Of a stretch of DNA of 64,000 nucleotides, positions 1 through 64,000 are shown piece after piece. The notes below the pieces were generated by a model. It had not been told where the DNA came from. It ran no database searches and worked only from the letters and a program-made list of their open reading frames with translations. Source of the DNA: a virus (lineage: Duplodnaviria; Caudoviricetes). Positions within the stretch are counted from its first letter, which is position 1, and every line of letters begins with the position of its first letter. Position numbers and translations under genes: made by a program. The stretch is from the IMG/VR virus record IMGVR_UViG_3300035208_003115, one strand, 5' to 3'.

Positions 1-1141
1 AGTCACTAGCTGAAATAGATCCCTGGTCTTCACTCGCAATATAAACCGTTGGTAAACTTCCATGACCGCTAGCCTCAAAGCAAGCAAAGACCTGGACACC
101 ATCAGACCTCATTAAAGGAATGCCGGCGTTGGTGTAGACCCTGGCTCTTAAGATATTAGGAGATGAGATTTCTTGGGCTATATCCGTAGCGTTTTTAGCG
201 TAACAAGTTGTATCTGTTCCTTGAACCGGGGGGATTATTGCTCCCCGGGATAGGAACTCAATTATGTTCGTTGGTGAGGGCGAACAAGATGAGGCAATCC
301 AAGTAGATGTATTCCAGGCTTGGGACAAACCCACAGATACGTCAGTTCCTTTCCATGCCGGGTTAGGAACAACTCCATCTCCCTTGCGGATAACAACTTT
401 CCAATTAGCATAGAAATATTTATTTTCTAGGAAAGTTATTTCCTCTGTTACCGACTTAGGGGCGGTATATGTTTCTAATGTTCCGCTTGTGTCAGCAATG
501 AAACCCAGAGTTCTAGATGGATACGCGAGAGACCCAATATTAACCAGGGCCTGCATCAGCGACCCAATAACTGTTTGGTTAGGAGCAAGTATTACCATCT
601 GGTAATCTGGGTTAGAGATATCACTACCGAATAATGCCTCGTTTGTGCCAGGCGTAAAATATAGACTTGTAATGTCTTGCCCCGCAGTGGTTCCAGCCGG
701 AGGGGTGAAGCTTCCTTCATATGCCCGGACAATAACTTCTTGAGAAATGCTAAAGGCAGCCAGAGCTATATTTATTACCTTGTCCGTAAAAACAACGTTC
801 TCTCCGCCCAGAAGATAAGTCGAGGAATTCATACTGAGAAGATATTTTCCTCCGTCATACGATCCGACAGTTACCTCGAGCTTATTAAGAAGCTTATTCC
901 CGGTATCAAAGATTGCGGGTGTCGCAGGTATAATCGATCCAGGGTCAGATAGGAGACCGGCATTGCCAAGGACGGCGGCAATATTACAGATATTCCGTAG
1001 GAATGTATTCCCGGTGGCCCTTAAGATTTGGTCAGAGGCCTGCTCAAACTTATTTGCGATAGTATTGAGCTTGCCTGCTGTTGGCATTTCACCTTCGATA
1101 AACACCGGCTTATCAAAGTTTATATCGATTTTGTCGTCCAT
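1..1141 (-). CDS. Tail/baseplate-associated structural protein, truncated by the window edge (MDDKIDINFDKPVFIEGEMPTAGKLN...)
   Basis: ATG at 1141, just after the stop of the upstream gene; I read the frame as open to position 1; absent from the ORF track because it is incomplete; baseplate context. Confidence 0.7.
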   Translation of the reverse strand, partial: MDDKIDINFDKPVFIEGEMPTAGKLNTIANKFEQASDQILRATGNTFLRNICNIAAVLGNAGLLSDPGSIIPATPAIFDTGNKLLNKLEVTVGSYDGGKYLLSMNSSTYLLGGENVVFTDKVINIALAAFSISQEVIVRAYEGSFTPPAGTTAGQDITSLYFTPGTNEALFGSDISNPDYQMVILAPNQTVIGSLMQALVNIGSLAYPSRTLGFIADTSGTLETYTAPKSVTEEITFLENKYFYANWKVVIRKGDGVVPNPAWKGTDVSVGLSQAWNTSTWIASSCSPSPTNIIEFLSRGAIIPPVQGTDTTCYAKNATDIAQEISSPNILRARVYTNAGIPLMRSDGVQVFACFEASGHGSLPTVYIASEDQGSISASD

Positions 1142-1142
1142 G

Positions 1143-4100
1143 TTATAATCCTGTCCATCTTAGATAAGAGAAGTAATCAATGAATTTCTCGTCGAGTCGG
1201 AGGGCACCCTGCTGAAGAGGGTCTAGGCCTATATTAATTGTAGCACGCTTTTCTGGAATAGGAACGTCTTCGTACCATCCAGATGCGATTACTTCTACGT
1301 CTCCCGGCGTGATTACCCGAAGATTATCCTGAGTATGATGATCTAAATCTGCATTGAAGTATAGATACGTTCCAGAGGGAGTAGGGAGTGACCCTACCGG
1401 ATGAGTTGGGGCATAAGTATCAAATGTAGTTCTAAGTCCTGCGGCATAATTAAGCATAGTCAGGTTAGAAGCAACAACAACTAACTTACCGAAGTCAGTC
1501 GGACTGTCATACTCGTCTACTTCATATGCCAAAAAGTTAGCGTGTCCCGAGTGAGCGGCGATGGGCCATACTGATGTCCCGTCAACTTTGAGTGAAGTGA
1601 TGTCGATATTATGCGCGCTATCGCTAATCCCATCACCCAGATCAGAGAAATATCCCTGGCCTCCTATCGCCGTTCTAAAGTATCCATCATCTGAGCTATA
1701 GACCCATCCAGAAGCGAGAGGTAGGGCTACATTATAGGAATCAGATGGACTCATAAATAGAATCTTAACTTCGTAGTCTCCGTATCCCGAAATATCCGGG
1801 TTAACAGAGTATAACAGCATGTCATCGAAAGATGTTCCAAGAGTTTTATTAGGGAAGAATGCAGACATAGCCCCAGACAAGGTCATCGCCCAACCCGTTA
1901 AAGAGTGTGATTCCCATGCCGGGCCGGTTGAAACTACCCATCCTCCGCCGATTGGGCGAATTGCGTTGTTAAATACAATTGCTTCTTGGTATGCCGTCGG
2001 TCCCCAGGGGGCATTTGCGTGTTGAGCCCAGTCGGTTCCGTCAAATGACCAAACCTCAGATGAACCGATAAGACCAGAGGAATCAATCTTATTAACTCCG
2101 CCTATTACCCATAGCCTGTCTCTGTATACGACAGTAGCGAATCCAACCGACATGTCAAATGGTAATGTTCCCCAGCTTGTCCAGCTAATGCCGTCGTCTG
2201 AGTACCACATATCATGGAGAGGAGCGCTGACACTTGCCATAGGATCTGCGGTATATGGGGCAAACGGAATAGCACTTTGATTTCCTGCGATAACCCATAT
2301 CTTGTTCTGGAATGCAGTTATCCCACCCTGGACACGTGGACCCCATGGGCAAACGGATGCCGTCCAGTTTGTCCCATCTGTTGTCCTCCAAACGGCCGAC
2401 TGGTTACAGCCTCCTAGATCAAACAGTGTTTCGTTGGGTTCTCCTGGATGAAGAACAACCATACTGTTATAGGCAAGACCTGCATCAAAATATCCCTGGG
2501 GGCCATAGCCGACTGAGTTATCTTCGTTAATCCCCGCCCAGGTTCTCGACCACCTGCTACCATCTAGAGTTCTCCAGAGACCCGCCCAGGTCCTGGCATA
2601 AGTATACCCCTTGAAACTGGCCGTTTGCTGATTGCTTCCATAGCGTTTCATCATGACTAGAGGGTGGCCATCATTAATATTAAATGGGGTTGCAGAGGAA
2701 GCAGAATCTATATAGACCGGAAGTTCTGATATCCAGTTAGTCCCGTCTAAGGTTGAAGCCCTTCGGATATAGAGACTTGTTCTATCTGCTGCATTGACGA
2801 TTTGTTCAACGGCCCAAAGTTTAGGAGTAGTTCCTGCCTTTGTTACATAGTAACCGACTTCATCTCCCCAGTAGAAGTCTACGATGGGGGCCGGGCGAGG
2901 AATCGAATATGAATCCCAGTCTGTGGCATGGAAATCAAAAGCCCAATTTATACCTATCCCAGACGGATTAGCATAGAAATCACTAGGCCCCGAGATATAT
3001 CCTGAAGCACTTATAACGTCAAGATCAATGGGGCTAGAATATGTTGCAATGGCCGTTCCATCAAACTGAGTTAAAACGGGAGTTCCATTTGGAGAAACTG
3101 TTCCTTCGTTTCCTGCTGCTAAGCGGAAATATATCTCTGCTCCTATGACAGGAAGACCATCTTCGTCTAGTAGTGTTCCCAAAAGTAGGGACTGGGAACC
3201 CCCAATCGGGAGGGTATTCGGGATTGCTTCTAACGAGAAGCTGTCATCATTTAGGACTTGCTTTTTATCGCTGATCCAAATGAATCCGTCATAACCCATT
3301 CCATGTAGGGGGTTGAAGTCCCACGGAAGTCTATGCCACTCTGATGCTGGAGTGCCTTCATATCTGATCGTAAGGCCTGAGTGGTCATGATTAATGGTAA
3401 CAAGACCGCTCGTGTCAACGGTAAACTCAAATTGAGGGCTTGTGTCTAGGTCTGCAACATGTAGCCACTCAACTCCGGACGGAGCGACTACTCCATCTTG
3501 ATCATAGAGAAAGTATGGGCTACTGAATGTTGGGTTTAGAAGCTGATATGAAACTTCACCAGAAGGAATTGTTTCGACTATCTCAGTAGAAAATAGATAA
3601 TCTCTATCGTCGTGAATATAGAAATTACCAGTGTGGATATCAGGTGACCATATATCCCCTGAGACAGGAACGATTCTAACAAGCAAGTCTTGAGAGTTGG
3701 GGTCAGAGACTCCGGACTGATAATAGATCCTGTCCACTCCCGAAGTCACTGAAGAGTAGAAGTCAGGAACTACATTTGTATTATTCGCGCCACCGTCAAA
3801 TGGAGCTAAGTCCCAAATGAATGCAGAGGGGTCAGTTTCCCCAGAACCCCACAGAATGGGGAACGTTTCTAGTATCTCTCGAGTATAATCTACAAATCTT
3901 TCTGAGGCGATATTAGAACTTGGATCTACAACCGAACTATAGAAGGTCGGATCAAACAAAGGATTAATTTTAGCTATACCCGAAACAGTAGATGGATACT
4001 CTCCAGAAACATATATAGGATATCCGTCGTAGAACTCTCCATCATCGAATAGATTAGTTGGATATCCACTCTGGGGAAGCCATCCATAATAGTCGAGGGA

Positions 4101-5243
4101 TGTTTCTCTGCTGACTCCGTTAATTAAACCTTGGATAGTTGAATTAGAACGGAATTTAAACACCGTAAGAAGACGGTCTTTATAATCTTGGTTGGATTCC
4201 CCGATAAGGCGAGGAGTATCAAATCTTAGTCCATATTCATCAAAATAGTTCCATACAGCTAGTGGCTCTCCAGAATATGCAACACCATCGATTATGGTTG
4301 TAGTATATCCCTCATTTGTATAGAAGTATTTTTTATCATAGTCGAAGATGCCATAGTCGAAGTCAAGCTTGAACTTAACGACATCAACTAGGGACTGAGT
4401 ATAGAAGTATCGATGATCGATATCTGTCGCTAACCCCGATATAAGCGGGTCGGCATAGACGACTTCATCAAACAGAGGGAGGACTCTAACATATTCGGTG
4501 TTCCCACTCCAGTCGGCTTCTGTGTTTTCTTTTATAGGAATTCGGACATCGTAGACTCTAAAGGTTTCGCCAATTAGAGTGACGAGATAGTCTCCGTTTA
4601 GGCAGTAACCTTGAATTAGACCTGATACTAGGGAGCCAGCAGAATCTAAAAGACTGACCTTACTAATGGGTTCGAAGTTCTGCGGTTGCGCATATGGGAG
4701 CTCCATGTCTCCGATTACGAAGAACTTCTCCATCTTGACTTCATCCGCCTCTTGGTATAGACGAATATAGGATGTCTTTTCTTCCTTCCACATATCTACA
4801 TGCGGGAGATCGTAGGGAATATTTTCATCTACAGCGTTAAATGAAACTCCACTTGGGAGCCCGGCAGCTTGAACCCCTATCGCTGTTATCCGTGTTGGGG
4901 GGACAAGATAGGTCATCTGGTCTAAATCTTCTACGATAGAGATAGGATTGGCGTCTCCAGTCGCAGTATGAACAACGTCTTCACTTAGTTCAATCTTTCT
5001 TGGAAGGCGAACACGTTGAATTTCACTTACTACGTTAATGTCGCAAGTGCTTAAGGCCATAACTCCAGAGGCAGTAGCATAGCTTCGTTGAACAATATCA
5101 AACTCGCGACCAATAGGCGCAAGTAACTGTTGCCCGACTGAACTTCGCTCAATCCGGAGTTTAGTCCAGCTTGGGTAATAGTTCGCCAGAGATTGTGTAT
5201 TGAATGAATAGTACTTGTCAACTACGCCGGAGGCATGGTCCAT
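1143..5243 (-). CDS. Large baseplate wedge/receptor-binding protein with Ig-like (Big-1) domain and Kelch/Asp-box beta-propeller
   Basis: Follows baseplate J; gpI-like segment ESNQDYKDRLL...NSTIQGLING; Big-1-like LLDEDGLPVIGAEIYF...TQFDGTAIATY; repeats WRTLDG, WRTTDGTNW, WYSDDGISW, WSFDGTDW and Kelch-like KIWVIAG, RLWVIGG. Confidence 0.65.
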   Translation of the reverse strand: MDHASGVVDKYYSFNTQSLANYYPSWTKLRIERSSVGQQLLAPIGREFDIVQRSYATASGVMALSTCDINVVSEIQRVRLPRKIELSEDVVHTATGDANPISIVEDLDQMTYLVPPTRITAIGVQAAGLPSGVSFNAVDENIPYDLPHVDMWKEEKTSYIRLYQEADEVKMEKFFVIGDMELPYAQPQNFEPISKVSLLDSAGSLVSGLIQGYCLNGDYLVTLIGETFRVYDVRIPIKENTEADWSGNTEYVRVLPLFDEVVYADPLISGLATDIDHRYFYTQSLVDVVKFKLDFDYGIFDYDKKYFYTNEGYTTTIIDGVAYSGEPLAVWNYFDEYGLRFDTPRLIGESNQDYKDRLLTVFKFRSNSTIQGLINGVSRETSLDYYGWLPQSGYPTNLFDDGEFYDGYPIYVSGEYPSTVSGIAKINPLFDPTFYSSVVDPSSNIASERFVDYTREILETFPILWGSGETDPSAFIWDLAPFDGGANNTNVVPDFYSSVTSGVDRIYYQSGVSDPNSQDLLVRIVPVSGDIWSPDIHTGNFYIHDDRDYLFSTEIVETIPSGEVSYQLLNPTFSSPYFLYDQDGVVAPSGVEWLHVADLDTSPQFEFTVDTSGLVTINHDHSGLTIRYEGTPASEWHRLPWDFNPLHGMGYDGFIWISDKKQVLNDDSFSLEAIPNTLPIGGSQSLLLGTLLDEDGLPVIGAEIYFRLAAGNEGTVSPNGTPVLTQFDGTAIATYSSPIDLDVISASGYISGPSDFYANPSGIGINWAFDFHATDWDSYSIPRPAPIVDFYWGDEVGYYVTKAGTTPKLWAVEQIVNAADRTSLYIRRASTLDGTNWISELPVYIDSASSATPFNINDGHPLVMMKRYGSNQQTASFKGYTYARTWAGLWRTLDGSRWSRTWAGINEDNSVGYGPQGYFDAGLAYNSMVVLHPGEPNETLFDLGGCNQSAVWRTTDGTNWTASVCPWGPRVQGGITAFQNKIWVIAGNQSAIPFAPYTADPMASVSAPLHDMWYSDDGISWTSWGTLPFDMSVGFATVVYRDRLWVIGGVNKIDSSGLIGSSEVWSFDGTDWAQHANAPWGPTAYQEAIVFNNAIRPIGGGWVVSTGPAWESHSLTGWAMTLSGAMSAFFPNKTLGTSFDDMLLYSVNPDISGYGDYEVKILFMSPSDSYNVALPLASGWVYSSDDGYFRTAIGGQGYFSDLGDGISDSAHNIDITSLKVDGTSVWPIAAHSGHANFLAYEVDEYDSPTDFGKLVVVASNLTMLNYAAGLRTTFDTYAPTHPVGSLPTPSGTYLYFNADLDHHTQDNLRVITPGDVEVIASGWYEDVPIPEKRATINIGLDPLQQGALRLDEKFIDYFSYLRWTGL

Positions 5244-5245
5244 TG

Positions 5246-6475
5246 TTAGTTATACTCGATAACGATTGGGGTAAAGTCTATGTCGTGTTCATATCCCTGC
5301 ATATTCTGCTCTACAAGATGCTTGTCATCAAAGAAGGCAGTATAGTTATAAGAGAGAGGCTCGCGGACCCTGTTTGTTATAAGAACCCCATCAACGATAT
5401 CTGCAGTTGTTGGAGACCATATATAAACGGCCAGCTTATCTGCTGAGGTGTCTTCGTCTTCGACATCAAGAATTTCATTAGACACATCCATGATTCTTTG
5501 AATTAGTTCATTTCGTACAAAGCCTTCTCCCATTGGGATATTATTAACATAGTCGTATATTGCATCCTCAACTTGCTCAACTATAGCAGGCTTATCTAGC
5601 TCTGTGGTTGTTGGTCGGAATAGAATCTTTGCGTATGCCTCTATCCCGATATATCTTGGAGATCTTACTGTGCAGAACTCTCCTGCCGCGGTAACAGAGG
5701 AGACAGAGTTGAAGACGTTCTGGAGTATTGCTTCAGAAATGATGGGAGTAGAGCCGACTACGATAAGTCCATATGTCCCGATCCCGTGCATATAAGGTAT
5801 CGGTAGAACATCAGAGACCCCAGCAACAGATAGGGCTGCAAGACGGATAGAGGTTATGTTAGCAGCTTCTGCCGCTGTTACTGCCTTAGATAGAATGTAT
5901 CTATATTCTTCGTCTGTCTGAACATCGCTTCCGTTATCGATTGCCTCTATGTTGGTTGTTAATAGGCCGGGGACATCGAGTCCATGGGCCACCAAGATAT
6001 TGGGTCCCACATTAGAATCAGAGCCCGGGACAATCGCTTCGACTGATCCGATAGCGCTTACATCTCCATTGTTAAATGCTATATCAGAAGCTACGCGATA
6101 TTGAATGATTCCATCTTCTGATTGGACTAGCGTTCCGGTTGGGATTGGGTTAGTAATGCCGGGTAGAAGATCGAGAGATCTGGATGAACAATAGAATTTC
6201 TGAACATTAGCCCGAGTTCCTAAAACAGATCCACCGCGGGGGACGTTAAGAAGAACCCCCATAAGATCCAGGCCATCGCCTGTTGCTGAACTTAGATATG
6301 ACTGAGCGAGAGTAGAGTTTAATAGTTCGTTATTTTGAGAGAGCTTGGCATTAACAGCCCGGAGAATAGATTGGGTCAAGGTTCCGGCCGAGACCCTAGT
6401 TAGAGCGGAGTTAGCTCTAAGCATTGCCAGTGTTTCTAGGTTCATCAAGTCTACTGGCTTATTGACGATGGACAT
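5246..6475 (-). CDS. Baseplate J-like wedge protein
   Basis: ATGDGLDLMG, IPTGTLV, VEAIVPGSDSNV, GSDVQTDEEYR, ALSVAGV motifs typical of gpJ/gp47. Confidence 0.9.
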   Translation of the reverse strand: MSIVNKPVDLMNLETLAMLRANSALTRVSAGTLTQSILRAVNAKLSQNNELLNSTLAQSYLSSATGDGLDLMGVLLNVPRGGSVLGTRANVQKFYCSSRSLDLLPGITNPIPTGTLVQSEDGIIQYRVASDIAFNNGDVSAIGSVEAIVPGSDSNVGPNILVAHGLDVPGLLTTNIEAIDNGSDVQTDEEYRYILSKAVTAAEAANITSIRLAALSVAGVSDVLPIPYMHGIGTYGLIVVGSTPIISEAILQNVFNSVSSVTAAGEFCTVRSPRYIGIEAYAKILFRPTTTELDKPAIVEQVEDAIYDYVNNIPMGEGFVRNELIQRIMDVSNEILDVEDEDTSADKLAVYIWSPTTADIVDGVLITNRVREPLSYNYTAFFDDKHLVEQNMQGYEHDIDFTPIVIEYN

Positions 6476-6476
6476 A

Positions 6477-6893
6477 TTAAGACTCCTCTACCTGCAGGCC
6501 TTTTGTATAGTTGAAATCGAATACCATTTGTGTGGCTTCTATCCCTACATCATTCTGAAGGGTAAGATAAGCGACGATGGTATCGATAGCGATTGGGATG
6601 ACTCGAAGATCTATATCTTCCTTGGAAAAATACCCGTTCTGGGTCAAGGCTCTCAGTATCTCTGCTCTAACTAAACTTGCATTTTGCCGCGTGTTTGGTT
6701 CACCGATAAAGGTATACAACCGGGATCCTATGGAGGGAAACGCTTCAAAATCGCCAAGGATTGTATATGTATTTAGAATTATATCCTGGCGTGTAGTTTG
6801 GTCAATAGAGGCTAGGGCCAAATCTCCACCGGAAGAAACCACTAGATCCCCATCATCCGACATCTGGATGTCTTGTCGGGTGTACGAAGCCAT
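6477..6893 (-). CDS. Baseplate wedge/sheath initiator (gp25/gpW/XkdS-like)
   Basis: 138 aa with GDLVV-GDLA start and GDFEAFPSIGSRL motif; directly upstream of J. Confidence 0.8.
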   Translation of the reverse strand: MASYTRQDIQMSDDGDLVVSSGGDLALASIDQTTRQDIILNTYTILGDFEAFPSIGSRLYTFIGEPNTRQNASLVRAEILRALTQNGYFSKEDIDLRVIPIAIDTIVAYLTLQNDVGIEATQMVFDFNYTKGLQVEES

Positions 6894-6922
6894 GATATTC
6901 TCCTCTTAGATTATAACGAGTA

Positions 6923-7732
6923 TTAGACTGATTTTATCTGATTCATGTACTTAGTTATATTCCCTAGAAGTTTGGTTCCCGGGGGAGACCAGATTAGGGT
7001 GGGAATTGGCGTTACCGCCGTAGAAGGTATCTGGAACATAAGCATTGGGTTCAAGTGCCAGGCTCCCATTACCCTGACATCCTGTATTTGTGAGGTTATA
7101 TTAACTTTACCAGCTATAGAAACGCCATTTTGAGCACTAACTTCAACGCCATTGTTATGGTCGGCTACTAGTCTTACCTCATCTTCGCCAATATAAACGT
7201 GCGCAACCGGATCATCAATTAGGAGAGTCGGGTCATCTGTTGTGACCTTATTATCTCCAATGAACTCTCTTGGGACAGGCCGGGGTGGCTTAACTGTTAT
7301 AGACTGACCCTGAGGATGTTTCCGAAGGTTAATTCCTGCAGTTAGAGACTTAGCCTCTTTTACAATTTTACCATCAACAGGAGTGGATTTCTTTGTTCCT
7401 GATGATCCAAAAATAGCCGAAGAGATTCCATATTCTATATTCGGGACCGGGGTTGCCTTGGGTATCAGCTCTACACAAATTGGACTCTTGGGATCACCAT
7501 GAAGTAACCCAATATATGAGCCAGCGTTAATGGGATAATGGAGTCCAGGAGTTGGCTTAAGCCGAGCCTCAAACGTTTCATTGCCCTTTGTCGCTCCGGC
7601 CTGCATGCGACAAATAGCTCTCGTCTGATCGGGACTTATACTGTCAATATATACGGTCGTCCCTCTAAAGGAACGTTCCATCTCCGTGCGAGCGATATCT
7701 TGAGTTGCTTTAAGCGTAGTCTTATTTATCAT
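6923..7732 (-). CDS. Putative baseplate spike/assembly protein
   Basis: Lies between hub and gp25-like gene; beta-rich C-terminus; assignment mostly by synteny. Confidence 0.5.
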   Translation of the reverse strand: MINKTTLKATQDIARTEMERSFRGTTVYIDSISPDQTRAICRMQAGATKGNETFEARLKPTPGLHYPINAGSYIGLLHGDPKSPICVELIPKATPVPNIEYGISSAIFGSSGTKKSTPVDGKIVKEAKSLTAGINLRKHPQGQSITVKPPRPVPREFIGDNKVTTDDPTLLIDDPVAHVYIGEDEVRLVADHNNGVEVSAQNGVSIAGKVNITSQIQDVRVMGAWHLNPMLMFQIPSTAVTPIPTLIWSPPGTKLLGNITKYMNQIKSV

Positions 7733-10700
7733 AAATTCATTCCTGTAATGCTAGAATAGAACTCTTCTAGAGCTCCAGCTACTGTGTTAACGGACCCAGA
7801 GAGTCTTCTCCACTCACCGGCCATATTCTCCCATATCCCCCCGCGATGCGTAATGCCATCCAGACCAGCGTGGAAGGGCTTACCCATTAGAGAAAGTGGA
7901 GTAATCCGAAGTGGGCAGGCATAGTTGGGATCATCAATTCCTGCGAACATTTGGTAATAGGCAATAGGGCCTCCTACTGCCAAGGTTTTCATCATATTTA
8001 GGAATGATACCTTTGTAAGAGCGGCCCAGGATTCTTTATTAATTAGAACCTTGGCAGCTCCCTTCGAACCATTGGCGACCATTCCGCCTGTTACTCCAGC
8101 TGTTGCTGCAAAGTTTCCCTTGGCTATCATCCAGTCTATTTCTGCTTCAAGACTTGATCCGGGTTTGGCTCTCATAATATTTTTGAGGGCGGCATTAACT
8201 TCCATCCCATTAGCCTCTGTTAGCTTAGATATCTGAGGGATAGATGCGTCCTTGAGGGAACGCGCTTTGTTGATTTCGGTAATGATTTTATATTTTGCAT
8301 TATCTATCTTTTTATCTGCCATAAACTTGAGAGTTCTACTACTAACCGCTTCTTTGGTGGCAACATCAAAAGTCTTGGCGATTGATTTATACTTACTGCC
8401 TACGAATTTATACAGTTGGTTGCCAAGCGTCTTTCCCTTTTTAAACGCTTGGGCCGCAGCTTTATTAACAGCTTGTTTTGATAGAATAGAGGCCCCTGCT
8501 TGACCTCCTTTTGCGAGAGCCCCTGCTTGACCTATTCCTGGGACAACTAGAAGTGCCAACATAGCGACATCAAAGACCTCTTTAATAAGAGAGGCTGGAC
8601 CCATTCCTTGACTGAGGATATCCAAATAAGCGTGTGGTTCGATGATGCTGACAAATCCGTTTTCGGCTGACATGACATGCGTTACAGATTTAACCTCTAT
8701 GGGGCCGTACATCTTAGTATAATCATCGTGGATATAGATGACATCATATGGCTTAATCTCTGGATTCCCTAGGAGAACTAGGCGTCCTCCGTACATGTTT
8801 CTGACGCCTTCAGCGAGTATAGAGGTGGCATAATTTCTCGCCTGCTTGACCGTCTTAGCATTTTCAACCGGGATAGTGAGTTCGCGAGTAACCCTATCGT
8901 CTAGGGTTTCCCCTGCCTGTATTTGGAACTCATTATTCAGTTTATCTCCGAAGATAAGTTGAGGAAGGAATGGAGTATAGTAGTCCATAAAGTCATGGCG
9001 CTTATACTTAACCTTGACCTGATTCCACATTCCTGTAAAGTTAGAACAAATCTTGTTATCAACGATATGCTCGTATCCGGAGGCAATATGGTAGTTTCTA
9101 AATCTCTTTTCAATGGGGCTATGACCGAATTCAGCTAGAACCTTCTGAAATTCCCCGCTGATATCAACGAGATTCTGTAATAAAATATTCCTAAAGACGG
9201 TGTGTGTCTTGAGGTCTGTCCTAAAGATGGGTCCAGAGAAAGAGATGCTACCATTATCTAGTTTCTTAATGGTGATTTCTCCTACCCGGTGATTAACATA
9301 AAAGTTAAACGGAATATGACCCTCGAAGCTAATCGAGTTTTTATTCTTTGTCTCGTCAGTAATCTGATTTAAATCCATCGGATTTCGACTAGATGTCGAG
9401 GTTGTTTTCTTGTCTCCTCCCGGAAGAAAGGTTCCCAATAGGAGTTGCCATATACTCGATAATTTGAACCAGCAGATAACAGCTAGAGGAGATTCAATTC
9501 CATACTTTTTGTATATCTTCTTCATTGGGCCGAGAAGACTTTTATCAAAGTCGGCCTGGTCCCCGATGAAAGGGATGTCCGTGGCTAGATTCTTTAGTTC
9601 TTCTTTAACTTTTTTCTCATCTAGAATTAGGTCATACCTAGATAGAACGCCTTGAAGATTATCAAATAGGGCGACGTCCTTTTGGTCTATCCCCGTTGTC
9701 TGAATTTTCGCCCGAGATAGAGTGGCGTATACAGTTTGAACGTCAGTATCTCTATAGAAATCAAGGAGAGGGATAGTTCTTCCGCTAAGAGATTTAAGAA
9801 TTGAGCTACGAACAACTGGGTCGAGGTGATCTAGCATCTCTGATTTTAGTGGATCCGATGGCTGACTCTTAATAAGCTCTTTAGCTAAGCGTGCAATTTC
9901 TGCTTCGTATGGGTCGGTTTCTTTCTTGGCATAGATGGGGCCAGGACTTTCTTCTTTAGAATTAAGGCCGAAGTCGCGAGTGTCTGATTTTCTCTCGCTC
10001 TTTTGAGGTTCTTCTGTTCCTAGCTGGAACTGGATATTGCCAGTTGAACCATCTGAACCGATTGTGTTTAGGACATCAACAACTTTACAGTAGTCCATTA
10101 GCAGGCTCATGGTTCTGCCTTTGGCTCCCTCGGCGTGGTTCGCACGCCATTTAGCGAAGGCTTGATCAATCCGATCTTTGACCTTCATCCACTGGAGATA
10201 ATTAAACTCGGGTTTTTTGGCCTCTGGAGTTGCATCGTTGGCCATTTCCTCTTGAAACTTTTCTCTAACACTTTTGTTTGAATTCGGAGCTTTCTTATTG
10301 AGGCTTCTCCAACCTCCTCCTAAATCTGGAATTAGGTCGAGAGACAACTTCATATATTGTCTTGTGACTCCCAGATCCTGGGTATATTTATACCAGTCAT
10401 CTGGACGGCCAAAGAAGACCGTTTCTCTGTCATCATACGGGACAACCTGGCAGATATAGCCGGGGTGAGCAGCCGCGATATCTTGAAGAGCATCCCACTT
10501 GGTCATGTTGTCAGCGTTATATGACTGTAGTAATCTCCATGTCCCGGGCTCTAATTCCTGATCGATATAAATGTTATCGTCAAAGGCTGGACCATCTATA
10601 AAGTCGGTGACCGTAGATGGAAGAATAGAGGCCTGGACAAGTCTGCCCAGATGTTTGACCTTAGAGTCTAGAAGCATCCACCAAATGAATGCTTTAGGAG

Positions 10701-13700
10701 GGCAAATCCAGCCCAAGAAAGAACCAACGTTGGCCTCAGTAAATAATTCTGCGCCGTACGACTGGCAGATTATCTCGAATTTCTCGCCTCCGCCTACATC
10801 AGTAACAAAACCATTGAAGATAGTGGGCATGTCAGCGGGGTTCGCTTCATACCCCATCTTGATTTGAATCTGAGTTCCGGGCTGTAAGAAGAGAGATTTA
10901 ATAGCCTTGTTAGTAAACGGGCTAGTTATTCTATCTTCACTGTTTCTTCTATCTGCAGCATGACTTTCTTTTGCAAACCTGGCCTGTAGATCCGTCAATG
11001 CTCCATCGTGGTTATTCAGGGATAGATGGACGACTGCTGACGGAGAAGCTTTTTCTTTATAGAACCGAATCGACTCGCATGACCTATAGTCGTAGAAGTT
11101 ATCAAATAGAAACCATTCCGGTGAATTCTCTTCCCGGAAGTATATCTTGTAAGTCGGATATGCCCGCGTCATGGAGAAATATTTAGGATTATTTAAGATC
11201 CCATTACGAGCCTCAGATACGATATCCGGGATGGTTTTCTCGATGTCAACATTAAAGTCTTTGAATGAGGAGCGGAACATTCTATGTTCGTACTCTGCCT
11301 CTGCGATAACAAGGGGAGACGTTTCAGAGCCAAACGCACCCATTGACTTGACGAGGCTATTAGATAAGAAGAGATCATTGAGACTTCTGAAGGTGCCAAA
11401 GTTTACGGGAGAGCTAGACTTAAGGAGTCCTTGCTTTCTTAAGGCTCTCGCCTGTTTATTGGCGGCCTCTTTCAGCTTATCAATAGACTTTTCGGCATCT
11501 GTTTTATTAATAGTTTGCTTGTTTTGATCAGAGGAGTTAGTAGCAGTCTCTTCTTCTTTTCCGATAACATGAAATTCATTGGAAACATAATTGACTGTTC
11601 TTTCAATGGCCATACATATCGAACTGGCTCCGGTCAAGCGACTTAGCGAAGAGGCGTCTGCGCTAACATTCTCCTCAATCGTTTTTGTGTCTTTGTGCGT
11701 TGAGCTACCTATAAACGGGCTATATGATCTCATATAGAATGTGGGGTCTGTCATCAGAACCGGAGACTTTAGCGAACCGTTTGGGTTGCGTAGTAAGTTG
11801 CCGTCATTATCTTCAAGCTGATATGCGAATGGAATACCCAAATCTGTGTAACAGGAAATATATACAGATCCGTCTATGATATCCTGGGGAAGATAGTCCC
11901 CAGTAAATGAAGATCCCTTGTTTGTGATTCCGTATTGAAGAAGTGTTTCTCCACTATAATAATAGTCTCTATATTCCTCGCGGAGTTTGGCCGCCATATT
12001 CTTATCATATCTTTTAATCATGACGTGATTTACTTCTTTAGCTGCCAGAACTGGGTCAACAAAATCTCCACCCCATTTAAAGTATTTACGGGCTATAGCT
12101 CCAATTTGAGACCATACGGCTGACGAAATTGATGACTTCGATATTGCTACTCCATTTTGGATTACACTAAAGTCAACCCCAACTCCGAATGTATGAGATG
12201 AGTTTTCAAAGTCTACTGCGGGGGTTCCATCAGCCCGTAGTTCTTCAGTCTTATCCCGGGGCCTCCAGGCAGATATCATTTCGAGATCAATCCCCAACGA
12301 GGAATTTACTTCTTCCTTAAAACTATTGAATAGACTTAAGATGTCTGCTCGCAGAACGAAGTCGAGACCGAAACGAGAACGATATTCCGTAAAGACTTTT
12401 CCTCTCGCCGGGAGGACTTGTTCCCTAGAGGTTTTAATTCCCAGTAAGCCGAGCTCCCATCTTAGGAGATGAGGGCTACGAATCATCATTTCAAACCGGC
12501 GACAATCTCCATAGAGAATTGTTTGGACAGCGCCTGCCAGAAGAAAGGCTCTTCGGTTCTTATCTTTAGAGTCTTCAGTCCCTCTGTTTTGGGCATTCAG
12601 AGACTCATAATCAAAGTCTGGATTTTTCTTTGCTTGAAGCATCATGAATACAAGAAACTTGGCCCATAGAGGGTGCGAGGTGAGGGCAGACTGTCCTGTC
12701 ATCATCTTCCATATTTGGTTGTAGGCCTTACGACGACTAAAGTTAACGGTATCGACTCTCTTCCCATAGCCAGAAGCAATATCCCCTGCGCTCATATTCC
12801 CCTGATTGGGACGGTTAGGGTCAACGACCATGGGGGCATTTGGATTATCTTTCCCAATATATTCTCCGAAAAGAGTATCAATGCGGAGATCTGGCATCCC
12901 GGCAGCCGTATCATAGAGTGTTTTAGCTGCGGCTATTGCGATGGTCCCATGCAACAGGGCAAGCTTCTCTAGTGTACTTGCTGCACTTATAGCTTTCTGA
13001 ATCTCCCATTTCTCCCCTTCTTTTAGCCATCTAATAAAAGCATTTCTTACTAGACGAACCATGCTTGGAATTAGAATTGTTTCAGTGTACGATGGATTAA
13101 TCTCGTCGAATGTAAACCGAACATCCTCATCTGTTTTCTGAGAACGATTATAGTCCCAGCGAGGGCCATAGAACTCAAGGATTCTAGTTAGTAGTTTCTT
13201 TTTGAAGGCCCTCTTATCTGTGAACCTAGAGTCGAGAGACTTGACAACCTCTGTTTGTTCGTGAAAGGTCCAGCTAACAATGAAAGTTCCTGGGTTTTCT
13301 GGGACACTCTGTATATCCATCGTTCCGTTAACGACAGTAAATATACCGTTTAGGTTGACGACATCGTTGCTTACATAGGTAAGGTTCGACCCAGCATGTC
13401 TCATTTTGCTACGGGCGTCGGTCTCGATTGACTTATCGACTGCCGCTAGCTGTTTTACAATGGCTTCGTTTGAAGTAACGATAGACAACATAATGTCGGA
13501 TGATCCACCCCCGAGATATTGAGCGGTAGGAACCGGGGCAGATATTATTGGGAGGATAGAGGCGGGGTATTGTCTTCTGATAGTGATCCCATCGATGGTT
13601 GTAGTATTGTTGTCCGCGATACTGTACAGTTTTATATATCTGTTCCCGACGTTCATTACAGGAAGATCATATAGGTCATCAATATTCTTAAGGATGATAT

Positions 13701-14655
13701 TATTTAAATCACTCGCCGAGATGGTGTTGGCTATCTCTATCCCGAGATGAGCACTTAAATCTTCTTTTAAATCCTTCTGGGAACCAACCCACCTGCCACT
13801 GCGTCGGCTCTTGTATGCTCCAATAGAAAGATCAAATGCTTCCATAATTGTAGTTACATGATATCCAATATGGAATGATTCTGTTGCATTGGCGGATCCC
13901 CAATCATTCCCGACCGGTTTAACGGCGTCGCCATTTCTTAAAACGCTCGAAGCTGGATCGTTTCGGCTTATGAAATCATCATTTTTAGTAGCGGGCTCAG
14001 AGGCCCTAGCTGCGTCAGTTCGAGTTCCATCATCCTCTAGCTCGCCCGCAAACATAAAGCCGGCATCGACTGACTTAATTAATCCATCCGTATACTGTCT
14101 CCACAGGTTACTGTGTTCGATAGAACTAACGGGGATATCATAGACGGGTTCGCCCTTGCCGTTTAGGCCTTGCCGATAGAACTGCCACTCTTCTACGAGT
14201 GGCTTAGAGTTATACACGGTAAAGGCAATGCGAAGAGTGACCGTATCAGGGAGAGAAGGTTCAGTATTAAGAGTGTAGCCGTTGACGAGAATCGGGATAT
14301 CTTTGTGTTGGACGTCTACGATTCCTGTGTTGTGCTCTACAATCCCATAAACAGTTTCGTTCCACATCGTAATAAATGGGGTTCTACGTAACATTGCTAG
14401 GATTTTTGCTAGCTTGCCATTTATTTGGCCAACACCAGAGAAGACGAGGTCCATATCAAATTGCCACATTCCTCGGCCCGTTTTGAGATAGTTGGCCCCG
14501 CGTTGGCGCATCGTCATCATATGGTCACTAAACTTAGGATTGTTGTAGTGAATATTAATTGGCGGGACATGTAGCCATACATGACCAATCCTAGTTGCGC
14601 CCGGAAGGTCTTTAGCATCAAATGTAAAGTTGGTTTGTTCTTTGGACGAAGCCAT
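7729..14655 (-). CDS. Giant baseplate hub/tail-tip protein with embedded M15 zinc peptidase (virion peptidoglycan hydrolase)
   Basis: SAWR...SSHTFGVGVDF...WGGDF...EVNHV (H821, D828, H877); gpD/gp27-type hub signature LLGNPEIKPYDVIYI...VKSVTHVMSAENGFVSII; IKMGY...IFNGFVTDV. Confidence 0.8.
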   Translation of the reverse strand: MASSKEQTNFTFDAKDLPGATRIGHVWLHVPPINIHYNNPKFSDHMMTMRQRGANYLKTGRGMWQFDMDLVFSGVGQINGKLAKILAMLRRTPFITMWNETVYGIVEHNTGIVDVQHKDIPILVNGYTLNTEPSLPDTVTLRIAFTVYNSKPLVEEWQFYRQGLNGKGEPVYDIPVSSIEHSNLWRQYTDGLIKSVDAGFMFAGELEDDGTRTDAARASEPATKNDDFISRNDPASSVLRNGDAVKPVGNDWGSANATESFHIGYHVTTIMEAFDLSIGAYKSRRSGRWVGSQKDLKEDLSAHLGIEIANTISASDLNNIILKNIDDLYDLPVMNVGNRYIKLYSIADNNTTTIDGITIRRQYPASILPIISAPVPTAQYLGGGSSDIMLSIVTSNEAIVKQLAAVDKSIETDARSKMRHAGSNLTYVSNDVVNLNGIFTVVNGTMDIQSVPENPGTFIVSWTFHEQTEVVKSLDSRFTDKRAFKKKLLTRILEFYGPRWDYNRSQKTDEDVRFTFDEINPSYTETILIPSMVRLVRNAFIRWLKEGEKWEIQKAISAASTLEKLALLHGTIAIAAAKTLYDTAAGMPDLRIDTLFGEYIGKDNPNAPMVVDPNRPNQGNMSAGDIASGYGKRVDTVNFSRRKAYNQIWKMMTGQSALTSHPLWAKFLVFMMLQAKKNPDFDYESLNAQNRGTEDSKDKNRRAFLLAGAVQTILYGDCRRFEMMIRSPHLLRWELGLLGIKTSREQVLPARGKVFTEYRSRFGLDFVLRADILSLFNSFKEEVNSSLGIDLEMISAWRPRDKTEELRADGTPAVDFENSSHTFGVGVDFSVIQNGVAISKSSISSAVWSQIGAIARKYFKWGGDFVDPVLAAKEVNHVMIKRYDKNMAAKLREEYRDYYYSGETLLQYGITNKGSSFTGDYLPQDIIDGSVYISCYTDLGIPFAYQLEDNDGNLLRNPNGSLKSPVLMTDPTFYMRSYSPFIGSSTHKDTKTIEENVSADASSLSRLTGASSICMAIERTVNYVSNEFHVIGKEEETATNSSDQNKQTINKTDAEKSIDKLKEAANKQARALRKQGLLKSSSPVNFGTFRSLNDLFLSNSLVKSMGAFGSETSPLVIAEAEYEHRMFRSSFKDFNVDIEKTIPDIVSEARNGILNNPKYFSMTRAYPTYKIYFREENSPEWFLFDNFYDYRSCESIRFYKEKASPSAVVHLSLNNHDGALTDLQARFAKESHAADRRNSEDRITSPFTNKAIKSLFLQPGTQIQIKMGYEANPADMPTIFNGFVTDVGGGEKFEIICQSYGAELFTEANVGSFLGWICPPKAFIWWMLLDSKVKHLGRLVQASILPSTVTDFIDGPAFDDNIYIDQELEPGTWRLLQSYNADNMTKWDALQDIAAAHPGYICQVVPYDDRETVFFGRPDDWYKYTQDLGVTRQYMKLSLDLIPDLGGGWRSLNKKAPNSNKSVREKFQEEMANDATPEAKKPEFNYLQWMKVKDRIDQAFAKWRANHAEGAKGRTMSLLMDYCKVVDVLNTIGSDGSTGNIQFQLGTEEPQKSERKSDTRDFGLNSKEESPGPIYAKKETDPYEAEIARLAKELIKSQPSDPLKSEMLDHLDPVVRSSILKSLSGRTIPLLDFYRDTDVQTVYATLSRAKIQTTGIDQKDVALFDNLQGVLSRYDLILDEKKVKEELKNLATDIPFIGDQADFDKSLLGPMKKIYKKYGIESPLAVICWFKLSSIWQLLLGTFLPGGDKKTTSTSSRNPMDLNQITDETKNKNSISFEGHIPFNFYVNHRVGEITIKKLDNGSISFSGPIFRTDLKTHTVFRNILLQNLVDISGEFQKVLAEFGHSPIEKRFRNYHIASGYEHIVDNKICSNFTGMWNQVKVKYKRHDFMDYYTPFLPQLIFGDKLNNEFQIQAGETLDDRVTRELTIPVENAKTVKQARNYATSILAEGVRNMYGGRLVLLGNPEIKPYDVIYIHDDYTKMYGPIEVKSVTHVMSAENGFVSIIEPHAYLDILSQGMGPASLIKEVFDVAMLALLVVPGIGQAGALAKGGQAGASILSKQAVNKAAAQAFKKGKTLGNQLYKFVGSKYKSIAKTFDVATKEAVSSRTLKFMADKKIDNAKYKIITEINKARSLKDASIPQISKLTEANGMEVNAALKNIMRAKPGSSLEAEIDWMIAKGNFAATAGVTGGMVANGSKGAAKVLINKESWAALTKVSFLNMMKTLAVGGPIAYYQMFAGIDDPNYACPLRITPLSLMGKPFHAGLDGITHRGGIWENMAGEWRRLSGSVNTVAGALEEFYSSITGMNL

Positions 14656-17600
14656 TATGTACCTAGTCTGAGTTGACGGTGATATTCATCTCGGAATATC
14701 TTAGCATAATTTTGTTCACTTGAGTCATCACGGATGTTAATGCTGGCTTTGGCGGGACGCTTGTATTTGCTGGACAGGGCGTCAGCTAGATCTACGAACT
14801 TGCTATTATGTTCACGCTGTGCCTCTTTTATTTTAACACGAACATCGTATGATTTTTCGGGCATTAATCTGACAGATCGTTGGCTTCTAGCTGCTACAAC
14901 TGGATCGGGCTCATTTGTCTTAACATACCTGCCACTATCGTCCTTTTGTTCCCCTGAACGCTGCGCATTGCTGACAACCGTTATATTGCCTGGTTTGCGC
15001 ATAGACATTCCTACCCCAGCTAGAACTGCTCCTCCAATAGCCAAAGAGGTCCATCCTCTTCCCTGTCTAAGACCAGATACGTAACTTCCTACTGCCTCTC
15101 GAACAGCTCCTCCAATCTCTTGACCCGTAGATTTAGCAGCGTCTGCATAGGTTCGATTCTGTGCAGACTGTCTGGCTGCTGATTCAAATACTCCAGCCTT
15201 ATGGAATGCTCCTTCTACACTGCCTTGGGGGAACGATGTTTCCCCGGGGAGAAATGCTTCGAAGAGTTGAGCAATAGAGGCAGGGCCTCCTACCGATGTT
15301 GTCTTCTGCATTGCCGCGGTTATGCTATTTTGACCAGCCGTAAGGGATTCTAGAATATCTCTGGCAATAACGCTCTTTCTAGCGTTGGGGCCAAACATTT
15401 TCATATGGTCCGGGGTTAGAAGATCCATAAGCTTCATGGCCTTCTTTGTTGGATCGGACCCATATAGTATCTCGGACATATTTACAAACTGAGCGGAACC
15501 TTGAAGATTTCTTTTGGCATTAATCTGTTCTTCGGCTAAGCCAAAAAGAACATTGCTTAGATTGGTGGAATATTCCTGAGTAAACTTGCCCCTCAATATA
15601 TTCGAGGGATCAGTTCCCTTCATCATAGCGCCGGCAAATACCTTGAAAGCGGCGTTATGGGTTACACCAGTATTCCGGCCCTTGAGAATATTCGTCATTG
15701 CTACTTCAAAAGGAGTTTTGCTCTCAACTGCAGCTAAGTTAATTGGAGTGTCAGTTCGTATTAGCTTTTGAATAGCGGCATCTTCTGCTTCCTTAAATGC
15801 CGACTGCTTACGGTACCATGTTTCTTTTAACTCCTGCTGTACGTCCGCTCTCCCCATAAATTCAGACACAGTATTTCTTGGGTCAGCATCGAGATCTCCA
15901 TGGATTATAGATCCAGATCCCTGAGATAGAAGTTCATCGATCTTCTTCCCATAGTGACCCGCTGCAGTTATTTCGGGATTCATCAGCCACATACGAGACG
16001 AAGTCCATCCTGCTGGGGCTCCTGGTGGACGCATCTGAGTGCTATAAAAGCCGCCAGATTGCTCTAGTGTCTTTTTTACAAAGCCAAGGTTTCTTTTACC
16101 AGTTGCCTGATGCATTATCTGCTTGGCTTTTTTAAGTGAAACGACATGGAAGCCGCCCAAATCACCTTTGAAAGTCGGATCTACGGCTGAGATTTGTCTG
16201 CGGATAATAGCTTCCTGTTCGGCATTCAAGAAGCCCATCGTAGTACGAGTTCCCTTAAGACGGGTCTTAAGGACCATGTTTTCCATAAGCTTGTTTTTGC
16301 CAGATAAACCCGCAAACTCATTAAGATATCTCTGGCCCGCTAACTGGATTGCAGTTCTATCTCCAGATGCGGTAGCTTTAATAACACCAAGTTTGGCCTT
16401 ATTTACTTCACTGGCCCATGTTTTCCCTCCCGGTGTGGCATACATCGCGGATAGGTCTTGGCTAAGAAGCGGAAGCTGGGAATAGCTTCTGGTGACTCCT
16501 TCTCCAAGTGTAAAGTCAAAAGTAGATCCAAGAGGAAGCATCCATGTTTTATTACGGCCACCTTGAACTCCACTTGAAAGTCCCATTTTAGTAAGAGCGG
16601 TAGATAGTTGTTTGTCAAGCTCCGGATCGAAGAGGATATTGCCTGAGTGACCCTGAAAGGCCCCACCACTTATGGTTATATTTTTAGCAATGGCTGCCTG
16701 GAGATCCGAAGTTAAAGTTTCTGCTCCAGGAACCGGAGTTTTGCTTTGAAGATATTTGAGGATATTTCTAAACTCTTGACCCTCGGATGTAGACGCAATT
16801 TTCTCGGCTATGAGGCGTTCTTGAACTGTCATGCCGGCTTGCTTGAGTCCCATTAAATCTTGAACTCCAGCCTTAATGAATGGACCTTCTTTATTTAGAT
16901 TTGTTTGATCGAGGGCCTGGACATATACCGGGTGAGCTACCCCCTTAAGATTAACTCCCTCTAGAAGAGCAGTAACAGTCGCCCCATACTGGGACGGAAG
17001 AAGACCGGCGGCCCTGCGAACATGGCCAGCTTTGATTCCGAAGTTATCTGGGAATAGAAGTGTTCCATTAAGAGCTCTGACCATGGAGTCGGAACCCATT
17101 GCTCTATTCTCTCGGTTAAGAGCATTGGCAAGTCTTTGGGCATTTACTAGACGTTTCTTGGGAGAGACAAATTGCGGATCTGTTAAATAGATTTCCGCGG
17201 CCTGATAGAGCGGAACCATCGTTCGAGCTTCAGAGCCTTTAGCCAGAGGAGCTAGAACAATATCGGTAGTAGCCGCTGTTCCCTTAAATGCCGAAGGAGA
17301 GTGAGCCGCCAATCCTTTTCTTAATTCAATAGATAGTTTCGCACCAACACCTAGTGCTTCTCTTTCCCCATAGTTGAGTCGAAGGTTTTTCCCCTCCTTG
17401 ACTAAGGACAGGGCAATATTATCTGTTCCTGGCGCAGTCTTTCCAAGATGCCGGAGAGCTTCGCGAGGAGTATATCCCTCGGCAATAAGAGCTTTAAAGT
17501 CTGCATCTTTTTCTAGACTTGCAGAACGGATAGCATTGATAACATCGTTGTCTATGGATGCGCCATGGATAAGTTTGTCGAGAAATCCCTTAGAAACATC

Positions 17601-18500
17601 AGAAGGATTAAAGGCAATTGTTTTAGGTCTATATGAGTAATAACCAGATAAGGCATTGGGCCTAATCGCGAATGCGTCTCCGGCTAGGGCGGCAACTTGA
17701 GTTAAATCTCCGCCGGCTCCAGGAGTTGCGTACTCCGCCATTCTCACTAGACTAGTATTATATGCTCCTGCTCTAAAGTTGGAACCCGGGATACTAGATG
17801 TATACCCGGGACGGGCCCCCGTGAGCATCTCATCAACGATTCCTTCGGCGACTTCTATTCCTCTCGGAGTCCACGATGCACTAGAAGTAGTCCCGATTCC
17901 AGGGCCACTTTCCTGACCGATTGGCAGGAAGTCTAGGATGGTGGCATATTTTCGGACTTCTTCCTGGGTTCCTAGTCCCGGGTAGATTCCCATAAGATTT
18001 TTGCCACTATAAATATACTGGCCAGCTTTACTTCCTACTCCACTAGTTCCGCCACCACGAGAAATAATCTCATTGGCCCATTCCTCGTGTTGCTCCATAG
18101 ATGGGAATGGAACATTGGCCATCTTCTGGGCCCAGCTTATGTCCTCGACGCTAGACGAGAAAGCATATCTTCCTGCCCTACCTGTCAGCGAGCTAATAGA
18201 TGGCATCTTGAGGGTGAGGTCTTTTGCCTCTCTTAGGAAGCCTTTTAGGCTAGAACCCCTCTTAGAAGGGTCGGTTATGCCCGCTATCTGCCCCAAACGC
18301 CTATTAATATACTGAGGAAGGCTATATAGGCCTCCCTCATAGTAAAACTGCCTAGAAGTCCTTCTAAGGCCATTGTATATAACCGTATTATTGGGCCCCT
18401 CTATGGGGAGTCCACTATACGGATTAACCGCAAGGCCCGGATGTTCCTTGTTTAGATAGTCAATGACCGAGCGGTCGTATGGAGAATATTTAGGAGACAT
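14655..18500 (-). CDS. Putative single-chain two-barrel (beta plus beta-prime-like) virion RNA polymerase
   Basis: Collinear RNAP-like motifs: GDAFAI (~275), GAKLSIELRKG (386-396), DIVLAPLA (413), LSGKNKLMENMVLKTRLKGTR (~732-752), RPP (824), HGDLDAD (867-873). Confidence 0.7.
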   Translation of the reverse strand: MSPKYSPYDRSVIDYLNKEHPGLAVNPYSGLPIEGPNNTVIYNGLRRTSRQFYYEGGLYSLPQYINRRLGQIAGITDPSKRGSSLKGFLREAKDLTLKMPSISSLTGRAGRYAFSSSVEDISWAQKMANVPFPSMEQHEEWANEIISRGGGTSGVGSKAGQYIYSGKNLMGIYPGLGTQEEVRKYATILDFLPIGQESGPGIGTTSSASWTPRGIEVAEGIVDEMLTGARPGYTSSIPGSNFRAGAYNTSLVRMAEYATPGAGGDLTQVAALAGDAFAIRPNALSGYYSYRPKTIAFNPSDVSKGFLDKLIHGASIDNDVINAIRSASLEKDADFKALIAEGYTPREALRHLGKTAPGTDNIALSLVKEGKNLRLNYGEREALGVGAKLSIELRKGLAAHSPSAFKGTAATTDIVLAPLAKGSEARTMVPLYQAAEIYLTDPQFVSPKKRLVNAQRLANALNRENRAMGSDSMVRALNGTLLFPDNFGIKAGHVRRAAGLLPSQYGATVTALLEGVNLKGVAHPVYVQALDQTNLNKEGPFIKAGVQDLMGLKQAGMTVQERLIAEKIASTSEGQEFRNILKYLQSKTPVPGAETLTSDLQAAIAKNITISGGAFQGHSGNILFDPELDKQLSTALTKMGLSSGVQGGRNKTWMLPLGSTFDFTLGEGVTRSYSQLPLLSQDLSAMYATPGGKTWASEVNKAKLGVIKATASGDRTAIQLAGQRYLNEFAGLSGKNKLMENMVLKTRLKGTRTTMGFLNAEQEAIIRRQISAVDPTFKGDLGGFHVVSLKKAKQIMHQATGKRNLGFVKKTLEQSGGFYSTQMRPPGAPAGWTSSRMWLMNPEITAAGHYGKKIDELLSQGSGSIIHGDLDADPRNTVSEFMGRADVQQELKETWYRKQSAFKEAEDAAIQKLIRTDTPINLAAVESKTPFEVAMTNILKGRNTGVTHNAAFKVFAGAMMKGTDPSNILRGKFTQEYSTNLSNVLFGLAEEQINAKRNLQGSAQFVNMSEILYGSDPTKKAMKLMDLLTPDHMKMFGPNARKSVIARDILESLTAGQNSITAAMQKTTSVGGPASIAQLFEAFLPGETSFPQGSVEGAFHKAGVFESAARQSAQNRTYADAAKSTGQEIGGAVREAVGSYVSGLRQGRGWTSLAIGGAVLAGVGMSMRKPGNITVVSNAQRSGEQKDDSGRYVKTNEPDPVVAARSQRSVRLMPEKSYDVRVKIKEAQREHNSKFVDLADALSSKYKRPAKASINIRDDSSEQNYAKIFRDEYHRQLRLGT

Positions 18501-21500
18501 AAGCGTTGGCTAACATGCCCTTTAAGTTGGCCCGGATATAATTGCGGGCTTCAGTATCTGTCGAGTATTTAATGTCGAAATCAAGTTCTATTCCTGGGGT
18601 TCCAGCGGCTTCGTCAATATATAGCTCATAGTTATTGTATCCTTGCGCACCAATAATATCACTTATTTCCTGCTTGATAAGCTGAGGATTGCCCTTGGTG
18701 CTAAATGGGTCAATTAGGGGCACATATGGTTTCCGCTTTAAGGCTTCTCCCTGTGTCTGCCACATATTGAAATCGTGCTGATCAAATCCTTCTTGGGTAA
18801 CGGTTTTATACTGAACATCTGAAAGGTTGACCGCAGGGTGCCAGCCTATCCACGATTCTCCCGGAAGATAATGATCCTGAAAATACTTCTCTAAGTTAGG
18901 GTTGGGGTCTACATCTTCTCCCCATTTGGCTTGTAGGAATCGTCTCATCCCCAGTGGGACCTTGGAAGCTATCTCATTTCGCTCTTCTGCTGGTGCCGTC
19001 ATGAATGCATTAAAGAACTCACGCTGCTTTGTTGGAAGGGCTCTCATGATAGAGGCGAAGTCACCGTGAACATCGGCTCCGTACATCGTAGACTTATACT
19101 TTTCTCTAAAGCGAAGGGCGGCTCTAGCGAAACGAGTCGAGCTCTCGATGGCAGATTCAGCGGCATCCTCGGTCCACTTTTGCCGACTTAGAACTTGAAG
19201 AGCAGCAGAGAGTCCCCTCTTTTCTTCTCTAATCTTTTTACGGTTTTCAGGATCTTCTTCCTGAAGTTGAGCCAGGCTCTGTTCACCATACTTTTGAGTT
19301 ATGGCTTCTTTAACTTCTTTGCGAGCGCGACGAGATGCCTCAAGAGTTTGAATAACCTTGGCCGGGTCAATCCCTTCTTTTTCAATAGCAAGATCCCTGG
19401 AATAAGTGTAGAGCCTGCGATATTTTAGATACTCGAGCATGTCATAGTACTGGTCGATATCCCATTGCCGTTTGCGATATTCGGGTATGGCCGCTCCCCA
19501 GTTACCTGCACCAGCCATGGCTCCACCAACTAAGCCCGCCGCTCCGAGAACTGTCTTGGCTACCTTTGAAGAGCCGAAGAGAGTAGCAACGAATCCTCCA
19601 ACAAGACCAGCTCCGACCGGGCCCATTCCTGCTATTTTGTGACCAATTGGCATAATAAAGTCACGGTATGGATGAGACCAGTCGGCTGAATCACGGCCAT
19701 ATAGTTGTGTTCTTTCCCACGACTCTAATGCACTCCGGTTTTGTAAAAACTTAGTATGTAGAGGAGTGTCAGCGTGGGAGAAGGTTTCCCATAAAGAACC
19801 AACAGCTCTTTCGAGCGGGTCATATTTAACCTTGTGATTTAGCGGAGAGTATACTTCTCCTGGCCCGGTTCTTTTGAACTCTCCCATCTTTTTCTTAATT
19901 AGGCTCTGATTAAGATCTCCGATAACGACAGGAACAGTGGGCAAGACAGTTGATGTCTTGGTGCGATATCTTGGGTCATCAAGAACCTGGATGCTGAGGC
20001 TCTTACCCCTTTCTAGATAGCTTTCTAGATATGACTCTCCCTTCCCTGTTATTCCTTTAACTCCAGCGAGGTCATATATCGTCCCCTTATCGCCCTCAAC
20101 GGTAAAGCGACCCGCACCGAGATACTTTTCTACTGTAATTCTTTCTGAAGCTGTGTCCCCCGTAGTGAATGTTCGAGGCTTGAAGGAGTAACGCTTCTTC
20201 ATTTGCGTTACTTCTTTCTTTAGATATTTCCTCTCTGCATCTGCTTCCGGAGTAAGCATTCCGGCCTTGGACATAGCCATGATATACTGTTGGCTAAATC
20301 TATATTGGCGACTATATGGGGCTACTCCACCGAGAATACGATATGTATCCATCATTGAGTAGTCTTCGTATTTACCTGCAGTAGCTCCAAGGTTTGCCAT
20401 TCCTAGTTGTCTGGCAGCCTCAGTGATTCCCTCTCCTGGCTTATAGAATTTTTCATAACCTGAACCAGGAAGACGGATTTCTCCTAGTTCAACCTTGGAA
20501 TACGGGTCTCCTTGGTGGAAATTGGTAAAGTAATCGCTCCCAGGCATCCACGCAGGCATTGTATTGGGGATGGGATTAACCAGTTCTATTTGACGTCTAC
20601 GGTGAGGAATGAAACGCCGGAATAGTTCTGTCGTTCCAAATGGATCTCCAATATTAAGATCCCAGTAAGCTCTTTCTGCTCCCGCGATACGGTTTGCTGA
20701 TTCTAGTTGGGGCTGTGTGAAAAAGTCTTGGTTGCCAGAAAGGCGAGAGTTCGCAGAGTTGACCATGAATCCATAGATACCGAGATATTCGGTTCCCCTA
20801 TAGATTTGTTCACCGACCCTTCCTTTAATCGAGTCAGGAGCAATGGCGGCATCAGGAGGTAGCCCGCCAAGCCCAGCCGCGACACCATACGGTAACTGCT
20901 GCTCTGTTTCACCGGGGATATACTCTCCATTATATTTCTGAGGAAAGACAAAATCGTTATAGCCTCCGCCGGATCCAACTCCGGTTCCGCCTGGACCAGG
21001 TCCAATTCCTCCACCTGGAGTGATACCTCCAGGTCCGGGACCACCAACTCCATAGTATCCTGGTCGGCCGCCAGATCCATAAAGATATTCCGAGTGCATC
21101 ATCATTGGTGGAGCTAGAAGTCCCCCAATCATTGGCCCCAAGAAGGGGAGGTCCTGTGCTCCAGATGTAACTATGGGGTAGGGTCTATCTTCATAGTGCT
21201 TGATTGCATAGTGGTAAGGGTCAGCATAATTAGACCAGTATTCAAACTCTGATCCATATTGGACATCGGTAAACTCTGCGTGAGCCTTGTGTTTTTTATA
21301 CCAATTAGGAGCGAAGTATTTGGGCTTCGTTCCTTCAAAGGGTGTTCCTCCAAACATCCACCAACGACCTGACCGAACCGGGACTCTCTTGTGTCCAAAG
21401 TATTCATCATAGTAGTCGCTTCCCTCCATTGTGAGGGCTCGAGTTGATGCTCCTCCTAGGAAAGCAGAAGCGGCTAATCCCGAGAAGAACCCAGTCTTTC

Positions 21501-23475
21501 CTCCATACGCTCCCGCAACAAGAGGAATCCCCATTCCGCGAATTAGAGACATACCAGAAGACGACGTAATTCCCGGCATTAGTTCTTCCAGGTATTTGGC
21601 CATATCCGTAATGCCGAGGGTATCTCTTAAATAAGCACTCCCCATATTAAATCCGGTGGCAGTATCAGCTAGGAGGTCACTGGGACCATATCCAAAAACT
21701 CCTCTAGTTAAATCATTCCCCGCAGAGACCAACTGATAGGAGGCATATAGGGGGAGGAATCTTTTGAAGAACATCTTCCAGACAACATCTGCAGCAGAAT
21801 GTGTGGTTGCTGGATTAAAGTTGCCAAGACCAATGTCTTCCATAAGACGGGTCGGACGATTGAATAACCAAAAGGCAGTAGAGCCTGGCATGTCATGCTG
21901 CGGGACAAAAGCAAATGCTGTTTTAGACTGGAACTGTTCACCGCTTTTCTTTTTAAAGTTCTTAGATACAGCAGTAAAGACATCTTTGCCAGATGTAGAA
22001 GGCTTAAGTTCTTCGAACTCAGCCGTTCCGAGAGTTGCCTTATACATTGATTTAATGGCAGATAGAAGACCTCCCTTACCCTTGCGGTTGATGATCGGAT
22101 GGGCGGCTTTTTCCCACCGAGAGGGATTTTCTGCAAAACCTGTTTTATGGAGAAACGGAATATCCATTTCGAGGGCGTTTAGTGTCTTCTGCCACCATTT
22201 ATCATTCGGGGCATTGAACTTATATCCTCCCGTGTATTGGCGTTTGCGCGCTGTCTCTCCAAATACAGTTTCGTGATATATCGGATTAGTTCCCTTTATT
22301 CTCTTGCCCCTTATGTCTTTGGGGAATTCATAGCTCCCGGCCTCGATAAGGGAACCCTTGCCAATCTGTTTCCCGCTTGCAATATCAAATAACTTGCCTC
22401 CAACAAATGCCGCTCCTTCTTTCCCAGCAGTTACTCCTGGGCCGATAGGTGCTCCGGCATTGAACTTGTGGAACTGAGTTCCTTGTTCTAGGGCTCCAAT
22501 CCATTCGTCGGGCCTGAATAGTTTTATTGGGTTGTAATTAAAAATGGGGAGGTGAAAGTTATTCGTGAAACCGAGTATAGTATTAGATACCAGTTTCTTG
22601 GGTGTATAGGCATTAAGATTTAGAATTCTGTTGGATACAGTGTCGAACATTACTCCCTTACCGAGACCCACGGAGGAGAAGTCTACACCTGCATTCCTAA
22701 CTGCGGTTAGGCTGTCGATTGGACGACCGAGTCTAATCGCATCGGCGATAGTAGCTGAGCGGAGCCCATTCACCACTTCGAGATTAGTAATCCCATGTTT
22801 CTTGAATAGAGTATTAACGGCCTGTTCGGTTGCCGTTCCCTTTAGGTCTACGTTACTAATCTCTTTTTGGATCCGGGAGATCATCCCTAAGTGACTTTGA
22901 ACGGGATACTTGGCGGGCGCATTACTAAAAACATTTTGGGCTTGGTTGAGAGTCTTCTCAAACCTTGAGGCAAATCCTCCTATATTATTTAGTTGGGTTT
23001 CTTCTACCGTCTTGGTGAAAGAAGAATACCATGGCCTAAATTGTGAGTCCATTCTAGCGACAGAGCGAGCCAGATATGGAGCGAGAGCTTTCCCCCCATA
23101 GTAGAGGGAACCCAAACCCGCCGCTGATTCTAGGAGACGAGAACTGAGAGATTTCTCTTCCCCAGATACAGCTTGTCTTTTTGTTTCGAGAGAACTATAT
23201 ATCCTGGCCGTTCCATAGGCGGCTCCACCCGCAAGTGCAGCCCCCATAACACTAAGGGTGGGGTTCTTGGAACGAGCGGCAGCATACCACGTGAGCCCAA
23301 GAATACCAGCTGTGGTTGTTGCCCCAATCCCGAGCTGTTTTAGCTGACGGGACTCTGCTTCTTCTGTACTAAGTTGTTCGCCTTCGCTGAATCGATTATT
23401 ACGTAAGAATCCAGTAAGAGCACCTAGAGAAGTAGCAGCTAAACCTTGTGTAAGGAAGCTCTGTGGAATAGGCAT
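18490..23475 (-). CDS. Tape-measure-like protein with hydrophobic Gly/Ala helices and a degenerate SNase-like domain
   Basis: 1661 aa directly after the tail chaperones; several G/A-rich membrane-like helices; OB/SNase-like segment at ~19880-20146. Confidence 0.65.
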   Translation of the reverse strand: MPIPQSFLTQGLAATSLGALTGFLRNNRFSEGEQLSTEEAESRQLKQLGIGATTTAGILGLTWYAAARSKNPTLSVMGAALAGGAAYGTARIYSSLETKRQAVSGEEKSLSSRLLESAAGLGSLYYGGKALAPYLARSVARMDSQFRPWYSSFTKTVEETQLNNIGGFASRFEKTLNQAQNVFSNAPAKYPVQSHLGMISRIQKEISNVDLKGTATEQAVNTLFKKHGITNLEVVNGLRSATIADAIRLGRPIDSLTAVRNAGVDFSSVGLGKGVMFDTVSNRILNLNAYTPKKLVSNTILGFTNNFHLPIFNYNPIKLFRPDEWIGALEQGTQFHKFNAGAPIGPGVTAGKEGAAFVGGKLFDIASGKQIGKGSLIEAGSYEFPKDIRGKRIKGTNPIYHETVFGETARKRQYTGGYKFNAPNDKWWQKTLNALEMDIPFLHKTGFAENPSRWEKAAHPIINRKGKGGLLSAIKSMYKATLGTAEFEELKPSTSGKDVFTAVSKNFKKKSGEQFQSKTAFAFVPQHDMPGSTAFWLFNRPTRLMEDIGLGNFNPATTHSAADVVWKMFFKRFLPLYASYQLVSAGNDLTRGVFGYGPSDLLADTATGFNMGSAYLRDTLGITDMAKYLEELMPGITSSSGMSLIRGMGIPLVAGAYGGKTGFFSGLAASAFLGGASTRALTMEGSDYYDEYFGHKRVPVRSGRWWMFGGTPFEGTKPKYFAPNWYKKHKAHAEFTDVQYGSEFEYWSNYADPYHYAIKHYEDRPYPIVTSGAQDLPFLGPMIGGLLAPPMMMHSEYLYGSGGRPGYYGVGGPGPGGITPGGGIGPGPGGTGVGSGGGYNDFVFPQKYNGEYIPGETEQQLPYGVAAGLGGLPPDAAIAPDSIKGRVGEQIYRGTEYLGIYGFMVNSANSRLSGNQDFFTQPQLESANRIAGAERAYWDLNIGDPFGTTELFRRFIPHRRRQIELVNPIPNTMPAWMPGSDYFTNFHQGDPYSKVELGEIRLPGSGYEKFYKPGEGITEAARQLGMANLGATAGKYEDYSMMDTYRILGGVAPYSRQYRFSQQYIMAMSKAGMLTPEADAERKYLKKEVTQMKKRYSFKPRTFTTGDTASERITVEKYLGAGRFTVEGDKGTIYDLAGVKGITGKGESYLESYLERGKSLSIQVLDDPRYRTKTSTVLPTVPVVIGDLNQSLIKKKMGEFKRTGPGEVYSPLNHKVKYDPLERAVGSLWETFSHADTPLHTKFLQNRSALESWERTQLYGRDSADWSHPYRDFIMPIGHKIAGMGPVGAGLVGGFVATLFGSSKVAKTVLGAAGLVGGAMAGAGNWGAAIPEYRKRQWDIDQYYDMLEYLKYRRLYTYSRDLAIEKEGIDPAKVIQTLEASRRARKEVKEAITQKYGEQSLAQLQEEDPENRKKIREEKRGLSAALQVLSRQKWTEDAAESAIESSTRFARAALRFREKYKSTMYGADVHGDFASIMRALPTKQREFFNAFMTAPAEERNEIASKVPLGMRRFLQAKWGEDVDPNPNLEKYFQDHYLPGESWIGWHPAVNLSDVQYKTVTQEGFDQHDFNMWQTQGEALKRKPYVPLIDPFSTKGNPQLIKQEISDIIGAQGYNNYELYIDEAAGTPGIELDFDIKYSTDTEARNYIRANLKGMLANAYVS

Positions 23476-23478
23476 CTA

Positions 23479-24108
23479 TTATCGGCCTGGTGTCCTCTGT
23501 TTATACTTTTGCATTAGACTAGTGGCTCTTTCTTTGGCTTCATCAGCTAGTCGGCTCTCATCTTCGGGAGTTATTTCGTGGCGTCTTGACACAACGTTTC
23601 CATGAGCTTCAGGAATTGGTTGCTTTTCTTCGCCCGTAACATCGAGTCTTTGTCCCATTATTATTTCCGCTACAGCTAATAGACGGGCCAGTTCTTTATA
23701 GTTCTTAGCCTCTAGCTGTTCAATTGTATATGTCGGAAAAGCTTTTGAGATAAAAGCGATAATTTGTTCACTTAAAGTCTCTGCCAGAGCCCTTCTTATA
23801 GTTAATTCTTCGGCGAAATTCTTGATGTCGTAGAACCCAGATTTAAGAGCTATCTCAGAAACAATGGCGGTTACTTCTCCCGCATATAGATTATCAAGAG
23901 CTTCTTTGTCAGGATGGACGACGATGAAGTCTAAAATATAGTCTTCTGCAGCCGGAGTTACATATTCCCCCTCGCAAAGAGATGTAAAGGAATCGTATTC
24001 TGCTTTTGTCATTAACTTAAAATAAATATCTACATCAGACTCATTGACATGAATCTTATAGATTGAGCCGTGGCGTTTCTTTAATTCTATTTCTAGGGGA
24101 GTGGTCAT
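23479..24108 (-). CDS. Tail assembly chaperone (long paralogue)
   Basis: N-terminus LKKRHGSIYKI...FKLMTKAEY...EIALKSGF resembles the upstream 124-aa gene; between tube and tape measure. Confidence 0.7.
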   Translation of the reverse strand: MTTPLEIELKKRHGSIYKIHVNESDVDIYFKLMTKAEYDSFTSLCEGEYVTPAAEDYILDFIVVHPDKEALDNLYAGEVTAIVSEIALKSGFYDIKNFAEELTIRRALAETLSEQIIAFISKAFPTYTIEQLEAKNYKELARLLAVAEIIMGQRLDVTGEEKQPIPEAHGNVVSRRHEITPEDESRLADEAKERATSLMQKYKQRTPGR

Positions 24109-24118
24109 AGGATATCCA

Positions 24119-24157
24119 ATAAAAAGAAGGGGCCAAGCCCAGATGAGCTCAGCCCCT
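24119..24157 (-). terminator. Rho-independent terminator between the two chaperone genes
   Basis: Minus strand GGGGCTGAGCTC-ATCT-GGGCTTGGCCCC followed by TTCTTTTT. Confidence 0.75.
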
Positions 24158-24177
24158 GATTTGCTTACGAAAGTCTA

Positions 24178-24552
24178 TTAGACTTCAGTAACTTCAACGG
24201 CCTTGCTGAAACCCGAGATTTCGAGAATCTGAGCGGCCAGCATTGGGACATAGCCGGTTGGCGATGTAGACGGGAAGTCGGTTGGCAGTTTAGGCCAAAC
24301 AACCGCAGTCTCTACAATCTTTTCTTCAGCCATGTCATTGCGGAAACGTGGTTCAGTATTCTCGACTAGCTCTGCAATTCTACGATGTTCCTGGCGTCTA
24401 AGCCGACGAACGTAAAAAACATCTGATGCTGGATCGTTCGGATCGAAGTTAACACGGTAAACTTTCCCGTATGTCGCCTTAAGCTGAGCGATATCTGGAT
24501 CTGATGTTGCTGCTTGTGTTGCTGCTTGCACTGGCTTTTGTTCTTCTTGCAT
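24178..24552 (-). CDS. Tail assembly chaperone (short paralogue)
   Basis: LKATYGKVYRV...YVRRLRRQE...QILEISGF; strong RBS AGGAGG; follows the tube paralogues. Confidence 0.7.
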   Translation of the reverse strand: MQEEQKPVQAATQAATSDPDIAQLKATYGKVYRVNFDPNDPASDVFYVRRLRRQEHRRIAELVENTEPRFRNDMAEEKIVETAVVWPKLPTDFPSTSPTGYVPMLAAQILEISGFSKAVEVTEV

Positions 24553-24571
24553 TTCTATTTCCTCCTATTAT

Positions 24572-25474
24572 TTACAGCGGTGGTAACGGCGGTAAATCAT
24601 TGCTATTATCAGGTTTTAGTATAAACCGTGAAGGCACTCTTGTCAATGGAGAATCTAAGCCACGAGCGATAAAGCTATATACTTCCTGAATTGGTTCCCC
24701 AGTTGTAGCAGTCTGGAGAGCGTGCCCTGTTATGTGGACACTATTCAATATTTTGGCCGTATGGCTACTTATCCCTTCATCTTCTACGGGTCTTTCCTTG
24801 GCATAGTTTCCGAATGTTATTAAGACGTCAAATGGAGGTAGGTTATCTGGGGGAATAGTCGAATACTGCTCTTCCGGAGCATCACCTGCTCCCCAGAAGT
24901 ATTGTTCGAGAAGATTTGCCTTGACACTGAAGTCTAACTCGTTTAACGAGTTATCGGTATCACCTGGGATATTAGTAAGCGGGCCATTAGGCCCTAGTGT
25001 TTTAAGAGAATTTCTCTTGTTATAGATATCGTCTAGAAAGCGCGCAAACTCATCGTGATCAATAGATCCAGGGACTCCGGGCCCCCCATCTTTAGACATA
25101 ACTTGACTATGTCTCAGGTATTCCGCGATAGCCATATTAAGATAGTTTGTATGAGTATAATTCATGGAAAAGGCACCGTTTATGAGCTGAGCACCTTTAG
25201 CAACCATGTCAAACTTCTGAGACTTATATCCATAGAATGGGCGCTTAGTCTGCGTCATCTCGTATTGAATCATGGAGATATCAGATAACCATATATCACC
25301 CAGGAAGATCGCGACCTGGCTTCCACAGAAATAGTCAGTAGAGTATCGTTCTATAAGGTTGTTATTAAGAGATCGATCTTCGAGAGCAGAGTTTCTATGA
25401 GGAGCCTCGGGACCGTTACGAAGAAACAAAGTGTTTCTTTTAAAGAGATCATCTAGATAGTTGTCGATTCCCAT
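24572..25474 (-). CDS. Tail tube-family paralogue (tube initiator-like)
   Basis: YFCGSQV, KRPFYGY, GAQLINGAF, LPPFDVLITF and EVYSFIAR match the other tube-family copies. Confidence 0.65.
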   Translation of the reverse strand: MGIDNYLDDLFKRNTLFLRNGPEAPHRNSALEDRSLNNNLIERYSTDYFCGSQVAIFLGDIWLSDISMIQYEMTQTKRPFYGYKSQKFDMVAKGAQLINGAFSMNYTHTNYLNMAIAEYLRHSQVMSKDGGPGVPGSIDHDEFARFLDDIYNKRNSLKTLGPNGPLTNIPGDTDNSLNELDFSVKANLLEQYFWGAGDAPEEQYSTIPPDNLPPFDVLITFGNYAKERPVEDEGISSHTAKILNSVHITGHALQTATTGEPIQEVYSFIARGLDSPLTRVPSRFILKPDNSNDLPPLPPL

Positions 25475-26130
25475 TAGATATGCCCCGCAACTATCCGACC
25501 TGATCCAGAATCAAATTTGAATGCAGTATCGAGAACCAAAAGACCCGAATCTCGGATTGGCCCGCCCCCAAGACTCGGATACATCACATCTATATCCTCC
25601 GCCACAAAGCTATGAACCGATTCTGTAAAGATATCGTTAATAGACATGGTTTGACTTTCGTCAACCAGCCTAATTCCATAGACGTTTAGCTGAGCCTGAT
25701 GTCCGTATTCATTAATAAATACACAACTAACATCAAATGGAGTCATCTGGTCGCCCAGAAGAGAGTAACCCCGCTCTCCTAAGCTCATATCTAGCTTGGC
25801 CTTATGCTGAGCAACCTGCCACAAAGCATATCTATCAAATATCGTGAAGATCATCGTGCCGGCAATAGTTCTAGGCCCCGCGGTGAATCCTCTGGGATAA
25901 GTGAATCCCAAGGCTCTTACGGGGAATCTTTCTCTGTGGATTGAATAGGTAAGGGTAGATAGATTTCCAAAAGTAGTAGGAGCCTGTCCATCAGTATGAA
26001 TAACAGCTCGCATATCACATCCCGAGAACGAGTTATTACGACGAGCATACTTCCACGAGGAGGGTTGTGGAAATAGATCGCTCTGAGCATTTCTAATGCT
26101 GTTTGCTAAATCATCAAACCATTTGGCCAT
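25474..26130 (-). CDS. Tail tube-family paralogue
   Basis: SFSGCD, YSIHRERFPVRALG, GPRTIAGTMIFTIFDR, PFDVSCVFINEYG; clearly similar to 26228..26875. Confidence 0.75.
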   Translation of the reverse strand: MAKWFDDLANSIRNAQSDLFPQPSSWKYARRNNSFSGCDMRAVIHTDGQAPTTFGNLSTLTYSIHRERFPVRALGFTYPRGFTAGPRTIAGTMIFTIFDRYALWQVAQHKAKLDMSLGERGYSLLGDQMTPFDVSCVFINEYGHQAQLNVYGIRLVDESQTMSINDIFTESVHSFVAEDIDVMYPSLGGGPIRDSGLLVLDTAFKFDSGSGRIVAGHI

Positions 26131-26152
26131 GAGTTATTCCAGGAAGAAGGAT

Positions 26153-26193
26153 GGGTTGGCGGGGCGATCCCTTTTGAGACCACCCCGTTACCC
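26153..26193 (-). terminator. Stem-loop after the major tube gene (weak terminator or mRNA stabiliser)
   Basis: CGGGGTGGTCTC-AAAA-GGGATCGCCCCG 12-bp stem; no strong U tract. Confidence 0.5.
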
Positions 26194-26227
26194 GATACAG
26201 CAGAGCAATACGGTGGGACTATATAGC

Positions 26228-26875
26228 TTAGTAACCTGTCTCGACTAGAGTCGGAATGTCTGCGAGGTTCACAGATCCATTCAGGTCTAGAATATCGATA
26301 CCGGTTCTTCCGCCTTCATACGGTCTCCAGCCAGTATATTCACGCGCAACGTAGGTAAAGGCCATTTCGTTGACAATATCATCAACTGAAATACCGGAAC
26401 CTTCGTTGAGTATTTCTACTCCGAGAATGGACATTGTAGTGACCTGTCCAACCTCGTTCGCGCCAGTGATTGTTACATCAAACGGAGGAATCTGGTCCGC
26501 ATATGTCGGGGTTGCCAGGAACGCAATCGAGTTTGAGTCAATTTGGTCGATAGGCACTGGTGCCTGACCAAATACGCGCCGACGGACAAGATTTTCATCC
26601 GTGCGTGCAACGTACACTGACTTGTTCATGATGCGGTGTAAAGCATGTCTGTCGAAGAGAATAAATACCATCGACCCTGCAATACCCCGCTTGCCGCGAG
26701 AGAAGGAGGCTGGGTTAGCACTGCCCAGCACATAAATCGGAGCCTTCTCCCTCGTGATAGAATACGAGACGCCCTGGATTTCTCCAATACGCTCATTATC
26801 AATGTGAACAACCATGTCCACACCGGAGAACGAGGTATACGTCTTCGTATACTGGGAGGTCTGTAGATCCGCCAT
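26228..26875 (-). CDS. Major tail tube protein
   Basis: Immediately downstream of sheath; YTSFSGVD, YSITREKAPIYVLG, GKRGIAGS, DQIPPFD; followed by a stem-loop like other abundant genes. Confidence 0.75.
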   Translation of the reverse strand: MADLQTSQYTKTYTSFSGVDMVVHIDNERIGEIQGVSYSITREKAPIYVLGSANPASFSRGKRGIAGSMVFILFDRHALHRIMNKSVYVARTDENLVRRRVFGQAPVPIDQIDSNSIAFLATPTYADQIPPFDVTITGANEVGQVTTMSILGVEILNEGSGISVDDIVNEMAFTYVAREYTGWRPYEGGRTGIDILDLNGSVNLADIPTLVETGY

Positions 26876-26892
26876 GTGTCTTTACTCCTTCT

Positions 26893-28464
26893 TTATAGTG
26901 AAGACTTTAGGTTAACGGTGAATTTAATCTTACGCGTCTCGAATGCCGGGACAAGCGTGAGATTAATTCTCATCGTGCCTAAGGTCTTATCTAGATCGCT
27001 GGCTGTGATTTCGAACTTGAAGCTCGTAAGAGCCGTGCCAACCATCTTGCGGTATGCTTTTTCGAGGGCTGTGTTCAACGCTGCCCGCATTGCATCGCTA
27101 TTGGGCTCACCGATGAAGGGAGTTGCGATATCGCGAGTTACTTTCGCAACAGCCTTGACAATACGATGGGTCGAAAGACGAGCATAGCTGGACGACGGAA
27201 GAGCCGCCGTTGGTGCATCCGTTACTGTGACTGCATTGTTGACGATTTTGAAGGTGACGTACTTGACATTGGAACCCTCAGATGCGTCCCCTAGTGGTGT
27301 CCCGCCATCGAGAAGGTCTAGCTGGCGGAGGGACTTCTTATAGCGAAGACCAAGAACACCAGAGATTCCCTTGTTTGTCGGGGCACTATGCGGAGGAAGC
27401 GAAGAGGTAAGAGCCGCATAAGCTGCCGCGCCACCTGTGTTAAGGGCAACCGCGAGGGCAGCATTCAGAGTCCCACCACTGAGTTCGTCGCCGGAAGTGT
27501 ATCTACCAATTCCGATGTTAGCATAAGCTCCATTGGAATAGATGGGCTCTTCAGAAGCGATGCTGAGATATTTACCGATGTCAACTGCGTATCCATCACG
27601 ATCTTCTAGAATTTCAGATTCAGCAATTGGAGGGAGCCCATACTCTTCTGAGCCAACGGCGAAGTTCGACTCGAAGAAGCCTGGAAGGACGCTATATCCG
27701 ACAGTTCCGGAAGTGGCACCGACCATGTATGGTTCGCCAAGAAGACCCGTTCCATCCGTAACAACATAGTACGTATTCGTGATGGGATCGAGAGCTTTGA
27801 CGGGCTCAGTTCCAACATATGCTGAAACACCCTGTAGGGTTCCAGACGCAGCCGGGGCGACGTTAATGACGCCATCGACTTCGTTATTTTGCGTAGACAT
27901 CTCATAACAGGCATGACCTAACTGATAGGCGAAGTTAGTGGGACGTCCGGAGACATCCGTTCCGTCTTCTCCGACTTCAGTAAAGGCTAGTGCGTCTGAT
28001 GGATAGAGAATGTCTACATTGGTGTAGTCTTTGAGAAGTGAATAGGCATAGTTAAGAGCTCGGTAGTAGTTGTCGGTATTAATAGTATATGTACCGCTAA
28101 CGCCTGCGGTGAAAAGATCATAGCTGACCAATGAATCGGGATCAGTGAATGAAGCTTCTCCCCACTTGCCGAGGTTAAACCCTGCCACACGGTTAGCGCC
28201 ACCGCCAATTAATTCATGCATTGCCTTGGAGATGGAGGAACCGTTAGAAGCGTAACCATATAGGTAATCGGCCTCACTTGGTTTCGTGAGACGAACGACC
28301 TGAAATGGATACTGCTGTAATCCGTTTGTTTCTGCTCTCGATGTGCCAGCAGCCGCGAAACCGATAGCGACGATAAGGTCGCCAGCTCCTTGGTTTTGCG
28401 AAACCGCCAGGCCGCCATCTACTAGCTCCGTCTCGAAGACGGGTAGATTCACAGACCGGGCCAT
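26893..28464 (-). CDS. Tail sheath protein (contractile tail)
   Basis: Sheath C-terminal signature YARLSTHRIV...PFIGEPNS...INLTLVPAFETRKIKFTV; SAPTNK. Confidence 0.9.
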   Translation of the reverse strand: MARSVNLPVFETELVDGGLAVSQNQGAGDLIVAIGFAAAGTSRAETNGLQQYPFQVVRLTKPSEADYLYGYASNGSSISKAMHELIGGGANRVAGFNLGKWGEASFTDPDSLVSYDLFTAGVSGTYTINTDNYYRALNYAYSLLKDYTNVDILYPSDALAFTEVGEDGTDVSGRPTNFAYQLGHACYEMSTQNNEVDGVINVAPAASGTLQGVSAYVGTEPVKALDPITNTYYVVTDGTGLLGEPYMVGATSGTVGYSVLPGFFESNFAVGSEEYGLPPIAESEILEDRDGYAVDIGKYLSIASEEPIYSNGAYANIGIGRYTSGDELSGGTLNAALAVALNTGGAAAYAALTSSLPPHSAPTNKGISGVLGLRYKKSLRQLDLLDGGTPLGDASEGSNVKYVTFKIVNNAVTVTDAPTAALPSSSYARLSTHRIVKAVAKVTRDIATPFIGEPNSDAMRAALNTALEKAYRKMVGTALTSFKFEITASDLDKTLGTMRINLTLVPAFETRKIKFTVNLKSSL

Positions 28465-28494
28465 TAAAATCCTCCCTGTGGTAACTAGTAGTTC

Positions 28495-29376
28495 TTAATG
28501 CTCTATTAGAGTGGTAGTACTTACTTCGTTTAGACCCGAGATTAGAGGGCCAGTATCGACATCTGCTGTTAGTAATCCGCTAGGAGGGATGCCCTCCACT
28601 ACGGCGTCGAAGAAGACCTTTTGCTCTTCAGTCAGGTTGCGATCAACCTTCATCTCTAGATCAATTTCAGATATCAATCTCTGGGGAAGCAGATAGTGTT
28701 CTTCACTTTTGACAAGATACTGAAGGGAGCGAACCGATATATCATCTCTCCACTTTATTACATCTTTGTCTATTCCCCTCTCCCAGAATTGAATCTTCTG
28801 AAAGCCCTGCATCATAATGGAGCCCTTAAAGAACTCCATGTATTTCTTGAACCAATCGACTAGCCCATCAGCGCCGCGGCCGGTTGAGGACCAGCAGTCA
28901 AACTGAACTAGATTGTCCATTTCATGGGTCTCTACCCCATAGATAGTCCCCGGATGTTCGTTGACCCTTAGGTCTTCTTTATGCATCGGGGCTCTCATCT
29001 TCTCAGAGCCAAAAGGCCTACGATATCCGGCTGGTGCCTGAAATCGCATAGTAAATGTTATTACGTTACAAAAAGGATACAGGTAGTAATAGTCATCTAG
29101 AGTTTGAATATTCTCAAACTGAATCTTAGATGAATCCTTCATCTTAGTCATTGGGTATCCCATAACTAGGGGAACCCACGTTGCCCGGGCCTTCTTTAGA
29201 AACTTCTCCTGATAAATCTTCATTCCTCTTAGAACGAGGGTGGAGAAGTCGTCTATTGTGCCGTGTCTCCGCATCTTAGTGAGCGGAAGGTCAGGGTATG
29301 TGAGGGAAACTGGATCTGGGGTATAGGCCCCATTGTTAAGATCCGTAGTTCCAAAGTAGGAGGAACCCATTACCAC
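28495..29376 (-). CDS. Putative tail terminator/completion protein
   Basis: Directly upstream of sheath; VQFDCWSSTGRGADGLVDWF resembles the tail-terminator fold pattern. Confidence 0.55.
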   Translation of the reverse strand: MVMGSSYFGTTDLNNGAYTPDPVSLTYPDLPLTKMRRHGTIDDFSTLVLRGMKIYQEKFLKKARATWVPLVMGYPMTKMKDSSKIQFENIQTLDDYYYLYPFCNVITFTMRFQAPAGYRRPFGSEKMRAPMHKEDLRVNEHPGTIYGVETHEMDNLVQFDCWSSTGRGADGLVDWFKKYMEFFKGSIMMQGFQKIQFWERGIDKDVIKWRDDISVRSLQYLVKSEEHYLLPQRLISEIDLEMKVDRNLTEEQKVFFDAVVEGIPPSGLLTADVDTGPLISGLNEVSTTTLIEH

Positions 29377-29936
29377 TCCTCCCTTTCACAGATTGCCCTG
29401 ACAAATTCGATACGGCCATTATCAGCCCTATGTATTATACGCTGGATAATCTTAAATTTCTCTAAATGGTTCGATTCTCCTAAGTTTGTTGGAACCGACC
29501 CATCGGTTTCTAGAGCTATTTCAATGATCTTATCTCTCTCATTTATCCAGTTCTGATTGTAATCAAAGAAGAAATTAACCCCATTTATAATGGCTGTACC
29601 AGGGTCTCCTTCTTGAAGACTTCCAACAATCGTTCCACTGTTGGACCCGACCAATGAACGCCACGCTGTGTAGGGGGCCTCAGTATACGTATACCCTTCC
29701 CCATGGCAGACCGAGCAGTTGGGGTCGGGTTTTCTATACTTTTGGCCTTGCTCTTCCAACACACAGGGGCACACTGTATCCATGTGCCTTACTAAGACTA
29801 TATGACCTTGTGGTTTTTGTTTTCCATCACCATACAAGATCTTCATCATCTCTGCGCGGAGATCTATTCCATAGCCCCTGGCTGTACTTGTTTGCCAGGT
29901 CGTATCAGTTGTCCTCCCGCCCCACTCGATACCCAT
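29370..29936 (-). CDS. Putative head-closure/neck protein with Cys cluster
   Basis: CPC...CSVCHGEGY; position between capsid and sheath genes. Confidence 0.55.
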   Translation of the reverse strand: MGIEWGGRTTDTTWQTSTARGYGIDLRAEMMKILYGDGKQKPQGHIVLVRHMDTVCPCVLEEQGQKYRKPDPNCSVCHGEGYTYTEAPYTAWRSLVGSNSGTIVGSLQEGDPGTAIINGVNFFFDYNQNWINERDKIIEIALETDGSVPTNLGESNHLEKFKIIQRIIHRADNGRIEFVRAICEREEW

Positions 29937-29946
29937 TTAGGTTTCC

Positions 29947-31386
29947 TTAGGCGTTAGGATTTGAGCCAGTATTACCGGTCTCAGTTGTTGTTCCAGCAAT
30001 AAATCCTGCTCTTTTGGGTGGCTTAGTTTGGTCATTTAGACCCCACTGGACTTTGAGTCCCGGGATCCACTTAGCTCTACCAGTGATATAGTCTAGCCAT
30101 TCTTGAACTTCACCCTTGATTCCTTTTTGCGGGTTACCCTCGAGCCTTTCCAGGATGGGGCCGACAGTTGATTTATAGATATCGCCCGATCCGGTTGAAA
30201 TCTTAAGGTCATCAAGGGATTTAGAAGCGCCTGGACCTCCGCCCAGCATAATGCTATCAGTGTATCCAAGATATTTGGCACGGAGCAAATCATACCAAGT
30301 CTTCGCGAGGACGAATCTCTTGACATACTCGGGCGGGCCAGTTACTGGATCTACAGTAAAGGCAACACGTGATAACGTGATTTCCTGTCCTGTATATCTA
30401 GTCGATGTCCACGGCTGGATGACTGAGGGTCTTTCTGCAGAATACCATAATGCTAGAATTGAATTCGAGTGAATGATTCTGGCAATGGTATCATCTGGTA
30501 CATCTGTAATCAGCGGGCCAACGGGAGTCAGCCTCACATGATTAACTCCAACATAATATGGATCCATCTCAGTTAAGAAGGAAAATTCGTATTCCGCTCC
30601 CATATACGTTCCATCAGTTGCTCTGACAGTCGTTGGAATGGTTACTGTAATTTCCCTATTAACATCAAATACACTAGGCGAATTAAACGTAAACATTGCC
30701 TGCCACAAAACTGAGGTCCATGTTCCGGAGGTGGTCAGATCTGTAACTGGCGCAAAGGGATCTTCTAATACATCTTTAGATAATATACTAGCCGGTTCAC
30801 TGTCACAGGAGCTTATCGCTGATAGTGTGGCCAAGTCTACCGGTTTGTTGAAACATATAATTATGGTCGGTATTCCGCTAACATCAACATTAATTCCAGA
30901 CGGATCTACATTGTAAGTATTATCCGCTGGGTTCGTCGATCTCACAGCGTAGGTCGTCCAATAGTCAACTCCGGCTGGATAGATAATTCCGGATGGAACT
31001 CCAGATGGTTCTGCTTCTTCAGGCGGAGTATAGAAACGACCGTCGTTAGTTATGAATGTAAATTGATAATTACTTGCCAAAAGATCAGGGTCGCCCCAGG
31101 CATCGGGAATCGAGCGGACACCTGCTGTGCCACCTAGGATTGTGCAGATATATTCGTGACGAGTTAAAAGAGGGTTAGTAGGGGTAAATGTTGCGGTATT
31201 AGTTGCCGCATCGAAGGAATATGTCCCGGATATAATATTATAGTCCTGGTCATACAGGACGAATGTGGAGGCATTAATAGTGGCGGGATCAATAGCGCGA
31301 GCAGCGCTAATCGTAAAGCTTATAGTGTTACCGATATAGACTTCGGTTTCGCTATTGGACGGGCTAGATGAGGTAATACTTGCCAT
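29947..31386 (-). CDS. Ig-like (Big_5) domain protein fused to a putative head-tail adaptor domain
   Basis: ITSSSPSN...IDPATIN...ATFTPTNPL...YQFTFIT and a second VRSTNPADN...FNKPVD...YEFSFLT repeat; C-terminal helical region with SKSLDDLKIS. Confidence 0.6.
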   Translation of the reverse strand: MASITSSSPSNSETEVYIGNTISFTISAARAIDPATINASTFVLYDQDYNIISGTYSFDAATNTATFTPTNPLLTRHEYICTILGGTAGVRSIPDAWGDPDLLASNYQFTFITNDGRFYTPPEEAEPSGVPSGIIYPAGVDYWTTYAVRSTNPADNTYNVDPSGINVDVSGIPTIIICFNKPVDLATLSAISSCDSEPASILSKDVLEDPFAPVTDLTTSGTWTSVLWQAMFTFNSPSVFDVNREITVTIPTTVRATDGTYMGAEYEFSFLTEMDPYYVGVNHVRLTPVGPLITDVPDDTIARIIHSNSILALWYSAERPSVIQPWTSTRYTGQEITLSRVAFTVDPVTGPPEYVKRFVLAKTWYDLLRAKYLGYTDSIMLGGGPGASKSLDDLKISTGSGDIYKSTVGPILERLEGNPQKGIKGEVQEWLDYITGRAKWIPGLKVQWGLNDQTKPPKRAGFIAGTTTETGNTGSNPNA

Positions 31387-31430
31387 TAACTATCCTCCGT
31401 CCCTGATGGTAGGCCATCCTTAATTAGCAG

Positions 31431-31462
31431 AGCCGGCAGATGGGTTTCCCCACCCACCGGCT
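31431..31462 (-). terminator. GNRA-capped stem-loop after the major capsid gene
   Basis: AGCCGGTGGGTGGG-GAAA-CCCATCTGCCGGCT 14-bp stem; weak U tract. Confidence 0.55.
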
Positions 31463-31497
31463 TCTGCATTATTCTCTACATTCTGTTCGGTTACTGA

Positions 31498-32760
31498 TTA
31501 GATGTTGCGATCAGGAGACTGAACAGTATCGACCTGGTGGACGTCGCTGAAGTTATACGTCTGAGCCAGAGCGATATTACGGGCAACTGCGATTGATTTG
31601 CCCTGAGACAGTGTTCCAAGACCGTAAATCTCACGAATCTTGAGAGAACGAATGTCCCTTAGAGGATCATTGAAATCCTCGGTTGAGATATCCTGTTTCT
31701 GAACTAGGACGCCCGTTTCTGCGTCGTCGAGAACGTAGATATCAGTGAGAGGTGTCTTGGCCTTGCTTGATGCGTCTGTAACCAGGGTTGCGCCCGGAGC
31801 AAGTCCATCAGACATCTTGGTAACAGTGGCACCCTTCGGGATGAAGCGGACATACGGAGAGACCATGACCCGTAGTGCAACCGGGAACAGTCCCTGCGGA
31901 AGTGCCGTCTGAGTTGTGGTGAGGTTCGGAGCAATGGTTCTCTGCTTGAGATTAGGATTACCATCCCAGCCAGTCTGACCAACGCTACCGGACATCTGAC
32001 CACCCCAGAAGTGACCAGCCATCTTGGCGATTTCGCGAAGGAACGGATCCTTAGCGAACATTGCCCATGCGAGCGGGTGCATGATGATTGTGTTCGGGGT
32101 CCAGCTGCCGTTAAGCAGGTAGGCGATCATGTCGAACAAGTCATCAAGGTGAATGCCACCATTAAGAGTTCCGGTGCGATCCACGCCACGAGTTGCACCG
32201 ATAACGGCCAAGGCGGGCTCGACGTTGTCGAACACCTTCTGGCCCATCGTTGCGAACAACGTTGCGCACTTGACTTCCTTGTGACGAGCAAGAGCGCGAC
32301 CAGCAGCACGAAGATGCATGCCAATGACATCCCACTGGGAGTCATTGATCATTTCCTCTGTGATGCGAACCAAGAGACCAGACTTCGTGACATTGATAGC
32401 CACGATGTTCCCGCCTCCGAGGTCTAGCTGCTTCTCGGGATATGCCTGGCCCTCGCCGATATCCTCTGCAGTGATAGCGCCGACTGCCGGGAATTCGATA
32501 GAGCGACCAGTATTGATCCTGATCGTTTGAAATAGCTCGGAGATTACGAGCCGGGGCTCGATAGCCTCTTTAACGACCTGCGAGATCACCTTTGGGATGA
32601 ACATCGTCATGTCAGTAGAGACAAGCAAGTCCTTGACCTTGAAGGTCAATGCGTCAGATACAACACCGTTATTCAAGAACATCATCTCAACGTTCTTGAA
32701 AAGCTTATCCTTGATGGCCTTAGCTTCGGCGGTTGCTGCATCGTTAATCGGTGTACTCAT
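31498..32760 (-). CDS. Major capsid protein (HK97 fold)
   Basis: FIPKVISQVV, AEDIGEGQAYPE, KSGLLVRITEEMINDSQWDVI, PNTIIMHPLAW, IREIYG; RBS AGGAGG. Confidence 0.9.
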   Translation of the reverse strand: MSTPINDAATAEAKAIKDKLFKNVEMMFLNNGVVSDALTFKVKDLLVSTDMTMFIPKVISQVVKEAIEPRLVISELFQTIRINTGRSIEFPAVGAITAEDIGEGQAYPEKQLDLGGGNIVAINVTKSGLLVRITEEMINDSQWDVIGMHLRAAGRALARHKEVKCATLFATMGQKVFDNVEPALAVIGATRGVDRTGTLNGGIHLDDLFDMIAYLLNGSWTPNTIIMHPLAWAMFAKDPFLREIAKMAGHFWGGQMSGSVGQTGWDGNPNLKQRTIAPNLTTTQTALPQGLFPVALRVMVSPYVRFIPKGATVTKMSDGLAPGATLVTDASSKAKTPLTDIYVLDDAETGVLVQKQDISTEDFNDPLRDIRSLKIREIYGLGTLSQGKSIAVARNIALAQTYNFSDVHQVDTVQSPDRNI

Positions 32761-32788
32761 GTAGGCGTTTCCTCCTGTTAAGTTAGCC

Positions 32789-33610
32789 TTAGAACTTCAG
32801 CCGGATACGGGCGGCCTTAGTTGCGCCGACTGCAGCCAGATGCCCCGGCATACCACCAGTTTCAGAACCTGGGGTCTCCGAGTATGGATACGTCTGGACA
32901 TACTGTAGCATGTCCTTCGGAAAGTCTGAGTCAATTAGGAGGACTTGTCCAACGGCCTGATTGATGTTGTCCACGCCCTGCGTCCACTTGATAAACTTTC
33001 CATTAGCGTCTGACATTACCCAGTCGCCGTTTACTAGGTCACCTGCACCTGCTTGTGCATAGGCCACTGCATTCATCTTGGCCTTTGCAGCTGCGATTGC
33101 TAGAGCAGCCGTAGCAGGAGAACCTAGGTCAGCATAGGTAAAGTAGGGGACCTCAACAACGCGCTCGCAGAGAATGCCAATAGCATCACTCTGGATCTTG
33201 TAGTTGAGATACCGACCCTTTGTATCCTGGTAAACGTCAAGAGGTAGCACGCCAACAGGAATGTTAGAGGTTACAGATGCGGTATCACCAGCAACGGCTA
33301 GAGTGCCATCGGCTTTACGAACGCCGGCATTCTGGTCATCGATAGTGTATACATACGCACCATTGGTGGTGTCTCCACCGTTTGCAGGAACTAGGTTACC
33401 AGTAGTATCGATGGCAACAATAGTACCCTTTGATAGAACTATCCAGTCCTTGAGCTCCATGTCCATGAACACGACAGGAAGGTCCGTAGCCGGCTTGTAA
33501 GCAACTGCCGGGCGATCAGGGTCACTGATCTCGAACGCTGGCCGTGTCCTCGAACTGAAGGCCCAATTACGAACTGGCAACTTCGAGGAATTACCGACTG
33601 TTTCAGCCAT
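32789..33610 (-). CDS. Capsid decoration/cement protein
   Basis: Between scaffold and MCP; KGTIVA, PVGV, GDWVMSDANGKF, VGQVL beta-tulip-like motifs. Confidence 0.65.
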   Translation of the reverse strand: MAETVGNSSKLPVRNWAFSSRTRPAFEISDPDRPAVAYKPATDLPVVFMDMELKDWIVLSKGTIVAIDTTGNLVPANGGDTTNGAYVYTIDDQNAGVRKADGTLAVAGDTASVTSNIPVGVLPLDVYQDTKGRYLNYKIQSDAIGILCERVVEVPYFTYADLGSPATAALAIAAAKAKMNAVAYAQAGAGDLVNGDWVMSDANGKFIKWTQGVDNINQAVGQVLLIDSDFPKDMLQYVQTYPYSETPGSETGGMPGHLAAVGATKAARIRLKF

Positions 33611-33637
33611 TATATAAAACCTCCGTGGTTTTCCTTA

Positions 33638-35290
33638 CTATTCACTGCGCGGATAGTAGCGTCCGCCAAATAACATGGCACCGATTTCAACTGGGGTCAT
33701 GCTATCTATTGTCCGACGAATCTGATCCAACTGGCTCTGAACTGGGGACTGCCCATGTTCATCCTTTATTGCAACTGGGGCTGGCTTGACCTGCTTTGAG
33801 ATCTTGGTCTTCCGGAGATCCGTGATGGCATCTACGATAGACTCTAGTGACCTCTTTTGCATTTCATCGGCAACCACTTTACGCTCGTCATCTGATGCGT
33901 AAGTTTCCAGTCCAAGGGTCTGTTTCAGATCTAGGAGTTCTGCGATTTTCTCATCGCGAATCCCAGACTGTAGATCAGAAATCTTCTGGACTAAACTTCT
34001 ATTCTCGTCAGTAAGCTCCTGATTCTTCTCAGCTAGCTCCTTGATACGAGGATCTTCACCTTTTGGCTCTTCAGCCTTAGGTTTATTAGAATCAGTAGCC
34101 ATCGGAGCTTCGGGCTCTTTAGGAGCCTCTTCTTTCCCCGGAGCAGCTGGTTCTTCTACGGGCACTTCTTCTGCTGGTGCTTCAGCTGGTGCTTCAGCAG
34201 CCGCATCTGCCGGTGCTGGAACCTCAGGTGTTTCTGCAGGAACTTCCTTGGCGGGAGTTTCAACAGGCGCTTCAGTAGCAGGAGCTTCTACGGCTTCTGC
34301 TGGGGCAGCCGGCTGTTCCTCTGGCCTTGGAGCTTCTACTGGTGTATTATCTGCCACTAGGTTAGCCCCTTTCGCAGGGATTTTGGCCTTAGCATCATCT
34401 AGGTGTTCTATTACTTGAACTAGACGCTGTCCATAGACCTTATAGAGACTATCGACTGTTGTCGAATCATCTAGATTCACCATTTTCTTCAGGGCGTCGT
34501 TCAAAGCGTATAACTTGAACATACGCCTAGAAGTGTCAGCGACCTGCTTGTCAATGGTTGTATTCTCTTTGTAGTTATAGACTTCGAGAATACTGTCTTT
34601 CGCATCTCCCTCAATCTCTCGATTAAGGACTACAGCAAACGGGTCGGCTGGCTCATTGACAAATGAGAGTTCATCCCAGACGAACTTGCCACCAGTCCAG
34701 TAAGCCATCTGAGTGATTCCCGTATCTTCGTCAGTGTATTCGTGACCGAAGCGGTGCTCGCATCGTCCATCTGATAACCAGTTCTGATTACAGATGGAGC
34801 AAGTCATCGCATCGGTTTCACCGCTAACAGAAACGGTAAGATATCTTCCGTCGAGAACCTTTTGGACCGCTTCTGGGTCCGAGACGTTTACAAGGTTCTG
34901 CATATGACCAAGACCACGGAATGAAAAGTCTTGGCTTCGAATGGAGTTCTTAAAGTTAGGCGTTGTGATCGGAACTGTTGAACGCCATATGGATCCTAAA
35001 TTTCTACCGAGAGGTTCGGTCTGAGTGTCATGATTCTTCAGAACGGGTTTTGGATAAGGTTCCGTCCACGACTTTGTAGACTGAGCCAATTCCTCTGGCT
35101 TGTAATAGCCAAAGTTTCCATTAACAATCCCACCATGGGTAACTGCGATTTCCGAGAGAAGACCAACTTTGCTCCCGGACTTTGCCGAGTCGAGAACCAT
35201 ATTAGCAACATGGTCTCTAACTTTAGGAGCGATACAGGCTAAGGAATCTTTGATGTCGAATGCTTCGAAGATTTTAGCTGACTTGGCCAT
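33638..35290 (-). CDS. Prohead protease fused to scaffold
   Basis: PVLKNHD...PLGR, YLTVSVSG, ELSFVNEPAD; CSIC...CEH insert; Pro/Ala/Glu linker and coiled-coil C-terminus. Confidence 0.85.
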   Translation of the reverse strand: MAKSAKIFEAFDIKDSLACIAPKVRDHVANMVLDSAKSGSKVGLLSEIAVTHGGIVNGNFGYYKPEELAQSTKSWTEPYPKPVLKNHDTQTEPLGRNLGSIWRSTVPITTPNFKNSIRSQDFSFRGLGHMQNLVNVSDPEAVQKVLDGRYLTVSVSGETDAMTCSICNQNWLSDGRCEHRFGHEYTDEDTGITQMAYWTGGKFVWDELSFVNEPADPFAVVLNREIEGDAKDSILEVYNYKENTTIDKQVADTSRRMFKLYALNDALKKMVNLDDSTTVDSLYKVYGQRLVQVIEHLDDAKAKIPAKGANLVADNTPVEAPRPEEQPAAPAEAVEAPATEAPVETPAKEVPAETPEVPAPADAAAEAPAEAPAEEVPVEEPAAPGKEEAPKEPEAPMATDSNKPKAEEPKGEDPRIKELAEKNQELTDENRSLVQKISDLQSGIRDEKIAELLDLKQTLGLETYASDDERKVVADEMQKRSLESIVDAITDLRKTKISKQVKPAPVAIKDEHGQSPVQSQLDQIRRTIDSMTPVEIGAMLFGGRYYPRSE

Positions 35291-37466
35291 TTTCTTCCTC
35301 TACTAGTGGTTCAAGAGTGCATTCACAATTTATATGGTGTGGAGGGACATCCTCCGGTTCAGCATGTTCGACATCGATACGAGTTCCGTCGAGTGCCTTA
35401 CATGCATCGCATGCGCCTGAGTTCACTCTTATAATCGCAGTAGGGGATCCAGTTTGTTTTAGTGCATAAGCATGACCGTAGTTAAAGGCCTTGCTTACTC
35501 CCGTTACAACTGCAGAATCTAAGTAATATTTTCTTACATCAAATAGTGACGAAAGGGACTTGACTTTTTCAGTCATACTACTGGTAGATAGTCCCAATAT
35601 ATTCATAACATCATTTTGTAGGTTTGTCATGGTCTTACGGACGAATTTACCATATTGGGTCAAAACGTCTTTGGAGCGCGCATCCTCTATCGCCCTTCGA
35701 GCGGCAGAGATCTGTCCCGGGAACCCTTGACTAAATCCATCTACGAATGCTTGGTCTATATGCGGAGAGGAGGTGCTCATAACGAAGTCTTGCATGATTC
35801 CAATCGTTAGTTTCGCGTTATTTACGTGGCTTTCTTGCACCCCTAGACCTTCCTGCTCTGCTCTAGCCAATACATTCATAACGTCCCGGCGGGCATTGTC
35901 ATACTGGGTATTGACGTTTGTGAGAAGTCTTTTTACTGATTCTGACCTTTTAAGGCGGGCAATATCGGTCTTGGCATCCGTGAGGATATCTCTTTTTCTA
36001 CCCGGAGCGGATTTAGTTCCATGTTGGTTAGAAGGTCTCGAGGCGTTACTTGTAGCGCCGGATCCCTCTGCTGGTTTGACTTTTGCTGAAGCGCTGAGTT
36101 CGGCGAGCTCGAGATCATATTCGACAAGCTTGGCTGGTCCGAAGAGATTGAAGAATAGTTTCTGGGCATCGTCACTCTCAGTATCTAGAACCTCGTATCC
36201 CAGACCTAGACGATATTCGTCATAGGTAATTGCATTGTTAAGAAATAATTGAATAAGCTGATTCTCTTTCTTTATTTTACTATCAATATCAATTTCGGCG
36301 AAGATGAGATGGGCTTCGATTGCGTTAGCCTGATCATATGTTTCGTAGCCACCTTCTTGAAGCAATTCTTTAATAATCATTTCATCCCAGAATACAGATA
36401 GAACTTTCTGGTAGAATTTAGCTTTCTCGGTAAGGGAGTTATACATCGTCTCAGAGGATGCTCTGGATGCTCCTCCGGAGAGACCGTATGAGACTTCTCC
36501 GATACCTAGCCCCATAAGGACGCGATTCTGGAAGTGTTCAATATATTTTTCTGCCCCTATTGCTTCCCCTTGCGCTCCGAGAACTTCAATCTTGTGGTGC
36601 CAGGGAGTAACGAACCCGCCCTCTGTAGGCATGTTCTCAATATCTGAAGCTATTTTTTCAATCTCTTCTGGTTCTATCTCGTGATCTTTATTCCCAATGA
36701 TGTATTGATAGAGTGGGAATAAGTGCTGGTGGATGAGAAGCTCAACATTCTCTTCTATTTTACGGAGAACCCTTATGTCATCTAGAACGGGCCAAATATA
36801 GGGTTCGCCAACATTGTTACGCTCATATTTAAAGCAATAGATGTGAACCATGTCCTCAACTCGGACATTCTTTGGCTTGGTATTCCCACCTCCACCTGTT
36901 CCACCTTGAACTGTGGGAGCCACAACATATCTCTTGACATTTCCCTTATCATCTCTTTCAGGCGCGACAGTGGTTGGGTCAAGTCGCTGGTATGTTGAGA
37001 TGGGAGGGAGAGAGGCTTCGTTCTTGATGGGGTTACCACTTGAATTCTCTTCGTCACGGACCTTATATAGGAAGCAATTAGAATACTTGATTAAATCATC
37101 AAGAACTTCACGCACCAGGATATCATTAGGCTTACCTGCAACAATCGCAATTTCAGTGAACCGCTGTTTTAGATAGATGACAATTTCAGGATCTTTGCAA
37201 GCAATAGTCCAACCACTGTTGGTGCCCTTTTCGGCTATCTTGGCGAATGTCTGGAAGGCGATAGATTCATTATCTACGAATCGGTCGATGGTAGCGAGAT
37301 CATAAGTCTGGGAAACCTGATTGCCACCGGTTCTTGCAGTTACCGTTTGAGGATTAATCGGAAATGTTTTACGAAGAACAACGACATTCTTCGGGTCAAA
37401 TTTATCCTCAACGGACTTGGGAGGTAGATCGGGTGTTCCGAAGAGTCTCGAAAATATATTCGCCAT
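35274..37466 (-). CDS. Portal protein with C-terminal MuF-like head morphogenesis domain
   Basis: DLIKYSNCFL, LDPTTV, EDMVHI, NAITYDEYRLGLGY; C-terminal CDACKALDG...PPHHINCECTL. Confidence 0.85.
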   Translation of the reverse strand: MANIFSRLFGTPDLPPKSVEDKFDPKNVVVLRKTFPINPQTVTARTGGNQVSQTYDLATIDRFVDNESIAFQTFAKIAEKGTNSGWTIACKDPEIVIYLKQRFTEIAIVAGKPNDILVREVLDDLIKYSNCFLYKVRDEENSSGNPIKNEASLPPISTYQRLDPTTVAPERDDKGNVKRYVVAPTVQGGTGGGGNTKPKNVRVEDMVHIYCFKYERNNVGEPYIWPVLDDIRVLRKIEENVELLIHQHLFPLYQYIIGNKDHEIEPEEIEKIASDIENMPTEGGFVTPWHHKIEVLGAQGEAIGAEKYIEHFQNRVLMGLGIGEVSYGLSGGASRASSETMYNSLTEKAKFYQKVLSVFWDEMIIKELLQEGGYETYDQANAIEAHLIFAEIDIDSKIKKENQLIQLFLNNAITYDEYRLGLGYEVLDTESDDAQKLFFNLFGPAKLVEYDLELAELSASAKVKPAEGSGATSNASRPSNQHGTKSAPGRKRDILTDAKTDIARLKRSESVKRLLTNVNTQYDNARRDVMNVLARAEQEGLGVQESHVNNAKLTIGIMQDFVMSTSSPHIDQAFVDGFSQGFPGQISAARRAIEDARSKDVLTQYGKFVRKTMTNLQNDVMNILGLSTSSMTEKVKSLSSLFDVRKYYLDSAVVTGVSKAFNYGHAYALKQTGSPTAIIRVNSGACDACKALDGTRIDVEHAEPEDVPPHHINCECTLEPLVEEENGQVS

Positions 37467-39367
37467 TAGGACTGCCCCTTCGTTAGCTGGTTAATCCAAG
37501 CTGTAACTTTCTCAACATCTTCTTGAGGGATTTTCTTAAGACATTCATTAAAGTTGTCGCGGCCCGACAGATTTGTCATTCGCACTGATCCTGAAGCACC
37601 AGAGGAGACCGAAGTGCTCGAGTCCCCTGTTTCGGGTTCTGAGCCGGTTGCAACCCCTATTCTCCTGTAGAGAGCATCAAGTTCTGCATCTGTAGGAATT
37701 GCCGAGTTCTTACAAAGCTCGCCATTTTGGCGGGCTCGGACAATAAGATCAATGAGCTTTAGGAGTCTCTTGATTTCTTTGTTCTGCTCGAGTCCCTGGA
37801 TGTAAATAACCTGATACTCTTGTTGTAGAGTCAGGCTATTATTGAGATCAATCGCAAGATCGAGAATCGAGTTCTCGATATCCCGTATATATTTTAACAT
37901 ATTATCGACAAAAGCATTCCAGGAGACACAGGAAGCCAGGTCTCTCAGGTCGCTACTCTGCGCAATCGATAGCTTCTTCCTGACCTCTTTGTTAATAACA
38001 TCGAAAAGATTGGATAATATAGCCAATATCTGAGATAAGATTATCTTCTGGATGGTCTGCCATAGATTTCCGAGAGCTGAGTCTAGACTCTCAAACACCA
38101 GGGCCTGACGGTTCATCGATATTCTAAGGATGGCCTGGCAGATACGGAGAAACTTATCGTCGTTTGCGCTTAAGAATCTAAAGAGACAGCATAGGAGATT
38201 ATCGGTAAATCCTCCACCCAAGAGTCTATTCATCCTATCAAGGGAGGATTTGTAATAATCTTTCTGAAGGGTTAAAATTTGAAGCATATCGCTTGGAATT
38301 TGGGTCGCTAGGTCGCCCGTGGTTTCTGCTGCGAGAACTGCCTCGTCAGCCTGATGCAAACCCTGTTTCTTATAATAATCGAAAATCCCAACCGATGCGT
38401 CATATTGTTTGTTCAATCCGTGATAGTGGGGGAATAGCTGGGCGGCTTCAGGCCAATAATCTTCTTCCGACTGGTATGCCGTTTCTTTTACGAATCCCGT
38501 CAAGACGAGAGAGTCGAATCTTTCTACATCCCGGCTTAACTTAGGGCCTTTCAGTATCTTTTTCCCGACCCAGTCTGTTGCGATATTAATAGCGGCACTA
38601 AAAGCAAGACTTTGAATTATGTTTTTAATTACCTTGCCAATGGCAAGAAATCCGCCCGAACCGTTGGACGGTGGGGCGATTGTCGCGAATCCAGTGCTAG
38701 TAGCAGCTGCTGATTCCTGGTCACTCTTTTGCAAAAGCTTGAGGGGATACTTTAGAACTCCGAAGACGGCAGAGACAATGAGTTTTAGAATCGCGAGGAA
38801 CAACATCATTAGAAGTGTTGCTTTCCCCGGATTCTCATTAAATCCATCTTGGCGAGTCGGATAGGAGGGACTTGTTGAAGGAAGTCCATCGGAACCAAAT
38901 GTTCCTAGGATTCCAAACTCGTCGTTCCCAAATGGATCACTAACAATGTCATTCCCTGCGGCGGCTATGCGCTCAGCATTCGTAGGGGCGTTTGTAACAT
39001 CTATGGCAGGAGATTCCATGGCCAGAGCGACCATTCTTTTATAGAATCCCCAACATGATTCATCAGACTTCTTCTGACGGACATAGCGTTCTTGTATTAC
39101 GGGAGGAAGATTTTGGCAAAGACGCATAGTCTCACCGTTAGTATCTAGGAGAGCTCCTACTGTATCGAATTGAGTTTTTAGGTCTTTGAATTCTTGCTCA
39201 AGAGTTTCAGTATCGGTGGTAATAGTTGGAGTCGGAATTGGCTTAAAGGGTTTCCCGGCCAGACCTCTGACCTTGCCTCCAACGACACGGCGAGGCTTAA
39301 AGGCAGGGATGGGTCCGCCTCCCAGTATCTTCTTTTCGTGTTCGTTATCTATTCCGCGCCGGGCCAT
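37466..39367 (-). CDS. Hypothetical helical protein with a transmembrane segment
   Basis: 633 aa; LLMMLFLAILKLIVSAVFGVL; TAATG-coupled to both TerL and portal. Confidence 0.6.
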   Translation of the reverse strand: MARRGIDNEHEKKILGGGPIPAFKPRRVVGGKVRGLAGKPFKPIPTPTITTDTETLEQEFKDLKTQFDTVGALLDTNGETMRLCQNLPPVIQERYVRQKKSDESCWGFYKRMVALAMESPAIDVTNAPTNAERIAAAGNDIVSDPFGNDEFGILGTFGSDGLPSTSPSYPTRQDGFNENPGKATLLMMLFLAILKLIVSAVFGVLKYPLKLLQKSDQESAAATSTGFATIAPPSNGSGGFLAIGKVIKNIIQSLAFSAAINIATDWVGKKILKGPKLSRDVERFDSLVLTGFVKETAYQSEEDYWPEAAQLFPHYHGLNKQYDASVGIFDYYKKQGLHQADEAVLAAETTGDLATQIPSDMLQILTLQKDYYKSSLDRMNRLLGGGFTDNLLCCLFRFLSANDDKFLRICQAILRISMNRQALVFESLDSALGNLWQTIQKIILSQILAILSNLFDVINKEVRKKLSIAQSSDLRDLASCVSWNAFVDNMLKYIRDIENSILDLAIDLNNSLTLQQEYQVIYIQGLEQNKEIKRLLKLIDLIVRARQNGELCKNSAIPTDAELDALYRRIGVATGSEPETGDSSTSVSSGASGSVRMTNLSGRDNFNECLKKIPQEDVEKVTAWINQLTKGQS

Positions 39368-41187
39368 TATATACTCCGCTTAGTTGGTCGGTTATGCTTT
39401 TGCGATTTATACTTGCCAGCTTTCCAAAGTCTATGCTGGCCAAACCACGAACGGGTATCTACTGGGATATCTCTTGGTGACACGATAGAGGGATTTTTCG
39501 CTGTCTTGTCTATCACCTTAACGGATCCATCTGGGTTCTCTTCTGGAAACTCAGACGGAGTCAGCTTTGGTTTCTCACCGAACTTCCCTGTTATCCTCAT
39601 GTTCGTAGCGTATATTGGACGGCCTAAATCTGTAAACTCTAGCGTATAGGCAAGTATCGCTAGATTAAATGCATCTAGAACGTGATCATTTCCCTTGGCG
39701 TATACCGGACGGCCTTCAGTCGTCGTATGGTCTATGACATAGTCTCTAAATTGTTTCTCCAGTTCTTTATCACTCTTATTGAGAACAATTAGATTCTTCT
39801 CAAAGAACATTCTAGAGTTATTAACCATGAACGGTTTCATGTGCTTTTTGATCATCTGTTTTGTGTGAGGATCTCTTACTTCGCACATAGAGGCCATATC
39901 AACGGCTCGTAGCTTTTGAACCATCCGAGACTCTGAATGCTTGTGCCCATACCGCCTAAGGTCTTCGACCTGCTGATGTCCATATCCCGCATCCACATAA
40001 ATGTGGCGGGGATTCCACATATAGTTCAGCTCAATAATTCTATTAACAGCTTTTGTCTGAGCGTATTCGATATCTCCTACGCTCTCTCTGGATACTACAC
40101 GAAAACGACCTCGAATACCAGCATGAAAATCTTCCTCATTAACCATCCCAGTATCATATTCTACAACTACAATTTGAACTCCATTCTTTGCCGAATTCCA
40201 GTCAACACCTATTACATATATGCACCCAGCCTTGGGTATTTGAGCCTTATAGTCCCACTTACCTTGTTCTCCAAAGAATAATCTTGCGTTCTCTTTGGCT
40301 CTGTCTACCCAAACGTGAGGATATACACCCTGTAACTGTTCTCCAAAGTCTGCCTCAACTTCGTGGAGCCATTCTGCACTTTCCTTAGACCCATACAAGT
40401 CTAAGAACTGAGATTCCATGTCTGGGCCCCAAGTCGGACTTTCTTGTGACCTAAAGTGAAATTCTTTGAATCTTTCGCTACCGCACCATTTATAAAAGTG
40501 CTTATGGGCACCAGTTGGAGTCGAAGAGGCCCAGAGCATCTTATTATAATCTTCACTCTCATCGGTCTTGGTTAAGACCATCATGATGGTATTAATATCT
40601 TCAGTAGAGAGATAATCTGCTTCGTCTAGAACAACGACGTCAGCTGATTGACCCCGAATATTTGATGCGGCCATTCCCGACTTAGTTCCGGCAGTCATCC
40701 CCAGGACTTGAGAACCGTTACGGAGCTTAAGCGTATAGGGGTCCTTAACATAGTTTGCGACAGAGCTATCAAATTCTTTAGATACACCTCTCCATTTTTC
40801 AAATCTCTCAAAGATAAGTTTGATTTGGGATTCCTGCGGAGCGATAATCAGAACTTTCTTATCTTTGTGGGTAAAAGCATAGTGAAGAGAAAAGATTGCT
40901 AGGGTCTCCGACTTCCCGGCCTGGCGACCTATACGTGTTACTTTACGGAGAGAAGTGCACTTGGCCATCAGCTCTTGATAACTTCTAAGAGTAATGCCGA
41001 GTTGCTTCCTAGACCATCTAGCAATATCCAGAAGATCTCTAAGAGATTCTTTCTCCTCCTCAGTATATGCGGAAACAGGCATTCCCTCTAAAACGTCCTC
41101 TTTAATTCCAGAGCACTGTAGAAGAGATGCCTGCTCTCCGAAACGTCTTTTTCTAGATGCTATACAAGATTCACATGCTGGGTGCAT
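39367..41187 (-). CDS. terL: Terminase large subunit
   Basis: Walker A GRQAGKSE, Walker B VVLDEAD, motif III SSTP, nuclease IGVDWN and DHVLDAF. Confidence 0.95.
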   Translation of the reverse strand: MHPACESCIASRKRRFGEQASLLQCSGIKEDVLEGMPVSAYTEEEKESLRDLLDIARWSRKQLGITLRSYQELMAKCTSLRKVTRIGRQAGKSETLAIFSLHYAFTHKDKKVLIIAPQESQIKLIFERFEKWRGVSKEFDSSVANYVKDPYTLKLRNGSQVLGMTAGTKSGMAASNIRGQSADVVVLDEADYLSTEDINTIMMVLTKTDESEDYNKMLWASSTPTGAHKHFYKWCGSERFKEFHFRSQESPTWGPDMESQFLDLYGSKESAEWLHEVEADFGEQLQGVYPHVWVDRAKENARLFFGEQGKWDYKAQIPKAGCIYVIGVDWNSAKNGVQIVVVEYDTGMVNEEDFHAGIRGRFRVVSRESVGDIEYAQTKAVNRIIELNYMWNPRHIYVDAGYGHQQVEDLRRYGHKHSESRMVQKLRAVDMASMCEVRDPHTKQMIKKHMKPFMVNNSRMFFEKNLIVLNKSDKELEKQFRDYVIDHTTTEGRPVYAKGNDHVLDAFNLAILAYTLEFTDLGRPIYATNMRITGKFGEKPKLTPSEFPEENPDGSVKVIDKTAKNPSIVSPRDIPVDTRSWFGQHRLWKAGKYKSQKHNRPTKRSI

Positions 41188-41199
41188 TACAGATTCCGA

Positions 41200-41535
41200 T
41201 TAGATTTTTCCCTGCATCTTCTTTTTCAAGAAGTCCATGATGGCTTCCGGAGACGGATTCGTGTCGATAGGCTTGCTGTCACTAATCTCGTCGTCGGCTC
41301 CTCTCTTCTCAATCGTGAAGTTGGTGGACTTTTCTGTCCCATCGTCCATTGTCTCTTTAACATTATAGGAGAGGGCGATAACTGGAATCGGATCAGAGCA
41401 TATATTATCGTGCCACTCAACGGTGCTATACATCCGGAAATGGATATCGGTGATTTCACCCTTGGGCTTTTTACCATCAACAGAAACGACCGTACCCTTG
41501 ACGCTCATATCGCTAGTGACGCTAATTTCTGACAT
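41200..41535 (-). CDS. Hypothetical protein
   Basis: 111 aa, RBS AAGGAG, in operon. Confidence 0.6.
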   Translation of the reverse strand: MSEISVTSDMSVKGTVVSVDGKKPKGEITDIHFRMYSTVEWHDNICSDPIPVIALSYNVKETMDDGTEKSTNFTIEKRGADDEISDSKPIDTNPSPEAIMDFLKKKMQGKI

Positions 41536-41546
41536 TGAATTACTCC

Positions 41547-42110
41547 TTAACGGTGATATAGGAACGCTTCGGTTCCCATTGACTGACGACCATTAAATTC
41601 CGAATCGTGCATAGCCCTAATAGCCCGCTGCCTATCTGTCGCGGCGATTCCATTAAGAGCGACACTACCCGCATTCATATCGGGTCTCTCTAGCTCATAT
41701 CCCAGTCGCTGTATCCCCTTAAATCCATGGTACGAAGCGCCATATAGCATCGGAGCCAAGAAGAGAAAGTTAGCTACTCCTAGAGCTCTTGAGGTAATTA
41801 CCGAAGCCGACTTCTTCATCATCGAAGTTCGAGCTTGGCTCTTCCAGAGAGAACGAGGCATCTTTCTCCTCATATTTCTCTTTGGATATTGCTTATTATA
41901 GTATTGGTCGAAAACCTTATTTCTAGCTGGGCCTGAAGTCTTTCGTGCTCGGTTATAGAGCCCGGGATTATTTTGGAGAAATTTATCTTTCTTTAACCAT
42001 GAGTCTAGGAATCCTGTTCCAACCCAGGCTCCCATCATGGCAAGAGGTCCAGCCATTCCTGGAGTTTCCTCCGCCTCACCCTGGTTATCGTTATAATAGG
42101 TAGCTTGCAT
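41547..42110 (-). CDS. Small basic protein with hydrophobic helices (possible internal virion protein)
   Basis: 187 aa, tightly packed in operon. Confidence 0.5.
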   Translation of the reverse strand: MQATYYNDNQGEAEETPGMAGPLAMMGAWVGTGFLDSWLKKDKFLQNNPGLYNRARKTSGPARNKVFDQYYNKQYPKRNMRRKMPRSLWKSQARTSMMKKSASVITSRALGVANFLFLAPMLYGASYHGFKGIQRLGYELERPDMNAGSVALNGIAATDRQRAIRAMHDSEFNGRQSMGTEAFLYHR

Positions 42111-42112
42111 GG

Positions 42113-42643
42113 TTATCTTTTCTTATGCATTCCAAGGACTACGTCGCCAGTCGCATTCATGGAATCCATGAGAGCGCTAACTCCTGCAGTTCCAGCGGAT
42201 CCACCCATGACATCTGTTACGTTCGGAGAACCAATAGTTCCCATTCCCGGGGCTCTTTCGTTGTCAAAAGCCGCCATTCCTAAGCCCAGAGGGGCTGCGG
42301 CTGCTAAGGCCATTCCGGGGTTTCTATAAATCCATCCTCCAGCCTTTATCGCTCCATGGGCTGCTCCACCCGCAGCTGTTCGTAGGGCTCCAAGTCCGCC
42401 CCGAAACGCCGCTCCACCATATGCTCCGGCAAACCCTCGTCCTGCCCAACCGACTTTGGCTGCTCCCATTCCCATACCAGCAACTGCTTTGGTCGCTCCC
42501 CAGGCCCCCTTAAGCCCCATCTTAAGACCGCCGAATAACATGCGACCTCCAATTGGAGACATTAGAGCTAGTCCCGCTACACCTCCTAGCGATTTGACTA
42601 GTTCTTCAGAAGAGGATGAGCCTTCAGAGATTTGGTATGGCAT
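42113..42643 (-). CDS. Gly/Ala-rich small protein (possible internal virion protein)
   Basis: 176 aa with glycine-zipper-like segments. Confidence 0.5.
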   Translation of the reverse strand: MPYQISEGSSSSEELVKSLGGVAGLALMSPIGGRMLFGGLKMGLKGAWGATKAVAGMGMGAAKVGWAGRGFAGAYGGAAFRGGLGALRTAAGGAAHGAIKAGGWIYRNPGMALAAAAPLGLGMAAFDNERAPGMGTIGSPNVTDVMGGSAGTAGVSALMDSMNATGDVVLGMHKKR

Positions 42644-42646
42644 AAA

Positions 42647-43048
42647 TTACATCTGCCACTGGCCGGGACCAGAGGGTCCCACAGTCGGAGGGAGGGCGCG
42701 TTGGCCAACATTTCTCATTGGGCGACCGCCGCCCCGGAACTTACTCCATTGGCCTCGAGCTCCAGCCATGGCTCCTTTGCCAAATGCTACGGCATTCATT
42801 GCATACCCCTGCGCTCTTGCTCCAAATGCACCACGGTATGCAGAACCAAATGCCGTTCCACCAGCAGCTGCAAGACCAAGGCCGCCTAGCATGGGACGGT
42901 CATTCGCATACCCATAAGCTGCAACGGCTGATCCGGCCGCGATGGTTGAATATCTGGCGAGAGAGTTGGAAAGGACGTAGTCTCCTCCCATTTTTGCACG
43001 ACCGATAACTGACCGTGCCAAATTGCCCATTCCTGTAAACCTTGGCAT
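42647..43048 (-). CDS. Gly/Ala/Arg-rich small protein (possible internal virion protein)
   Basis: 133 aa, RBS GAGGAG. Confidence 0.5.
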   Translation of the reverse strand: MPRFTGMGNLARSVIGRAKMGGDYVLSNSLARYSTIAAGSAVAAYGYANDRPMLGGLGLAAAGGTAFGSAYRGAFGARAQGYAMNAVAFGKGAMAGARGQWSKFRGGGRPMRNVGQRALPPTVGPSGPGQWQM

Positions 43049-43060
43049 ATTATTCTCCTC

Positions 43061-43288
43061 TTACTTAAAGCGGAATCGGCCTACGGAGACTCCCTTGCCC
43101 TTGCGAGTCATCTTTGAGGCCTCTTGGACAATACGAGCTTCTGGTGTATTGATATTCTCAAACGTAGAACGGAATTGTTTCCTGGGAGCTTTACCCGCGG
43201 CGAATAGTTCATTAAGTCCGCTTCTACTCATTGGTCCGTGCTTGGCTCCGGAATTTGCACCAGGACTTTTATCGTGCTTCTTAGCCAT
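43061..43288 (-). CDS. Small basic hypothetical protein
   Basis: 75 aa K/R-rich; RBS AGGGG. Confidence 0.5.
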   Translation of the reverse strand: MAKKHDKSPGANSGAKHGPMSRSGLNELFAAGKAPRKQFRSTFENINTPEARIVQEASKMTRKGKGVSVGRFRFK

Positions 43289-43324
43289 GTTATTTCCCCT
43301 TCTTCTTCTTTTTCTTGCAGGCCA

Positions 43325-43780
43325 TTATATTTTTCTCCTTCTTCTTGCTCTCTTCTTGGTAACCGAGGATTCCCAGTTCTTAATTAGGGGCTTGTACTGC
43401 TTCCCGAGTTCACGATATTCTTTCTTAGCAATGATGTGAATCGTTTCTTCGGGGTTCAACTGAATAAAGAGTCGGATGCGCTTCTTATCATCCTTGTTCC
43501 ATAGACCCTTGGTCTCTATCCACTTGGCATTCCATGGATTAGGATCTAGAAGTTCAAAGTCCGGGAGGTAACTTAGAGACCCAGTTAGCCAGAAGCGGTG
43601 AGGCTCATATCTCCAGCGAATTCCGAGATGGTTAAGAACTCTTGCATAGTTCGCTTCCCAAGAAGATCTAAATTCCATAGAGCCGATATCAGCTCTAGCT
43701 CCGTGATGTGAATTACGGTTTAGAACTTTCCGTACAGATACTTCCCGTTCTCCAGCCAAAAAAGCTTTAATATTATCCAT
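43325..43780 (-). CDS. PD-(D/E)XK endonuclease
   Basis: FRSSWEANYA...YEP...YLPDF...IETKG, similar in pattern to T7 endonuclease I-like/head-completion nucleases. Confidence 0.8.
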   Translation of the reverse strand: MDNIKAFLAGEREVSVRKVLNRNSHHGARADIGSMEFRSSWEANYARVLNHLGIRWRYEPHRFWLTGSLSYLPDFELLDPNPWNAKWIETKGLWNKDDKKRIRLFIQLNPEETIHIIAKKEYRELGKQYKPLIKNWESSVTKKRARRRRKI

Positions 43781-43796
43781 GCGTCCTTTAATGCTT

Positions 43797-44300
43797 TCAT
43801 TCTGTTTTTCCTGGGTAACCGACGGAGTGCCAAGCCTCTATTTCGTCCGCTTCAAATTCGAGGGCCATCTCATTGATAATATCATCTACAGAGATACTGG
43901 AGCCTTCGCTTGTGATTTTGCAGCCTGAAATAGACATGGTTGAGATATTTCCGTATTCATTTACTCCCGTAAGAACAACCTTGAACTTCGGAATTTCATC
44001 CACATAATTGACCTTGTCCATAAACTGAGAAAGAGCGTGGCGGTCGAATAATACAAATGTCATACTCCCAGTAATCTTGCGGGGTAAGGGAATTAGATTA
44101 AATAATCTCTTTCTAGAGATGTGCCAAGAAATACCTTGAACTTCTCCAACACGGCATCCGTTTATCTCACAGATGATGTCGCACCCGCTATATGAGGTAT
44201 AAACTTTTACCGGAGACCTACTTCCAAGCACACATGCGGTCTTCTTAGTTTTACTAGACTCTGGTTCTGGCATTGGTATTCTCCCTTTAAATCTTAACAA
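43797..44300 (-). CDS. Fourth, displaced tail tube-family paralogue
   Basis: YTSYSGCD, VGEVQGISW, FVLFDRHAL, GVNEYG, EGSSISVDDIINEMA, nearly identical to motifs of 26228..26875. Confidence 0.8.
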   Translation of the reverse strand: MLRFKGRIPMPEPESSKTKKTACVLGSRSPVKVYTSYSGCDIICEINGCRVGEVQGISWHISRKRLFNLIPLPRKITGSMTFVLFDRHALSQFMDKVNYVDEIPKFKVVLTGVNEYGNISTMSISGCKITSEGSSISVDDIINEMALEFEADEIEAWHSVGYPGKTE

Positions 44301-44314
44301 TAAATTGGTCTTTT

Positions 44315-45514
44315 TTAACGAATTGCGATGCGGGACATGAACTTAGAGGCTCCTTTTGCCGCTTTGGCTAAAACACCAACTAATCCCACTGTTGGTCGGC
44401 TTTTAAGAGCGTCCGATGTGCTTTGCTGTAACCGTGTTATGGCGTGCCGGGCAATAGTTTGAGGGGAGTTCATCTTAATATTTATCATTGTGTTACGCTT
44501 AGAAACATAAGAGTCGGAGGCTCCGAATGAAGTTCGTCTCTGTGTGAGCCAACTGAACTTAGCACTTTTTCGGGTGTGCTCAATCCGGGGTCCTAAAGCT
44601 GTAATGTCTCTTTGAACCTGAGCTTTTACGGGTGAACTCAGTCCCTCAAGTTCTCGGCTTAACTGCTTGGCATTTAATCCTTTAAACCCAGACATATAGG
44701 CTAGATACTCTTCACCATAATGTGCTACCTGGCGAACATTTCTTTCTTTTAAGAAGACTCTACGAGCACCTGCTATCGTAGATTTTTGCATGGCGTTAGC
44801 GGCTTTGCCCTCCGTAACGTTACTATATATGTGCTGACGCTCGTGTCTTATAATATTTCTAATATTGGGCCCATCTTTAAGACCCGTCTTTACAAAGGCA
44901 ACTTCAGGGGTGTGATATCCGGCGGCCAATGCATCATCTATATCCGATATAAATCTTGAGGCGGAGGCTTGAGCCGAGGGATCGTTCTTCGCTCCCTCTC
45001 TAACCATGTTCTGGAGGCTAGAGAGTGGGCCAGATCCCATGTCTACAGTAGCTCGACCCGGGGTAATAACAAAGCCAGCGGAATCGGTATAGTTCGCTGT
45101 TAGCATCTTAGCTATTTCCGGGGATATTCCAATAAGACCTCTCCATCCAGAACCGAAGTCAGTCATACCACGAATTACACTGGTTCCGTATCCACTATTT
45201 CCGGGGTGCATTCCAGAGAAGAAACCAGTTGGGCTTATTCCAGATAGAAGAGGAGTAGAGTAACGGAAGATAGCTTCGATGCGGTTGGAGATGTCGGAGT
45301 AGACGGTATTTCGAGAACGACCATAGTAGTCAGCCTTCCGGCCATGAAAGAGGGGATTACCTTGTGCGCCAGTTAATCCCGCTGATTGAAAATTGCCACG
45401 ATAGCCAATAGCTCCGGCCGCTGCGAATGAGCGAGATAGAGATTGGTCATATGACCGGCGACGACCGGGAGATACTTCTCCCTGGCCTATCTGGTTAATT
45501 TGTCCGAATGGCAT
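44315..45514 (-). CDS. Basic protein with putative zincin (HExxH) metallopeptidase motif
   Basis: IIRHERQHIY plus downstream GEEYLAY. Confidence 0.5.
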   Translation of the reverse strand: MPFGQINQIGQGEVSPGRRRSYDQSLSRSFAAAGAIGYRGNFQSAGLTGAQGNPLFHGRKADYYGRSRNTVYSDISNRIEAIFRYSTPLLSGISPTGFFSGMHPGNSGYGTSVIRGMTDFGSGWRGLIGISPEIAKMLTANYTDSAGFVITPGRATVDMGSGPLSSLQNMVREGAKNDPSAQASASRFISDIDDALAAGYHTPEVAFVKTGLKDGPNIRNIIRHERQHIYSNVTEGKAANAMQKSTIAGARRVFLKERNVRQVAHYGEEYLAYMSGFKGLNAKQLSRELEGLSSPVKAQVQRDITALGPRIEHTRKSAKFSWLTQRRTSFGASDSYVSKRNTMINIKMNSPQTIARHAITRLQQSTSDALKSRPTVGLVGVLAKAAKGASKFMSRIAIR

Positions 45515-45517
45515 AGG

Positions 45518-46240
45518 TTAATTGACTGGCTTGGCTCGTTCCGCTTTAACCGTCTCAGCTCGAGCTTCAAGAGTTTTCCTTGCCTTCTCAAGCATCGAAA
45601 GCATATTCGCAGCGTTGGTAGAAGGATCAGTTGTTGATCCCGCTCCAACTTCGGCAATAGATCTGCGAGTTGCCAGGAGAGCATCTAAGAGCTTGAGTTC
45701 GCGACGGGAAAGTGTTTCTTCCCATGCAATGGCAGGATGAAGCTCATCTCGATACTGGGGGACTCCATCATCATCGACGGCAACAATTTGCTGCTTGATA
45801 AAATCCTCATATGCAAGACGGTTGGAGATGCGCATACGATAAATACTAAGCTTGGCCAGCTCCGATACTAGATTCATTTCTACAGAGTTTTCTACATTGA
45901 CTTGTAGATCACGACAAAGTTTAGAGGCCCATGTGCTCATCAGGTGAGCTTCCATGGGGCATGGTTGACTAAGCATATACGTAAAACCGTTCTGGAGAAG
46001 GGAGCAGGATTTCGCCATAGGGCACTGAGCGCCCTTGCAATACATCGGGACCATGGCGTGATATCCGTGTTCTAGATTCCGAACCGATAGAGCCACACGA
46101 CGCATTTGTTCAGGAGTTATATCTTGGACATTAGAGTGCTCGGCTTGAGCCGCTATTGCCTGGGCTAATAGAGGAGAAACCTCCTGGTTGTTTCCAGAAA
46201 GGCTACTGTCTGAGGCCGGGGTTATCTCTGAGGGTGACAT
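45518..46240 (-). CDS. Cys-cluster helical protein, candidate terminase small subunit
   Basis: CKGAQCPMAKSC...PCPME then helical region with HPAIAW...LLATRRS; upstream of TerL in the same operon. Confidence 0.4.
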   Translation of the reverse strand: MSPSEITPASDSSLSGNNQEVSPLLAQAIAAQAEHSNVQDITPEQMRRVALSVRNLEHGYHAMVPMYCKGAQCPMAKSCSLLQNGFTYMLSQPCPMEAHLMSTWASKLCRDLQVNVENSVEMNLVSELAKLSIYRMRISNRLAYEDFIKQQIVAVDDDGVPQYRDELHPAIAWEETLSRRELKLLDALLATRRSIAEVGAGSTTDPSTNAANMLSMLEKARKTLEARAETVKAERAKPVN

Positions 46241-46451
46241 ATTCTCTATAGACCTTTACTAGTTGTTCAAGTTCGGGTAAGCATGTTTCAATCGGCATCT
46301 GTTTGGCAATTAGATGCAGATATTGACAGTCCTCCCCGTTCTTCGATAAAAGATATCTAAACTGGAAGTACGGATTATCACCCTTGTTGATAGTATCTAT
46401 TTTCGTATGAAGCTTATTAAGGGCGATATATACTTCGCGGGGTGTTGACAT
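46203..46451 (-). CDS. Hypothetical protein
   Basis: 82 aa ORF overlapping the next gene start. Confidence 0.5.
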   Translation of the reverse strand: MSTPREVYIALNKLHTKIDTINKGDNPYFQFRYLLSKNGEDCQYLHLIAKQMPIETCLPELEQLVKVYREYVTLRDNPGLRQ

Positions 46452-46521
46452 TCCCGATCCTTAAGAAGACCCGCCTATTTGAGCTTTGCGATGATGCAAG
46501 AGGCTTGACGGGTATGCTCGA

Positions 46522-46908
46522 TTAGAGTTTTGACCAGTCTCTAATTTTTGCTTGAATAACCTTTTCATCCGCAGATGGGTCGGGACCATACTTCTTAATC
46601 ATCGTTGCTGTTTTCTCGATGATGGGGCCCTGAAATATCTGCTCTCTATCGGGTTTCCGATTCTTCTCTGCGTAGACGTAAGGTTTCCCGGAGAGATAGG
46701 TTCTGGCTAGGTGTGTCGCCCGGGAGGCGTTACAGACGTAGTATCGCCTATGAAACTGGAGTGAGTTTAATTTATTACTTAAACTCTCCGTCTTCTCGCC
46801 TTTTAGTTTCAGATACTTGATTTGTTTCTTGAGCTTTTCCTCTTCGTGACGGATAATTGCTGGCTCAAGAGCCAGGTGCTTTGCTTTAATCTTTAATTCG
46901 ATGCTCAT
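46522..46908 (-). CDS. Basic phage hypothetical protein controlled by the amber leader
   Basis: 128 aa MSIELKIKAKHLALEPAIIRHEE...; its RBS GGGAGA lies in the 3' arm of a hairpin. Confidence 0.7.
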   Translation of the reverse strand: MSIELKIKAKHLALEPAIIRHEEEKLKKQIKYLKLKGEKTESLSNKLNSLQFHRRYYVCNASRATHLARTYLSGKPYVYAEKNRKPDREQIFQGPIIEKTATMIKKYGPDPSADEKVIQAKIRDWSKL

Positions 46909-46911
46909 TGT

Positions 46912-46959
46912 ATTCTCCCTATGATAAGTTTTTTGCTACAAAACTTGACATCGGAGAAT
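46912..46959 (-). promoter_or_regulatory. RBS-sequestering hairpin
   Basis: AUUCUCC-G-AUG-UC-AAGUUUU / AAAACUU-AU-CAU-AG-GGAGAAU covers the SD of the gene starting at 46908. Confidence 0.75.
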
Positions 46960-46993
46960 GCGGTGGTGGACGGATTCTGTTCTAGTACTTCAT
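46919..46993 (-). CDS. Leader peptide with in-frame amber codon: MKY*NRIRPPPHSPMSSFVAKNLS*
   Basis: SD AGGAGGA (47001-47007) 7 nt before ATG 46993; TAG at codon 4 (46982-46984); second TAG at 46919-46921. Confidence 0.7.
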
Positions 46994-47011
46994 TTCCTAT
47001 TCCTCCTGAAT

Positions 47012-47085
47012 TGGTGCCCCTAGTGGGATTCGAACCCACGTAGATCGTTTTAGAGACGACCGCATTGCCATTATGCTATAGAAGC
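47012..47085 (-). tRNA. Amber suppressor tRNA (anticodon CUA)
   Basis: 74-nt cloverleaf GCTTCTA TA GCAT-AATGGCA-ATGC G GTCGT-CTCTAAA-ACGAT CTAC GTGGG-TTCGAAT-CCCAC TAGGGGC A CCA. Confidence 0.92.
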
Positions 47086-47099
47086 GGTTATGGCCTCAA

Positions 47100-47176
47100 T
47101 GGTTGCAGGGGAGGCGCTCGCATCCTCGTATCCGGGGTATGAACCCGGCCTGGGTCTATCTCCAGAGTACCCTGCT
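47100..47176 (-). tRNA. Atypical initiator-like tRNA-Met (CAU)
   Basis: A1:A72 mismatch; anticodon stem CCGGG/CCCGG with loop TTCATAC; encoded CCA; T-loop TGCGAGC and D-arm non-canonical. Confidence 0.7.
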
Positions 47177-47182
47177 ATACAC

Positions 47183-47211
47183 ATCCTAACAAGAAAAGGC
47201 TTAGTTTTCAA
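47183..47211 (-). promoter_or_regulatory. Sigma70-type promoter of the tRNA cassette
   Basis: TTGAAA-N17-TAGGAT with TG extension; predicted +1 coincides with the tRNA-Met 5' end (47176). Confidence 0.6.
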
Positions 47212-47214
47212 GTC

Positions 47215-47427
47215 TTATCTTTTGCTATAATCCTTCATCCATTTACGAAAGGCAGCAACAATCTCGTGCGGATCCTCGCTTTCATATCCTGAAAGAATAA
47301 ACTTACCATCTTCGGTTATCTGAATGATAGGTAGTTCTTGGTTTCCTATCATAAAAGAAATATCTCTTGGGAGATATGACCCAAGATTATTACAGCTCTG
47401 ATCTATCTCGATATTATATTCACTCAT
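47215..47427 (-). CDS. Hypothetical protein
   Basis: 70 aa, co-directional and tightly packed. Confidence 0.5.
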   Translation of the reverse strand: MSEYNIEIDQSCNNLGSYLPRDISFMIGNQELPIIQITEDGKFILSGYESEDPHEIVAAFRKWMKDYSKR

Positions 47428-47431
47428 GTTA

Positions 47432-47884
47432 TTATCCTGAGTATAAGGGAGAATTATAGTCTGACTCTTTTTCCCCTGCGGATAGTTCTAGTTTTCTCGA
47501 ACGAATACATCCTGGAATGCTAATATTAAGTGGAGGCCAGGACGGGACAAGAGATGGAGGGCCGAAGAATAGCTCTCGCAGACGTTTGAGAAATGTGTTT
47601 CTACTCGGCGTCAAGCCCGTTAGTGATATTGTCTCTACGATAACGTGATGCTGGATTATCTCTTCTTTCTTTCCGGCCTTCTGGATAGATAGAGACTCTA
47701 AGTAGCCGAGAACACGATACGTGTAGACAATTTCTCCGGCTCCATTCTTGAGCGCAATCGAAATTATTTGGCCTTCACCCGGTAGGCATCCGTCGAAGAC
47801 ATAGAAGGGATCAAATATTTCTGTGCTACCGAATGTATCAGGGGCCATAGTCCCCAAGACGTATCTGCTTTTTGTGTAGCTCAT
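47432..47884 (-). CDS. Hypothetical protein
   Basis: 150 aa, RBS GAGG. Confidence 0.55.
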   Translation of the reverse strand: MSYTKSRYVLGTMAPDTFGSTEIFDPFYVFDGCLPGEGQIISIALKNGAGEIVYTYRVLGYLESLSIQKAGKKEEIIQHHVIVETISLTGLTPSRNTFLKRLRELFFGPPSLVPSWPPLNISIPGCIRSRKLELSAGEKESDYNSPLYSG

Positions 47885-47886
47885 GT

Positions 47887-48183
47887 CTACCCTCTTTTCT
47901 TATCTAAATCAATAGACACTACTTTATCCATGGGAATAAGTTTAATAGACTTATCGTGTCTTGTTCCTAAGACCCATAGATTGTGACCCGTGTCTGGCGA
48001 CCATATTATGAAAGAGGAAAAAGAATCAGAGGGCTTCTGGGTATTCTCAATGAAGTATAAGTCACCATTCACGGTCATAACGGACGATATCTCAAAATCA
48101 GATGAAGTGTTGCTCAACCCATCGGAAGAATGGAGTATGTCCGGCAACTGAAGAATTAGAGTGTTCTTGTTTTCCATATTCAA
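47887..48183 (-). CDS. Hypothetical protein
   Basis: 98 aa, RBS AAGGA. Confidence 0.5.
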   Translation of the reverse strand: MNMENKNTLILQLPDILHSSDGLSNTSSDFEISSVMTVNGDLYFIENTQKPSDSFSSFIIWSPDTGHNLWVLGTRHDKSIKLIPMDKVVSIDLDKKRG

Positions 48184-48191
48184 TTCCTTAT

Positions 48192-48494
48192 CTATTTAGT
48201 TTCGTTTTTATTCAAATCTTCAATAGGGAACCCCCAGTCTTTTCGGACACCTCGAATGGCGACTATCCTCTGAGCTTCATGAATAGCATACCTGAACTCG
48301 TCTAAATCATCAGGATGCTGCTTTGGGAGTAGGAGAAATTTATTCCATGCGCTAGCTAAAGAATGAAGAACCTCTTGTTCTTCCTTACTGAATTTATCTT
48401 CGTCTATAATCCACAGAGGAGTCATCGGGATACTGTTGTAACCGGAGTATCCACTCGAATATCCGCCATTACCTTCGGTTGGGATTTCTTTCAT
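48192..48494 (-). CDS. Hypothetical protein
   Basis: 100 aa; QHPDDLDEFRYAIHEAQRIV; TAATG coupling. Confidence 0.6.
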   Translation of the reverse strand: MKEIPTEGNGGYSSGYSGYNSIPMTPLWIIDEDKFSKEEQEVLHSLASAWNKFLLLPKQHPDDLDEFRYAIHEAQRIVAIRGVRKDWGFPIEDLNKNETK

Positions 48495-48883
48495 TATGAA
48501 ATCTTCATGGAAGGAGGGTAGTCTTGAACGACTGGCTCCGGAGCCATCTTCTCCGTTCTCTCTCCGCGATGACTATTAATCCAGTCCTCGAGTAGGTATA
48601 TCTTTACAAGTCTATCATCGAAACTTACCCGGGGAATTGGAGCTAATTTATATTTGTTCCCCGGCATCTCGATAGCGTCTCGCTCTCTGAGCGCAAATGC
48701 GTTAGCAAAATGACAAAAAGAGGTATAGGGATTCCAGAAACACAAGCATCCTTTTGATCTTGATTTAAATGCCAACCATGATAGTCGGAGATATCTGAGG
48801 ATGTCGTCTGGAGTGTCTTCCTGAACGATAGAGATTAAGGGCGACTCCATCTCTCTAGTTTGTATTTCAATTACGTAATCCAT
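48494..48883 (-). CDS. Hypothetical protein
   Basis: 129 aa, RBS GAGGAG. Confidence 0.55.
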   Translation of the reverse strand: MDYVIEIQTREMESPLISIVQEDTPDDILRYLRLSWLAFKSRSKGCLCFWNPYTSFCHFANAFALRERDAIEMPGNKYKLAPIPRVSFDDRLVKIYLLEDWINSHRGERTEKMAPEPVVQDYPPSMKIS

Positions 48884-49004
48884 TAGGACTCCTCTTAAGA
48901 ACTATTATTAAAACTTCCTTAAGTAGCGGGGAGGGCCAGCGGTTTCGCCCTAGTCTATCTGTGCTGGAGGACATCAGATAGAGACACTCCCCGGGACGGT
49001 CAGA

Positions 49005-50531
49005 TTATCGTTTCCGGGTTTGTTCTTCCTCCACCCCGGCTATTAGTCCGAAGTCTGTCGGGATTTCAATCCCAATGACCTCTGTGTTTCTCTGATTAAG
49101 CTTGGCAGCCATTTCAGAGGCTTCAGCCTTGGTCTCAGTTACTAGTTGCTGGACCCGAGCTTCAGGCAAGCGCATACCTGCGAGCATTGTCTTAACGATA
49201 ACGAACTCGTTAAGTGTTTTGTTCTCGTAGATACCGCGGTTAAGCCCACCTGCACCGATCTCTTCCTTCAAGTGGTTATAAAGAGCCTCTTCGAACGAAT
49301 GACTCTGATCGAAAGTGTCTTTCCCCGGCTTGATAATAACAGATGCTGCACGAATGGTAGTTTTGTGATCGAATCCAGTAGCGAAGAAACCACGGTCAAT
49401 CGACCTAATGGCTTCGGCCAATTCCGCTTCACCCGATCCGTTCACTTTCGCTGTCTCGACCATGGAATCACCAAGAGAAAGGAATCCGGGTGTCATGAGG
49501 ACGTTCTTGTAGTCCTGAGCATCAAAGGTCGTATCAGCAGCCTCTGCCGAGTAGCGGTTGAAACTATCGAAGAGGTTGACGATCTCTCGATTGGCACTAT
49601 GCCAGAAATCCGAGTTCTTTACGTCTTTGAGACGCTCCGAGACTCTCTGGTTGTCAATCACGACAATCGACTTGAGACCCTTCTTGTTCGCGACCTCTTG
49701 GAGGCCTCGAAGACAGTTGACCTTCTCGTCTGTTCCCTCATTTGTTCTTGGGAGGGTAACAATGGCTCCAGTTGGAACTCCAGTAGAGGCAGCCAACATA
49801 GCAACCTTGGATCCTCCAAGTGTGCCTGTTCCACCACCGAGTCCGAAGCACACATAGATGAACTCTTTGTTGTTGAACTTTCTCTGAATCTTTTTCATGA
49901 GAGTATTTGCATACTCATCAATAGCCTGAGCACCAACATCAGGCCGTTTGCCCGCTCCACCCGCGGTTGTAATCAACTCGATCCGCGAGAACTCGTCGTG
50001 GGGAATATTCTGCAGATGGGCAAAATCCCTATCCGTTAGATTGACGGCCATAACATCATAGCCCGCCTCTGCGAATGTATCAGCGATTTTGTTGCCAGCC
50101 CCTCCTACCCCGATAATCCCAATATCCAAGGAACGCTTAATGTCCTTGATACTTCCTGCTGTAGCTTCTGCTCGAACGTCCATTGTCCTAACCTCCAGGT
50201 TTTTAACCTTTGATATTTCTCTTGCGGGTTCTTTCGCCTCAGGTAATTTTACCGGTGTGGGTTTTTGAGGCTTATCTTCACCCACTGCTTCAAACTTATC
50301 TACAGACACCGGTTCTGCCCATAACTGTTCGCCCGACTCATCGTTCATGAACATTGCTCTTGCCGCCTCCAGAACTGTATCCCTGGGAAGAGTCCGATAA
50401 GATGTCTTCGCAGGTAATTGATGAGGACATCCCGGGTGTCTACACCCCGGATAAGGACAACGCTGTAGGGTCCATGTCGTGTTCAGGTCGCCCTTTAATT
50501 GACCTGTCCCCAAGATGTAACAGTATATCAT
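49005..50531 (-). CDS. Tubulin/FtsZ-family GTPase (TubZ/PhuZ-like) with N-terminal Cys/His extension
   Basis: GIIGVGGAGNKIA, GGAGK, GLGGGTGT signature, VIDN, T7-loop-like TFDAQDY. Confidence 0.9.
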   Translation of the reverse strand: MIYCYILGTGQLKGDLNTTWTLQRCPYPGCRHPGCPHQLPAKTSYRTLPRDTVLEAARAMFMNDESGEQLWAEPVSVDKFEAVGEDKPQKPTPVKLPEAKEPAREISKVKNLEVRTMDVRAEATAGSIKDIKRSLDIGIIGVGGAGNKIADTFAEAGYDVMAVNLTDRDFAHLQNIPHDEFSRIELITTAGGAGKRPDVGAQAIDEYANTLMKKIQRKFNNKEFIYVCFGLGGGTGTLGGSKVAMLAASTGVPTGAIVTLPRTNEGTDEKVNCLRGLQEVANKKGLKSIVVIDNQRVSERLKDVKNSDFWHSANREIVNLFDSFNRYSAEAADTTFDAQDYKNVLMTPGFLSLGDSMVETAKVNGSGEAELAEAIRSIDRGFFATGFDHKTTIRAASVIIKPGKDTFDQSHSFEEALYNHLKEEIGAGGLNRGIYENKTLNEFVIVKTMLAGMRLPEARVQQLVTETKAEASEMAAKLNQRNTEVIGIEIPTDFGLIAGVEEEQTRKR

Positions 50532-51121
50532 TACTTCACAAAACCTTCTTTTGGGACAACAAGTCTATCGATGACTCCATATTTCAGAGCATCTTCTGGT
50601 GTTATCCAGTTATCGATGTCTTTAAGAAGGATTTTCTCGACTTCTTTCTTGTTTCTAAGTTTTGTATGTCGGATATAGTGCTCAACCATCTGCTCATGTG
50701 TTTTATCTTCTCGCTGACGGTATGCAACTAAGTCCGAGTAGTTCCCAGAACTAACTCCCCAGAAACGATGAGACATTAGGGTGGTTCTCTTGGAGCAAGC
50801 TCTATGACCAGTCTCTCCTGCCATGAGGATAAGAAAAGCCATACTACATGCTTCCCCTAGCGCTGTAGTGTAGACGGGGATGCGTGACCACTCCATTACA
50901 TCTATCAAAGAAAATCCTGCGTCTACTACTCCCCCGCTGGAAGAGATGAGCAACTGAATGAAATCTGTTTTTGGTTCGTAGTTCGCCTGTATGATATGCT
51001 TCGAAATAACGTTACAGGTCTCGTAGTCTACGGTGCCGGATAAGAATAGAACTCCCTTATCTTCCATTGTTTGGCAACTGGGAGAATCCCCTGCCTTTGC
51101 CCTAGGAGCTGGATCGGTCAT
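50531..51121 (-). CDS. clpP: ClpP-family serine protease
   Basis: ISSSGG, ACSMA (Ser), LMSH (His), DNWITPEDALKYGVID (Asp); start re-called at 51121. Confidence 0.9.
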   Translation of the reverse strand: MTDPAPRAKAGDSPSCQTMEDKGVLFLSGTVDYETCNVISKHIIQANYEPKTDFIQLLISSSGGVVDAGFSLIDVMEWSRIPVYTTALGEACSMAFLILMAGETGHRACSKRTTLMSHRFWGVSSGNYSDLVAYRQREDKTHEQMVEHYIRHTKLRNKKEVEKILLKDIDNWITPEDALKYGVIDRLVVPKEGFVK

Positions 51122-51122
51122 G

Positions 51123-51419
51123 TTATTCTCCGATATCTTGAGGATTGATAAGCGCCTGTGCATTGCGTGGATCCGCGATGATAGGATGTCTCCCATCTAG
51201 CTTAGCCAGCTTTGAAAAGGCTCCTTTATTTTCAAACTTCTCTTCTAGGATCCCGAGCAATGATTTGGCAATTTCCGAAGCTTGTTCAACATTAACGGCG
51301 GTCTGTATCCGTGCAATCTCATACTTGAGATCATTATAGAACTCGCGATTCATTACACAGAACTTATCGGACGGGCGATTGGCAAATGGCTTTCCATCTT
51401 CGGGTTTAGCGAATGGCAT
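51123..51419 (-). CDS. Hypothetical protein
   Basis: 98 aa, RBS GGAG. Confidence 0.55.
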   Translation of the reverse strand: MPFAKPEDGKPFANRPSDKFCVMNREFYNDLKYEIARIQTAVNVEQASEIAKSLLGILEEKFENKGAFSKLAKLDGRHPIIADPRNAQALINPQDIGE

Positions 51420-51648
51420 AGACTTCTCCAGTCGATTGATCTACGACCTCGCTAGGGATGCGTTCATCCCTCCAAGGGCGAGGTGAACGCACCGCTTGAG
51501 GACGAGCATAATTAAACCGTCTCTGTCCGATGTTATGTTTTTCGAGTGCTGCTTTGAAAGCCATGATGGCGGCGCAAGATACAACTGCACCGAGAGCGCG
51601 TTGACCTATGAAGATAAAGAGGCGGAGAGCTACTGGATTCATTTTCAT
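51406..51648 (-). CDS. Small protein with hydrophobic N-terminus
   Basis: 80 aa, RBS GGAGG, first gene after a promoter. Confidence 0.55.
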   Translation of the reverse strand: MKMNPVALRLFIFIGQRALGAVVSCAAIMAFKAALEKHNIGQRRFNYARPQAVRSPRPWRDERIPSEVVDQSTGEVYAIR

Positions 51649-51674
51649 CCCTCCAGGAATGATTTGATGTAAGA

Positions 51675-51703
51675 ACTATATACTATCTTTTCTTACAAGT
51701 CAA
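51675..51703 (-). promoter_or_regulatory. Sigma70-type promoter upstream of the clpP-tubulin cluster
   Basis: TTGACT-N17-TATAGT. Confidence 0.7.
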
Positions 51704-51883
51704 CTACTTTCTGTTGTAATACTTCTTTGCTTTACGGAATCCTTTAAGACACTTCTTACACAGTTTAGACTTGACAGTTGAATTATCCATCTCAATGATT
51801 CGGCTGTCGGCCATCATCGCGAGAATAACTTCTTGGCATGCCGGACACAGCGTATTAATCGTTATGGTTACTGGAACAGTCAC
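51704..51883 (-). CDS. Small CxxC...CxxC protein (not in ORF track)
   Basis: GTG start, 59 aa, LCPACQ...LCKKCL. Confidence 0.4.
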   Translation of the reverse strand: MTVPVTITINTLCPACQEVILAMMADSRIIEMDNSTVKSKLCKKCLKGFRKAKKYYNRK

Positions 51884-52061
51884 TATAGCCTTCCTGTTGG
51901 CGAACTTTGTTTGCTATACGAATGATAGAGGTTGCTAAAGAGATTGCTTGCTCGGGAGGGACAGTGAGAGAGGCAGGGATCTTACCCTCTTGTCCTATTG
52001 TTATTTTAACAGCGTCGTCTAGTTCTGTTATCGCCACATCGACCGTCTTACCTGTTTTCAT
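51855..52061 (-). CDS. Hypothetical protein
   Basis: 68 aa, RBS GGAG. Confidence 0.5.
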   Translation of the reverse strand: MKTGKTVDVAITELDDAVKITIGQEGKIPASLTVPPEQAISLATSIIRIANKVRQQEGYSDCSSNHND

Positions 52062-52374
52062 TTTTCGCTCCAGACCTCAGTATTTCGTTTATCTCTTCTT
52101 TCCATGGACTGGGGACTTCTATCATCAATCTCTCTGGATCTTTAATATACCCTATCCAGACTCTTTTTGCAATAGAAATATCGGTATTATCTCCCATTTG
52201 GCTTATTAGGTTGCATCTAATTCCTTCTTGCAAAAGCTTGATAAAAGTGGTCTTAAAACTCTTTAGATCATCTTTGGACGGTTCTCCTGTGTTTGGGTAG
52301 AACCGAGATAGCATTTGGTAGTATCGGGTGGCAAAAGCCCTTGAATCAGTGCGTTCTTGGAATGGGTTTATCAT
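52048..52374 (-). CDS. Hypothetical protein
   Basis: 108 aa, ATGA overlap with upstream gene. Confidence 0.55.
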   Translation of the reverse strand: MINPFQERTDSRAFATRYYQMLSRFYPNTGEPSKDDLKSFKTTFIKLLQEGIRCNLISQMGDNTDISIAKRVWIGYIKDPERLMIEVPSPWKEEINEILRSGAKNENR

Positions 52375-52583
52375 TTTCCCTCTACTAAATCCTTTATTCC
52401 CTTCCCTACAACTGCCACATAAATCAACGCGACAAATATCAACAATAACATGGGGTTTATGATTAGGAGTGCAATAAAATAAAGGCTTCCTGCAGCCAAG
52501 AGATATGGAATTATGCTATCAATTACATTTTTGACTGATATAGGTAATACCCATTTATTCTTGCTCAGATTCATTAAAGACAT
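52371..52583 (-). CDS. Small membrane protein
   Basis: Two hydrophobic helices. Confidence 0.5.
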   Translation of the reverse strand: MSLMNLSKNKWVLPISVKNVIDSIIPYLLAAGSLYFIALLIINPMLLLIFVALIYVAVVGKGIKDLVEGK

Positions 52584-52598
52584 TACGGTTCCTTATAT

Positions 52599-52874
52599 CT
52601 ATATTCGGTAGTTCCCTGCGCTATCGAAAGTCTTTGCATTTCCATATACATCAAAACCAGATATCTTAGACTGTAGTATTTGGATTTCGGATTGGAGTAA
52701 TTTGTTTTGTGACTCGAGTGCTTCTATCCTCTTTCGAAGATTTTCGTCATTGTATTGTGGGGGCTCTCTGTCTATGTCTGGGTCAAGTAGCTTATAGTCT
52801 GGTTTCCGGTCGGGGTTCCGTTCCGGGTGACCGATTGGGGAACCATGTGGATTTCCCATATAGAAGAGTGGCAT
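52599..52874 (-). CDS. Hypothetical coiled-coil protein
   Basis: 91 aa, LRKRIEALESQNKLLQSEIQILQSKI. Confidence 0.5.
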   Translation of the reverse strand: MPLFYMGNPHGSPIGHPERNPDRKPDYKLLDPDIDREPPQYNDENLRKRIEALESQNKLLQSEIQILQSKISGFDVYGNAKTFDSAGNYRI

Positions 52875-52878
52875 AGTT

Positions 52879-53091
52879 CTATCCTCTTAGTTTAAAAAGC
52901 GTTGCATCAAAGCGCTTGCTAAACTTCCCAAGATTTTTGGGCAACCAGTTAGCCTGAGCTCGTAACCAAACCGAAATCTCTTTAATGTCTTCTCGGCTTA
53001 AGGCATTTGCATTTGGAATTGTCAGAACTGCAGCTTTTCGTAATTTCGGACTCATTATGAACCACCCATGGAGGACATTGACATGCCACAT
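52879..53091 (-). CDS. Hypothetical protein
   Basis: 70 aa. Confidence 0.45.
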   Translation of the reverse strand: MWHVNVLHGWFIMSPKLRKAAVLTIPNANALSREDIKEISVWLRAQANWLPKNLGKFSKRFDATLFKLRG

Positions 53092-53139
53092 AAACCCCTG
53101 CTAAAAACATACTAAGAAGAGCAACAAAGAGAAGTTCTA

Positions 53140-53355
53140 TCATTTCTTTTTAATCTTTCCCTTCGATTTTTTCCGCCGGGGCCTATCTTCGGACATCACT
53201 CTAGCCAAGTGACGTAGCCCACACGCGCCGCAAAATTTTAGGGCAGGGTCGTCACTACTGGGGCGCGCTATCACCTTACCACAGTCCCGACAGAACTCAT
53301 TAGCGTGGAGTAAATTATTAGTTGCTCGTTTTAGAATCTTCATAAGCTTCCCCAT
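53140..53355 (-). CDS. Small zinc-finger protein
   Basis: CRDCG...FCGACG, basic tail. Confidence 0.55.
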   Translation of the reverse strand: MGKLMKILKRATNNLLHANEFCRDCGKVIARPSSDDPALKFCGACGLRHLARVMSEDRPRRKKSKGKIKKK

Positions 53356-53407
53356 TATGCAACCTTTCCCATTAGCATAAGAATCATCTTAATGATAACA
53401 ATTATGC

Positions 53408-53938
53408 CTAGGATTCATTGCCTTTCTGGTGAACTATTTGATCTTCCATCCAATCTACTGTATTCATGAGAATCTTCTTAATCTCATCGCTGTAACCATA
53501 CTTCTTTTGAAGGAATTCTATACTTTTCCTTATATCTCCATCTTTAGTACGCAACGAACTGGCTTTCCAGTCGCACAGCATCTCGACGAGGTCCAGTAGG
53601 TTCATATCGGCGATACCGTTTGGATGAAACTCCGGGTGATGACGGTTATGCTTATAGTGGTGTTCTAAAGCCGGGGCCATATCCTTAAGGATAGCCTTAT
53701 ATTCCGGTGATCCAAACTTGATGTCTTTTAATTTGGGTGTATTCTTCTCAAACATGGGCCATTCTGGGTCTTCTAGCTTAGATTGGTCATGATCCTGGCC
53801 TCTATAGATGAGATCTGTAATAAAGGCATCCAAGAAGTTCCTAACAGTCTCCATATGCCTTAGAGTCTTGGCGTAAGAATCATCTTTTCCCATGAATGTC
53901 TCCCGCGGGTTGAGTAGATAAGGACTGCTGGTGCTCAA
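53408..53938 (-). CDS. HD-like His-rich putative phosphohydrolase (DUF5662-like)
   Basis: TLRH...HDQSK...HHYKHNRHHPE...EMLCDW; true start probably the second Met (MGKDDS). Confidence 0.7.
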   Translation of the reverse strand: MSTSSPYLLNPRETFMGKDDSYAKTLRHMETVRNFLDAFITDLIYRGQDHDQSKLEDPEWPMFEKNTPKLKDIKFGSPEYKAILKDMAPALEHHYKHNRHHPEFHPNGIADMNLLDLVEMLCDWKASSLRTKDGDIRKSIEFLQKKYGYSDEIKKILMNTVDWMEDQIVHQKGNES

Positions 53939-54119
53939 GTAATTTTCTCTGGGCGTATTCCCCGCCGATAGCCGCTGCCATAAAGAGCAGTATAAAGATC
54001 ATAAGAACTACTCCGAGAACATCTAGCCAATTTGTCGAAGAAGGTTTAACAGGTTTAACGGGTGGATGACTAATGAATTCATGCCCGTTCATTCCCCTAT
54101 ATCTCAGTTGTGTTGGCAT
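53880..54119 (-). CDS. Small membrane protein
   Basis: Single TM helix VLGVVLMIFILLFMAAAIGG. Confidence 0.5.
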   Translation of the reverse strand: MPTQLRYRGMNGHEFISHPPVKPVKPSSTNWLDVLGVVLMIFILLFMAAAIGGEYAQRKLLEHQQSLSTQPAGDIHGKR

Positions 54120-54229
54120 TTCTTTCTCCTAGACTTAGGCTTGACAATAATCGTCCCGGTTCCCTTACAGGTAGGACAACGCTTTCTTCTAAGTCTGCTC
54201 ATCCGGATTCTTTTAGATGTCATTTGGAT

Positions 54230-54445
54230 CTATCCTGCATTTATTTTATAGATCTGATCGACTAGGTAGATTTGATGAGCTAGGAAGTAATGTATTCCCC
54301 GCCCTTTCTCTATTTCGTATTGCTCCAGAAGTCCAGTTTTTCGAAGTAGGGAGTGAAGCCTCTCGAGTAGAAGCCTCTCATCCAGGGGATAAGTTCCCCC
54401 ATCTGGATACAAGATAGGTATTAGCTTTTCAGCAGGAACGACCAT
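54230..54445 (-). CDS. Hypothetical protein
   Basis: 71 aa, RBS GAGGAG. Confidence 0.5.
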   Translation of the reverse strand: MVVPAEKLIPILYPDGGTYPLDERLLLERLHSLLRKTGLLEQYEIEKGRGIHYFLAHQIYLVDQIYKINAG

Positions 54446-54647
54446 TAGTCTATCTCCTCTAAAATAGCAAATAACCAGCCCAGGTGGCTAATGCAACCCC
54501 GATTACAACTGAGAATAACCTCCGAGCTGGAGATCGTTCAATCGTAGGACTGTCGTCGAACAGATCATGACAGACAGAGATTAGTTGAAGAACGAAGAAT
54601 GTAATGAGAAATGCTTTCAAGATAACCCTCCAGTAAGTGATGGATAA

Positions 54648-54676
54648 ATAATAGACGACAGACCCCCTGATGTCAA
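54648..54676 (-). promoter_or_regulatory. Sigma70-type promoter
   Basis: TTGACA-N17-TATTAT. Confidence 0.75.
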
Positions 54677-54738
54677 CGATAAAGAACTAGACAACCTATA
54701 GGGGAATTTCAGTATAATATTATTTTGTAGTAGGAGGA

Positions 54739-54996
54739 TTACTTTGCATTGGATTGCCCTAATTCAGTTAGAGCCTTGCCAACAGCTTGATGAACTAGAG
54801 GAAAGCAACTTTTGCATAGATCAGGGTAGTAATCGTTGTCCGAGTAAGTTGCATGGACAACAACATTGATCTTAATAATTTTCCCGCCGAAGGGCACACT
54901 GACTGACTTTTTGAGATGATAGGTTTCAGGGTCTTTGCCAGCAGGAAAAGGCTGATTGCAGATATCACAGCGGAATTGGCGAGGATCTAAGCTCAT
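54739..54996 (-). CDS. Small zinc-finger protein
   Basis: CDIC...DLCKSC, RBS GGAGG. Confidence 0.6.
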   Translation of the reverse strand: MSLDPRQFRCDICNQPFPAGKDPETYHLKKSVSVPFGGKIIKINVVVHATYSDNDYYPDLCKSCFPLVHQAVGKALTELGQSNAK

Positions 54997-55036
54997 ATAA
55001 TCACCCTCCAGGTTGATGTTGAAAGTAGATGTTGAA

Positions 55037-55065
55037 AGTATAGGAGATTAGCCGATAGATGTCAA
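55037..55065 (-). promoter_or_regulatory. Sigma70-type promoter
   Basis: TTGACA-N17-TATACT. Confidence 0.8.
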
Positions 55066-55084
55066 CAATAAAATGCAGAACCTA

Positions 55085-55531
55085 CTAGTATCCTAAAAAC
55101 CAGAAAAGACCCTCTGCTCTTCGAGCTAGCCCCAAATACGCCTCCGCCCACTCTTTTCCATGCAGGATCCTCTTCTCAGCCTCAAGACTAGCTCTTTTGC
55201 CCGTGTGCGCAAGCTCGTGTAGATAAATAGACCATACTGCCCATGGAAACTTCTTGTACCATTTCTGGTATATCTTTTTATTCATATATATTCTCGATGT
55301 ACCGTCCTCATATTCTACCGCTGCCCCACCATATGTCCATCGCCCCTTCAGTCTATATGAGGCACTCTTCTTAAAGAAACCCCTTATCTCCTTGTCTGAT
55401 ATCATCGATACCTTGATCCATCGACGACATATTAGCCATCCGAACAGAGATGCATAAAGAGGATGAAATGGAATAAGGTCCATCCATCTGGCTTCGAACT
55501 TGGTTCTACTCATAATGCGAATATCCGCCAT
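55085..55531 (-). CDS. SprT-like zinc metalloprotease
   Basis: YLHELAH...HGKEW. Confidence 0.7.
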   Translation of the reverse strand: MADIRIMSRTKFEARWMDLIPFHPLYASLFGWLICRRWIKVSMISDKEIRGFFKKSASYRLKGRWTYGGAAVEYEDGTSRIYMNKKIYQKWYKKFPWAVWSIYLHELAHTGKRASLEAEKRILHGKEWAEAYLGLARRAEGLFWFLGY

Positions 55532-55537
55532 GGACGC

Positions 55538-55566
55538 ATTATATCAAACTAGAGGATGAGGTTCAA
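55538..55566 (-). promoter_or_regulatory. Sigma70-type promoter, probably giving a leaderless mRNA
   Basis: TTGAAC-N17-TATAAT, 6 nt before ATG 55531, no SD. Confidence 0.7.
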
Positions 55567-55808
55567 CGATAAAGAACTTAACAACATATAGGGTGATTTC
55601 AGTAAAAATAATGTTTTCAGCATATGCTGAAATAGAGCGCATCGCTGTAGCTTCAATCGAAGAAGTCGCAAATAAAAAGTCATAATACCTTATTAATATT
55701 ATATTTTATTCATCCGGGAACTAGGTCTTTATGTAGTGTGGGCCTTTGCTTTCCGACCCCACCGGGTAAGACCTGAGGGATATTCCAGGCACCGAGAGGA
55801 GTTGAGTC

Positions 55809-56018
55809 ATGACAAAGACATACTGTTCTTACTGTGGTAGTGAACAAGATCATACTACTACAGTTCAAGGTGATGCTGAGATTAAGCAGTGTTGTGTATG
55901 TGGGCACATAGATGTTATGGCCCATATACCTGATGGGGACACATATGAGGATGCATTGGAGGGTGCCCTCATTCGTGTTGATGAGAAGATGATCGACAGG
56001 ATGTTGGCCCATAGGTAG
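55809..56018 (+). CDS. Small zinc-ribbon protein, first plus-strand gene
   Basis: YCSYCG...CCVCG, RBS GAGGAG. Confidence 0.65.
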   Translation: MTKTYCSYCGSEQDHTTTVQGDAEIKQCCVCGHIDVMAHIPDGDTYEDALEGALIRVDEKMIDRMLAHR

Positions 56019-56057
56019 GGCTAAGGGCATTAGTTAGTGTATTAAGCATTAGGCATA

Positions 56058-56084
56058 TGTCCCGGGCATGACACTAAACTGCCC
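56058..56084 (+). ncRNA. H-type pseudoknot motif, copy 1
   Basis: TGTC-CCGGGCAT-GACA-CTAAAC-TGCCC; loop GGGCA pairs with TGCCC. Confidence 0.6.
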
Positions 56085-56142
56085 TCTGTATAGGGTGATT
56101 GTATATACCCTACTGATGAGGCTAGATGATAGCCGAAACAGA
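56085..56142 (+). ncRNA. Type III hammerhead ribozyme
   Basis: Stem III TCTGT/ACAGA, GUA cleavage triplet (cut after 56090), stem I TAGGGT/ACCCTA, core CTGATGA (56113-56119), stem II GGCTA/TAGCC, GAAA (56135-56138). Confidence 0.92.
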
Positions 56143-56165
56143 TCTTAGACTAGGAGGGTAGAGTC

Positions 56166-56273
56166 ATGGAACAGTCAATTAAAGCGTTGTTAGAAGCCTA
56201 CTTCGAAGATAGGGGAGAGAATGTTTCCCCCGAGGTAGTCAACGCCATGACTGCAGTGGTACTGCAGGGGTAG
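56166..56273 (+). CDS. 35-aa small protein downstream of the hammerhead (MEQSIKALLEAYFEDRGENVSPEVVNAMTAVVLQG)
   Basis: Strong RBS AGGAGG; below the ORF track cutoff. Confidence 0.55.
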   Translation: MEQSIKALLEAYFEDRGENVSPEVVNAMTAVVLQG

Positions 56274-56373
56274 TTTCTTTGGGCGGCTCAGGGTACTCAT
56301 GCCCTAGTGGCACCATGAGAGCGGGATCACCACCTGCGTTGAGTACTGGTTACTTTAGTCCGGAGGTAGAGTC

Positions 56374-57516
56374 GTGGAAACAATCTCTTATTCGTTGCAT
56401 CGTTCTTTCACTCCTTTCTTGCCTGATTCGTTTGTGTCTGTCCTGTGGGATAGGCATTCCCTGAAACAGGCCATTCTAACAGGGGTTTCCCACCCCAAGT
56501 TCATCAGGGCAAAGAACCTGGTGGATAAGATCAAGGCAGGGGAAGTGCATTTGTGCCGGCGCTCTGCCATGGAGCTTGGCTACCTTGAGGCCGTGCCTGG
56601 TGAAGGGTGGAAGCTTACACCCAAGGGTGAGACCTTCTGCCGTGAGCAGATGGCCGTTGCCCGTAACGGCAACCCCTGCGACAAGGCACAGTGGGAGACC
56701 ATTGAGCGTTGCATGTTTACGCTCATGGAAAGAACCTTCGATGTGGTGATTTATCACCCCAAGAAACAGTCCGAAGCTGGCAGACTGTTCGCCTTCTTGC
56801 ATCAGGAGAAGGACATCGATAGGCTCGTCGAGGCCACTCTCAAGGTCTTGATGAACGACCAGGATGAGGTCGATTCGGAGGAGCCTGAGGATATGCCGGT
56901 CCTCGATTACGACGAGGCCGCGGAAATCCTCTCCGATGAGGACGAGACCATGGAGAGAGAAGAACCCCTCATGGTTGAGAGTGATCCTCGCTCCATGCGT
57001 GATCGCATCCTGGACGAGTACATCCACATGAAGGAAGAGGGAGCTTGCGGTTGCACTCCCGAGTCCAAGCTGTGGAAGCTCCTCATGGAAGTGGTCGAGC
57101 AGAAGACCGAGTTCGGCGGGGACAAAGATTACTTCAATCTGCCTTCCCATGGCGAATTCGACCTTTCTCAGCCTAAAGAGGGCGATGAAGAGGATATTGC
57201 GCGTTATAAGGCTGAAATGGAAGCTTATAACGAGTATCGCCTTGAGTCGATGCGTGAAGGGTATAGCGACGCGCCCAATTACGAGTTCCATGACATGGAT
57301 ATCCCCATGTTCGAGGAATCCCGTATTGAGAGTGTGTCCCGGGAGCATTTTAGCCCGGAATTCACGCTGGAGCTGAAGAATGCGTATCTCACCAAGCTCG
57401 AGGAGCTCAAAGGCTTGGATTCGCCCAATAAGGTGATGCGCGATGCGTTCTTAACCGTGGTTCATACCCATGGCGCGGGACAATTCGAAGAGGTGGGGAA
57501 AGCCTTATCAGCGTAA
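56374..57516 (+). CDS. Acidic hypothetical early protein
   Basis: 380 aa, GTG start with RBS GGAGGT, D/E-rich. Confidence 0.75.
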   Translation: METISYSLHRSFTPFLPDSFVSVLWDRHSLKQAILTGVSHPKFIRAKNLVDKIKAGEVHLCRRSAMELGYLEAVPGEGWKLTPKGETFCREQMAVARNGNPCDKAQWETIERCMFTLMERTFDVVIYHPKKQSEAGRLFAFLHQEKDIDRLVEATLKVLMNDQDEVDSEEPEDMPVLDYDEAAEILSDEDETMEREEPLMVESDPRSMRDRILDEYIHMKEEGACGCTPESKLWKLLMEVVEQKTEFGGDKDYFNLPSHGEFDLSQPKEGDEEDIARYKAEMEAYNEYRLESMREGYSDAPNYEFHDMDIPMFEESRIESVSREHFSPEFTLELKNAYLTKLEELKGLDSPNKVMRDAFLTVVHTHGAGQFEEVGKALSA

Positions 57517-57526
57517 TCCCACTTCT

Positions 57527-57554
57527 ATGACCTGGGTATGTCATTAAACTGCCC
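57527..57554 (+). ncRNA. H-type pseudoknot motif, copy 2
   Basis: ATGAC-CTGGGTAT-GTCAT-TAAAC-TGCCC, with compensatory changes relative to copy 1. Confidence 0.6.
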
Positions 57555-57961
57555 CTTTCTTATATAGTCTATCCTTATTTACCATGCGCTAGTCTATCAG
57601 TCCTTACGTATGTATATCTATGTTATGGATATATACATATAGCTGTATATTACTATAGCATAAAGCTCGTGACAATTAGTTATAGCTATTCTCTATAGTA
57701 TAGATTTAGTATTAGGTCCAATGTGGGGGAGGTAGTAGAGATTTTAAAATAAGGCTTATTTTGGAACATTTCTTTAGATATTAGGTCGGATTTGATTGTT
57801 CTCTATAGCTCGTGCAGTAACACGGTTATAGTAGCTTGTAGGTCAAAAGATGGTTAAGTGCTTGTAATTGGCTATTTGTCCAATAACAGTATACACATAC
57901 AGCCATACATATATAAATGTGTAGATGAGATGAACAATTCATCTATAAAAGGATAACCACC

Positions 57962-58306
57962 ATGAAAAAAGCCTTATCAGCGTTTGAAAAGACCTTGGTT
58001 AGGGAGGAGTTCTTAACCAGTGGCTATATATCCATTAGGGCTATACGGGAATACCGTAATAGGACTAAGAGGGGTCTCTTTGAGAGTAAGGAGGCTATTG
58101 AAGACTATCTTGTGAGTTTGCCCGCGGCCGAGGATGCGCAACGAGATTATCAAAATCTCATTCGCATGAATAGGGCCATTAAACAGGCCACTCAGACAGT
58201 CTATTCAACCTTTCGCGATAATACTTCCTACGCGCATTGTGTTGTGCAGCTCTTGGATGAAGCTATGCAGGAATATCTTAAAGGACGGAGGATCCTCAAA
58301 AACTAA
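57962..58306 (+). CDS. Protein with ribosomal bL12 (L7/L12) C-terminal-like motif
   Basis: ISIRAIREYRNRTKRGLFESKEAIE resembles the bL12 pattern KIxxIKxVRxxTGLGLKEAKDLVE. Confidence 0.55.
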   Translation: MKKALSAFEKTLVREEFLTSGYISIRAIREYRNRTKRGLFESKEAIEDYLVSLPAAEDAQRDYQNLIRMNRAIKQATQTVYSTFRDNTSYAHCVVQLLDEAMQEYLKGRRILKN

Positions 58307-58545
58307 CTTGCTTTCGAGTCTCTGAACTCAGAAAGGAGTTAAGGCTCATGAAATAAATTCTTTTGATATTATCTTCCGGGCAAACCTCAGCTGCTGGAGT
58401 TAGGCTCTCAGCACAGGAAGAGATACCGGATATGGTTGCTGTACTCCGGGTAATAGACGCGGCCCGACGAGTAGGCGGAAGCTATTCGGGCGTAGAACGG
58501 GGTTCCAGTAAGGCCTACATACTTTAAGTCTAGGAGAGTTTAACC

Positions 58546-58803
58546 ATGAGCGATGGTAAGAATTTGTCCGCCGCCGAGGTCGAAGCCTTTAATGCTGGCT
58601 TGAAAATGGGCCAAGCTGTGGGCTCAGTCATAGGCTGTATCACTGGGCTGGTTGTTTCTGCCGCCATCCCTTTGTTGCCATGGGCTGTGGGTACAGTCGT
58701 CATGGGTCAAAAGGGCTGGGAATACGGCGGAAAAGCCGGAATGGCAGTCATGGAATACAAGGGATCAAAAGACCTTGAACTCAAACACGAGGAGAGTAAC
58801 TAA
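58546..58803 (+). CDS. Small glycine-zipper membrane protein
   Basis: GQAVGSVIGCITGLVVSAAI; RBS AGGAG. Confidence 0.6.
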   Translation: MSDGKNLSAAEVEAFNAGLKMGQAVGSVIGCITGLVVSAAIPLLPWAVGTVVMGQKGWEYGGKAGMAVMEYKGSKDLELKHEESN

Positions 58804-59006
58804 TGCGATACTTCATCACCCGCCAGAACACGCAGAAAACCCGTGAGGTGGATCAAACCCTGGCAGTCAAGTTTATCTACGATATCCACCCGGGCTTTCG
58901 TATCCCCCGCAGAGAACTCGAGGAAACCATCATGCGCTCACTCACTCACCCCGCTACCAACAAGAATGGCGACTTTCTCGAGGTTCTCCCGGGAACGCCA
59001 CGATGA
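58803..59006 (+). CDS. Hypothetical protein
   Basis: 67 aa, TAATG coupling, RBS GAGGAG. Confidence 0.55.
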   Translation: MRYFITRQNTQKTREVDQTLAVKFIYDIHPGFRIPRRELEETIMRSLTHPATNKNGDFLEVLPGTPR

Positions 59007-59127
59007 AGTATGCTCTCTACAGCATGCTTTGCTGGATCAAAGGCGTCCAGCCATTGTCACATGTCATCTGGAGCACTCGCTGTTTCAGGGATCGCTTCAG
59101 TATCCATCAGAAAGGATGGTGGAGAAC

Positions 59128-59424
59128 ATGAAGGGAATAACGCTGATGGCAGTAACGTTGATGGGTAACGACGTATTGGCTCATCAACATTACTTGCGTC
59201 AGATTTCAAAACTGGCGAATGAACGGGCTTACACTCCTGGGGAAATCGAACAACGGTTTCCTAATGTGCAAGCTTCATACACCGACATCCATGCTGATTA
59301 CATGCGTCTCCAACTTAAGGGATGGCGTCCCATAGATGGAGATACCGTTTATTGTTTCGTCGTGGAGAACGGCGGAAAAGCAGAAGTTTACATGGGGTTG
59401 GATGGAGAATTCGAAAGGAGCTGA
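59128..59424 (+). CDS. Hypothetical protein (start re-called)
   Basis: ATG at 59128 preceded by GGAG; the longer 58843 frame overlaps another gene. Confidence 0.5.
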   Translation: MKGITLMAVTLMGNDVLAHQHYLRQISKLANERAYTPGEIEQRFPNVQASYTDIHADYMRLQLKGWRPIDGDTVYCFVVENGGKAEVYMGLDGEFERS

Positions 59425-59427
59425 GTC

Positions 59428-59700
59428 ATGGCAACTGATCCTCGCATCAAGGTTACAAACCACGGTGTTTTCAAGAGCACTGGAGAACACATCTGGGAGA
59501 TGGAGTACTTCTGCTGGACGATTAACGTCCGGTGGGATGGAAAAACTCCCGTGACTTGGGGTTCTCTACGTACTTCTGTCAAACATGGTGGAGATTGTCC
59601 CGGGCGTTATCGGGATGAGTGTCGTAAGAAGGGAATGGCACTTGCCTGGGGCGTCGTGAAGAAGCGCAATGCCAACAAGGATCAACTCTCGCTCTTCTAG
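59428..59700 (+). CDS. Hypothetical protein
   Basis: 90 aa, RBS AAGGAG, ends in QLSLF (sliding-clamp-binding-like motif). Confidence 0.6.
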   Translation: MATDPRIKVTNHGVFKSTGEHIWEMEYFCWTINVRWDGKTPVTWGSLRTSVKHGGDCPGRYRDECRKKGMALAWGVVKKRNANKDQLSLF

Positions 59701-59875
59701 GAGGATTTATGGACTCGGAATTGAGGCGCGACGAGATGTTGACCGCGGCTGATTTAGTCCATGATTCCGATGAAGGAGATGGGCTGGATCAGTTGCGTGA
59801 CATGGTGATGAATGTCACACAAATCAGGTTGTACCTTCTTGCTTTTGAGCATGAAGGCATTACGAACGGGAGGAA

Positions 59876-60100
59876 TTGAGCATGTTTTATTTCGATAAAA
59901 CAACGGGTTCATGGTATGTGGCCATTTACAATGGTCAAGACTATGACCTCGTTATGCTCGAGTCCAATGGTGAGCGTGATGGACTGGGTTCCATGCCTCT
60001 CGAATTCGTGGAGCAGAAAATTGCTGCGGTTACGCTTCGCAAAAGCCTCAAGCAGAATCTTCAATCTTTGCGGGCTTTGAGGCCCGTTGGAAAGGAGTAA
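59876..60100 (+). CDS. Hypothetical protein
   Basis: 74 aa, RBS GGAGG. Confidence 0.55.
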   Translation: MSMFYFDKTTGSWYVAIYNGQDYDLVMLESNGERDGLGSMPLEFVEQKIAAVTLRKSLKQNLQSLRALRPVGKE

Positions 60101-60451
60101 TCTCATGGCTGCTCTTGGTGGTCTTCGCAATCGTCGATTGCTGGCGGGTAATCTTGATGTTTCTGAGATCCGTCGCAATTTCATCGGTTTCACGTTGCAC
60201 ACTCCTCTTATGGCGTTTTGCATTTTACCGTGAATCGAATCGGCGGTAGGCAGTCCAGTCCCGATCTCGGGGGAGGAGGAGTATTTGCCGAGATGCCCGA
60301 AATGGGATACGGGGTTCCCGTTCCCAAAAGCACGGTTCCACACAGTGTCTGGAAATCGGCTTACCGGCGTGCACGCTATCTCCTTCAGCGTATTCCGGCT
60401 TAAGGCCGAAGTCAAAGTTTAGTAGTAATTACTTTACTCAAGGAGTCGAGC

Positions 60452-61837
60452 ATGAAGACCAGTCTTTTCGGGAAGTTGTGCAGTGTGTGGGCCACTCCTA
60501 CGCAGTATCGCGGGGAAACTCGCGAAACCCGCACCAATCCGGCTCTTTACGTCACTAGCTACGAAGAAGTGCAGGACCTTACGTTGAATCCAACGAATAA
60601 GGGTCTGGTCTTTTGGATGCGGGCTTGCGCTTCGGTCTATGCGCCGAATGGCAAAACGCACAAGACTTCGCGTCAGTCGCTGATCTTCTATCTGGCCAAG
60701 AAAGAAGCTGCTAAGGCTCATAGCCAGGACGTGCAGAAGTTCGTTTCGTTGGCGACGAAGAAGGCAGACAGTTTCATCCAACACTGGCAGAACTGCGAAA
60801 TGCGCAATCTGCCTGTGACCAATCGTATCATCCACTTTCAGCCTCAGGCATCTCCTGTTCAAGAGGCTATTCAGGCGCTGTATCACGGCAAACTGCAGGA
60901 GGTCGCAGAATACATGGCTTGCTTCATCGAGAGCAAGTCCAGTGGAGAAGACGATCCTGCTGTGGTATGGGCTAAGGAGCAGGGAGAAACCTTGCCAACT
61001 CTTGCCTCTTACATCGAAGGAGAAGCGCTGGAGTCTTCCGTTTCCGGTAACGGAGACGAGGGTCTGGAGTTTGACGATGATGGTGAGGTCAAGGAAAATG
61101 ACCGTCAGCTTGAGACCATGGCGACCATGACAGTGATGGAGCCTCGGGACAAGGCACATGAACTTTTGGGAATGGGTCTTCCGTTCAAGGAGACCTTGGA
61201 GTTCTTGGAGCAAATCGAGTATGCCGAGATGCATAAGCTCCCGGAATACATCGGCGTTTCTCGTTTCAACGAGATGGAGCGTAATCCCAAACCCATGATC
61301 GAGAACAGGAAGAAAGCGTTGTTTCCAAAGAACACGCTGAGCGAAGCAGCCAAGGTCATGCAGAAAATCTACATGGGTCAAACGTGCGACGGAACACCGT
61401 TGTATCCTCCTGGTGCTGAGATACATCGGGATCCCGAAACTGGCCGGGAGTATTATTTCGAGCTCGGTGATCCAAAGTGGGATAGTCGTGACACAGGTGG
61501 CAAAATCTCCGATGAGATGGGTCAAATCATCGATGCCGATGGGTTGTTTGTGAAGTCCGACTTGTGGGACAACGAGCTCACGGAGAGCAACGACCTTCAG
61601 CATTCACCGTCTCAGGAGCGGGCCGAAGAGCGGGATGTCCAGCGCTACTTCCGTTATCTGGAGGACAAGCGTACCGAGAGGATGTGGGAGCGCGTCAAGC
61701 AGATTCACAAGATTCAGGAGGGGTACGACCTACAACAAGCTCCTCAGAATCTACGGATTACCTTCTCGCAGATGTGTCAGAAGGCGAGAGCCGAAGCGAT
61801 GGCCAAAGGCGTGACAGTGAAGGTCGGACTTTCTTAA
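60452..61837 (+). CDS. Large acidic hypothetical early protein
   Basis: 461 aa, RBS AAGGAG. Confidence 0.8.
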   Translation: MKTSLFGKLCSVWATPTQYRGETRETRTNPALYVTSYEEVQDLTLNPTNKGLVFWMRACASVYAPNGKTHKTSRQSLIFYLAKKEAAKAHSQDVQKFVSLATKKADSFIQHWQNCEMRNLPVTNRIIHFQPQASPVQEAIQALYHGKLQEVAEYMACFIESKSSGEDDPAVVWAKEQGETLPTLASYIEGEALESSVSGNGDEGLEFDDDGEVKENDRQLETMATMTVMEPRDKAHELLGMGLPFKETLEFLEQIEYAEMHKLPEYIGVSRFNEMERNPKPMIENRKKALFPKNTLSEAAKVMQKIYMGQTCDGTPLYPPGAEIHRDPETGREYYFELGDPKWDSRDTGGKISDEMGQIIDADGLFVKSDLWDNELTESNDLQHSPSQERAEERDVQRYFRYLEDKRTERMWERVKQIHKIQEGYDLQQAPQNLRITFSQMCQKARAEAMAKGVTVKVGLS

Positions 61838-61871
61838 AGCAAATCACTCATTCTTTGAAAGAGAGGGTAAA

Positions 61872-62147
61872 ATGAACAATTTCATCAGGGGGGTTGTTTT
61901 TCGGGGCCTTGGCTTCAGTCGTGGCGACTCCGAACAAGCCCAAGACACCGATTCGTGGCGTGTCGCATGCCAAATACCGGAAGATGCAGCGGAGTCGGTG
62001 CTGATGGAACCCTGTCAGCATTGTAAATTAGGGCATTACAAGATGGAATCCTTGGCCAGTTTTTATGACCAAGAAGGCCATCTTGTTGAGATTTATCAAT
62101 GCTCACACTGTAAGCGTGTATTGGTAATCCAGCATACCGAGGACTGA
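61872..62147 (+). CDS. Zinc-ribbon protein
   Basis: CQHC...YQCSHC. Confidence 0.6.
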   Translation: MNNFIRGVVFRGLGFSRGDSEQAQDTDSWRVACQIPEDAAESVLMEPCQHCKLGHYKMESLASFYDQEGHLVEIYQCSHCKRVLVIQHTED

Positions 62148-62149
62148 AC

Positions 62150-62740
62150 ATGTTCAGCGAGCCCTGTGATCTTTGTGGTAAACAGGAGTGTGATGGCTCT
62201 TGCCAAAGCAACGATATTGCCAACGATATCGCCTTGCTCGCTGCTATTTCAGCTGAGGATTTAGCCCATGAGTGTTGCCCTCAATCGTTTCCTAATTACG
62301 ATGTACAACCGCATGTGAGACGGTTACTCATCGATGATCGGCGTTATGACAAAGAGGATATTTATGGTATTCCTCTATGCGATGCGGTGGCTCGGACAGC
62401 AGCATTGGGTGTCCAACTTCTTTTGGACAATAATTTCACGGAGTTGTATCTGGATCATGACTTGGGGAATTTCCCTAGATTAAGCTTACTGCAGAGCGAT
62501 AATGCCGGATTGTTTGTGACAGAGGCTACCATCCCAGATAATGGGCCACAGCCTTTGATTATTTTTCAATCGAATGGCACCGGCATTGTGAATATGATGG
62601 AAGCGGCTTATAAAATGGCTAACTGGCAACCTCCCAAGGTTGTTGTCTTAGTTACGGACAACGGGGCAGGTAGGGTTCAGATGGGTAATGGTCTAGAGTC
62701 TATGGGTTATACATTTAAGGAAGGAAGGTTCGTTCGATGA
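62150..62740 (+). CDS. Cyclic-phosphate-processing receiver-like domain protein
   Basis: LLIDDRR...ART...LYLDHDLG...VTDNGAGRVQM pattern; Cys-rich N-terminal extension. Confidence 0.7.
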   Translation: MFSEPCDLCGKQECDGSCQSNDIANDIALLAAISAEDLAHECCPQSFPNYDVQPHVRRLLIDDRRYDKEDIYGIPLCDAVARTAALGVQLLLDNNFTELYLDHDLGNFPRLSLLQSDNAGLFVTEATIPDNGPQPLIIFQSNGTGIVNMMEAAYKMANWQPPKVVVLVTDNGAGRVQMGNGLESMGYTFKEGRFVR

Positions 62741-62979
62741 AAAAGCTGAATCAGGGAGGCTTTACGCTGGTCGAGTTGTTGATTGTTGTTTTTATGTTAG
62801 TCGTGATTCCTGCCTCATTGTTCGGCGTTCCCTGGCTTCTGCATTGGGCTTGGATGAACGTTGGCGTGGTTGTGTGGCATTGGCCTTCGCTTACGTACTG
62901 GCAGATCTTCGTGGTCTATTTCTTGTTTCTGCTTATCACTAGCCGGTTTAGGATCACGTGTAAGAGATCCAAGGGATAG
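62737..62979 (+). CDS. Small membrane protein with prepilin-type N-terminal cleavage/methylation motif
   Basis: MKKLNQGG/FTLVELLIVV class III signal; further TM helices. Confidence 0.75.
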   Translation: MKKLNQGGFTLVELLIVVFMLVVIPASLFGVPWLLHWAWMNVGVVVWHWPSLTYWQIFVVYFLFLLITSRFRITCKRSKG

Positions 62980-62990
62980 GAGGGTTTGAC

Positions 62991-63275
62991 ATGAGCAAGC
63001 ATGCGCCGGTTCATTGGGACCGGGAAAAGGGCCGCATATTCCCAAAGGGGCACAACACAGACGCATCATTGGTTGCAAAAGCAAACTGTGATGAGAATGC
63101 CGAGTTCATTGTTCGCGCCTGTAACTCGCATGCTGAATTGGTTGAGGCGTGTAATGGGTTGTTGGCGGTTATACACGAGCACTATTATAATTATGAAAAA
63201 GAATATTGTTGTTGTGATGAAAAAGTAAGGGCGGCATGCGAAGCAATCCGCAAGGCCGAAGGGGGTTTGACATGA
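62991..63275 (+). CDS. Small phage protein of the MSKHTPGPW...ELLEAC type, copy 1
   Basis: MSKHAPVHW...ENAEFIVRACNSHAELVEAC...AIRKAEG. Confidence 0.7.
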   Translation: MSKHAPVHWDREKGRIFPKGHNTDASLVAKANCDENAEFIVRACNSHAELVEACNGLLAVIHEHYYNYEKEYCCCDEKVRAACEAIRKAEGGLT

Positions 63276-63514
63276 GCAAGCATACGCCGGGGCCGTGGGT
63301 AAAAGAAGGAAGGATTATCAAGGGCGAGAGGGGGGAATATATTGCAGACGTTAAATGGACCTCCGATATGAATTTACTATTCACCGCGCCTGAATTGCTT
63401 GATGCGTGCAAGGAAGCGTTTAATAATATTATAGGATTAAACCTTGAAAAACGGTTACCGAAAACGGTTGAGCTTCTTGAATCCGCCATCCGCAAGGCCG
63501 AAGGGGAGGAATAA
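63272..63514 (+). CDS. Small phage protein of the MSKHTPGPW...ELLEAC type, copy 2
   Basis: Start re-called at 63272 (ATGA overlap); MSKHTPGPW...APELLDAC...AIRKAEG. Confidence 0.7.
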   Translation: MSKHTPGPWVKEGRIIKGERGEYIADVKWTSDMNLLFTAPELLDACKEAFNNIIGLNLEKRLPKTVELLESAIRKAEGEE

Positions 63515-63515
63515 C

Positions 63516-64000
63516 ATGTGCCGATCAGCGAGTTTCGTTTTGACGAAAGACAAGGTCTTTTGGTCGAAAAACGGCGACAGTCACGAGGACATCATCAAGG
63601 AATTTTCTCTTCACGATGACGGGGCGAGGGGTCCGAATATCCTGCGCGTCGAGATCGTGCCTGACGGAAAACGGTATGACCTGCCGTTATCCGATTGGAA
63701 GTTCAAGCTAGATCAGGACACGATCCCCGAATGGTTCAACATGGGGGCCGATGAGGACCGCGCCCGTTTAGCTCTGAATGACTGGACCAAGGCTCACATC
63801 ATCCGCGAGGGTCACGCAACGGTCGAGGACTGGCAGACTAGGATTTTTCTTGGCACGTCTCAAGGCACGGTGAACGGTGGAGAGGGCCGGTTCTTCGGTT
63901 CCTCGACAGGCACGGTGAACGGTGGAGAGGGCCGGTTCTTCGGTTCCTCGACCGGAACGGTGAACGGTGGAGAGGGCGTGTTCTACGATTCCTCAACCGG
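63516..64000 (+). CDS. Protein with C-terminal 15-aa beta-solenoid-like repeats, truncated by the window edge
   Basis: MCRSASFVLTKDKVFWSKNGDSHEDII...; repeats of GTVNGGEGRFFGSST; RBS GGAGG. Confidence 0.7.
   Translation, partial: MCRSASFVLTKDKVFWSKNGDSHEDIIKEFSLHDDGARGPNILRVEIVPDGKRYDLPLSDWKFKLDQDTIPEWFNMGADEDRARLALNDWTKAHIIREGHATVEDWQTRIFLGTSQGTVNGGEGRFFGSSTGTVNGGEGRFFGSSTGTVNGGEGVFYDSST
63864..64000 (+). repeat. 45-bp coding tandem repeat (at least 3 copies)
   Basis: Units start at 63864, 63909 and 63954. Confidence 0.9.

Follow-up and report, generated by a model that had tools for sequence, protein, structure and literature searches.

A single-chain two-barrel RNA polymerase homologue predicted in the tape-measure slot of a contractile-tailed phage

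Introduction

What is a protein with RNA polymerase (RNAP)-like motifs doing among the virion genes of a contractile-tailed phage? The gene considered here (P0001, Table 1) lies in a 64-kb window, which is the whole stretch of viral DNA that was analysed; its first 11 nt lie within the end of the upstream gene, and its TAA stop shares 1 nt with the ATG of the downstream one. A preliminary description of the sequence had read the protein as a single-chain two-barrel RNAP, with a beta-like half followed by a beta'-like half, from six motif strings, all of which are found in the translation with the residues correctly numbered: GDAFAI (D275), VGAKLSIELRKG (K388, K395) and TDIVLAPLA, followed by LSGKNKLMENMVLKTRLKGTR, MRPP (R824) and HGDLDAD (D869/D871/D873, nt 15882-15896). 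Among all reading frames of at least 150 aa in the window, DxDxD is unique to P0001; a lone DxDxD is not improbable by chance, and its evidential weight therefore rests on conservation.

Table 1. Features of the P0001 locus (nucleotide positions in the window; aa, residues of P0001)
Feature	Position	Strand	Basis
RNAP-like gene P0001, 1281 aa	14655..18500	(-)	stop-free ORF
Upstream gene, 1661 aa, homologue of 0305phi8-36 gp145 virion structural protein	18490..23475	(-)	tblastn
Downstream gene, 2308 aa, homologue of 0305phi8-36 gp147	7729..14655	(-)	tblastn 1e-13 to ORF147
Beta-like (Rpb2-like) module, aa ~1-540	16881..18500	(-)	N-half model structure searches
Span with beta-type double-psi beta-barrel plus inserts, aa 248-531	16908..17759	(-)	DPBB superposition
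K/K/R block, G386-x-K388-(6)-K395-G ... D414-I-V ... R426	17223..17345	(-)	invariance in alignment
Beta'-like (Rpb1-like) module, aa 581-1103	15192..16760	(-)	whole-model structure searches
G734-K ... L-K-T-[RK]-L-x-G-x-R-G-T block, entry to beta' barrel	16239..16301	(-)	family conservation
Beta'-type double-psi beta-barrel, aa 749-882	15855..16256	(-)	DPBB superposition
R824-x-P826-x-x-P-x-G831, counterpart of beta' NRAPTLH	16008..16031	(-)	at least 90% conserved
H867-G-D869-L-D871-A-D873, putative Mg-binding triad	15882..15902	(-)	Asp conservation
Long helix directly after barrel, aa 930-963, bridge-helix candidate	15612..15713	(-)	DSSP, conservation
Conserved hydrophobic Gly/Ala-rich helix, aa ~1150-1167, W-T-S-L-A-I-G-G-A-V-L-A-G	15000..15053	(-)	
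C-terminal small domain, aa ~1195-1281	14658..14918	(-)	hhalign to tape-measure-slot protein C-termini

Predicted fold

Searches of P0001 against Pfam, PHROGs, NCBIfam and PDB sequences are empty of RNAP matches, no match to PF05183 is found, and hhalign comparison of the family with single E. coli beta and beta' sequences gives non-significant E-values (0.2-0.7). When the E. coli beta and beta' sequences (2749 aa together) are searched with HMMs of two segments (the K-K-DIV-R block and the RxP-DxDxD block), each HMM has a sole match, located at the expected site (beta 1055-1102, with an iE of 0.06, and beta' 457-468, respectively), both with non-significant scores.

Two template-free AlphaFold models, one of the N-terminal half and one of the whole chain, were built from alignments of only 12-13 sequences; the former (m0514b3f22d6e) has a pLDDT of 78.9 and a pTM of 0.74, and the latter is moderate (pLDDT 68.8, pTM 0.57). 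With the N-half model, the best 50 Foldseek matches in the PDB are all RNAP second-largest subunits, led by 6rid_B (E 5.7e-6), with 77 matches at E <1e-3, and an exhaustive VIA-align search of 48,161 chains gives nine matches at Z 9.0-10.9, all of beta/Rpb2 type, with the RNAPs of phages phiKZ and AR9 among them, after which the score falls to Z 5.0; PF00562 is found in all five of the best ESM Atlas clusters. For the C-terminal half, the best 50 Foldseek PDB matches consist entirely of beta' chains (E 3e-4 to 3e-3, prob 1.0), and VIA-align places residues 581-1103 of the model onto beta' 23-1356 (Z 9.5-10.5, 420-440 residues). The best 16 matches of the whole model in the exhaustive VIA-align search are all largest subunits of RNAPs or single-chain two-barrel RNAPs, and both halves are spanned by QDE-1 (Z 9.1, 373 residues) and by P74-26 gp62 (Z 8.5).

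Two double-psi beta-barrels (DPBBs) are present in the predicted structure: the isolated DPBBs 7dww, 7dbo and 7dvc superpose on residues 248-531 (Z 4.0-4.3, ~80 residues), and 7dww on residues 749-882 (86 residues, rmsd 2.4, Z 7.0), where 7dvc, 7dbo and Cdc48/VAT N-domains superpose likewise. Foldseek, VIA-align and ESM Atlas bear out the architecture originally proposed, with beta-type subunits matched by the N half and beta'-type subunits or single-chain two-barrel RNAPs by the C half, and P0001 is very probably a homologue of two-barrel RNAPs.

Conserved residues

Are the catalytic residues of such enzymes maintained in the family? Among 15 distinct homologues with 22-51% identity to P0001, conservation is complete or at least 90% at DxDxD, R824, P826, G831, K388, K395, G386, R426, G734, K940, T944 and G945; G386, K388, K395 and R426 show no variation in 13 sequences, and the D869/D871/D873 triad is retained in every homologue covering the site. 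The Asp and Lys residues, whose conservation had been singled out beforehand as a decisive check, are thus kept among homologues, and so is the Arg. It had also been said that the Gly of DxDGD is Ala: this position is not fixed (A, Q, D, K, N or S), and the most distant homologue (L008) has the canonical ADIDGD. The equation of GDAFAI with the beta 'ED' motif (FEDSILV) has to be abandoned, as nearly all homologues have Gly in place of D275, which is unsupported as a catalytic residue. Two-barrel RNAPs have a fourth 'invariant' Asp (Rpb2 D837, QDE-1 D709), for which no counterpart was identified in P0001.

The K388/K395/R426 block is the counterpart of beta GDK..RHGNKG ... DIVLNP ... PSRM. The G734 block resembles, as judged by eye only, a 20-residue stretch of beta', a resemblance that the segment HMM missed, and the bridge-helix candidate, which lies within the stretch aligned to beta' by VIA, carries the conserved K940, T944 and G945, comparable to beta' LKTANSGYL. 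Conservation in the family is highest at the hydrophobic helix (aa ~1150-1167), which stays below 1.6 on the Kyte-Doolittle scale over 19 residues and is thus no strong classical TM helix. P0001 is probably an active polymerase.

Genomic context

The upstream gene matches ORF145 (tblastn 1e-62, 31% identity, 62% of the query), and the downstream one matches phrog_20474 (1e-52) and, weakly, an M15 peptidase. In 0305phi8-36, gp147 is assigned as a gp27-type hub with wall-degrading domains, and gp146 is the assigned tape measure, detected in virions by mass spectrometry (PMC2147016). Since its flanks are homologues of gp145 and gp147, P0001 occupies the gp146 slot, the assigned tape-measure position of this lineage. 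The preliminary description had placed the gene "between tape measure and hub", which does not stand for the upstream side: the 1661-aa gene is a homologue of gp145, while the assigned tape measure of the lineage is gp146. The gene order (tube and chaperone genes, gp145 homologue, P0001, then gp27-type hub) is the same in relatives at 28-48% identity.

The proteins holding this position between gp145 and gp147 homologues in other phages (0305phi8-36 gp146, WH1 gp095, KLEB27-3 gp034 and ME3 gp036) differ from P0001 by their size (1603-2537 aa) and a long additional N-terminal part, and overall sequence identity with P0001 is undetectable by BLAST. When aa 1132-1281 of the family are compared by hhalign with slot-protein C-termini (last 150 aa of KLEB27-3 gp034, WH1 gp095, 0305phi8-36 gp146 and MTATph1 CDS0031), a match is obtained over 117 columns (Prob 90%, E 1.5e-6), and the part following the helix gives E 8e-5 alone, against E 0.26-0.89 for reversed and shuffled controls. 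By this profile comparison, the C-terminal hydrophobic helix and small domain are common to P0001 and the slot proteins.

RxP...DxDxD signatures are present in the slot proteins of the isolated phages WH1, KLEB27-3 and ME3. No slot protein, gp146 included, has been annotated or discussed as a polymerase (WH1 gp095 is a 'virion structural protein' and KLEB27-3 gp034 a 'structural protein'). In WH1 gp095 and KLEB27-3 gp034 the signatures read NRYPTIN...ADxDGD, with NRYPTIN aligned to the place of R824-x-P826, and both proteins are colinear with the family (beta' core E 0.005, C-terminus E 0.007). A BFVD model search brings up a 'minor tail protein' (E 7e-12), a protein of 2515 aa modelled in two parts of 1257 and 1258 residues (E 4e-11), corresponding by length to WH1 gp095, and the second half (802 of 1603 aa) of an ME3 protein (E 2.9e-9), corresponding by length to gp036. 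DxDxD is absent from 0305phi8-36 gp146 and from the MTATph1 slot protein, indicating that a polymerase is not present in the slot of every phage.

Comparison with characterised polymerases

The best structural matches of the two halves are, in the same order, beta and beta' of multisubunit RNAPs (bacterial, or the non-virion enzymes of phiKZ and AR9), and the motifs of P0001 (GxK..K, DIV and R; RxP; DxDxD; bridge-helix K..TG) run colinear with residues 1055-1102 of E. coli beta and with residues 425-464 and 789-794 of beta'. However, multisubunit enzymes amount to ~2750 aa, whereas P0001 has one chain of ~1100 aa without alpha or omega partners, in which another residue takes the place of the NADFDGD Gly, no beta 'ED' pair was found and the resemblance in sequence is non-significant. 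A single-chain two-barrel organisation is also that of YonO (SPbeta), 0305phi8-36 gp99 and eukaryotic RdRPs (QDE-1); P0001 differs in the match of its N half to beta/Rpb2 over ~400 residues, including N-terminal parts, and YonO-type enzymes are, to our knowledge, non-virion and encoded outside the tail module.

P23-45 gp96 and P0001 are alike in being single-chain two-barrel RNAPs with DxDxD that are physically linked to the tape-measure system of the tail, have a wall-degrading peptidase in a neighbouring protein or segment, and are missed by ordinary sequence searches. In contrast, gp96 belongs to a siphovirus and its RNAP, with DFDGD, forms the N-terminus of a 5002-aa protein, whereas P0001, from a contractile-tailed phage, has only 1281 aa, the polymerase preceding just the slot-protein C-terminal anchor; its structural likeness to gp96 (Z 5.4-5.6) is weaker than to beta' (Z 9-10). 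The RNAP of crAss-like phage phi14:2, gp66, has like P0001 two barrels in a single chain and a non-canonical DxDxD; it is virion-delivered, but as part of a giant capsid-packaged podovirus protein; crAss-like RNAP-bearing proteins match P0001 weakly in BFVD (E 3e-3 to 2e-2), and 6VR4 is absent among the PDB matches listed for the P0001 model.

Alternative interpretations

Could the motifs be chance matches in a protein unrelated to RNAPs? Sequence methods give zero significant matches to RNAP families, as would then be expected, but in searches of four structure libraries two independent models match nothing other than RNAP subunits, for the right half and in the right order, with scores falling sharply to unrelated folds, which makes this extremely improbable. 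It is also very unlikely that P0001 descends from an RNAP but now has a structural role in the tail or in ejection, with polymerisation lost and the fold kept as a scaffold or ruler. Such a history would suit its tape-measure slot, the lineage members without DxDxD (0305phi8-36 gp146, MTATph1), the missing acidic residue of the beta 'ED' and the replacement of the DxDGD Gly in most members; nevertheless, the catalytic residues (three Asp, R-x-P, two Lys, the Arg and the bridge-helix K/T/G) are conserved while most other positions drift, and other active two-barrel RNAPs, crAss-like enzymes among them, also have DxDxD without this Gly. The motif of two-barrel RNAPs is written DxDxD in PMC10770324.

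If P0001 is active, does it act from the virion, and on early genes? Its constant place in the gene order of relatives (28-48% identity), its translational coupling to virion genes on both sides, and a C-terminal domain common to slot proteins, including the gp146 found in virions by mass spectrometry, all argue against an unpackaged enzyme of the tail operon, acting late or only after new synthesis in the next round; this is quite unlikely, even though its folded size speaks against its lying inside the lumen of the tube and in many phages the two-barrel RNAP is a non-virion enzyme (PMC10770324). It is unlikely too that an active P0001 has a job other than early mRNA synthesis, be it transcription or primer synthesis by the tail-anchored enzyme that mainly draws the long genome into the cell or primes replication, or QDE-1-like RNA copying. 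QDE-1 (Z 9.1) and plant RDR2 (Z 9.0) count among the top structural matches spanning both halves, early-looking genes have host-type promoters, and polymerase-aided injection was raised for 0305phi8-36 by Hardies et al. (PMC2147016); however, the N half best matches multisubunit beta/Rpb2 with no RdRP among its top matches, PolD is absent among structural matches, and P23-45 gp96, the one tail-fused enzyme to have been characterised, acts in the transcription of pre-early genes (PMC10770324). Regarding promoters, strong sigma70-like ones stand ahead of small minus-strand genes at 51.7-55.6 kb, and host-type promoters have been assigned to all gene classes of Ma-LMM01 (PMC5780444), so that the need for a phage polymerase is not evident. 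Ma-LMM01 is a relative of MaMV-DC, one protein of which is a BFVD structural match to P0001.

Proposed mechanism and significance

The reading that we favour, with some reserve, is that of a single-chain two-barrel RNAP, anchored in the tail, expelled ahead of the DNA and transcribing the first DNA to enter; the chances are a little better than even that P0001 is a virion-borne enzyme of early transcription. It is homology to the slot proteins that suggests a virion location. The beta-like module would supply the basic residues K388, K395 and R426, and the beta'-like module R824/P826, the putative Mg-binding D869/D871/D873 and a bridge-helix-like helix, followed by the hydrophobic helix and a C-terminal domain of ~90 aa. 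This C-terminal anchor may build P0001 into the tail; upon sheath contraction, the protein would be expelled through the tail ahead of the DNA, and the hydrophobic helix could hold it at the membrane, where the genes transcribed would be those of the first-entering DNA. Such transcription has been shown for P23-45 gp96, the tape-measure-fused virion RNAP of a Thermus phage (PMC10770324).

Against this reading, a folded polymerase of ~125 kDa does not obviously fit into the lumen of a tail tube, and the hydrophobic helix is weak by hydropathy.

Contractile-tailed phages of this kind probably carry in their tail a transcription enzyme of their own, so far unrecognised.

The target gene and its conserved residues

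The target, a protein of 1281 aa, is encoded by a single open frame of 1281 codons whose ATG lies 11 nt inside the 3' end of the upstream 1661-aa gene, and whose TAA overlaps the start codon (ATG) of the next gene downstream, of 2308 aa, by 1 base, so that prediction and comparison show it to be translationally coupled to virion genes. The six motif strings on which the preliminary description based its reading of a single-chain two-barrel RNA polymerase (RNAP) are all found in the protein and were correctly numbered. One of them holds the sole DxDxD among all frames of at least 150 codons in the 64-kb window, but a single occurrence is not improbable by chance, and conservation and fold therefore become the test.

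Features of the window and of related phage genomes (L012 to L016 are the phage records named in the first column)
Feature	Coordinates	Strand	Description
2308-aa gene	window 7729-14655	-	downstream of target
Target gene (P0001)	window 14655-18500	-	predicted two-barrel RNAP
DxDxD site of target	window 15882-15902	-	H-G-D869-L-D871-A-D873
1661-aa gene	window 18490-23475	-	upstream of target
Three tube-like paralogues	window 24572-26875	-	match phrog_9206
Tubulin and protease genes	window 49005-51196	-	TubZ/PhuZ-like tubulin (PF00091 1.4e-18, PF22453) adjoining ClpP-family protease (PF00574 8.7e-32)
Small ORFs behind sigma70-like sites	window 51675-55566	-	
Receiver-domain protein	window 62150-62740	+	196 aa; cREC_REC (cyclic-phosphate processing receiver) domain, PF20274 E 4.4e-7
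Moorella phage MTATph1 slot gene	L012:12513-19869		apparently split
Acinetobacter phage ME3 gp036	L013:11173-15984	+	1603 aa; REP...GGDHDQD
Bacillus phage KLEB27-3 gp034	L014:6004-13308	+	2434 aa, annotated 'structural protein'; RxP...DxDxD
Bacillus phage WH1 gp095	L015:7593-15140	-	2515 aa, annotated 'virion structural protein'; RxP...DxDxD
Microcystis phage MaMV-DC ORF82L	L016:6652-17334	-	3560 aa; RSPPPG, ~53 residues, GDFDGD at aa 2537

Four relatives of the target (42-49% identity) were found in metagenomic protein collections, seven further ones (24-33%, fragments among them) when 1.8 billion cluster representatives were searched by HMMER without filters, and more homologues, including one at 22% identity, in IMG/VR and JGI contigs. 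Word-index searches with the family profile and with the C-terminal region returned no new members, and a scan of genome contigs no relatives of the target; two proteins from the representative search (P0013 and P0014) were dropped from the family as repeat-rich, fibre-like false positives.

In the conservation alignment (17 rows, 15 distinct sequences), the invariant or nearly invariant positions are the three Asp, R824-x-P826...G831, G386-x-K388-(6)-K395, R426, G734, and K940/T944/G945. D869, D871 and D873, which lie inside residues 749-882, are retained in every homologue spanning the site. What separates the second Asp from the third varies within the family (A, Q, D, K, N or S), and the homologue at 22% identity carries the canonical ADIDGD. 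R824 and P826 (cf. Rpb1 R446/P448) are at least 90% conserved and stand 45 residues ahead of D869, versus 35 in E. coli beta', and K388 and K395 (cf. Rpb2 K979/K987), invariant in 13 sequences, are spaced by 7 versus 8 in beta. The superfamily has a fourth invariant Asp, in the beta-type barrel (Rpb2 D837, QDE-1 D709). D275, which the preliminary description set against the beta 'ED' pair, is replaced by Gly in almost every homologue, which leaves that correspondence unsupported; the family's other conserved acids include D120 and D548.

Predicted fold and comparison with known RNA polymerases

Template-free AlphaFold2 gave a moderate model of residues 1-1140 from 12 sequences (pLDDT 68.8, pTM 0.57, well defined over 650-900), and a better one of residues 1-620 from 13 sequences (pLDDT 78.9, pTM 0.74). 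For the N half, the best 50 Foldseek matches in the PDB are all RNAP second-largest subunits, those of vaccinia (Rpo132, E 5.7e-6), of bacteria (beta) and of Pol I, II, III and IV, and 77 matches lie below 1e-3. When 48,161 representative chains were searched exhaustively with VIA-align, nine matches reached Z 9.0-10.9, all of beta/Rpb2 type, with the enzymes of phages phiKZ and AR9 among them, and the next stood at Z 5.0; the five nearest ESM Atlas clusters all carry PF00562 (next cluster, TM 0.20). For the whole model, the best 50 Foldseek PDB matches are beta' chains throughout; VIA places residues 581-1103 on beta' ~23-1356 (Z 9.5-10.5, 420-440 residues, rmsd ~5 A), and the best 16 of the exhaustive search are largest subunits or single-chain two-barrel enzymes. 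Both halves are spanned by QDE-1 (Z 9.1, model 45-1104) and by P74-26 gp62 (Z 8.5, model 106-1102), and against the target model beta' reaches Z 9-10 and P23-45 gp96 Z 5.4-5.6, with no sequence match to gp96/gp64. QDE-1 and RDR2 are good structural matches to the whole chain, yet they are not among the best matches of the N half.

The double-psi beta-barrels (DPBBs), whose absence would have told against the preliminary description, can be placed on the model: isolated barrels superpose on residues 749-882 (86 residues, rmsd 2.4, Z 7.0), and also on 248-531. The conserved Lys/Lys/Arg fall within the first of these spans in chain order, and R-x-P and DxDxD within the second. Following the beta' barrel, inside the beta'-aligned stretch, a 34-residue helix (930-963) with the conserved K940, T944 and G945 is a candidate bridge helix. 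As modelled, the target appears to have a beta-type and then a beta'-type DPBB, as in the two-barrel RNAP superfamily, and the single-chain two-barrel assignment is strongly supported by predicted structure and conservation.

At the sequence level, the target has no match in Pfam, PHROGs or NCBIfam, nothing relevant in PDB sequences by phmmer and profile search, no tblastn match in 50,697 phage records, and no usable match in the ESM Atlas searched by features; the RdRP profile PF05183 does not match it at E 0.1 or better. Comparison of the family with single E. coli beta and beta' sequences by hhalign is not significant (E 0.2 and 0.66), the beta' match falling on the LPVLPPDLRP region. Segment HMMs run against E. 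coli beta and beta' put two blocks only at the expected sites (beta 1055-1102 and beta' 457-468), neither score being significant and the former site being the sole match of the K388/K395 block, and most short-segment HMMs did not recover their presumed beta or beta' counterparts. The likeness to beta' of the GK...LKTRL block, the LPxLS block and the K940..T944-G945 helix was judged by eye.

A place in the tape-measure slot

The target belongs to a minus-strand morphogenesis module that runs terminase, portal, protease, capsid, sheath, three tube-like paralogues, two small genes, the 1661-aa gene, target, the 2308-aa gene, gp25-like and baseplate J genes, and fibre, an order preserved around homologues at 47% and 28% identity. 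The 1661-aa protein resembles gp145 of Bacillus phage 0305phi8-36, a virion structural protein (1e-62), and the 2308-aa protein resembles gp147 of the same phage, a gp27-type hub with wall-degrading domains (hub: PMC2147016); relatives of 0305phi8-36 also hold homologues of both giant flanking proteins. Between gp145 and gp147 lies gp146, a protein of 2537 aa assigned as the tape measure from its length (PMC2147016). It was detected in virions by mass spectrometry (0305phi8-36 record note), and the slot proteins WH1 gp095 and KLEB27-3 gp034 are annotated as structural, which hints indirectly that the target too may be carried in virions. As the target is flanked by homologues of gp145 and gp147, it occupies the tape-measure slot itself, instead of sitting between tape measure and hub as formerly described. 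The tube-like paralogues of the module match a PHROG labelled 'major head protein', which looks like a propagated mis-annotation, since the 0305phi8-36 record gives the same family as tail tube.

Is the target then simply a tape measure? A canonical one is long, mostly alpha-helical and extended, its length setting that of the tail, and the model argues against such a protein: residues 1-1103 are predicted as globular alpha/beta RNAP modules, and only position and the C-terminal 150 aa are tape-measure-like. Past residue 1103, a Gly/Ala-rich hydrophobic helix (~1150-1167) is followed by a ~90-aa domain, and nowhere is conservation within the family higher than in these two. Hardies et al. found conservation between gp146 and its prophage relatives confined to the last 60 residues (PMC2147016). 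BLASTP and hmmsearch give no link between the target C-terminus and gp146, and profile-profile comparison by hhalign alone detects it: with the final 150 residues of KLEB27-3 gp034, WH1 gp095, 0305phi8-36 gp146 and MTATph1 CDS0031 as the second alignment, the family C-terminus matches with Prob 90% and E 1.5e-6 over 117 columns, and its post-helix part alone with E 8e-5, versus E 0.26-0.89 for reversed and column-shuffled controls. Nothing was found when the family was compared by hhalign with the single sequences of 0305phi8-36 gp146, MTATph1 CDS0027 and ME3 gp036. As in P23-45 gp96, the predicted polymerase forms one chain with sequence of a tape-measure protein, although gp146 itself was assigned that role from tail length (PMC2147016).

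A likeness of the target C-terminus to the ends of the neighbouring 1661-aa or 2308-aa protein was also considered, and rejected for want of similarity. In MTATph1, the slot gene is apparently split by an insertion sequence (transposase and IstB-like ATPase), so that a separate ORF of 313 aa holds the conserved C-terminal domain.

Slot proteins of cultured phages

None of the slot proteins of WH1, KLEB27-3 and ME3 carries a polymerase annotation. The first two have a near-canonical arrangement, in which NRYPTIN is followed after ~38 residues by ADHDGD or ADYDGD, and then by a K...IG..DN helix. Among twelve giant tail proteins, the family HMM gives its best scores to these three, over the catalytic stretch as aligned (domain E: WH1 0.0024, KLEB27-3 0.0047, ME3 0.2; best decoy 0.13), and hhalign of the family with the WH1 and KLEB27-3 pair gives two colinear matches, over 676-997 (E 0.005) and 1130-1260 (E 0.007). 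The slot proteins of 0305phi8-36 (gp146) and MTATph1 are without DxDxD.

Foldseek against predicted viral structures (BFVD) places four proteins at the top: one labelled 'minor tail protein' (1192 columns, E 7e-12); a protein of 2515 aa, matched in its second half (E 4e-11), whose length is that of WH1 gp095; an ME3 protein, also matched in its second half (778/802 residues, E 2.9e-9), whose length is that of gp036; and a MaMV-DC protein (E 4.5e-6). Next after these come annotated RNAPs, namely LEF-9, crAss-like RNAP proteins and giant-virus subunits. The length of ORF82L does not fit the BFVD fragment sizes of the MaMV-DC match. This giant protein, encoded outside the tail module, may contain an RNAP module, judging from its motifs.

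Prediction and comparison show a beta-beta' single chain with conserved catalytic residues, fused to the C-terminal anchor of the slot protein.

A possible role in genome entry

We infer, as a plausible reading, a virion and early-transcription role for the target. It would be assembled into the tail via its C-terminal anchor, and expelled by sheath contraction; the hydrophobic helix would then hold it at the membrane, where it would transcribe the first-entering DNA, as proposed for P23-45 gp96 (PMC10770324). The size of the polymerase (~125 kDa) is a difficulty for storage in, or passage through, the tail.

The host enzyme clearly has a part as well, given the strong sigma70-like sites before small minus-strand genes: the best sites of the 51-64 kb stretch (for example TTGACA-17-TATACT and TTGACA-17-TATTAT, with 10-11 of 12 matches) all point leftward, ahead of these ORFs. 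The total of 23 sites is not above the shuffled expectation (18.2 +/- 4.4). No second RNAP was found with PF05183 and PF00940 in three related IMG/VR records, a negative that says little because the records are incomplete (15-49%) and the PF00940 control matched nowhere.

One of the relatives, L005 (IMG/VR UViG_3300035208_003507), is only 49% complete by CheckV at 105,886 bp, so that the lineage probably has genomes of ~200 kb (jumbo). From the same rating, the 146,893-bp contig containing the window, 83 kb of which lies outside it, may be incomplete.

We give even odds to an unrecognised RNAP clade whose genes occupy this slot in large phages with contractile tails. The enzyme would ride in the tail and be shot into the cell along with its tape-measure anchor, thereby coupling genome entry to first transcription. 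Members of the clade may comprise the metagenomic family and the isolated phages WH1, KLEB27-3 and ME3.

Relation to known systems and significance

Both crAss-like podoviruses and phiKZ-like jumbo phages are known to deliver two-barrel RNAPs from the virion, the latter as multisubunit enzymes. A tape-measure-associated one is known from a single siphovirus (P23-45 gp96; PMC10770324). In a 2021 survey of jumbo phages, RNAPs were reported only in group 1 phages and in two members of group 3, namely 0305phi8-36 and c-st, each of which has a YonO-like enzyme (PMC7824862). In the literature searched, no paper was found that describes an RNAP in the tape-measure slot or in WH1, KLEB27-3, ME3 or Ma-LMM01-type phages, and the accessible part of the supplements of the P23-45 paper does not mention these phages. 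What appears to be new is an RNAP-like sequence family in contractile-tailed phages, with a predicted fusion layout that differs from that of P23-45, and invisible to Pfam, PHROGs and BLAST.

The family is now placed in the tape-measure slot, and its link to unannotated proteins of the cultured phages WH1, KLEB27-3 and ME3 makes the idea testable at the bench now. If it is true, the P23-45 strategy would be a recurrent solution and not an oddity of a thermophile siphovirus, jumbo phages now listed without an RNAP would have one, and the published statement on RNAP distribution (PMC7824862) would need revision, provided that the survey covered these phages. It would also bear on the question of how a long genome is pulled into the cell, and would give studies of RNAP evolution one more enzyme to reason from, a beta-beta' fusion as compact as ~1100 residues.

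What the first reader, a model, noticed from the sequence alone, without database searches (positions are those of the whole stretch)
46522..47085. Amber-suppressor tRNA wired to an amber-readthrough translational switch
Seen: 4 nt after the CCA end of tRNA(CUA) is a strong SD (AGGAGGA), then ATG AAG TAC TAG AAC AGA ATC CGT CCA CCA CCG CAT..., i.e. MKY*NRIRPPPH. Right after RPPP begins the 5' arm (AUUCUCC) of a hairpin whose 3' arm (GGAGAAU) is the RBS of the 128-aa gene. Established: polyproline and RxPP-type motifs stall ribosomes, and leader-peptide stalling opens RBS hairpins (ermC/secM logic). Inference: termination at codon 4 leaves the gene off. Amber readthrough, through the adjacent suppressor or low RF1, lets the ribosome reach RPPP, melt the hairpin and turn the gene on. 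This would be a sensor of UAG decoding state placed upstream of the whole morphogenesis module. I do not recognise it as a described system.
Basis: partly seen in the sequence, partly recalled or inferred. Interest (0 to 1): 0.93.

Follow-up and report, generated by a model that had tools for sequence, protein, structure and literature searches.

The report
Amber-readthrough-gated leader switch in phage
A large phage that uses the normal genetic code puts a UAG stop codon inside a tiny leader gene right behind its own UAG-reading tRNA, so the next gene's hidden ribosome-binding site is probably exposed only when that tRNA reads through the stop; about a hundred related phage loci keep this design, and I found no published description of it.

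Summary
It runs tRNA(CUA), 4 nt, SD, ATG AAG TAC TAG, then NRIRPPP. A hairpin follows whose 3' arm is the SD of a 128-aa gene.

I fetched 107 homologous loci.
- 98 of 104 loci with 140 nt of upstream sequence have ATG, 0-10 codons, TAG, mostly 2-3 codons, then Pro-Pro. Chance gives 0.13%.
- Five others have ATG-TCG-TAG followed by 81 codons ending VPP-stop.
- TGA or TAA versions of the leader: none.
- Codons after the TAG vary at wobble positions but keep [R/K/H]-P-P, so they are selected as a peptide.
- The stop after PP is TAA or TGA, never TAG. Minority forms carry RAPP, RGPP, RSPP or RDPP, all known or partly permissive arrest motifs.
- Hairpin arms covary: cognate arms -13.4 kcal/mol against -7.3 for swapped arms.
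- The tRNA(CUA) ends about 95-130 nt upstream of the gene in most loci.
- Neither the window nor a complete 171-kb relative shows genome-wide TAG recoding or another amber-gated ORF.

Best reading: a suppression-dependent ribosome stall unmasks the SD. The gated protein is a helical hairpin of unknown function.

The window is an atypical variant: PPP with no stop, and a second UAG 10 nt before the start codon. Earlier notes of this scan report the same design on other DNA. Nothing here has been tested at the bench.

The parts
47183..47211 (-). Promoter-like site, TTGAAA, 17 nt, TAGGAT with an upstream TG. It lies about 98 nt before the tRNA and may drive a tRNA-leader-gene transcript.
   Evidence: Consensus scan only. 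Weak evidence.
47012..47085 (-). Amber-suppressor tRNA: anticodon CUA, encoded CCA, A73, G1-C72, anticodon loop CUCUAAA.
   Evidence: ARAGORN. Rfam tRNA 65.6 bits. A tRNA(CUA) ends about 95-130 nt upstream of the gated gene in most related loci. Amino-acid identity is unresolved.
47001..47007 (-). Shine-Dalgarno of the leader (AGGAGGA), 4 nt after the tRNA's CCA and 7 nt before the leader ATG.
   Evidence: Sequence. SD-like purine runs precede the leader ATG in the relatives.
46982..46993 (-). Leader start, ATG AAG TAC, and the gating amber codon TAG (46984..46982) with +4 base A.
   Evidence: Sequence. An in-frame TAG was found in the leader of every locus with at least 110 nt upstream, and none has a sense codon there. 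The +4 base is A in 60, G in 16, U in 1 and C in 1 of 78 unique leaders.
46961..46981 (-). Post-amber codons N-R-I-R-P-P-P. The arrest motif RPPP is CGT CCA CCA CCG at 46972..46961.
   Evidence: Sequence. In relatives this is [R/K/H]-P-P. All four third-position bases occur in both Pro codons. Arg is encoded by CGA, CGC, CGT and AGA.
46919..46960 (-). Remainder of the read-through leader (H S P M S S F V A K N L S) and its second stop, again TAG (46921..46919), 10 nt before the gene's ATG.
   Evidence: Translation. Specific to the window. 69 of 78 unique leaders stop at TAA or TGA directly after Pro-Pro.
46912..46959 (-). SD-sequestering hairpin. The 5' arm is ATTCTCC (46959..46953) and the 3' arm is GGAGAAT (46918..46912), which is the SD of the gated gene. 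Inner stems are 46951-46949/46923-46921 and 46946-46940/46932-46926.
   Evidence: RNAfold. Family-wide covariation: SD guanines paired in 76 of 78 unique leaders; arm-swap test -13.4 against -7.3 kcal/mol; anchored helix 80% canonical pairs against 42-56% when slid.
46522..46908 (-). Gated gene: a 128-aa protein of unknown function. It has a long helical hairpin (residues 3-35 and 41-72) plus three short helices, and its N-terminus is nearly invariant from residue 1.
   Evidence: ORF. 335 homologous clusters, all 'hypothetical' where a name is given. No Pfam or PHROG family. AF2 pLDDT 94. Fold searches gave only generic alpha-hairpins. No profile match to a solved structure.

Best explanation
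This is a translational switch that reports whether UAG is being decoded as sense.

The tRNA(CUA), the leader and the 128-aa gene are probably made as one transcript. Ribosomes start on the leader.

OFF state: RF1 terminates at the amber codon, which is codon 4 here and codons 2-11 in relatives. That ribosome's leading edge ends about 12-13 nt past the UAG. This is short of the hairpin, whose 5' arm begins 15-25 nt past the UAG. The gene's SD stays paired.

ON state: the phage tRNA(CUA) wins the competition with RF1. The ribosome translates 2-3 more codons and reaches [R/K/H]-Pro-Pro followed by TAA or TGA. In a minority it reaches RAPP, RGPP, RSPP or RDPP, and in this window RPPP. These are slow-termination or arrest contexts. 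The paused ribosome sits on the 5' arm, which begins 0-7 nt after the Pro codons. This frees the SD, so a second ribosome can start the 128-aa gene.

In the window the ribosome then runs through the hairpin to a second UAG 10 nt before the AUG. That could add termination-reinitiation coupling.

Shown: the anatomy, conservation of the TAG, peptide-level selection behind it, hairpin covariation and tRNA linkage.

Inferred: readthrough by this tRNA, the stall, the ON/OFF direction and co-transcription.

Unknown: the amino acid inserted and what the 128-aa protein does. Its basic, invariant helical hairpin and its home among tRNA genes make a translation- or tRNA-related role my best guess.
For: 1. 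Leader pattern in 98 of 104 loci, against 0.13% in shuffles and 0.14% in other windows of the same loci. Five more loci have ATG-TCG-TAG followed by 81 codons ending VPP-TAA.
2. Specific to TAG: leaders gated by TGA or TAA number zero in all 108 stretches.
3. Peptide-level selection downstream of the TAG:
   - First Pro codon CCA 45, CCT 22, CCG 9, CCC 2.
   - Second Pro codon CCG 35, CCA 19, CCT 14, CCC 10.
   - Residue before PP is R 40, K 21, H 7 of 78, with Arg from both CGN and AGA and Lys from AAA and AAG.
4. The stop after PP is TAA in 64 and TGA in 5, never TAG.
5. Leaders with no stop directly after PP, apart from the window's RPPP, carry RAPP, RGPP or RSPP, and one PP-stop leader ends in RDPP. 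RAPP and RGPP are experimentally versatile arrest motifs, and RSPP and RDPP are partly permissive (PMC12992588; PMC10951233).
6. C-terminal prolines impair termination. Sources: Hayes et al. 2002, listed in PMC12856214, and PMC6412442 section 5.6.
7. The +4 base is a purine in 76 of 78 and U in 1. +4U is the context that reduces readthrough (PMC5289835 abstract).
8. Hairpin evidence:
   - SD guanines are paired in the MFE fold of 76 of 78 unique leaders.
   - The 5' arm begins 0-7 nt after the Pro codons in 74 of the 76 leaders where the stem could be traced.
   - Cognate arms -13.4 against swapped arms -7.3 kcal/mol, permutation z = -22.5.
   - Anchored helix 80% canonical against 42-56% when slid, with several pair types per position.
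9. Spacing between the TAG and PP is 2 or 3 codons in 69 of 78.
10. tRNA(CUA) lies directly upstream in most loci.
11. The module is shared by phages whose terminases are only about 31% identical over part of their length.
12. No genome-wide TAG recoding and no other amber-gated ORF in the window or in a complete 171-kb relative. The leader is therefore the only evident designed target of the tRNA.
Against: - There is no expression, toeprint or reporter data.
- The window's own hairpin is not significantly more stable than shuffles (z = -1.4).
- The window deviates from the family design. It lacks the stop after Pro-Pro, and polyproline stalls are normally relieved by EF-P. Its second stop is also UAG, so high suppression would send ribosomes across the gene's start codon in another frame.
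- The permutation and arm-swap statistics are inflated by relatedness among loci.
- The ON direction is inferred. A PP-stop stall can also trigger A-site mRNA cleavage and tmRNA action.
- The function of the gated protein is unknown, so the purpose of the circuit cannot be checked.
Confidence: 0.75

Rival explanations
1. Same parts, opposite or destructive logic. The ribosome that reads through and stalls at Pro-Pro-stop triggers A-site mRNA cleavage, tmRNA tagging or decay. It could also process the tRNA-mRNA precursor. Suppression would then lower or merely reshape expression of the 128-aa gene rather than switch it on.
For: Pro-Pro-stop is a classic context for termination stalling and SsrA tagging (Hayes et al. 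2002, listed in PMC12856214). Hayes-laboratory papers on A-site cleavage turned up. The conserved features fix the position of a stall, not its outcome.
Against: The 5' arm begins 0-7 nt after the Pro codons and the 3' arm is the SD itself, in 76 of 78 leaders. That arrangement is the one used for unmasking in ermC, secM and RAPP-type leaders. It has no obvious role in a decay mechanism. Cleavage at the A site would leave the hairpin free to re-form.
Confidence: 0.1
2. The switch mainly reads host RF1 activity or the general state of translation, in the way the in-frame UGA of prfB reads RF2. The neighbouring tRNA(CUA) only sets the baseline, so the module is not a monitor of the phage tRNA.
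For: Termination at UAG is a competition between RF1 and the tRNA, so both enter the output. This follows from established decoding kinetics. The +4 purine context tunes that competition.
Against: Tight physical linkage to the tRNA(CUA) in most loci argues that the tRNA is part of the device. So does the absence of any TGA or TAA version. No release-factor gene was looked for in these phages, which remains a gap. This rival overlaps the best explanation rather than replacing it.
Confidence: 0.08
3. UAG is simply read as sense whenever this leader is translated. The leader would then be an ordinary arrest-peptide or translational-coupling leader, and its TAG would carry no sensing role.
For: Phages with suppressor tRNAs that read TAG as sense throughout late genes are well documented (10.1101/2021.08.26.457843).
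Against: No in-frame TAG is seen in conserved genes of the window or of a complete relative. In a peptide whose other N-terminal residues vary freely, the TAG is never replaced by a sense codon in about 104 loci. TAG is still used as a genuine stop in these genomes: 14 of 66 ORFs in the window and 17 of 235 in G003.
Confidence: 0.04
4. The first three or four codons are a stand-alone minigene, like the lambda bar minigenes. In that case the downstream Pro-Pro codons are not translated.
For: Several leaders are very short before the TAG: M-UAG, MK-UAG, MF-UAG, ML-UAG.
Against: The wobble-position pattern and the conserved stop after Pro-Pro show selection on translation beyond the TAG. The length before the TAG varies from 1 to about 10 codons.
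Confidence: 0.02

Closest known systems
RAPP-like ribosome arrest peptides (ApdA, ApdP, ApcA; SecM with RAGP; Streptomyces RAPP/RGPP uORFs)
   Same: A short upstream ORF ends in an Arg-x-Pro-Pro type motif that stalls the ribosome and regulates the downstream gene. The minority leaders here carry exactly RAPP, RGPP, RSPP or RDPP (PMC12992588, PMC10951233, PMC7897499).
   Different: The known peptides monitor protein export or insertion through an N-terminal signal or TM segment. Their stall is relieved by pulling force. Here the leaders are 8-15 residues long with no such segment, and access to the motif is gated by an in-frame UAG. Most end in [R/K/H]-Pro-Pro-stop, which is a termination stall, rather than stalling with Pro-tRNA in the A site.
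ermC/ErmCL-type leader-peptide translational attenuation
   Same: A ribosome paused in a leader ORF melts a hairpin that sequesters the SD of the downstream gene.
   Different: The erm pause needs a macrolide bound in the exit tunnel. Here the trigger would be readthrough of a stop codon by a co-encoded tRNA. No drug is involved.
prfB (RF2) autoregulatory in-frame UGA
   Same: An in-frame stop codon early in an ORF works as a sensor of termination efficiency at that codon.
   Different: prfB resolves the choice by +1 frameshifting within the regulated gene itself and measures RF2. Here the choice is between RF1 and a suppressor tRNA, it lies in a separate leader, and it is transmitted through an RNA hairpin.
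TnaC leader (Arg-Pro-stop termination arrest)
   Same: The nascent peptide ends in a basic residue and Pro directly before a stop codon. Inhibited termination holds the ribosome at the end of a leader.
   Different: TnaC needs free tryptophan and acts on Rho-dependent transcription termination. It has no in-frame stop gate and no SD hairpin. This comparison rests on my knowledge of the system, not on a test here.
Engineered UAG-in-leader switches (Liu et al. 2011, summarised in PMC6412442 section 6)
   Same: A TAG placed in a leader peptide makes downstream expression depend on an amber-suppressor tRNA.
   Different: Those are synthetic, use orthogonal tRNA/synthetase pairs with unnatural amino acids, and act on transcription through tna- or trp-type leaders. 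This element is natural and translational.
Stop-codon-recoded (code 15) phages with suppressor tRNAs
   Same: A phage-encoded tRNA(CUA) is proposed to regulate expression through in-frame TAG codons (10.1101/2021.08.26.457843).
   Different: Those phages carry many in-frame TAGs in late genes. Here the genome reads in the standard code, and the only designed in-frame TAG found is in the leader.

Membership tests
RAPP-like regulatory arrest peptides | R-[A/G]-P-P (or RAGP/RAPG) core near the C-terminus of a small upstream ORF | tested here: inconclusive
   The exact RAPP, RGPP, RSPP or RDPP core occurs only in a minority of leaders (L024, L107, L021/23/92/99, L075/84, L065, L098). The window has R-P-P-P. 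The majority have [R/K/H]-P-P-stop with no residue between the basic residue and Pro-Pro.
RAPP-like regulatory arrest peptides | An N-terminal signal or TM segment that couples arrest release to Sec/YidC activity, with a downstream gene for localisation machinery | tested here: not met
   The leaders have 1-10 mostly polar residues before the TAG. The downstream gene is a soluble 128-aa helical protein with no Pfam family.
RAPP-like regulatory arrest peptides | Experimentally demonstrated elongation arrest | not testable with these tools
   Needs toeprinting or peptidyl-tRNA detection.
Leader-peptide translational attenuators (ermC/secM logic) | The downstream gene's SD is sequestered in a hairpin whose 5' arm lies within the footprint of a ribosome paused in the leader | tested here: met
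   SD guanines are paired in 76 of 78 leaders. The 5' arm begins 0-7 nt after the Pro codons. The arms covary.
Leader-peptide translational attenuators (ermC/secM logic) | The pause depends on a small-molecule or force signal acting on the nascent chain | not tested
   No such signal is implied by the sequence. The proposed signal is stop-codon readthrough.
Stop-codon-recoded (code 15) phages | Many in-frame TAG codons inside conserved, mainly late, genes | tested here: not met
   Long ORFs are intact under table 11. ORF pairs split by one TAG are no commoner than pairs split by TAA or TGA: window 3 against 10 and 7, G003 15 against 18 and 15. Terminase matches contain no internal stops.
Stop-codon-recoded (code 15) phages | A phage-encoded suppressor tRNA matching the recoded stop | tested here: met
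   tRNA(CUA) is present in the window and in 95 of 108 stretches.
prfB-type autoregulatory recoding | The in-frame stop lies within the regulated gene itself and is bypassed by programmed +1 frameshifting, with an internal SD and slippery site | tested here: not met
   The codons after the TAG are conserved in the zero frame. The regulated gene is a separate ORF in another frame, about 50 nt downstream.

The most novel reading that the evidence does not exclude
In these standard-code phages, the tRNA(CUA) and the amber leader form a dedicated, orthogonal checkpoint circuit. The tRNA's main or only job would be to license this one gene. It would report that the phage's own tRNA expression, processing and charging are working, or act as a timer. 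The 128-aa helical protein would then be an effector acting on the translation apparatus (RF1, ribosome or host tRNAs). That would close a feedback loop that sets the cell's UAG-decoding state. Such a loop could be an evolutionary stepping stone to full stop-codon recoding.
Probability: 0.25. Interest if true: 0.95.

Novelty: new variant of a known kind. Interest (0 to 1): 0.85.

Why it matters
Suppressor tRNAs in phages that do not recode their genes have had no clear target. Here the tRNA(CUA) has a conserved, designed target a few nucleotides away.

If the mechanism holds, this would be a natural sensor of stop-codon readthrough. Synthetic biologists have built such sensors on purpose, and I found no description of one in nature.

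It would also:
- extend arrest-peptide regulation to a new input, the competition between a tRNA and a release factor;
- show that very short leaders with [R/K/H]-Pro-Pro-stop can act as arrest modules;
- offer an intermediate stage in the evolution of phage code change;
- single out a widespread 128-aa protein family (335 clusters) whose expression is tied to UAG decoding, making it a prime candidate for a new translation-related phage factor;
- supply a compact, portable part for reporting amber suppression.

Tried and rejected
**Function of the 128-aa protein.** None of these gave a lead:
- Pfam, PHROGs and a member-by-member Pfam scan of the alignment.
- A profile search against PDB sequences.
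- Foldseek PDB and VIA-align wide, which gave only generic alpha-hairpins such as the SerRS arm and ESCRT-III, at Z values usual for helical models.
- ESM Atlas, with all scores below 0.85.
- A search for longer fused forms. It found a single 333-aa protein with XPG_I on one 1.3-kb contig, possibly a gene-call artefact.

**Pth2 link.** Earlier notes of this scan suggested one. PF01981 is absent from five related phage records, four of them at least 96% complete.

**Late genes avoiding TAG stops.** In the window TAG stops are 12 of 33 ORFs upstream of the tRNA and 2 of 33 downstream (Fisher p = 0.005). TGA is depleted as well. In G003 the structural region prefers TAA over both. I rejected this as evidence for suppression.

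**Genome-wide recoding and other amber-gated ORFs.** None found.

**Amino-acid identity of the tRNA.** The nearest non-suppressor tRNAs are inconsistent: Leu 22, Met 20, Trp 6 and others. A73 occurs in 68 of 72. Identity is unresolved.

**Consensus structure from MAFFT plus RNAalifold.** It gave no pairs because the arms are out of register in the alignment. I replaced it with per-sequence folding, an arm-swap test and an anchored-helix count.

**A tRNA remnant between the promoter-like site and the tRNA.** The fold is cloverleaf-like, but there is no Rfam match and z = -0.8.

**No whole genome is held for the window**.

**Nearest match in the annotated phage collection.** An 80-nt stretch of 79% identity to a Synechococcus phage, within the N-terminal coding part of the 128-aa gene.
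Full report
**Observation**

Every gene in the window lies on the minus strand. The window belongs to a large phage.
- TubZ-like tubulin at 49005-50531, large terminase at 39367-41187 and major capsid at 31498-32760.
- The cluster of its 128-aa protein lists a longest contig of 146,893 bp.

- tRNA(CUA) at 47085..47012 (Rfam 65.6 bits, CCA encoded).
- Four nt, then AGGAGGA (47007..47001).
- ATG (46993), AAG, TAC, TAG (46984..46982).
- AAC AGA ATC CGT CCA CCA CCG (to 46961).
- Two nt later the arm ATTCTCC (46959..46953).
- Its partner GGAGAAT (46918..46912), which is the SD of the 128-aa ORF (46908..46522).

RNAfold reproduces the hairpin. Alone it is not unusual (z = -1.4).

**Comparative test**

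The 128-aa protein has 335 homologous clusters, none with a name or a Pfam family. I fetched 25 viral, 80 metagenomic and 2 MAG loci that encode homologues of 36-62% identity.

The leader pattern is ATG, 0-10 codons, one in-frame TAG, 1-7 codons, CCN CCN.
- It is present in 98 of the 104 loci with 140 nt of upstream sequence.
- It occurs in 0.13% of shuffled upstream regions and 0.14% of other 140-nt windows of the same loci.
- Five of the six exceptions have ATG TCG TAG followed in frame by 81 codons that end Val-Pro-Pro-TAA at the usual place before the hairpin. They use the same gate with a long ORF.
- The same search with TGA or TAA as the gating codon finds nothing.
- An exact 18-nt IRPP-type leader pattern, scanned across IMG/VR, hit 22 places. 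Fifteen of them precede this gene family.

**Is the stretch behind the TAG translated?**

Among 78 unique leaders, the two Pro codons never vary at positions 1-2 and use all four bases at position 3. The preceding residue is R (40), K (21) or H (7). Arg is written CGA, CGC, CGT or AGA, and Lys AAA or AAG.

That pattern shows selection on a peptide. It does not fit an anti-SD-like RNA element, because the commonest form, CCA CC, would not pair with GGAGG.

The next codon is TAA (64) or TGA (5), never TAG. Apart from the window's RPPP, leaders with no stop directly after Pro-Pro read RAPP, RGPP or RSPP, and one Pro-Pro-stop leader ends in RDPP.
- RAPP and RGPP are experimentally versatile, EF-P-resistant arrest motifs. 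RSPP and RDPP are partly permissive (PMC12992588; PMC10951233 and PMC7897499).
- C-terminal prolines slow termination (Hayes et al. 2002, listed in PMC12856214; PMC6412442 section 5.6).
- The base after the TAG is A or G in 76 of 78 and U in one. +4U is the context that reduces readthrough (PMC5289835).

**Hairpin**
- In 76 of 78 unique leaders, the MFE fold pairs the SD guanines of the gated gene with the stretch just after the Pro-Pro codons.
- Where the stem could be traced (76 leaders), the 5' arm begins 0-7 nt after the Pro-Pro codons in 74.
- Arm sequences differ widely between lineages.
- Cognate 5' and 3' arms give -13.4 kcal/mol, against -7.3 for arms swapped between loci. The permutation z is -22.5 and is inflated by relatedness.
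- An ungapped helix anchored on the SD has 80% canonical pairs over 13 positions, against 42-56% when one side is slid by 1-3 nt. Several positions show two to five pair types, for example UA 32, GC 24, AU 8.
- MAFFT plus RNAalifold failed because the arms are out of register.

**Geometry (inference from established ribosome footprints)**

TAG and Pro-Pro are 2 or 3 codons apart in 69 of 78 leaders.
- A ribosome with UAG in its A site ends about 12-13 nt downstream. That is short of the 5' arm, which begins 15-25 nt from the UAG.
- A ribosome held with the following stop codon in its A site covers most of that arm.

The spacing is therefore about the minimum that lets the two outcomes differ.

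**Linkage to the tRNA**
- A tRNA(CUA) ends 95-130 nt upstream of the gene in most loci.
- In others it lies 260-820 nt upstream or about 880 nt downstream.
- Loci without one mostly have truncated flanks.
- In relatives the module sits inside arrays of up to 23 tRNA genes. In the window the suppressor is the only tRNA found by ARAGORN in 64 kb.
- The carriers are not one lineage. The terminases of three complete or nearly complete 167-174-kb relatives match the window's only at about 31% identity over part of their length.

**Not a recoded genome**

ORFs are intact under table 11. ORF pairs split by a single TAG are no commoner than pairs split by TAA or TGA, both in the window and in a complete 170.8-kb relative, G003. 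A scan for other short-ORF-TAG-long-ORF arrangements found none on the coding strands. The leader is thus the only evident designed target of the tRNA.

**The gated protein**
- AF2 gives a confident model (pLDDT 94): a long helical hairpin (3-35 and 41-72) plus three short helices.
- Invariant residues cluster at the N-terminus and in helix 2. The tip of the hairpin carries insertions.
- Fold and profile searches return only generic alpha-hairpins.
- Function is unknown. No downstream partner gene is conserved.

**Most likely mechanism, and rivals**

Best reading (0.75): the 128-aa gene is translated only when UAG is read through. Readthrough carries a ribosome to a Pro-Pro-stop or RxPP pause that unmasks the SD.

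Rivals:
- The stall triggers cleavage or decay instead (0.10).
- The device chiefly reads RF1 (0.08; this overlaps the best reading).
- The TAG is merely a sense codon (0.04). This is contradicted by its invariance and by standard-code genomes.
- A stand-alone minigene (0.02). This is contradicted by the wobble pattern.

The window's variant (RPPP, no stop, second UAG next to the SD) may work partly by coupling. It might even respond best to intermediate suppression. That last idea is speculation.

**Compared with what is known**

The logic is that of leader-peptide attenuation and arrest peptides, and the minority motifs are literally RAPP or RGPP. The element is not a member of the Sec/YidC-monitoring family, because it has no signal segment and a different input. 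It shares with prfB the idea of an in-frame stop as a sensor. It resembles engineered UAG-leader switches (PMC6412442 section 6).

Three full-text searches found no description of a natural amber-gated leader. The main survey of recoded phages does not contain the word 'leader' in its main text.

Earlier notes of this scan report the same design on other genomes, some gating a Pth2-like gene. I confirmed the design independently on my own loci. I found no PTH2 family in five relatives.

**Verdict**
- Observation confirmed.
- Novelty: a new variant of a known kind of regulation, with a new input.
- Interest: high. Every mechanistic step still awaits a bench test.

Noticed in passing
window 46469-46512 (-): Ten nt after the stop of the 128-aa gene lies a hairpin that matches Rfam's abiF RNA (RF03085). 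It scores 37.6 bits against a gathering score of 37. The match includes the conserved loop bases (CAAGCCUCU... and GCUCAAAU). The abiF RNA is described as the RNA partner of AbiF toxin-antitoxin and abortive-infection systems (bioRxiv 10.1101/2025.04.15.648962, title and abstract only). I saw no AbiF-sized gene next to it. An orphan copy in a phage could be an antitoxin-RNA decoy, or it could be a chance match. It is absent from the 120 related loci by a strict pattern, and relatives have other hairpins or a tRNA at this place.
   Followed up: partly
L059, L062, L076, L080, L082 (e.g. L080:2183-2437): In one sub-lineage the amber gate is ATG TCG TAG followed in frame by an 81-codon ORF ending Val-Pro-Pro-TAA at the usual hairpin. 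The good SD precedes only the first ATG. This about 80-aa protein may therefore be made only by amber readthrough, which would make it a protein-coding gene inserted into the leader.
   Followed up: partly
window 1-64000 (-) and G003 (L112-L120): Stop-codon use is strongly regional. In the window TAA ends 29 of 33 ORFs downstream of the tRNA (the structural genes), but only 12 of 33 upstream, where TAG ends 12 and TGA 9. In G003 the structural region uses TAA in 47 of 52 ORFs. Both TAG and TGA are depleted, so this looks like a general TAA preference of late genes rather than TAG avoidance.
   Followed up: yes
window 33638-35290 (-): This is one of only two TAG-terminated ORFs of at least 50 aa downstream of the tRNA; the other is the 82-aa ORF at 46203-46451. 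It is 550 aa long, and its TAG is followed immediately by a second in-frame stop, so readthrough would add no residue.
   Followed up: no
window 47086-47182 (-): Between a promoter-like site (TTGAAA, 17 nt, TAGGAT, 47211-47183) and the tRNA(CUA), about 95 nt fold into a three-armed, cloverleaf-like shape closed by GCAGGG/CCCUGC and followed by AACCA. There is no Rfam tRNA match and the stability is not significant (z = -0.8). It may be a decayed tRNA from a former array, or nothing.
   Followed up: partly
L058:3544-3621, L083:2053-2125, L102:3396-3469: Three related loci also carry a tRNA with anticodon UCA, which would read UGA and which ARAGORN labels 'SeC', a few hundred nt to about 1 kb downstream of the 128-aa gene. 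No UGA-gated leader was found in these loci.
   Followed up: partly
L038:67-267: A manA RNA motif (Rfam RF01745, 64.3 bits against a gathering score of 55.2) lies in the tRNA array, about 220 nt upstream of the tRNA(CUA) of one relative.
   Followed up: no
L004, L005, L006, L008, L016 and others: Many tRNAs that ARAGORN calls Leu (anticodons UAA, UAG, CAA) in these phage arrays are only about 77 nt long. That means they lack the long variable arm typical of bacterial tRNA-Leu. Such tRNAs were among the nearest neighbours of the CUA tRNAs in a crude similarity ranking.
   Followed up: no
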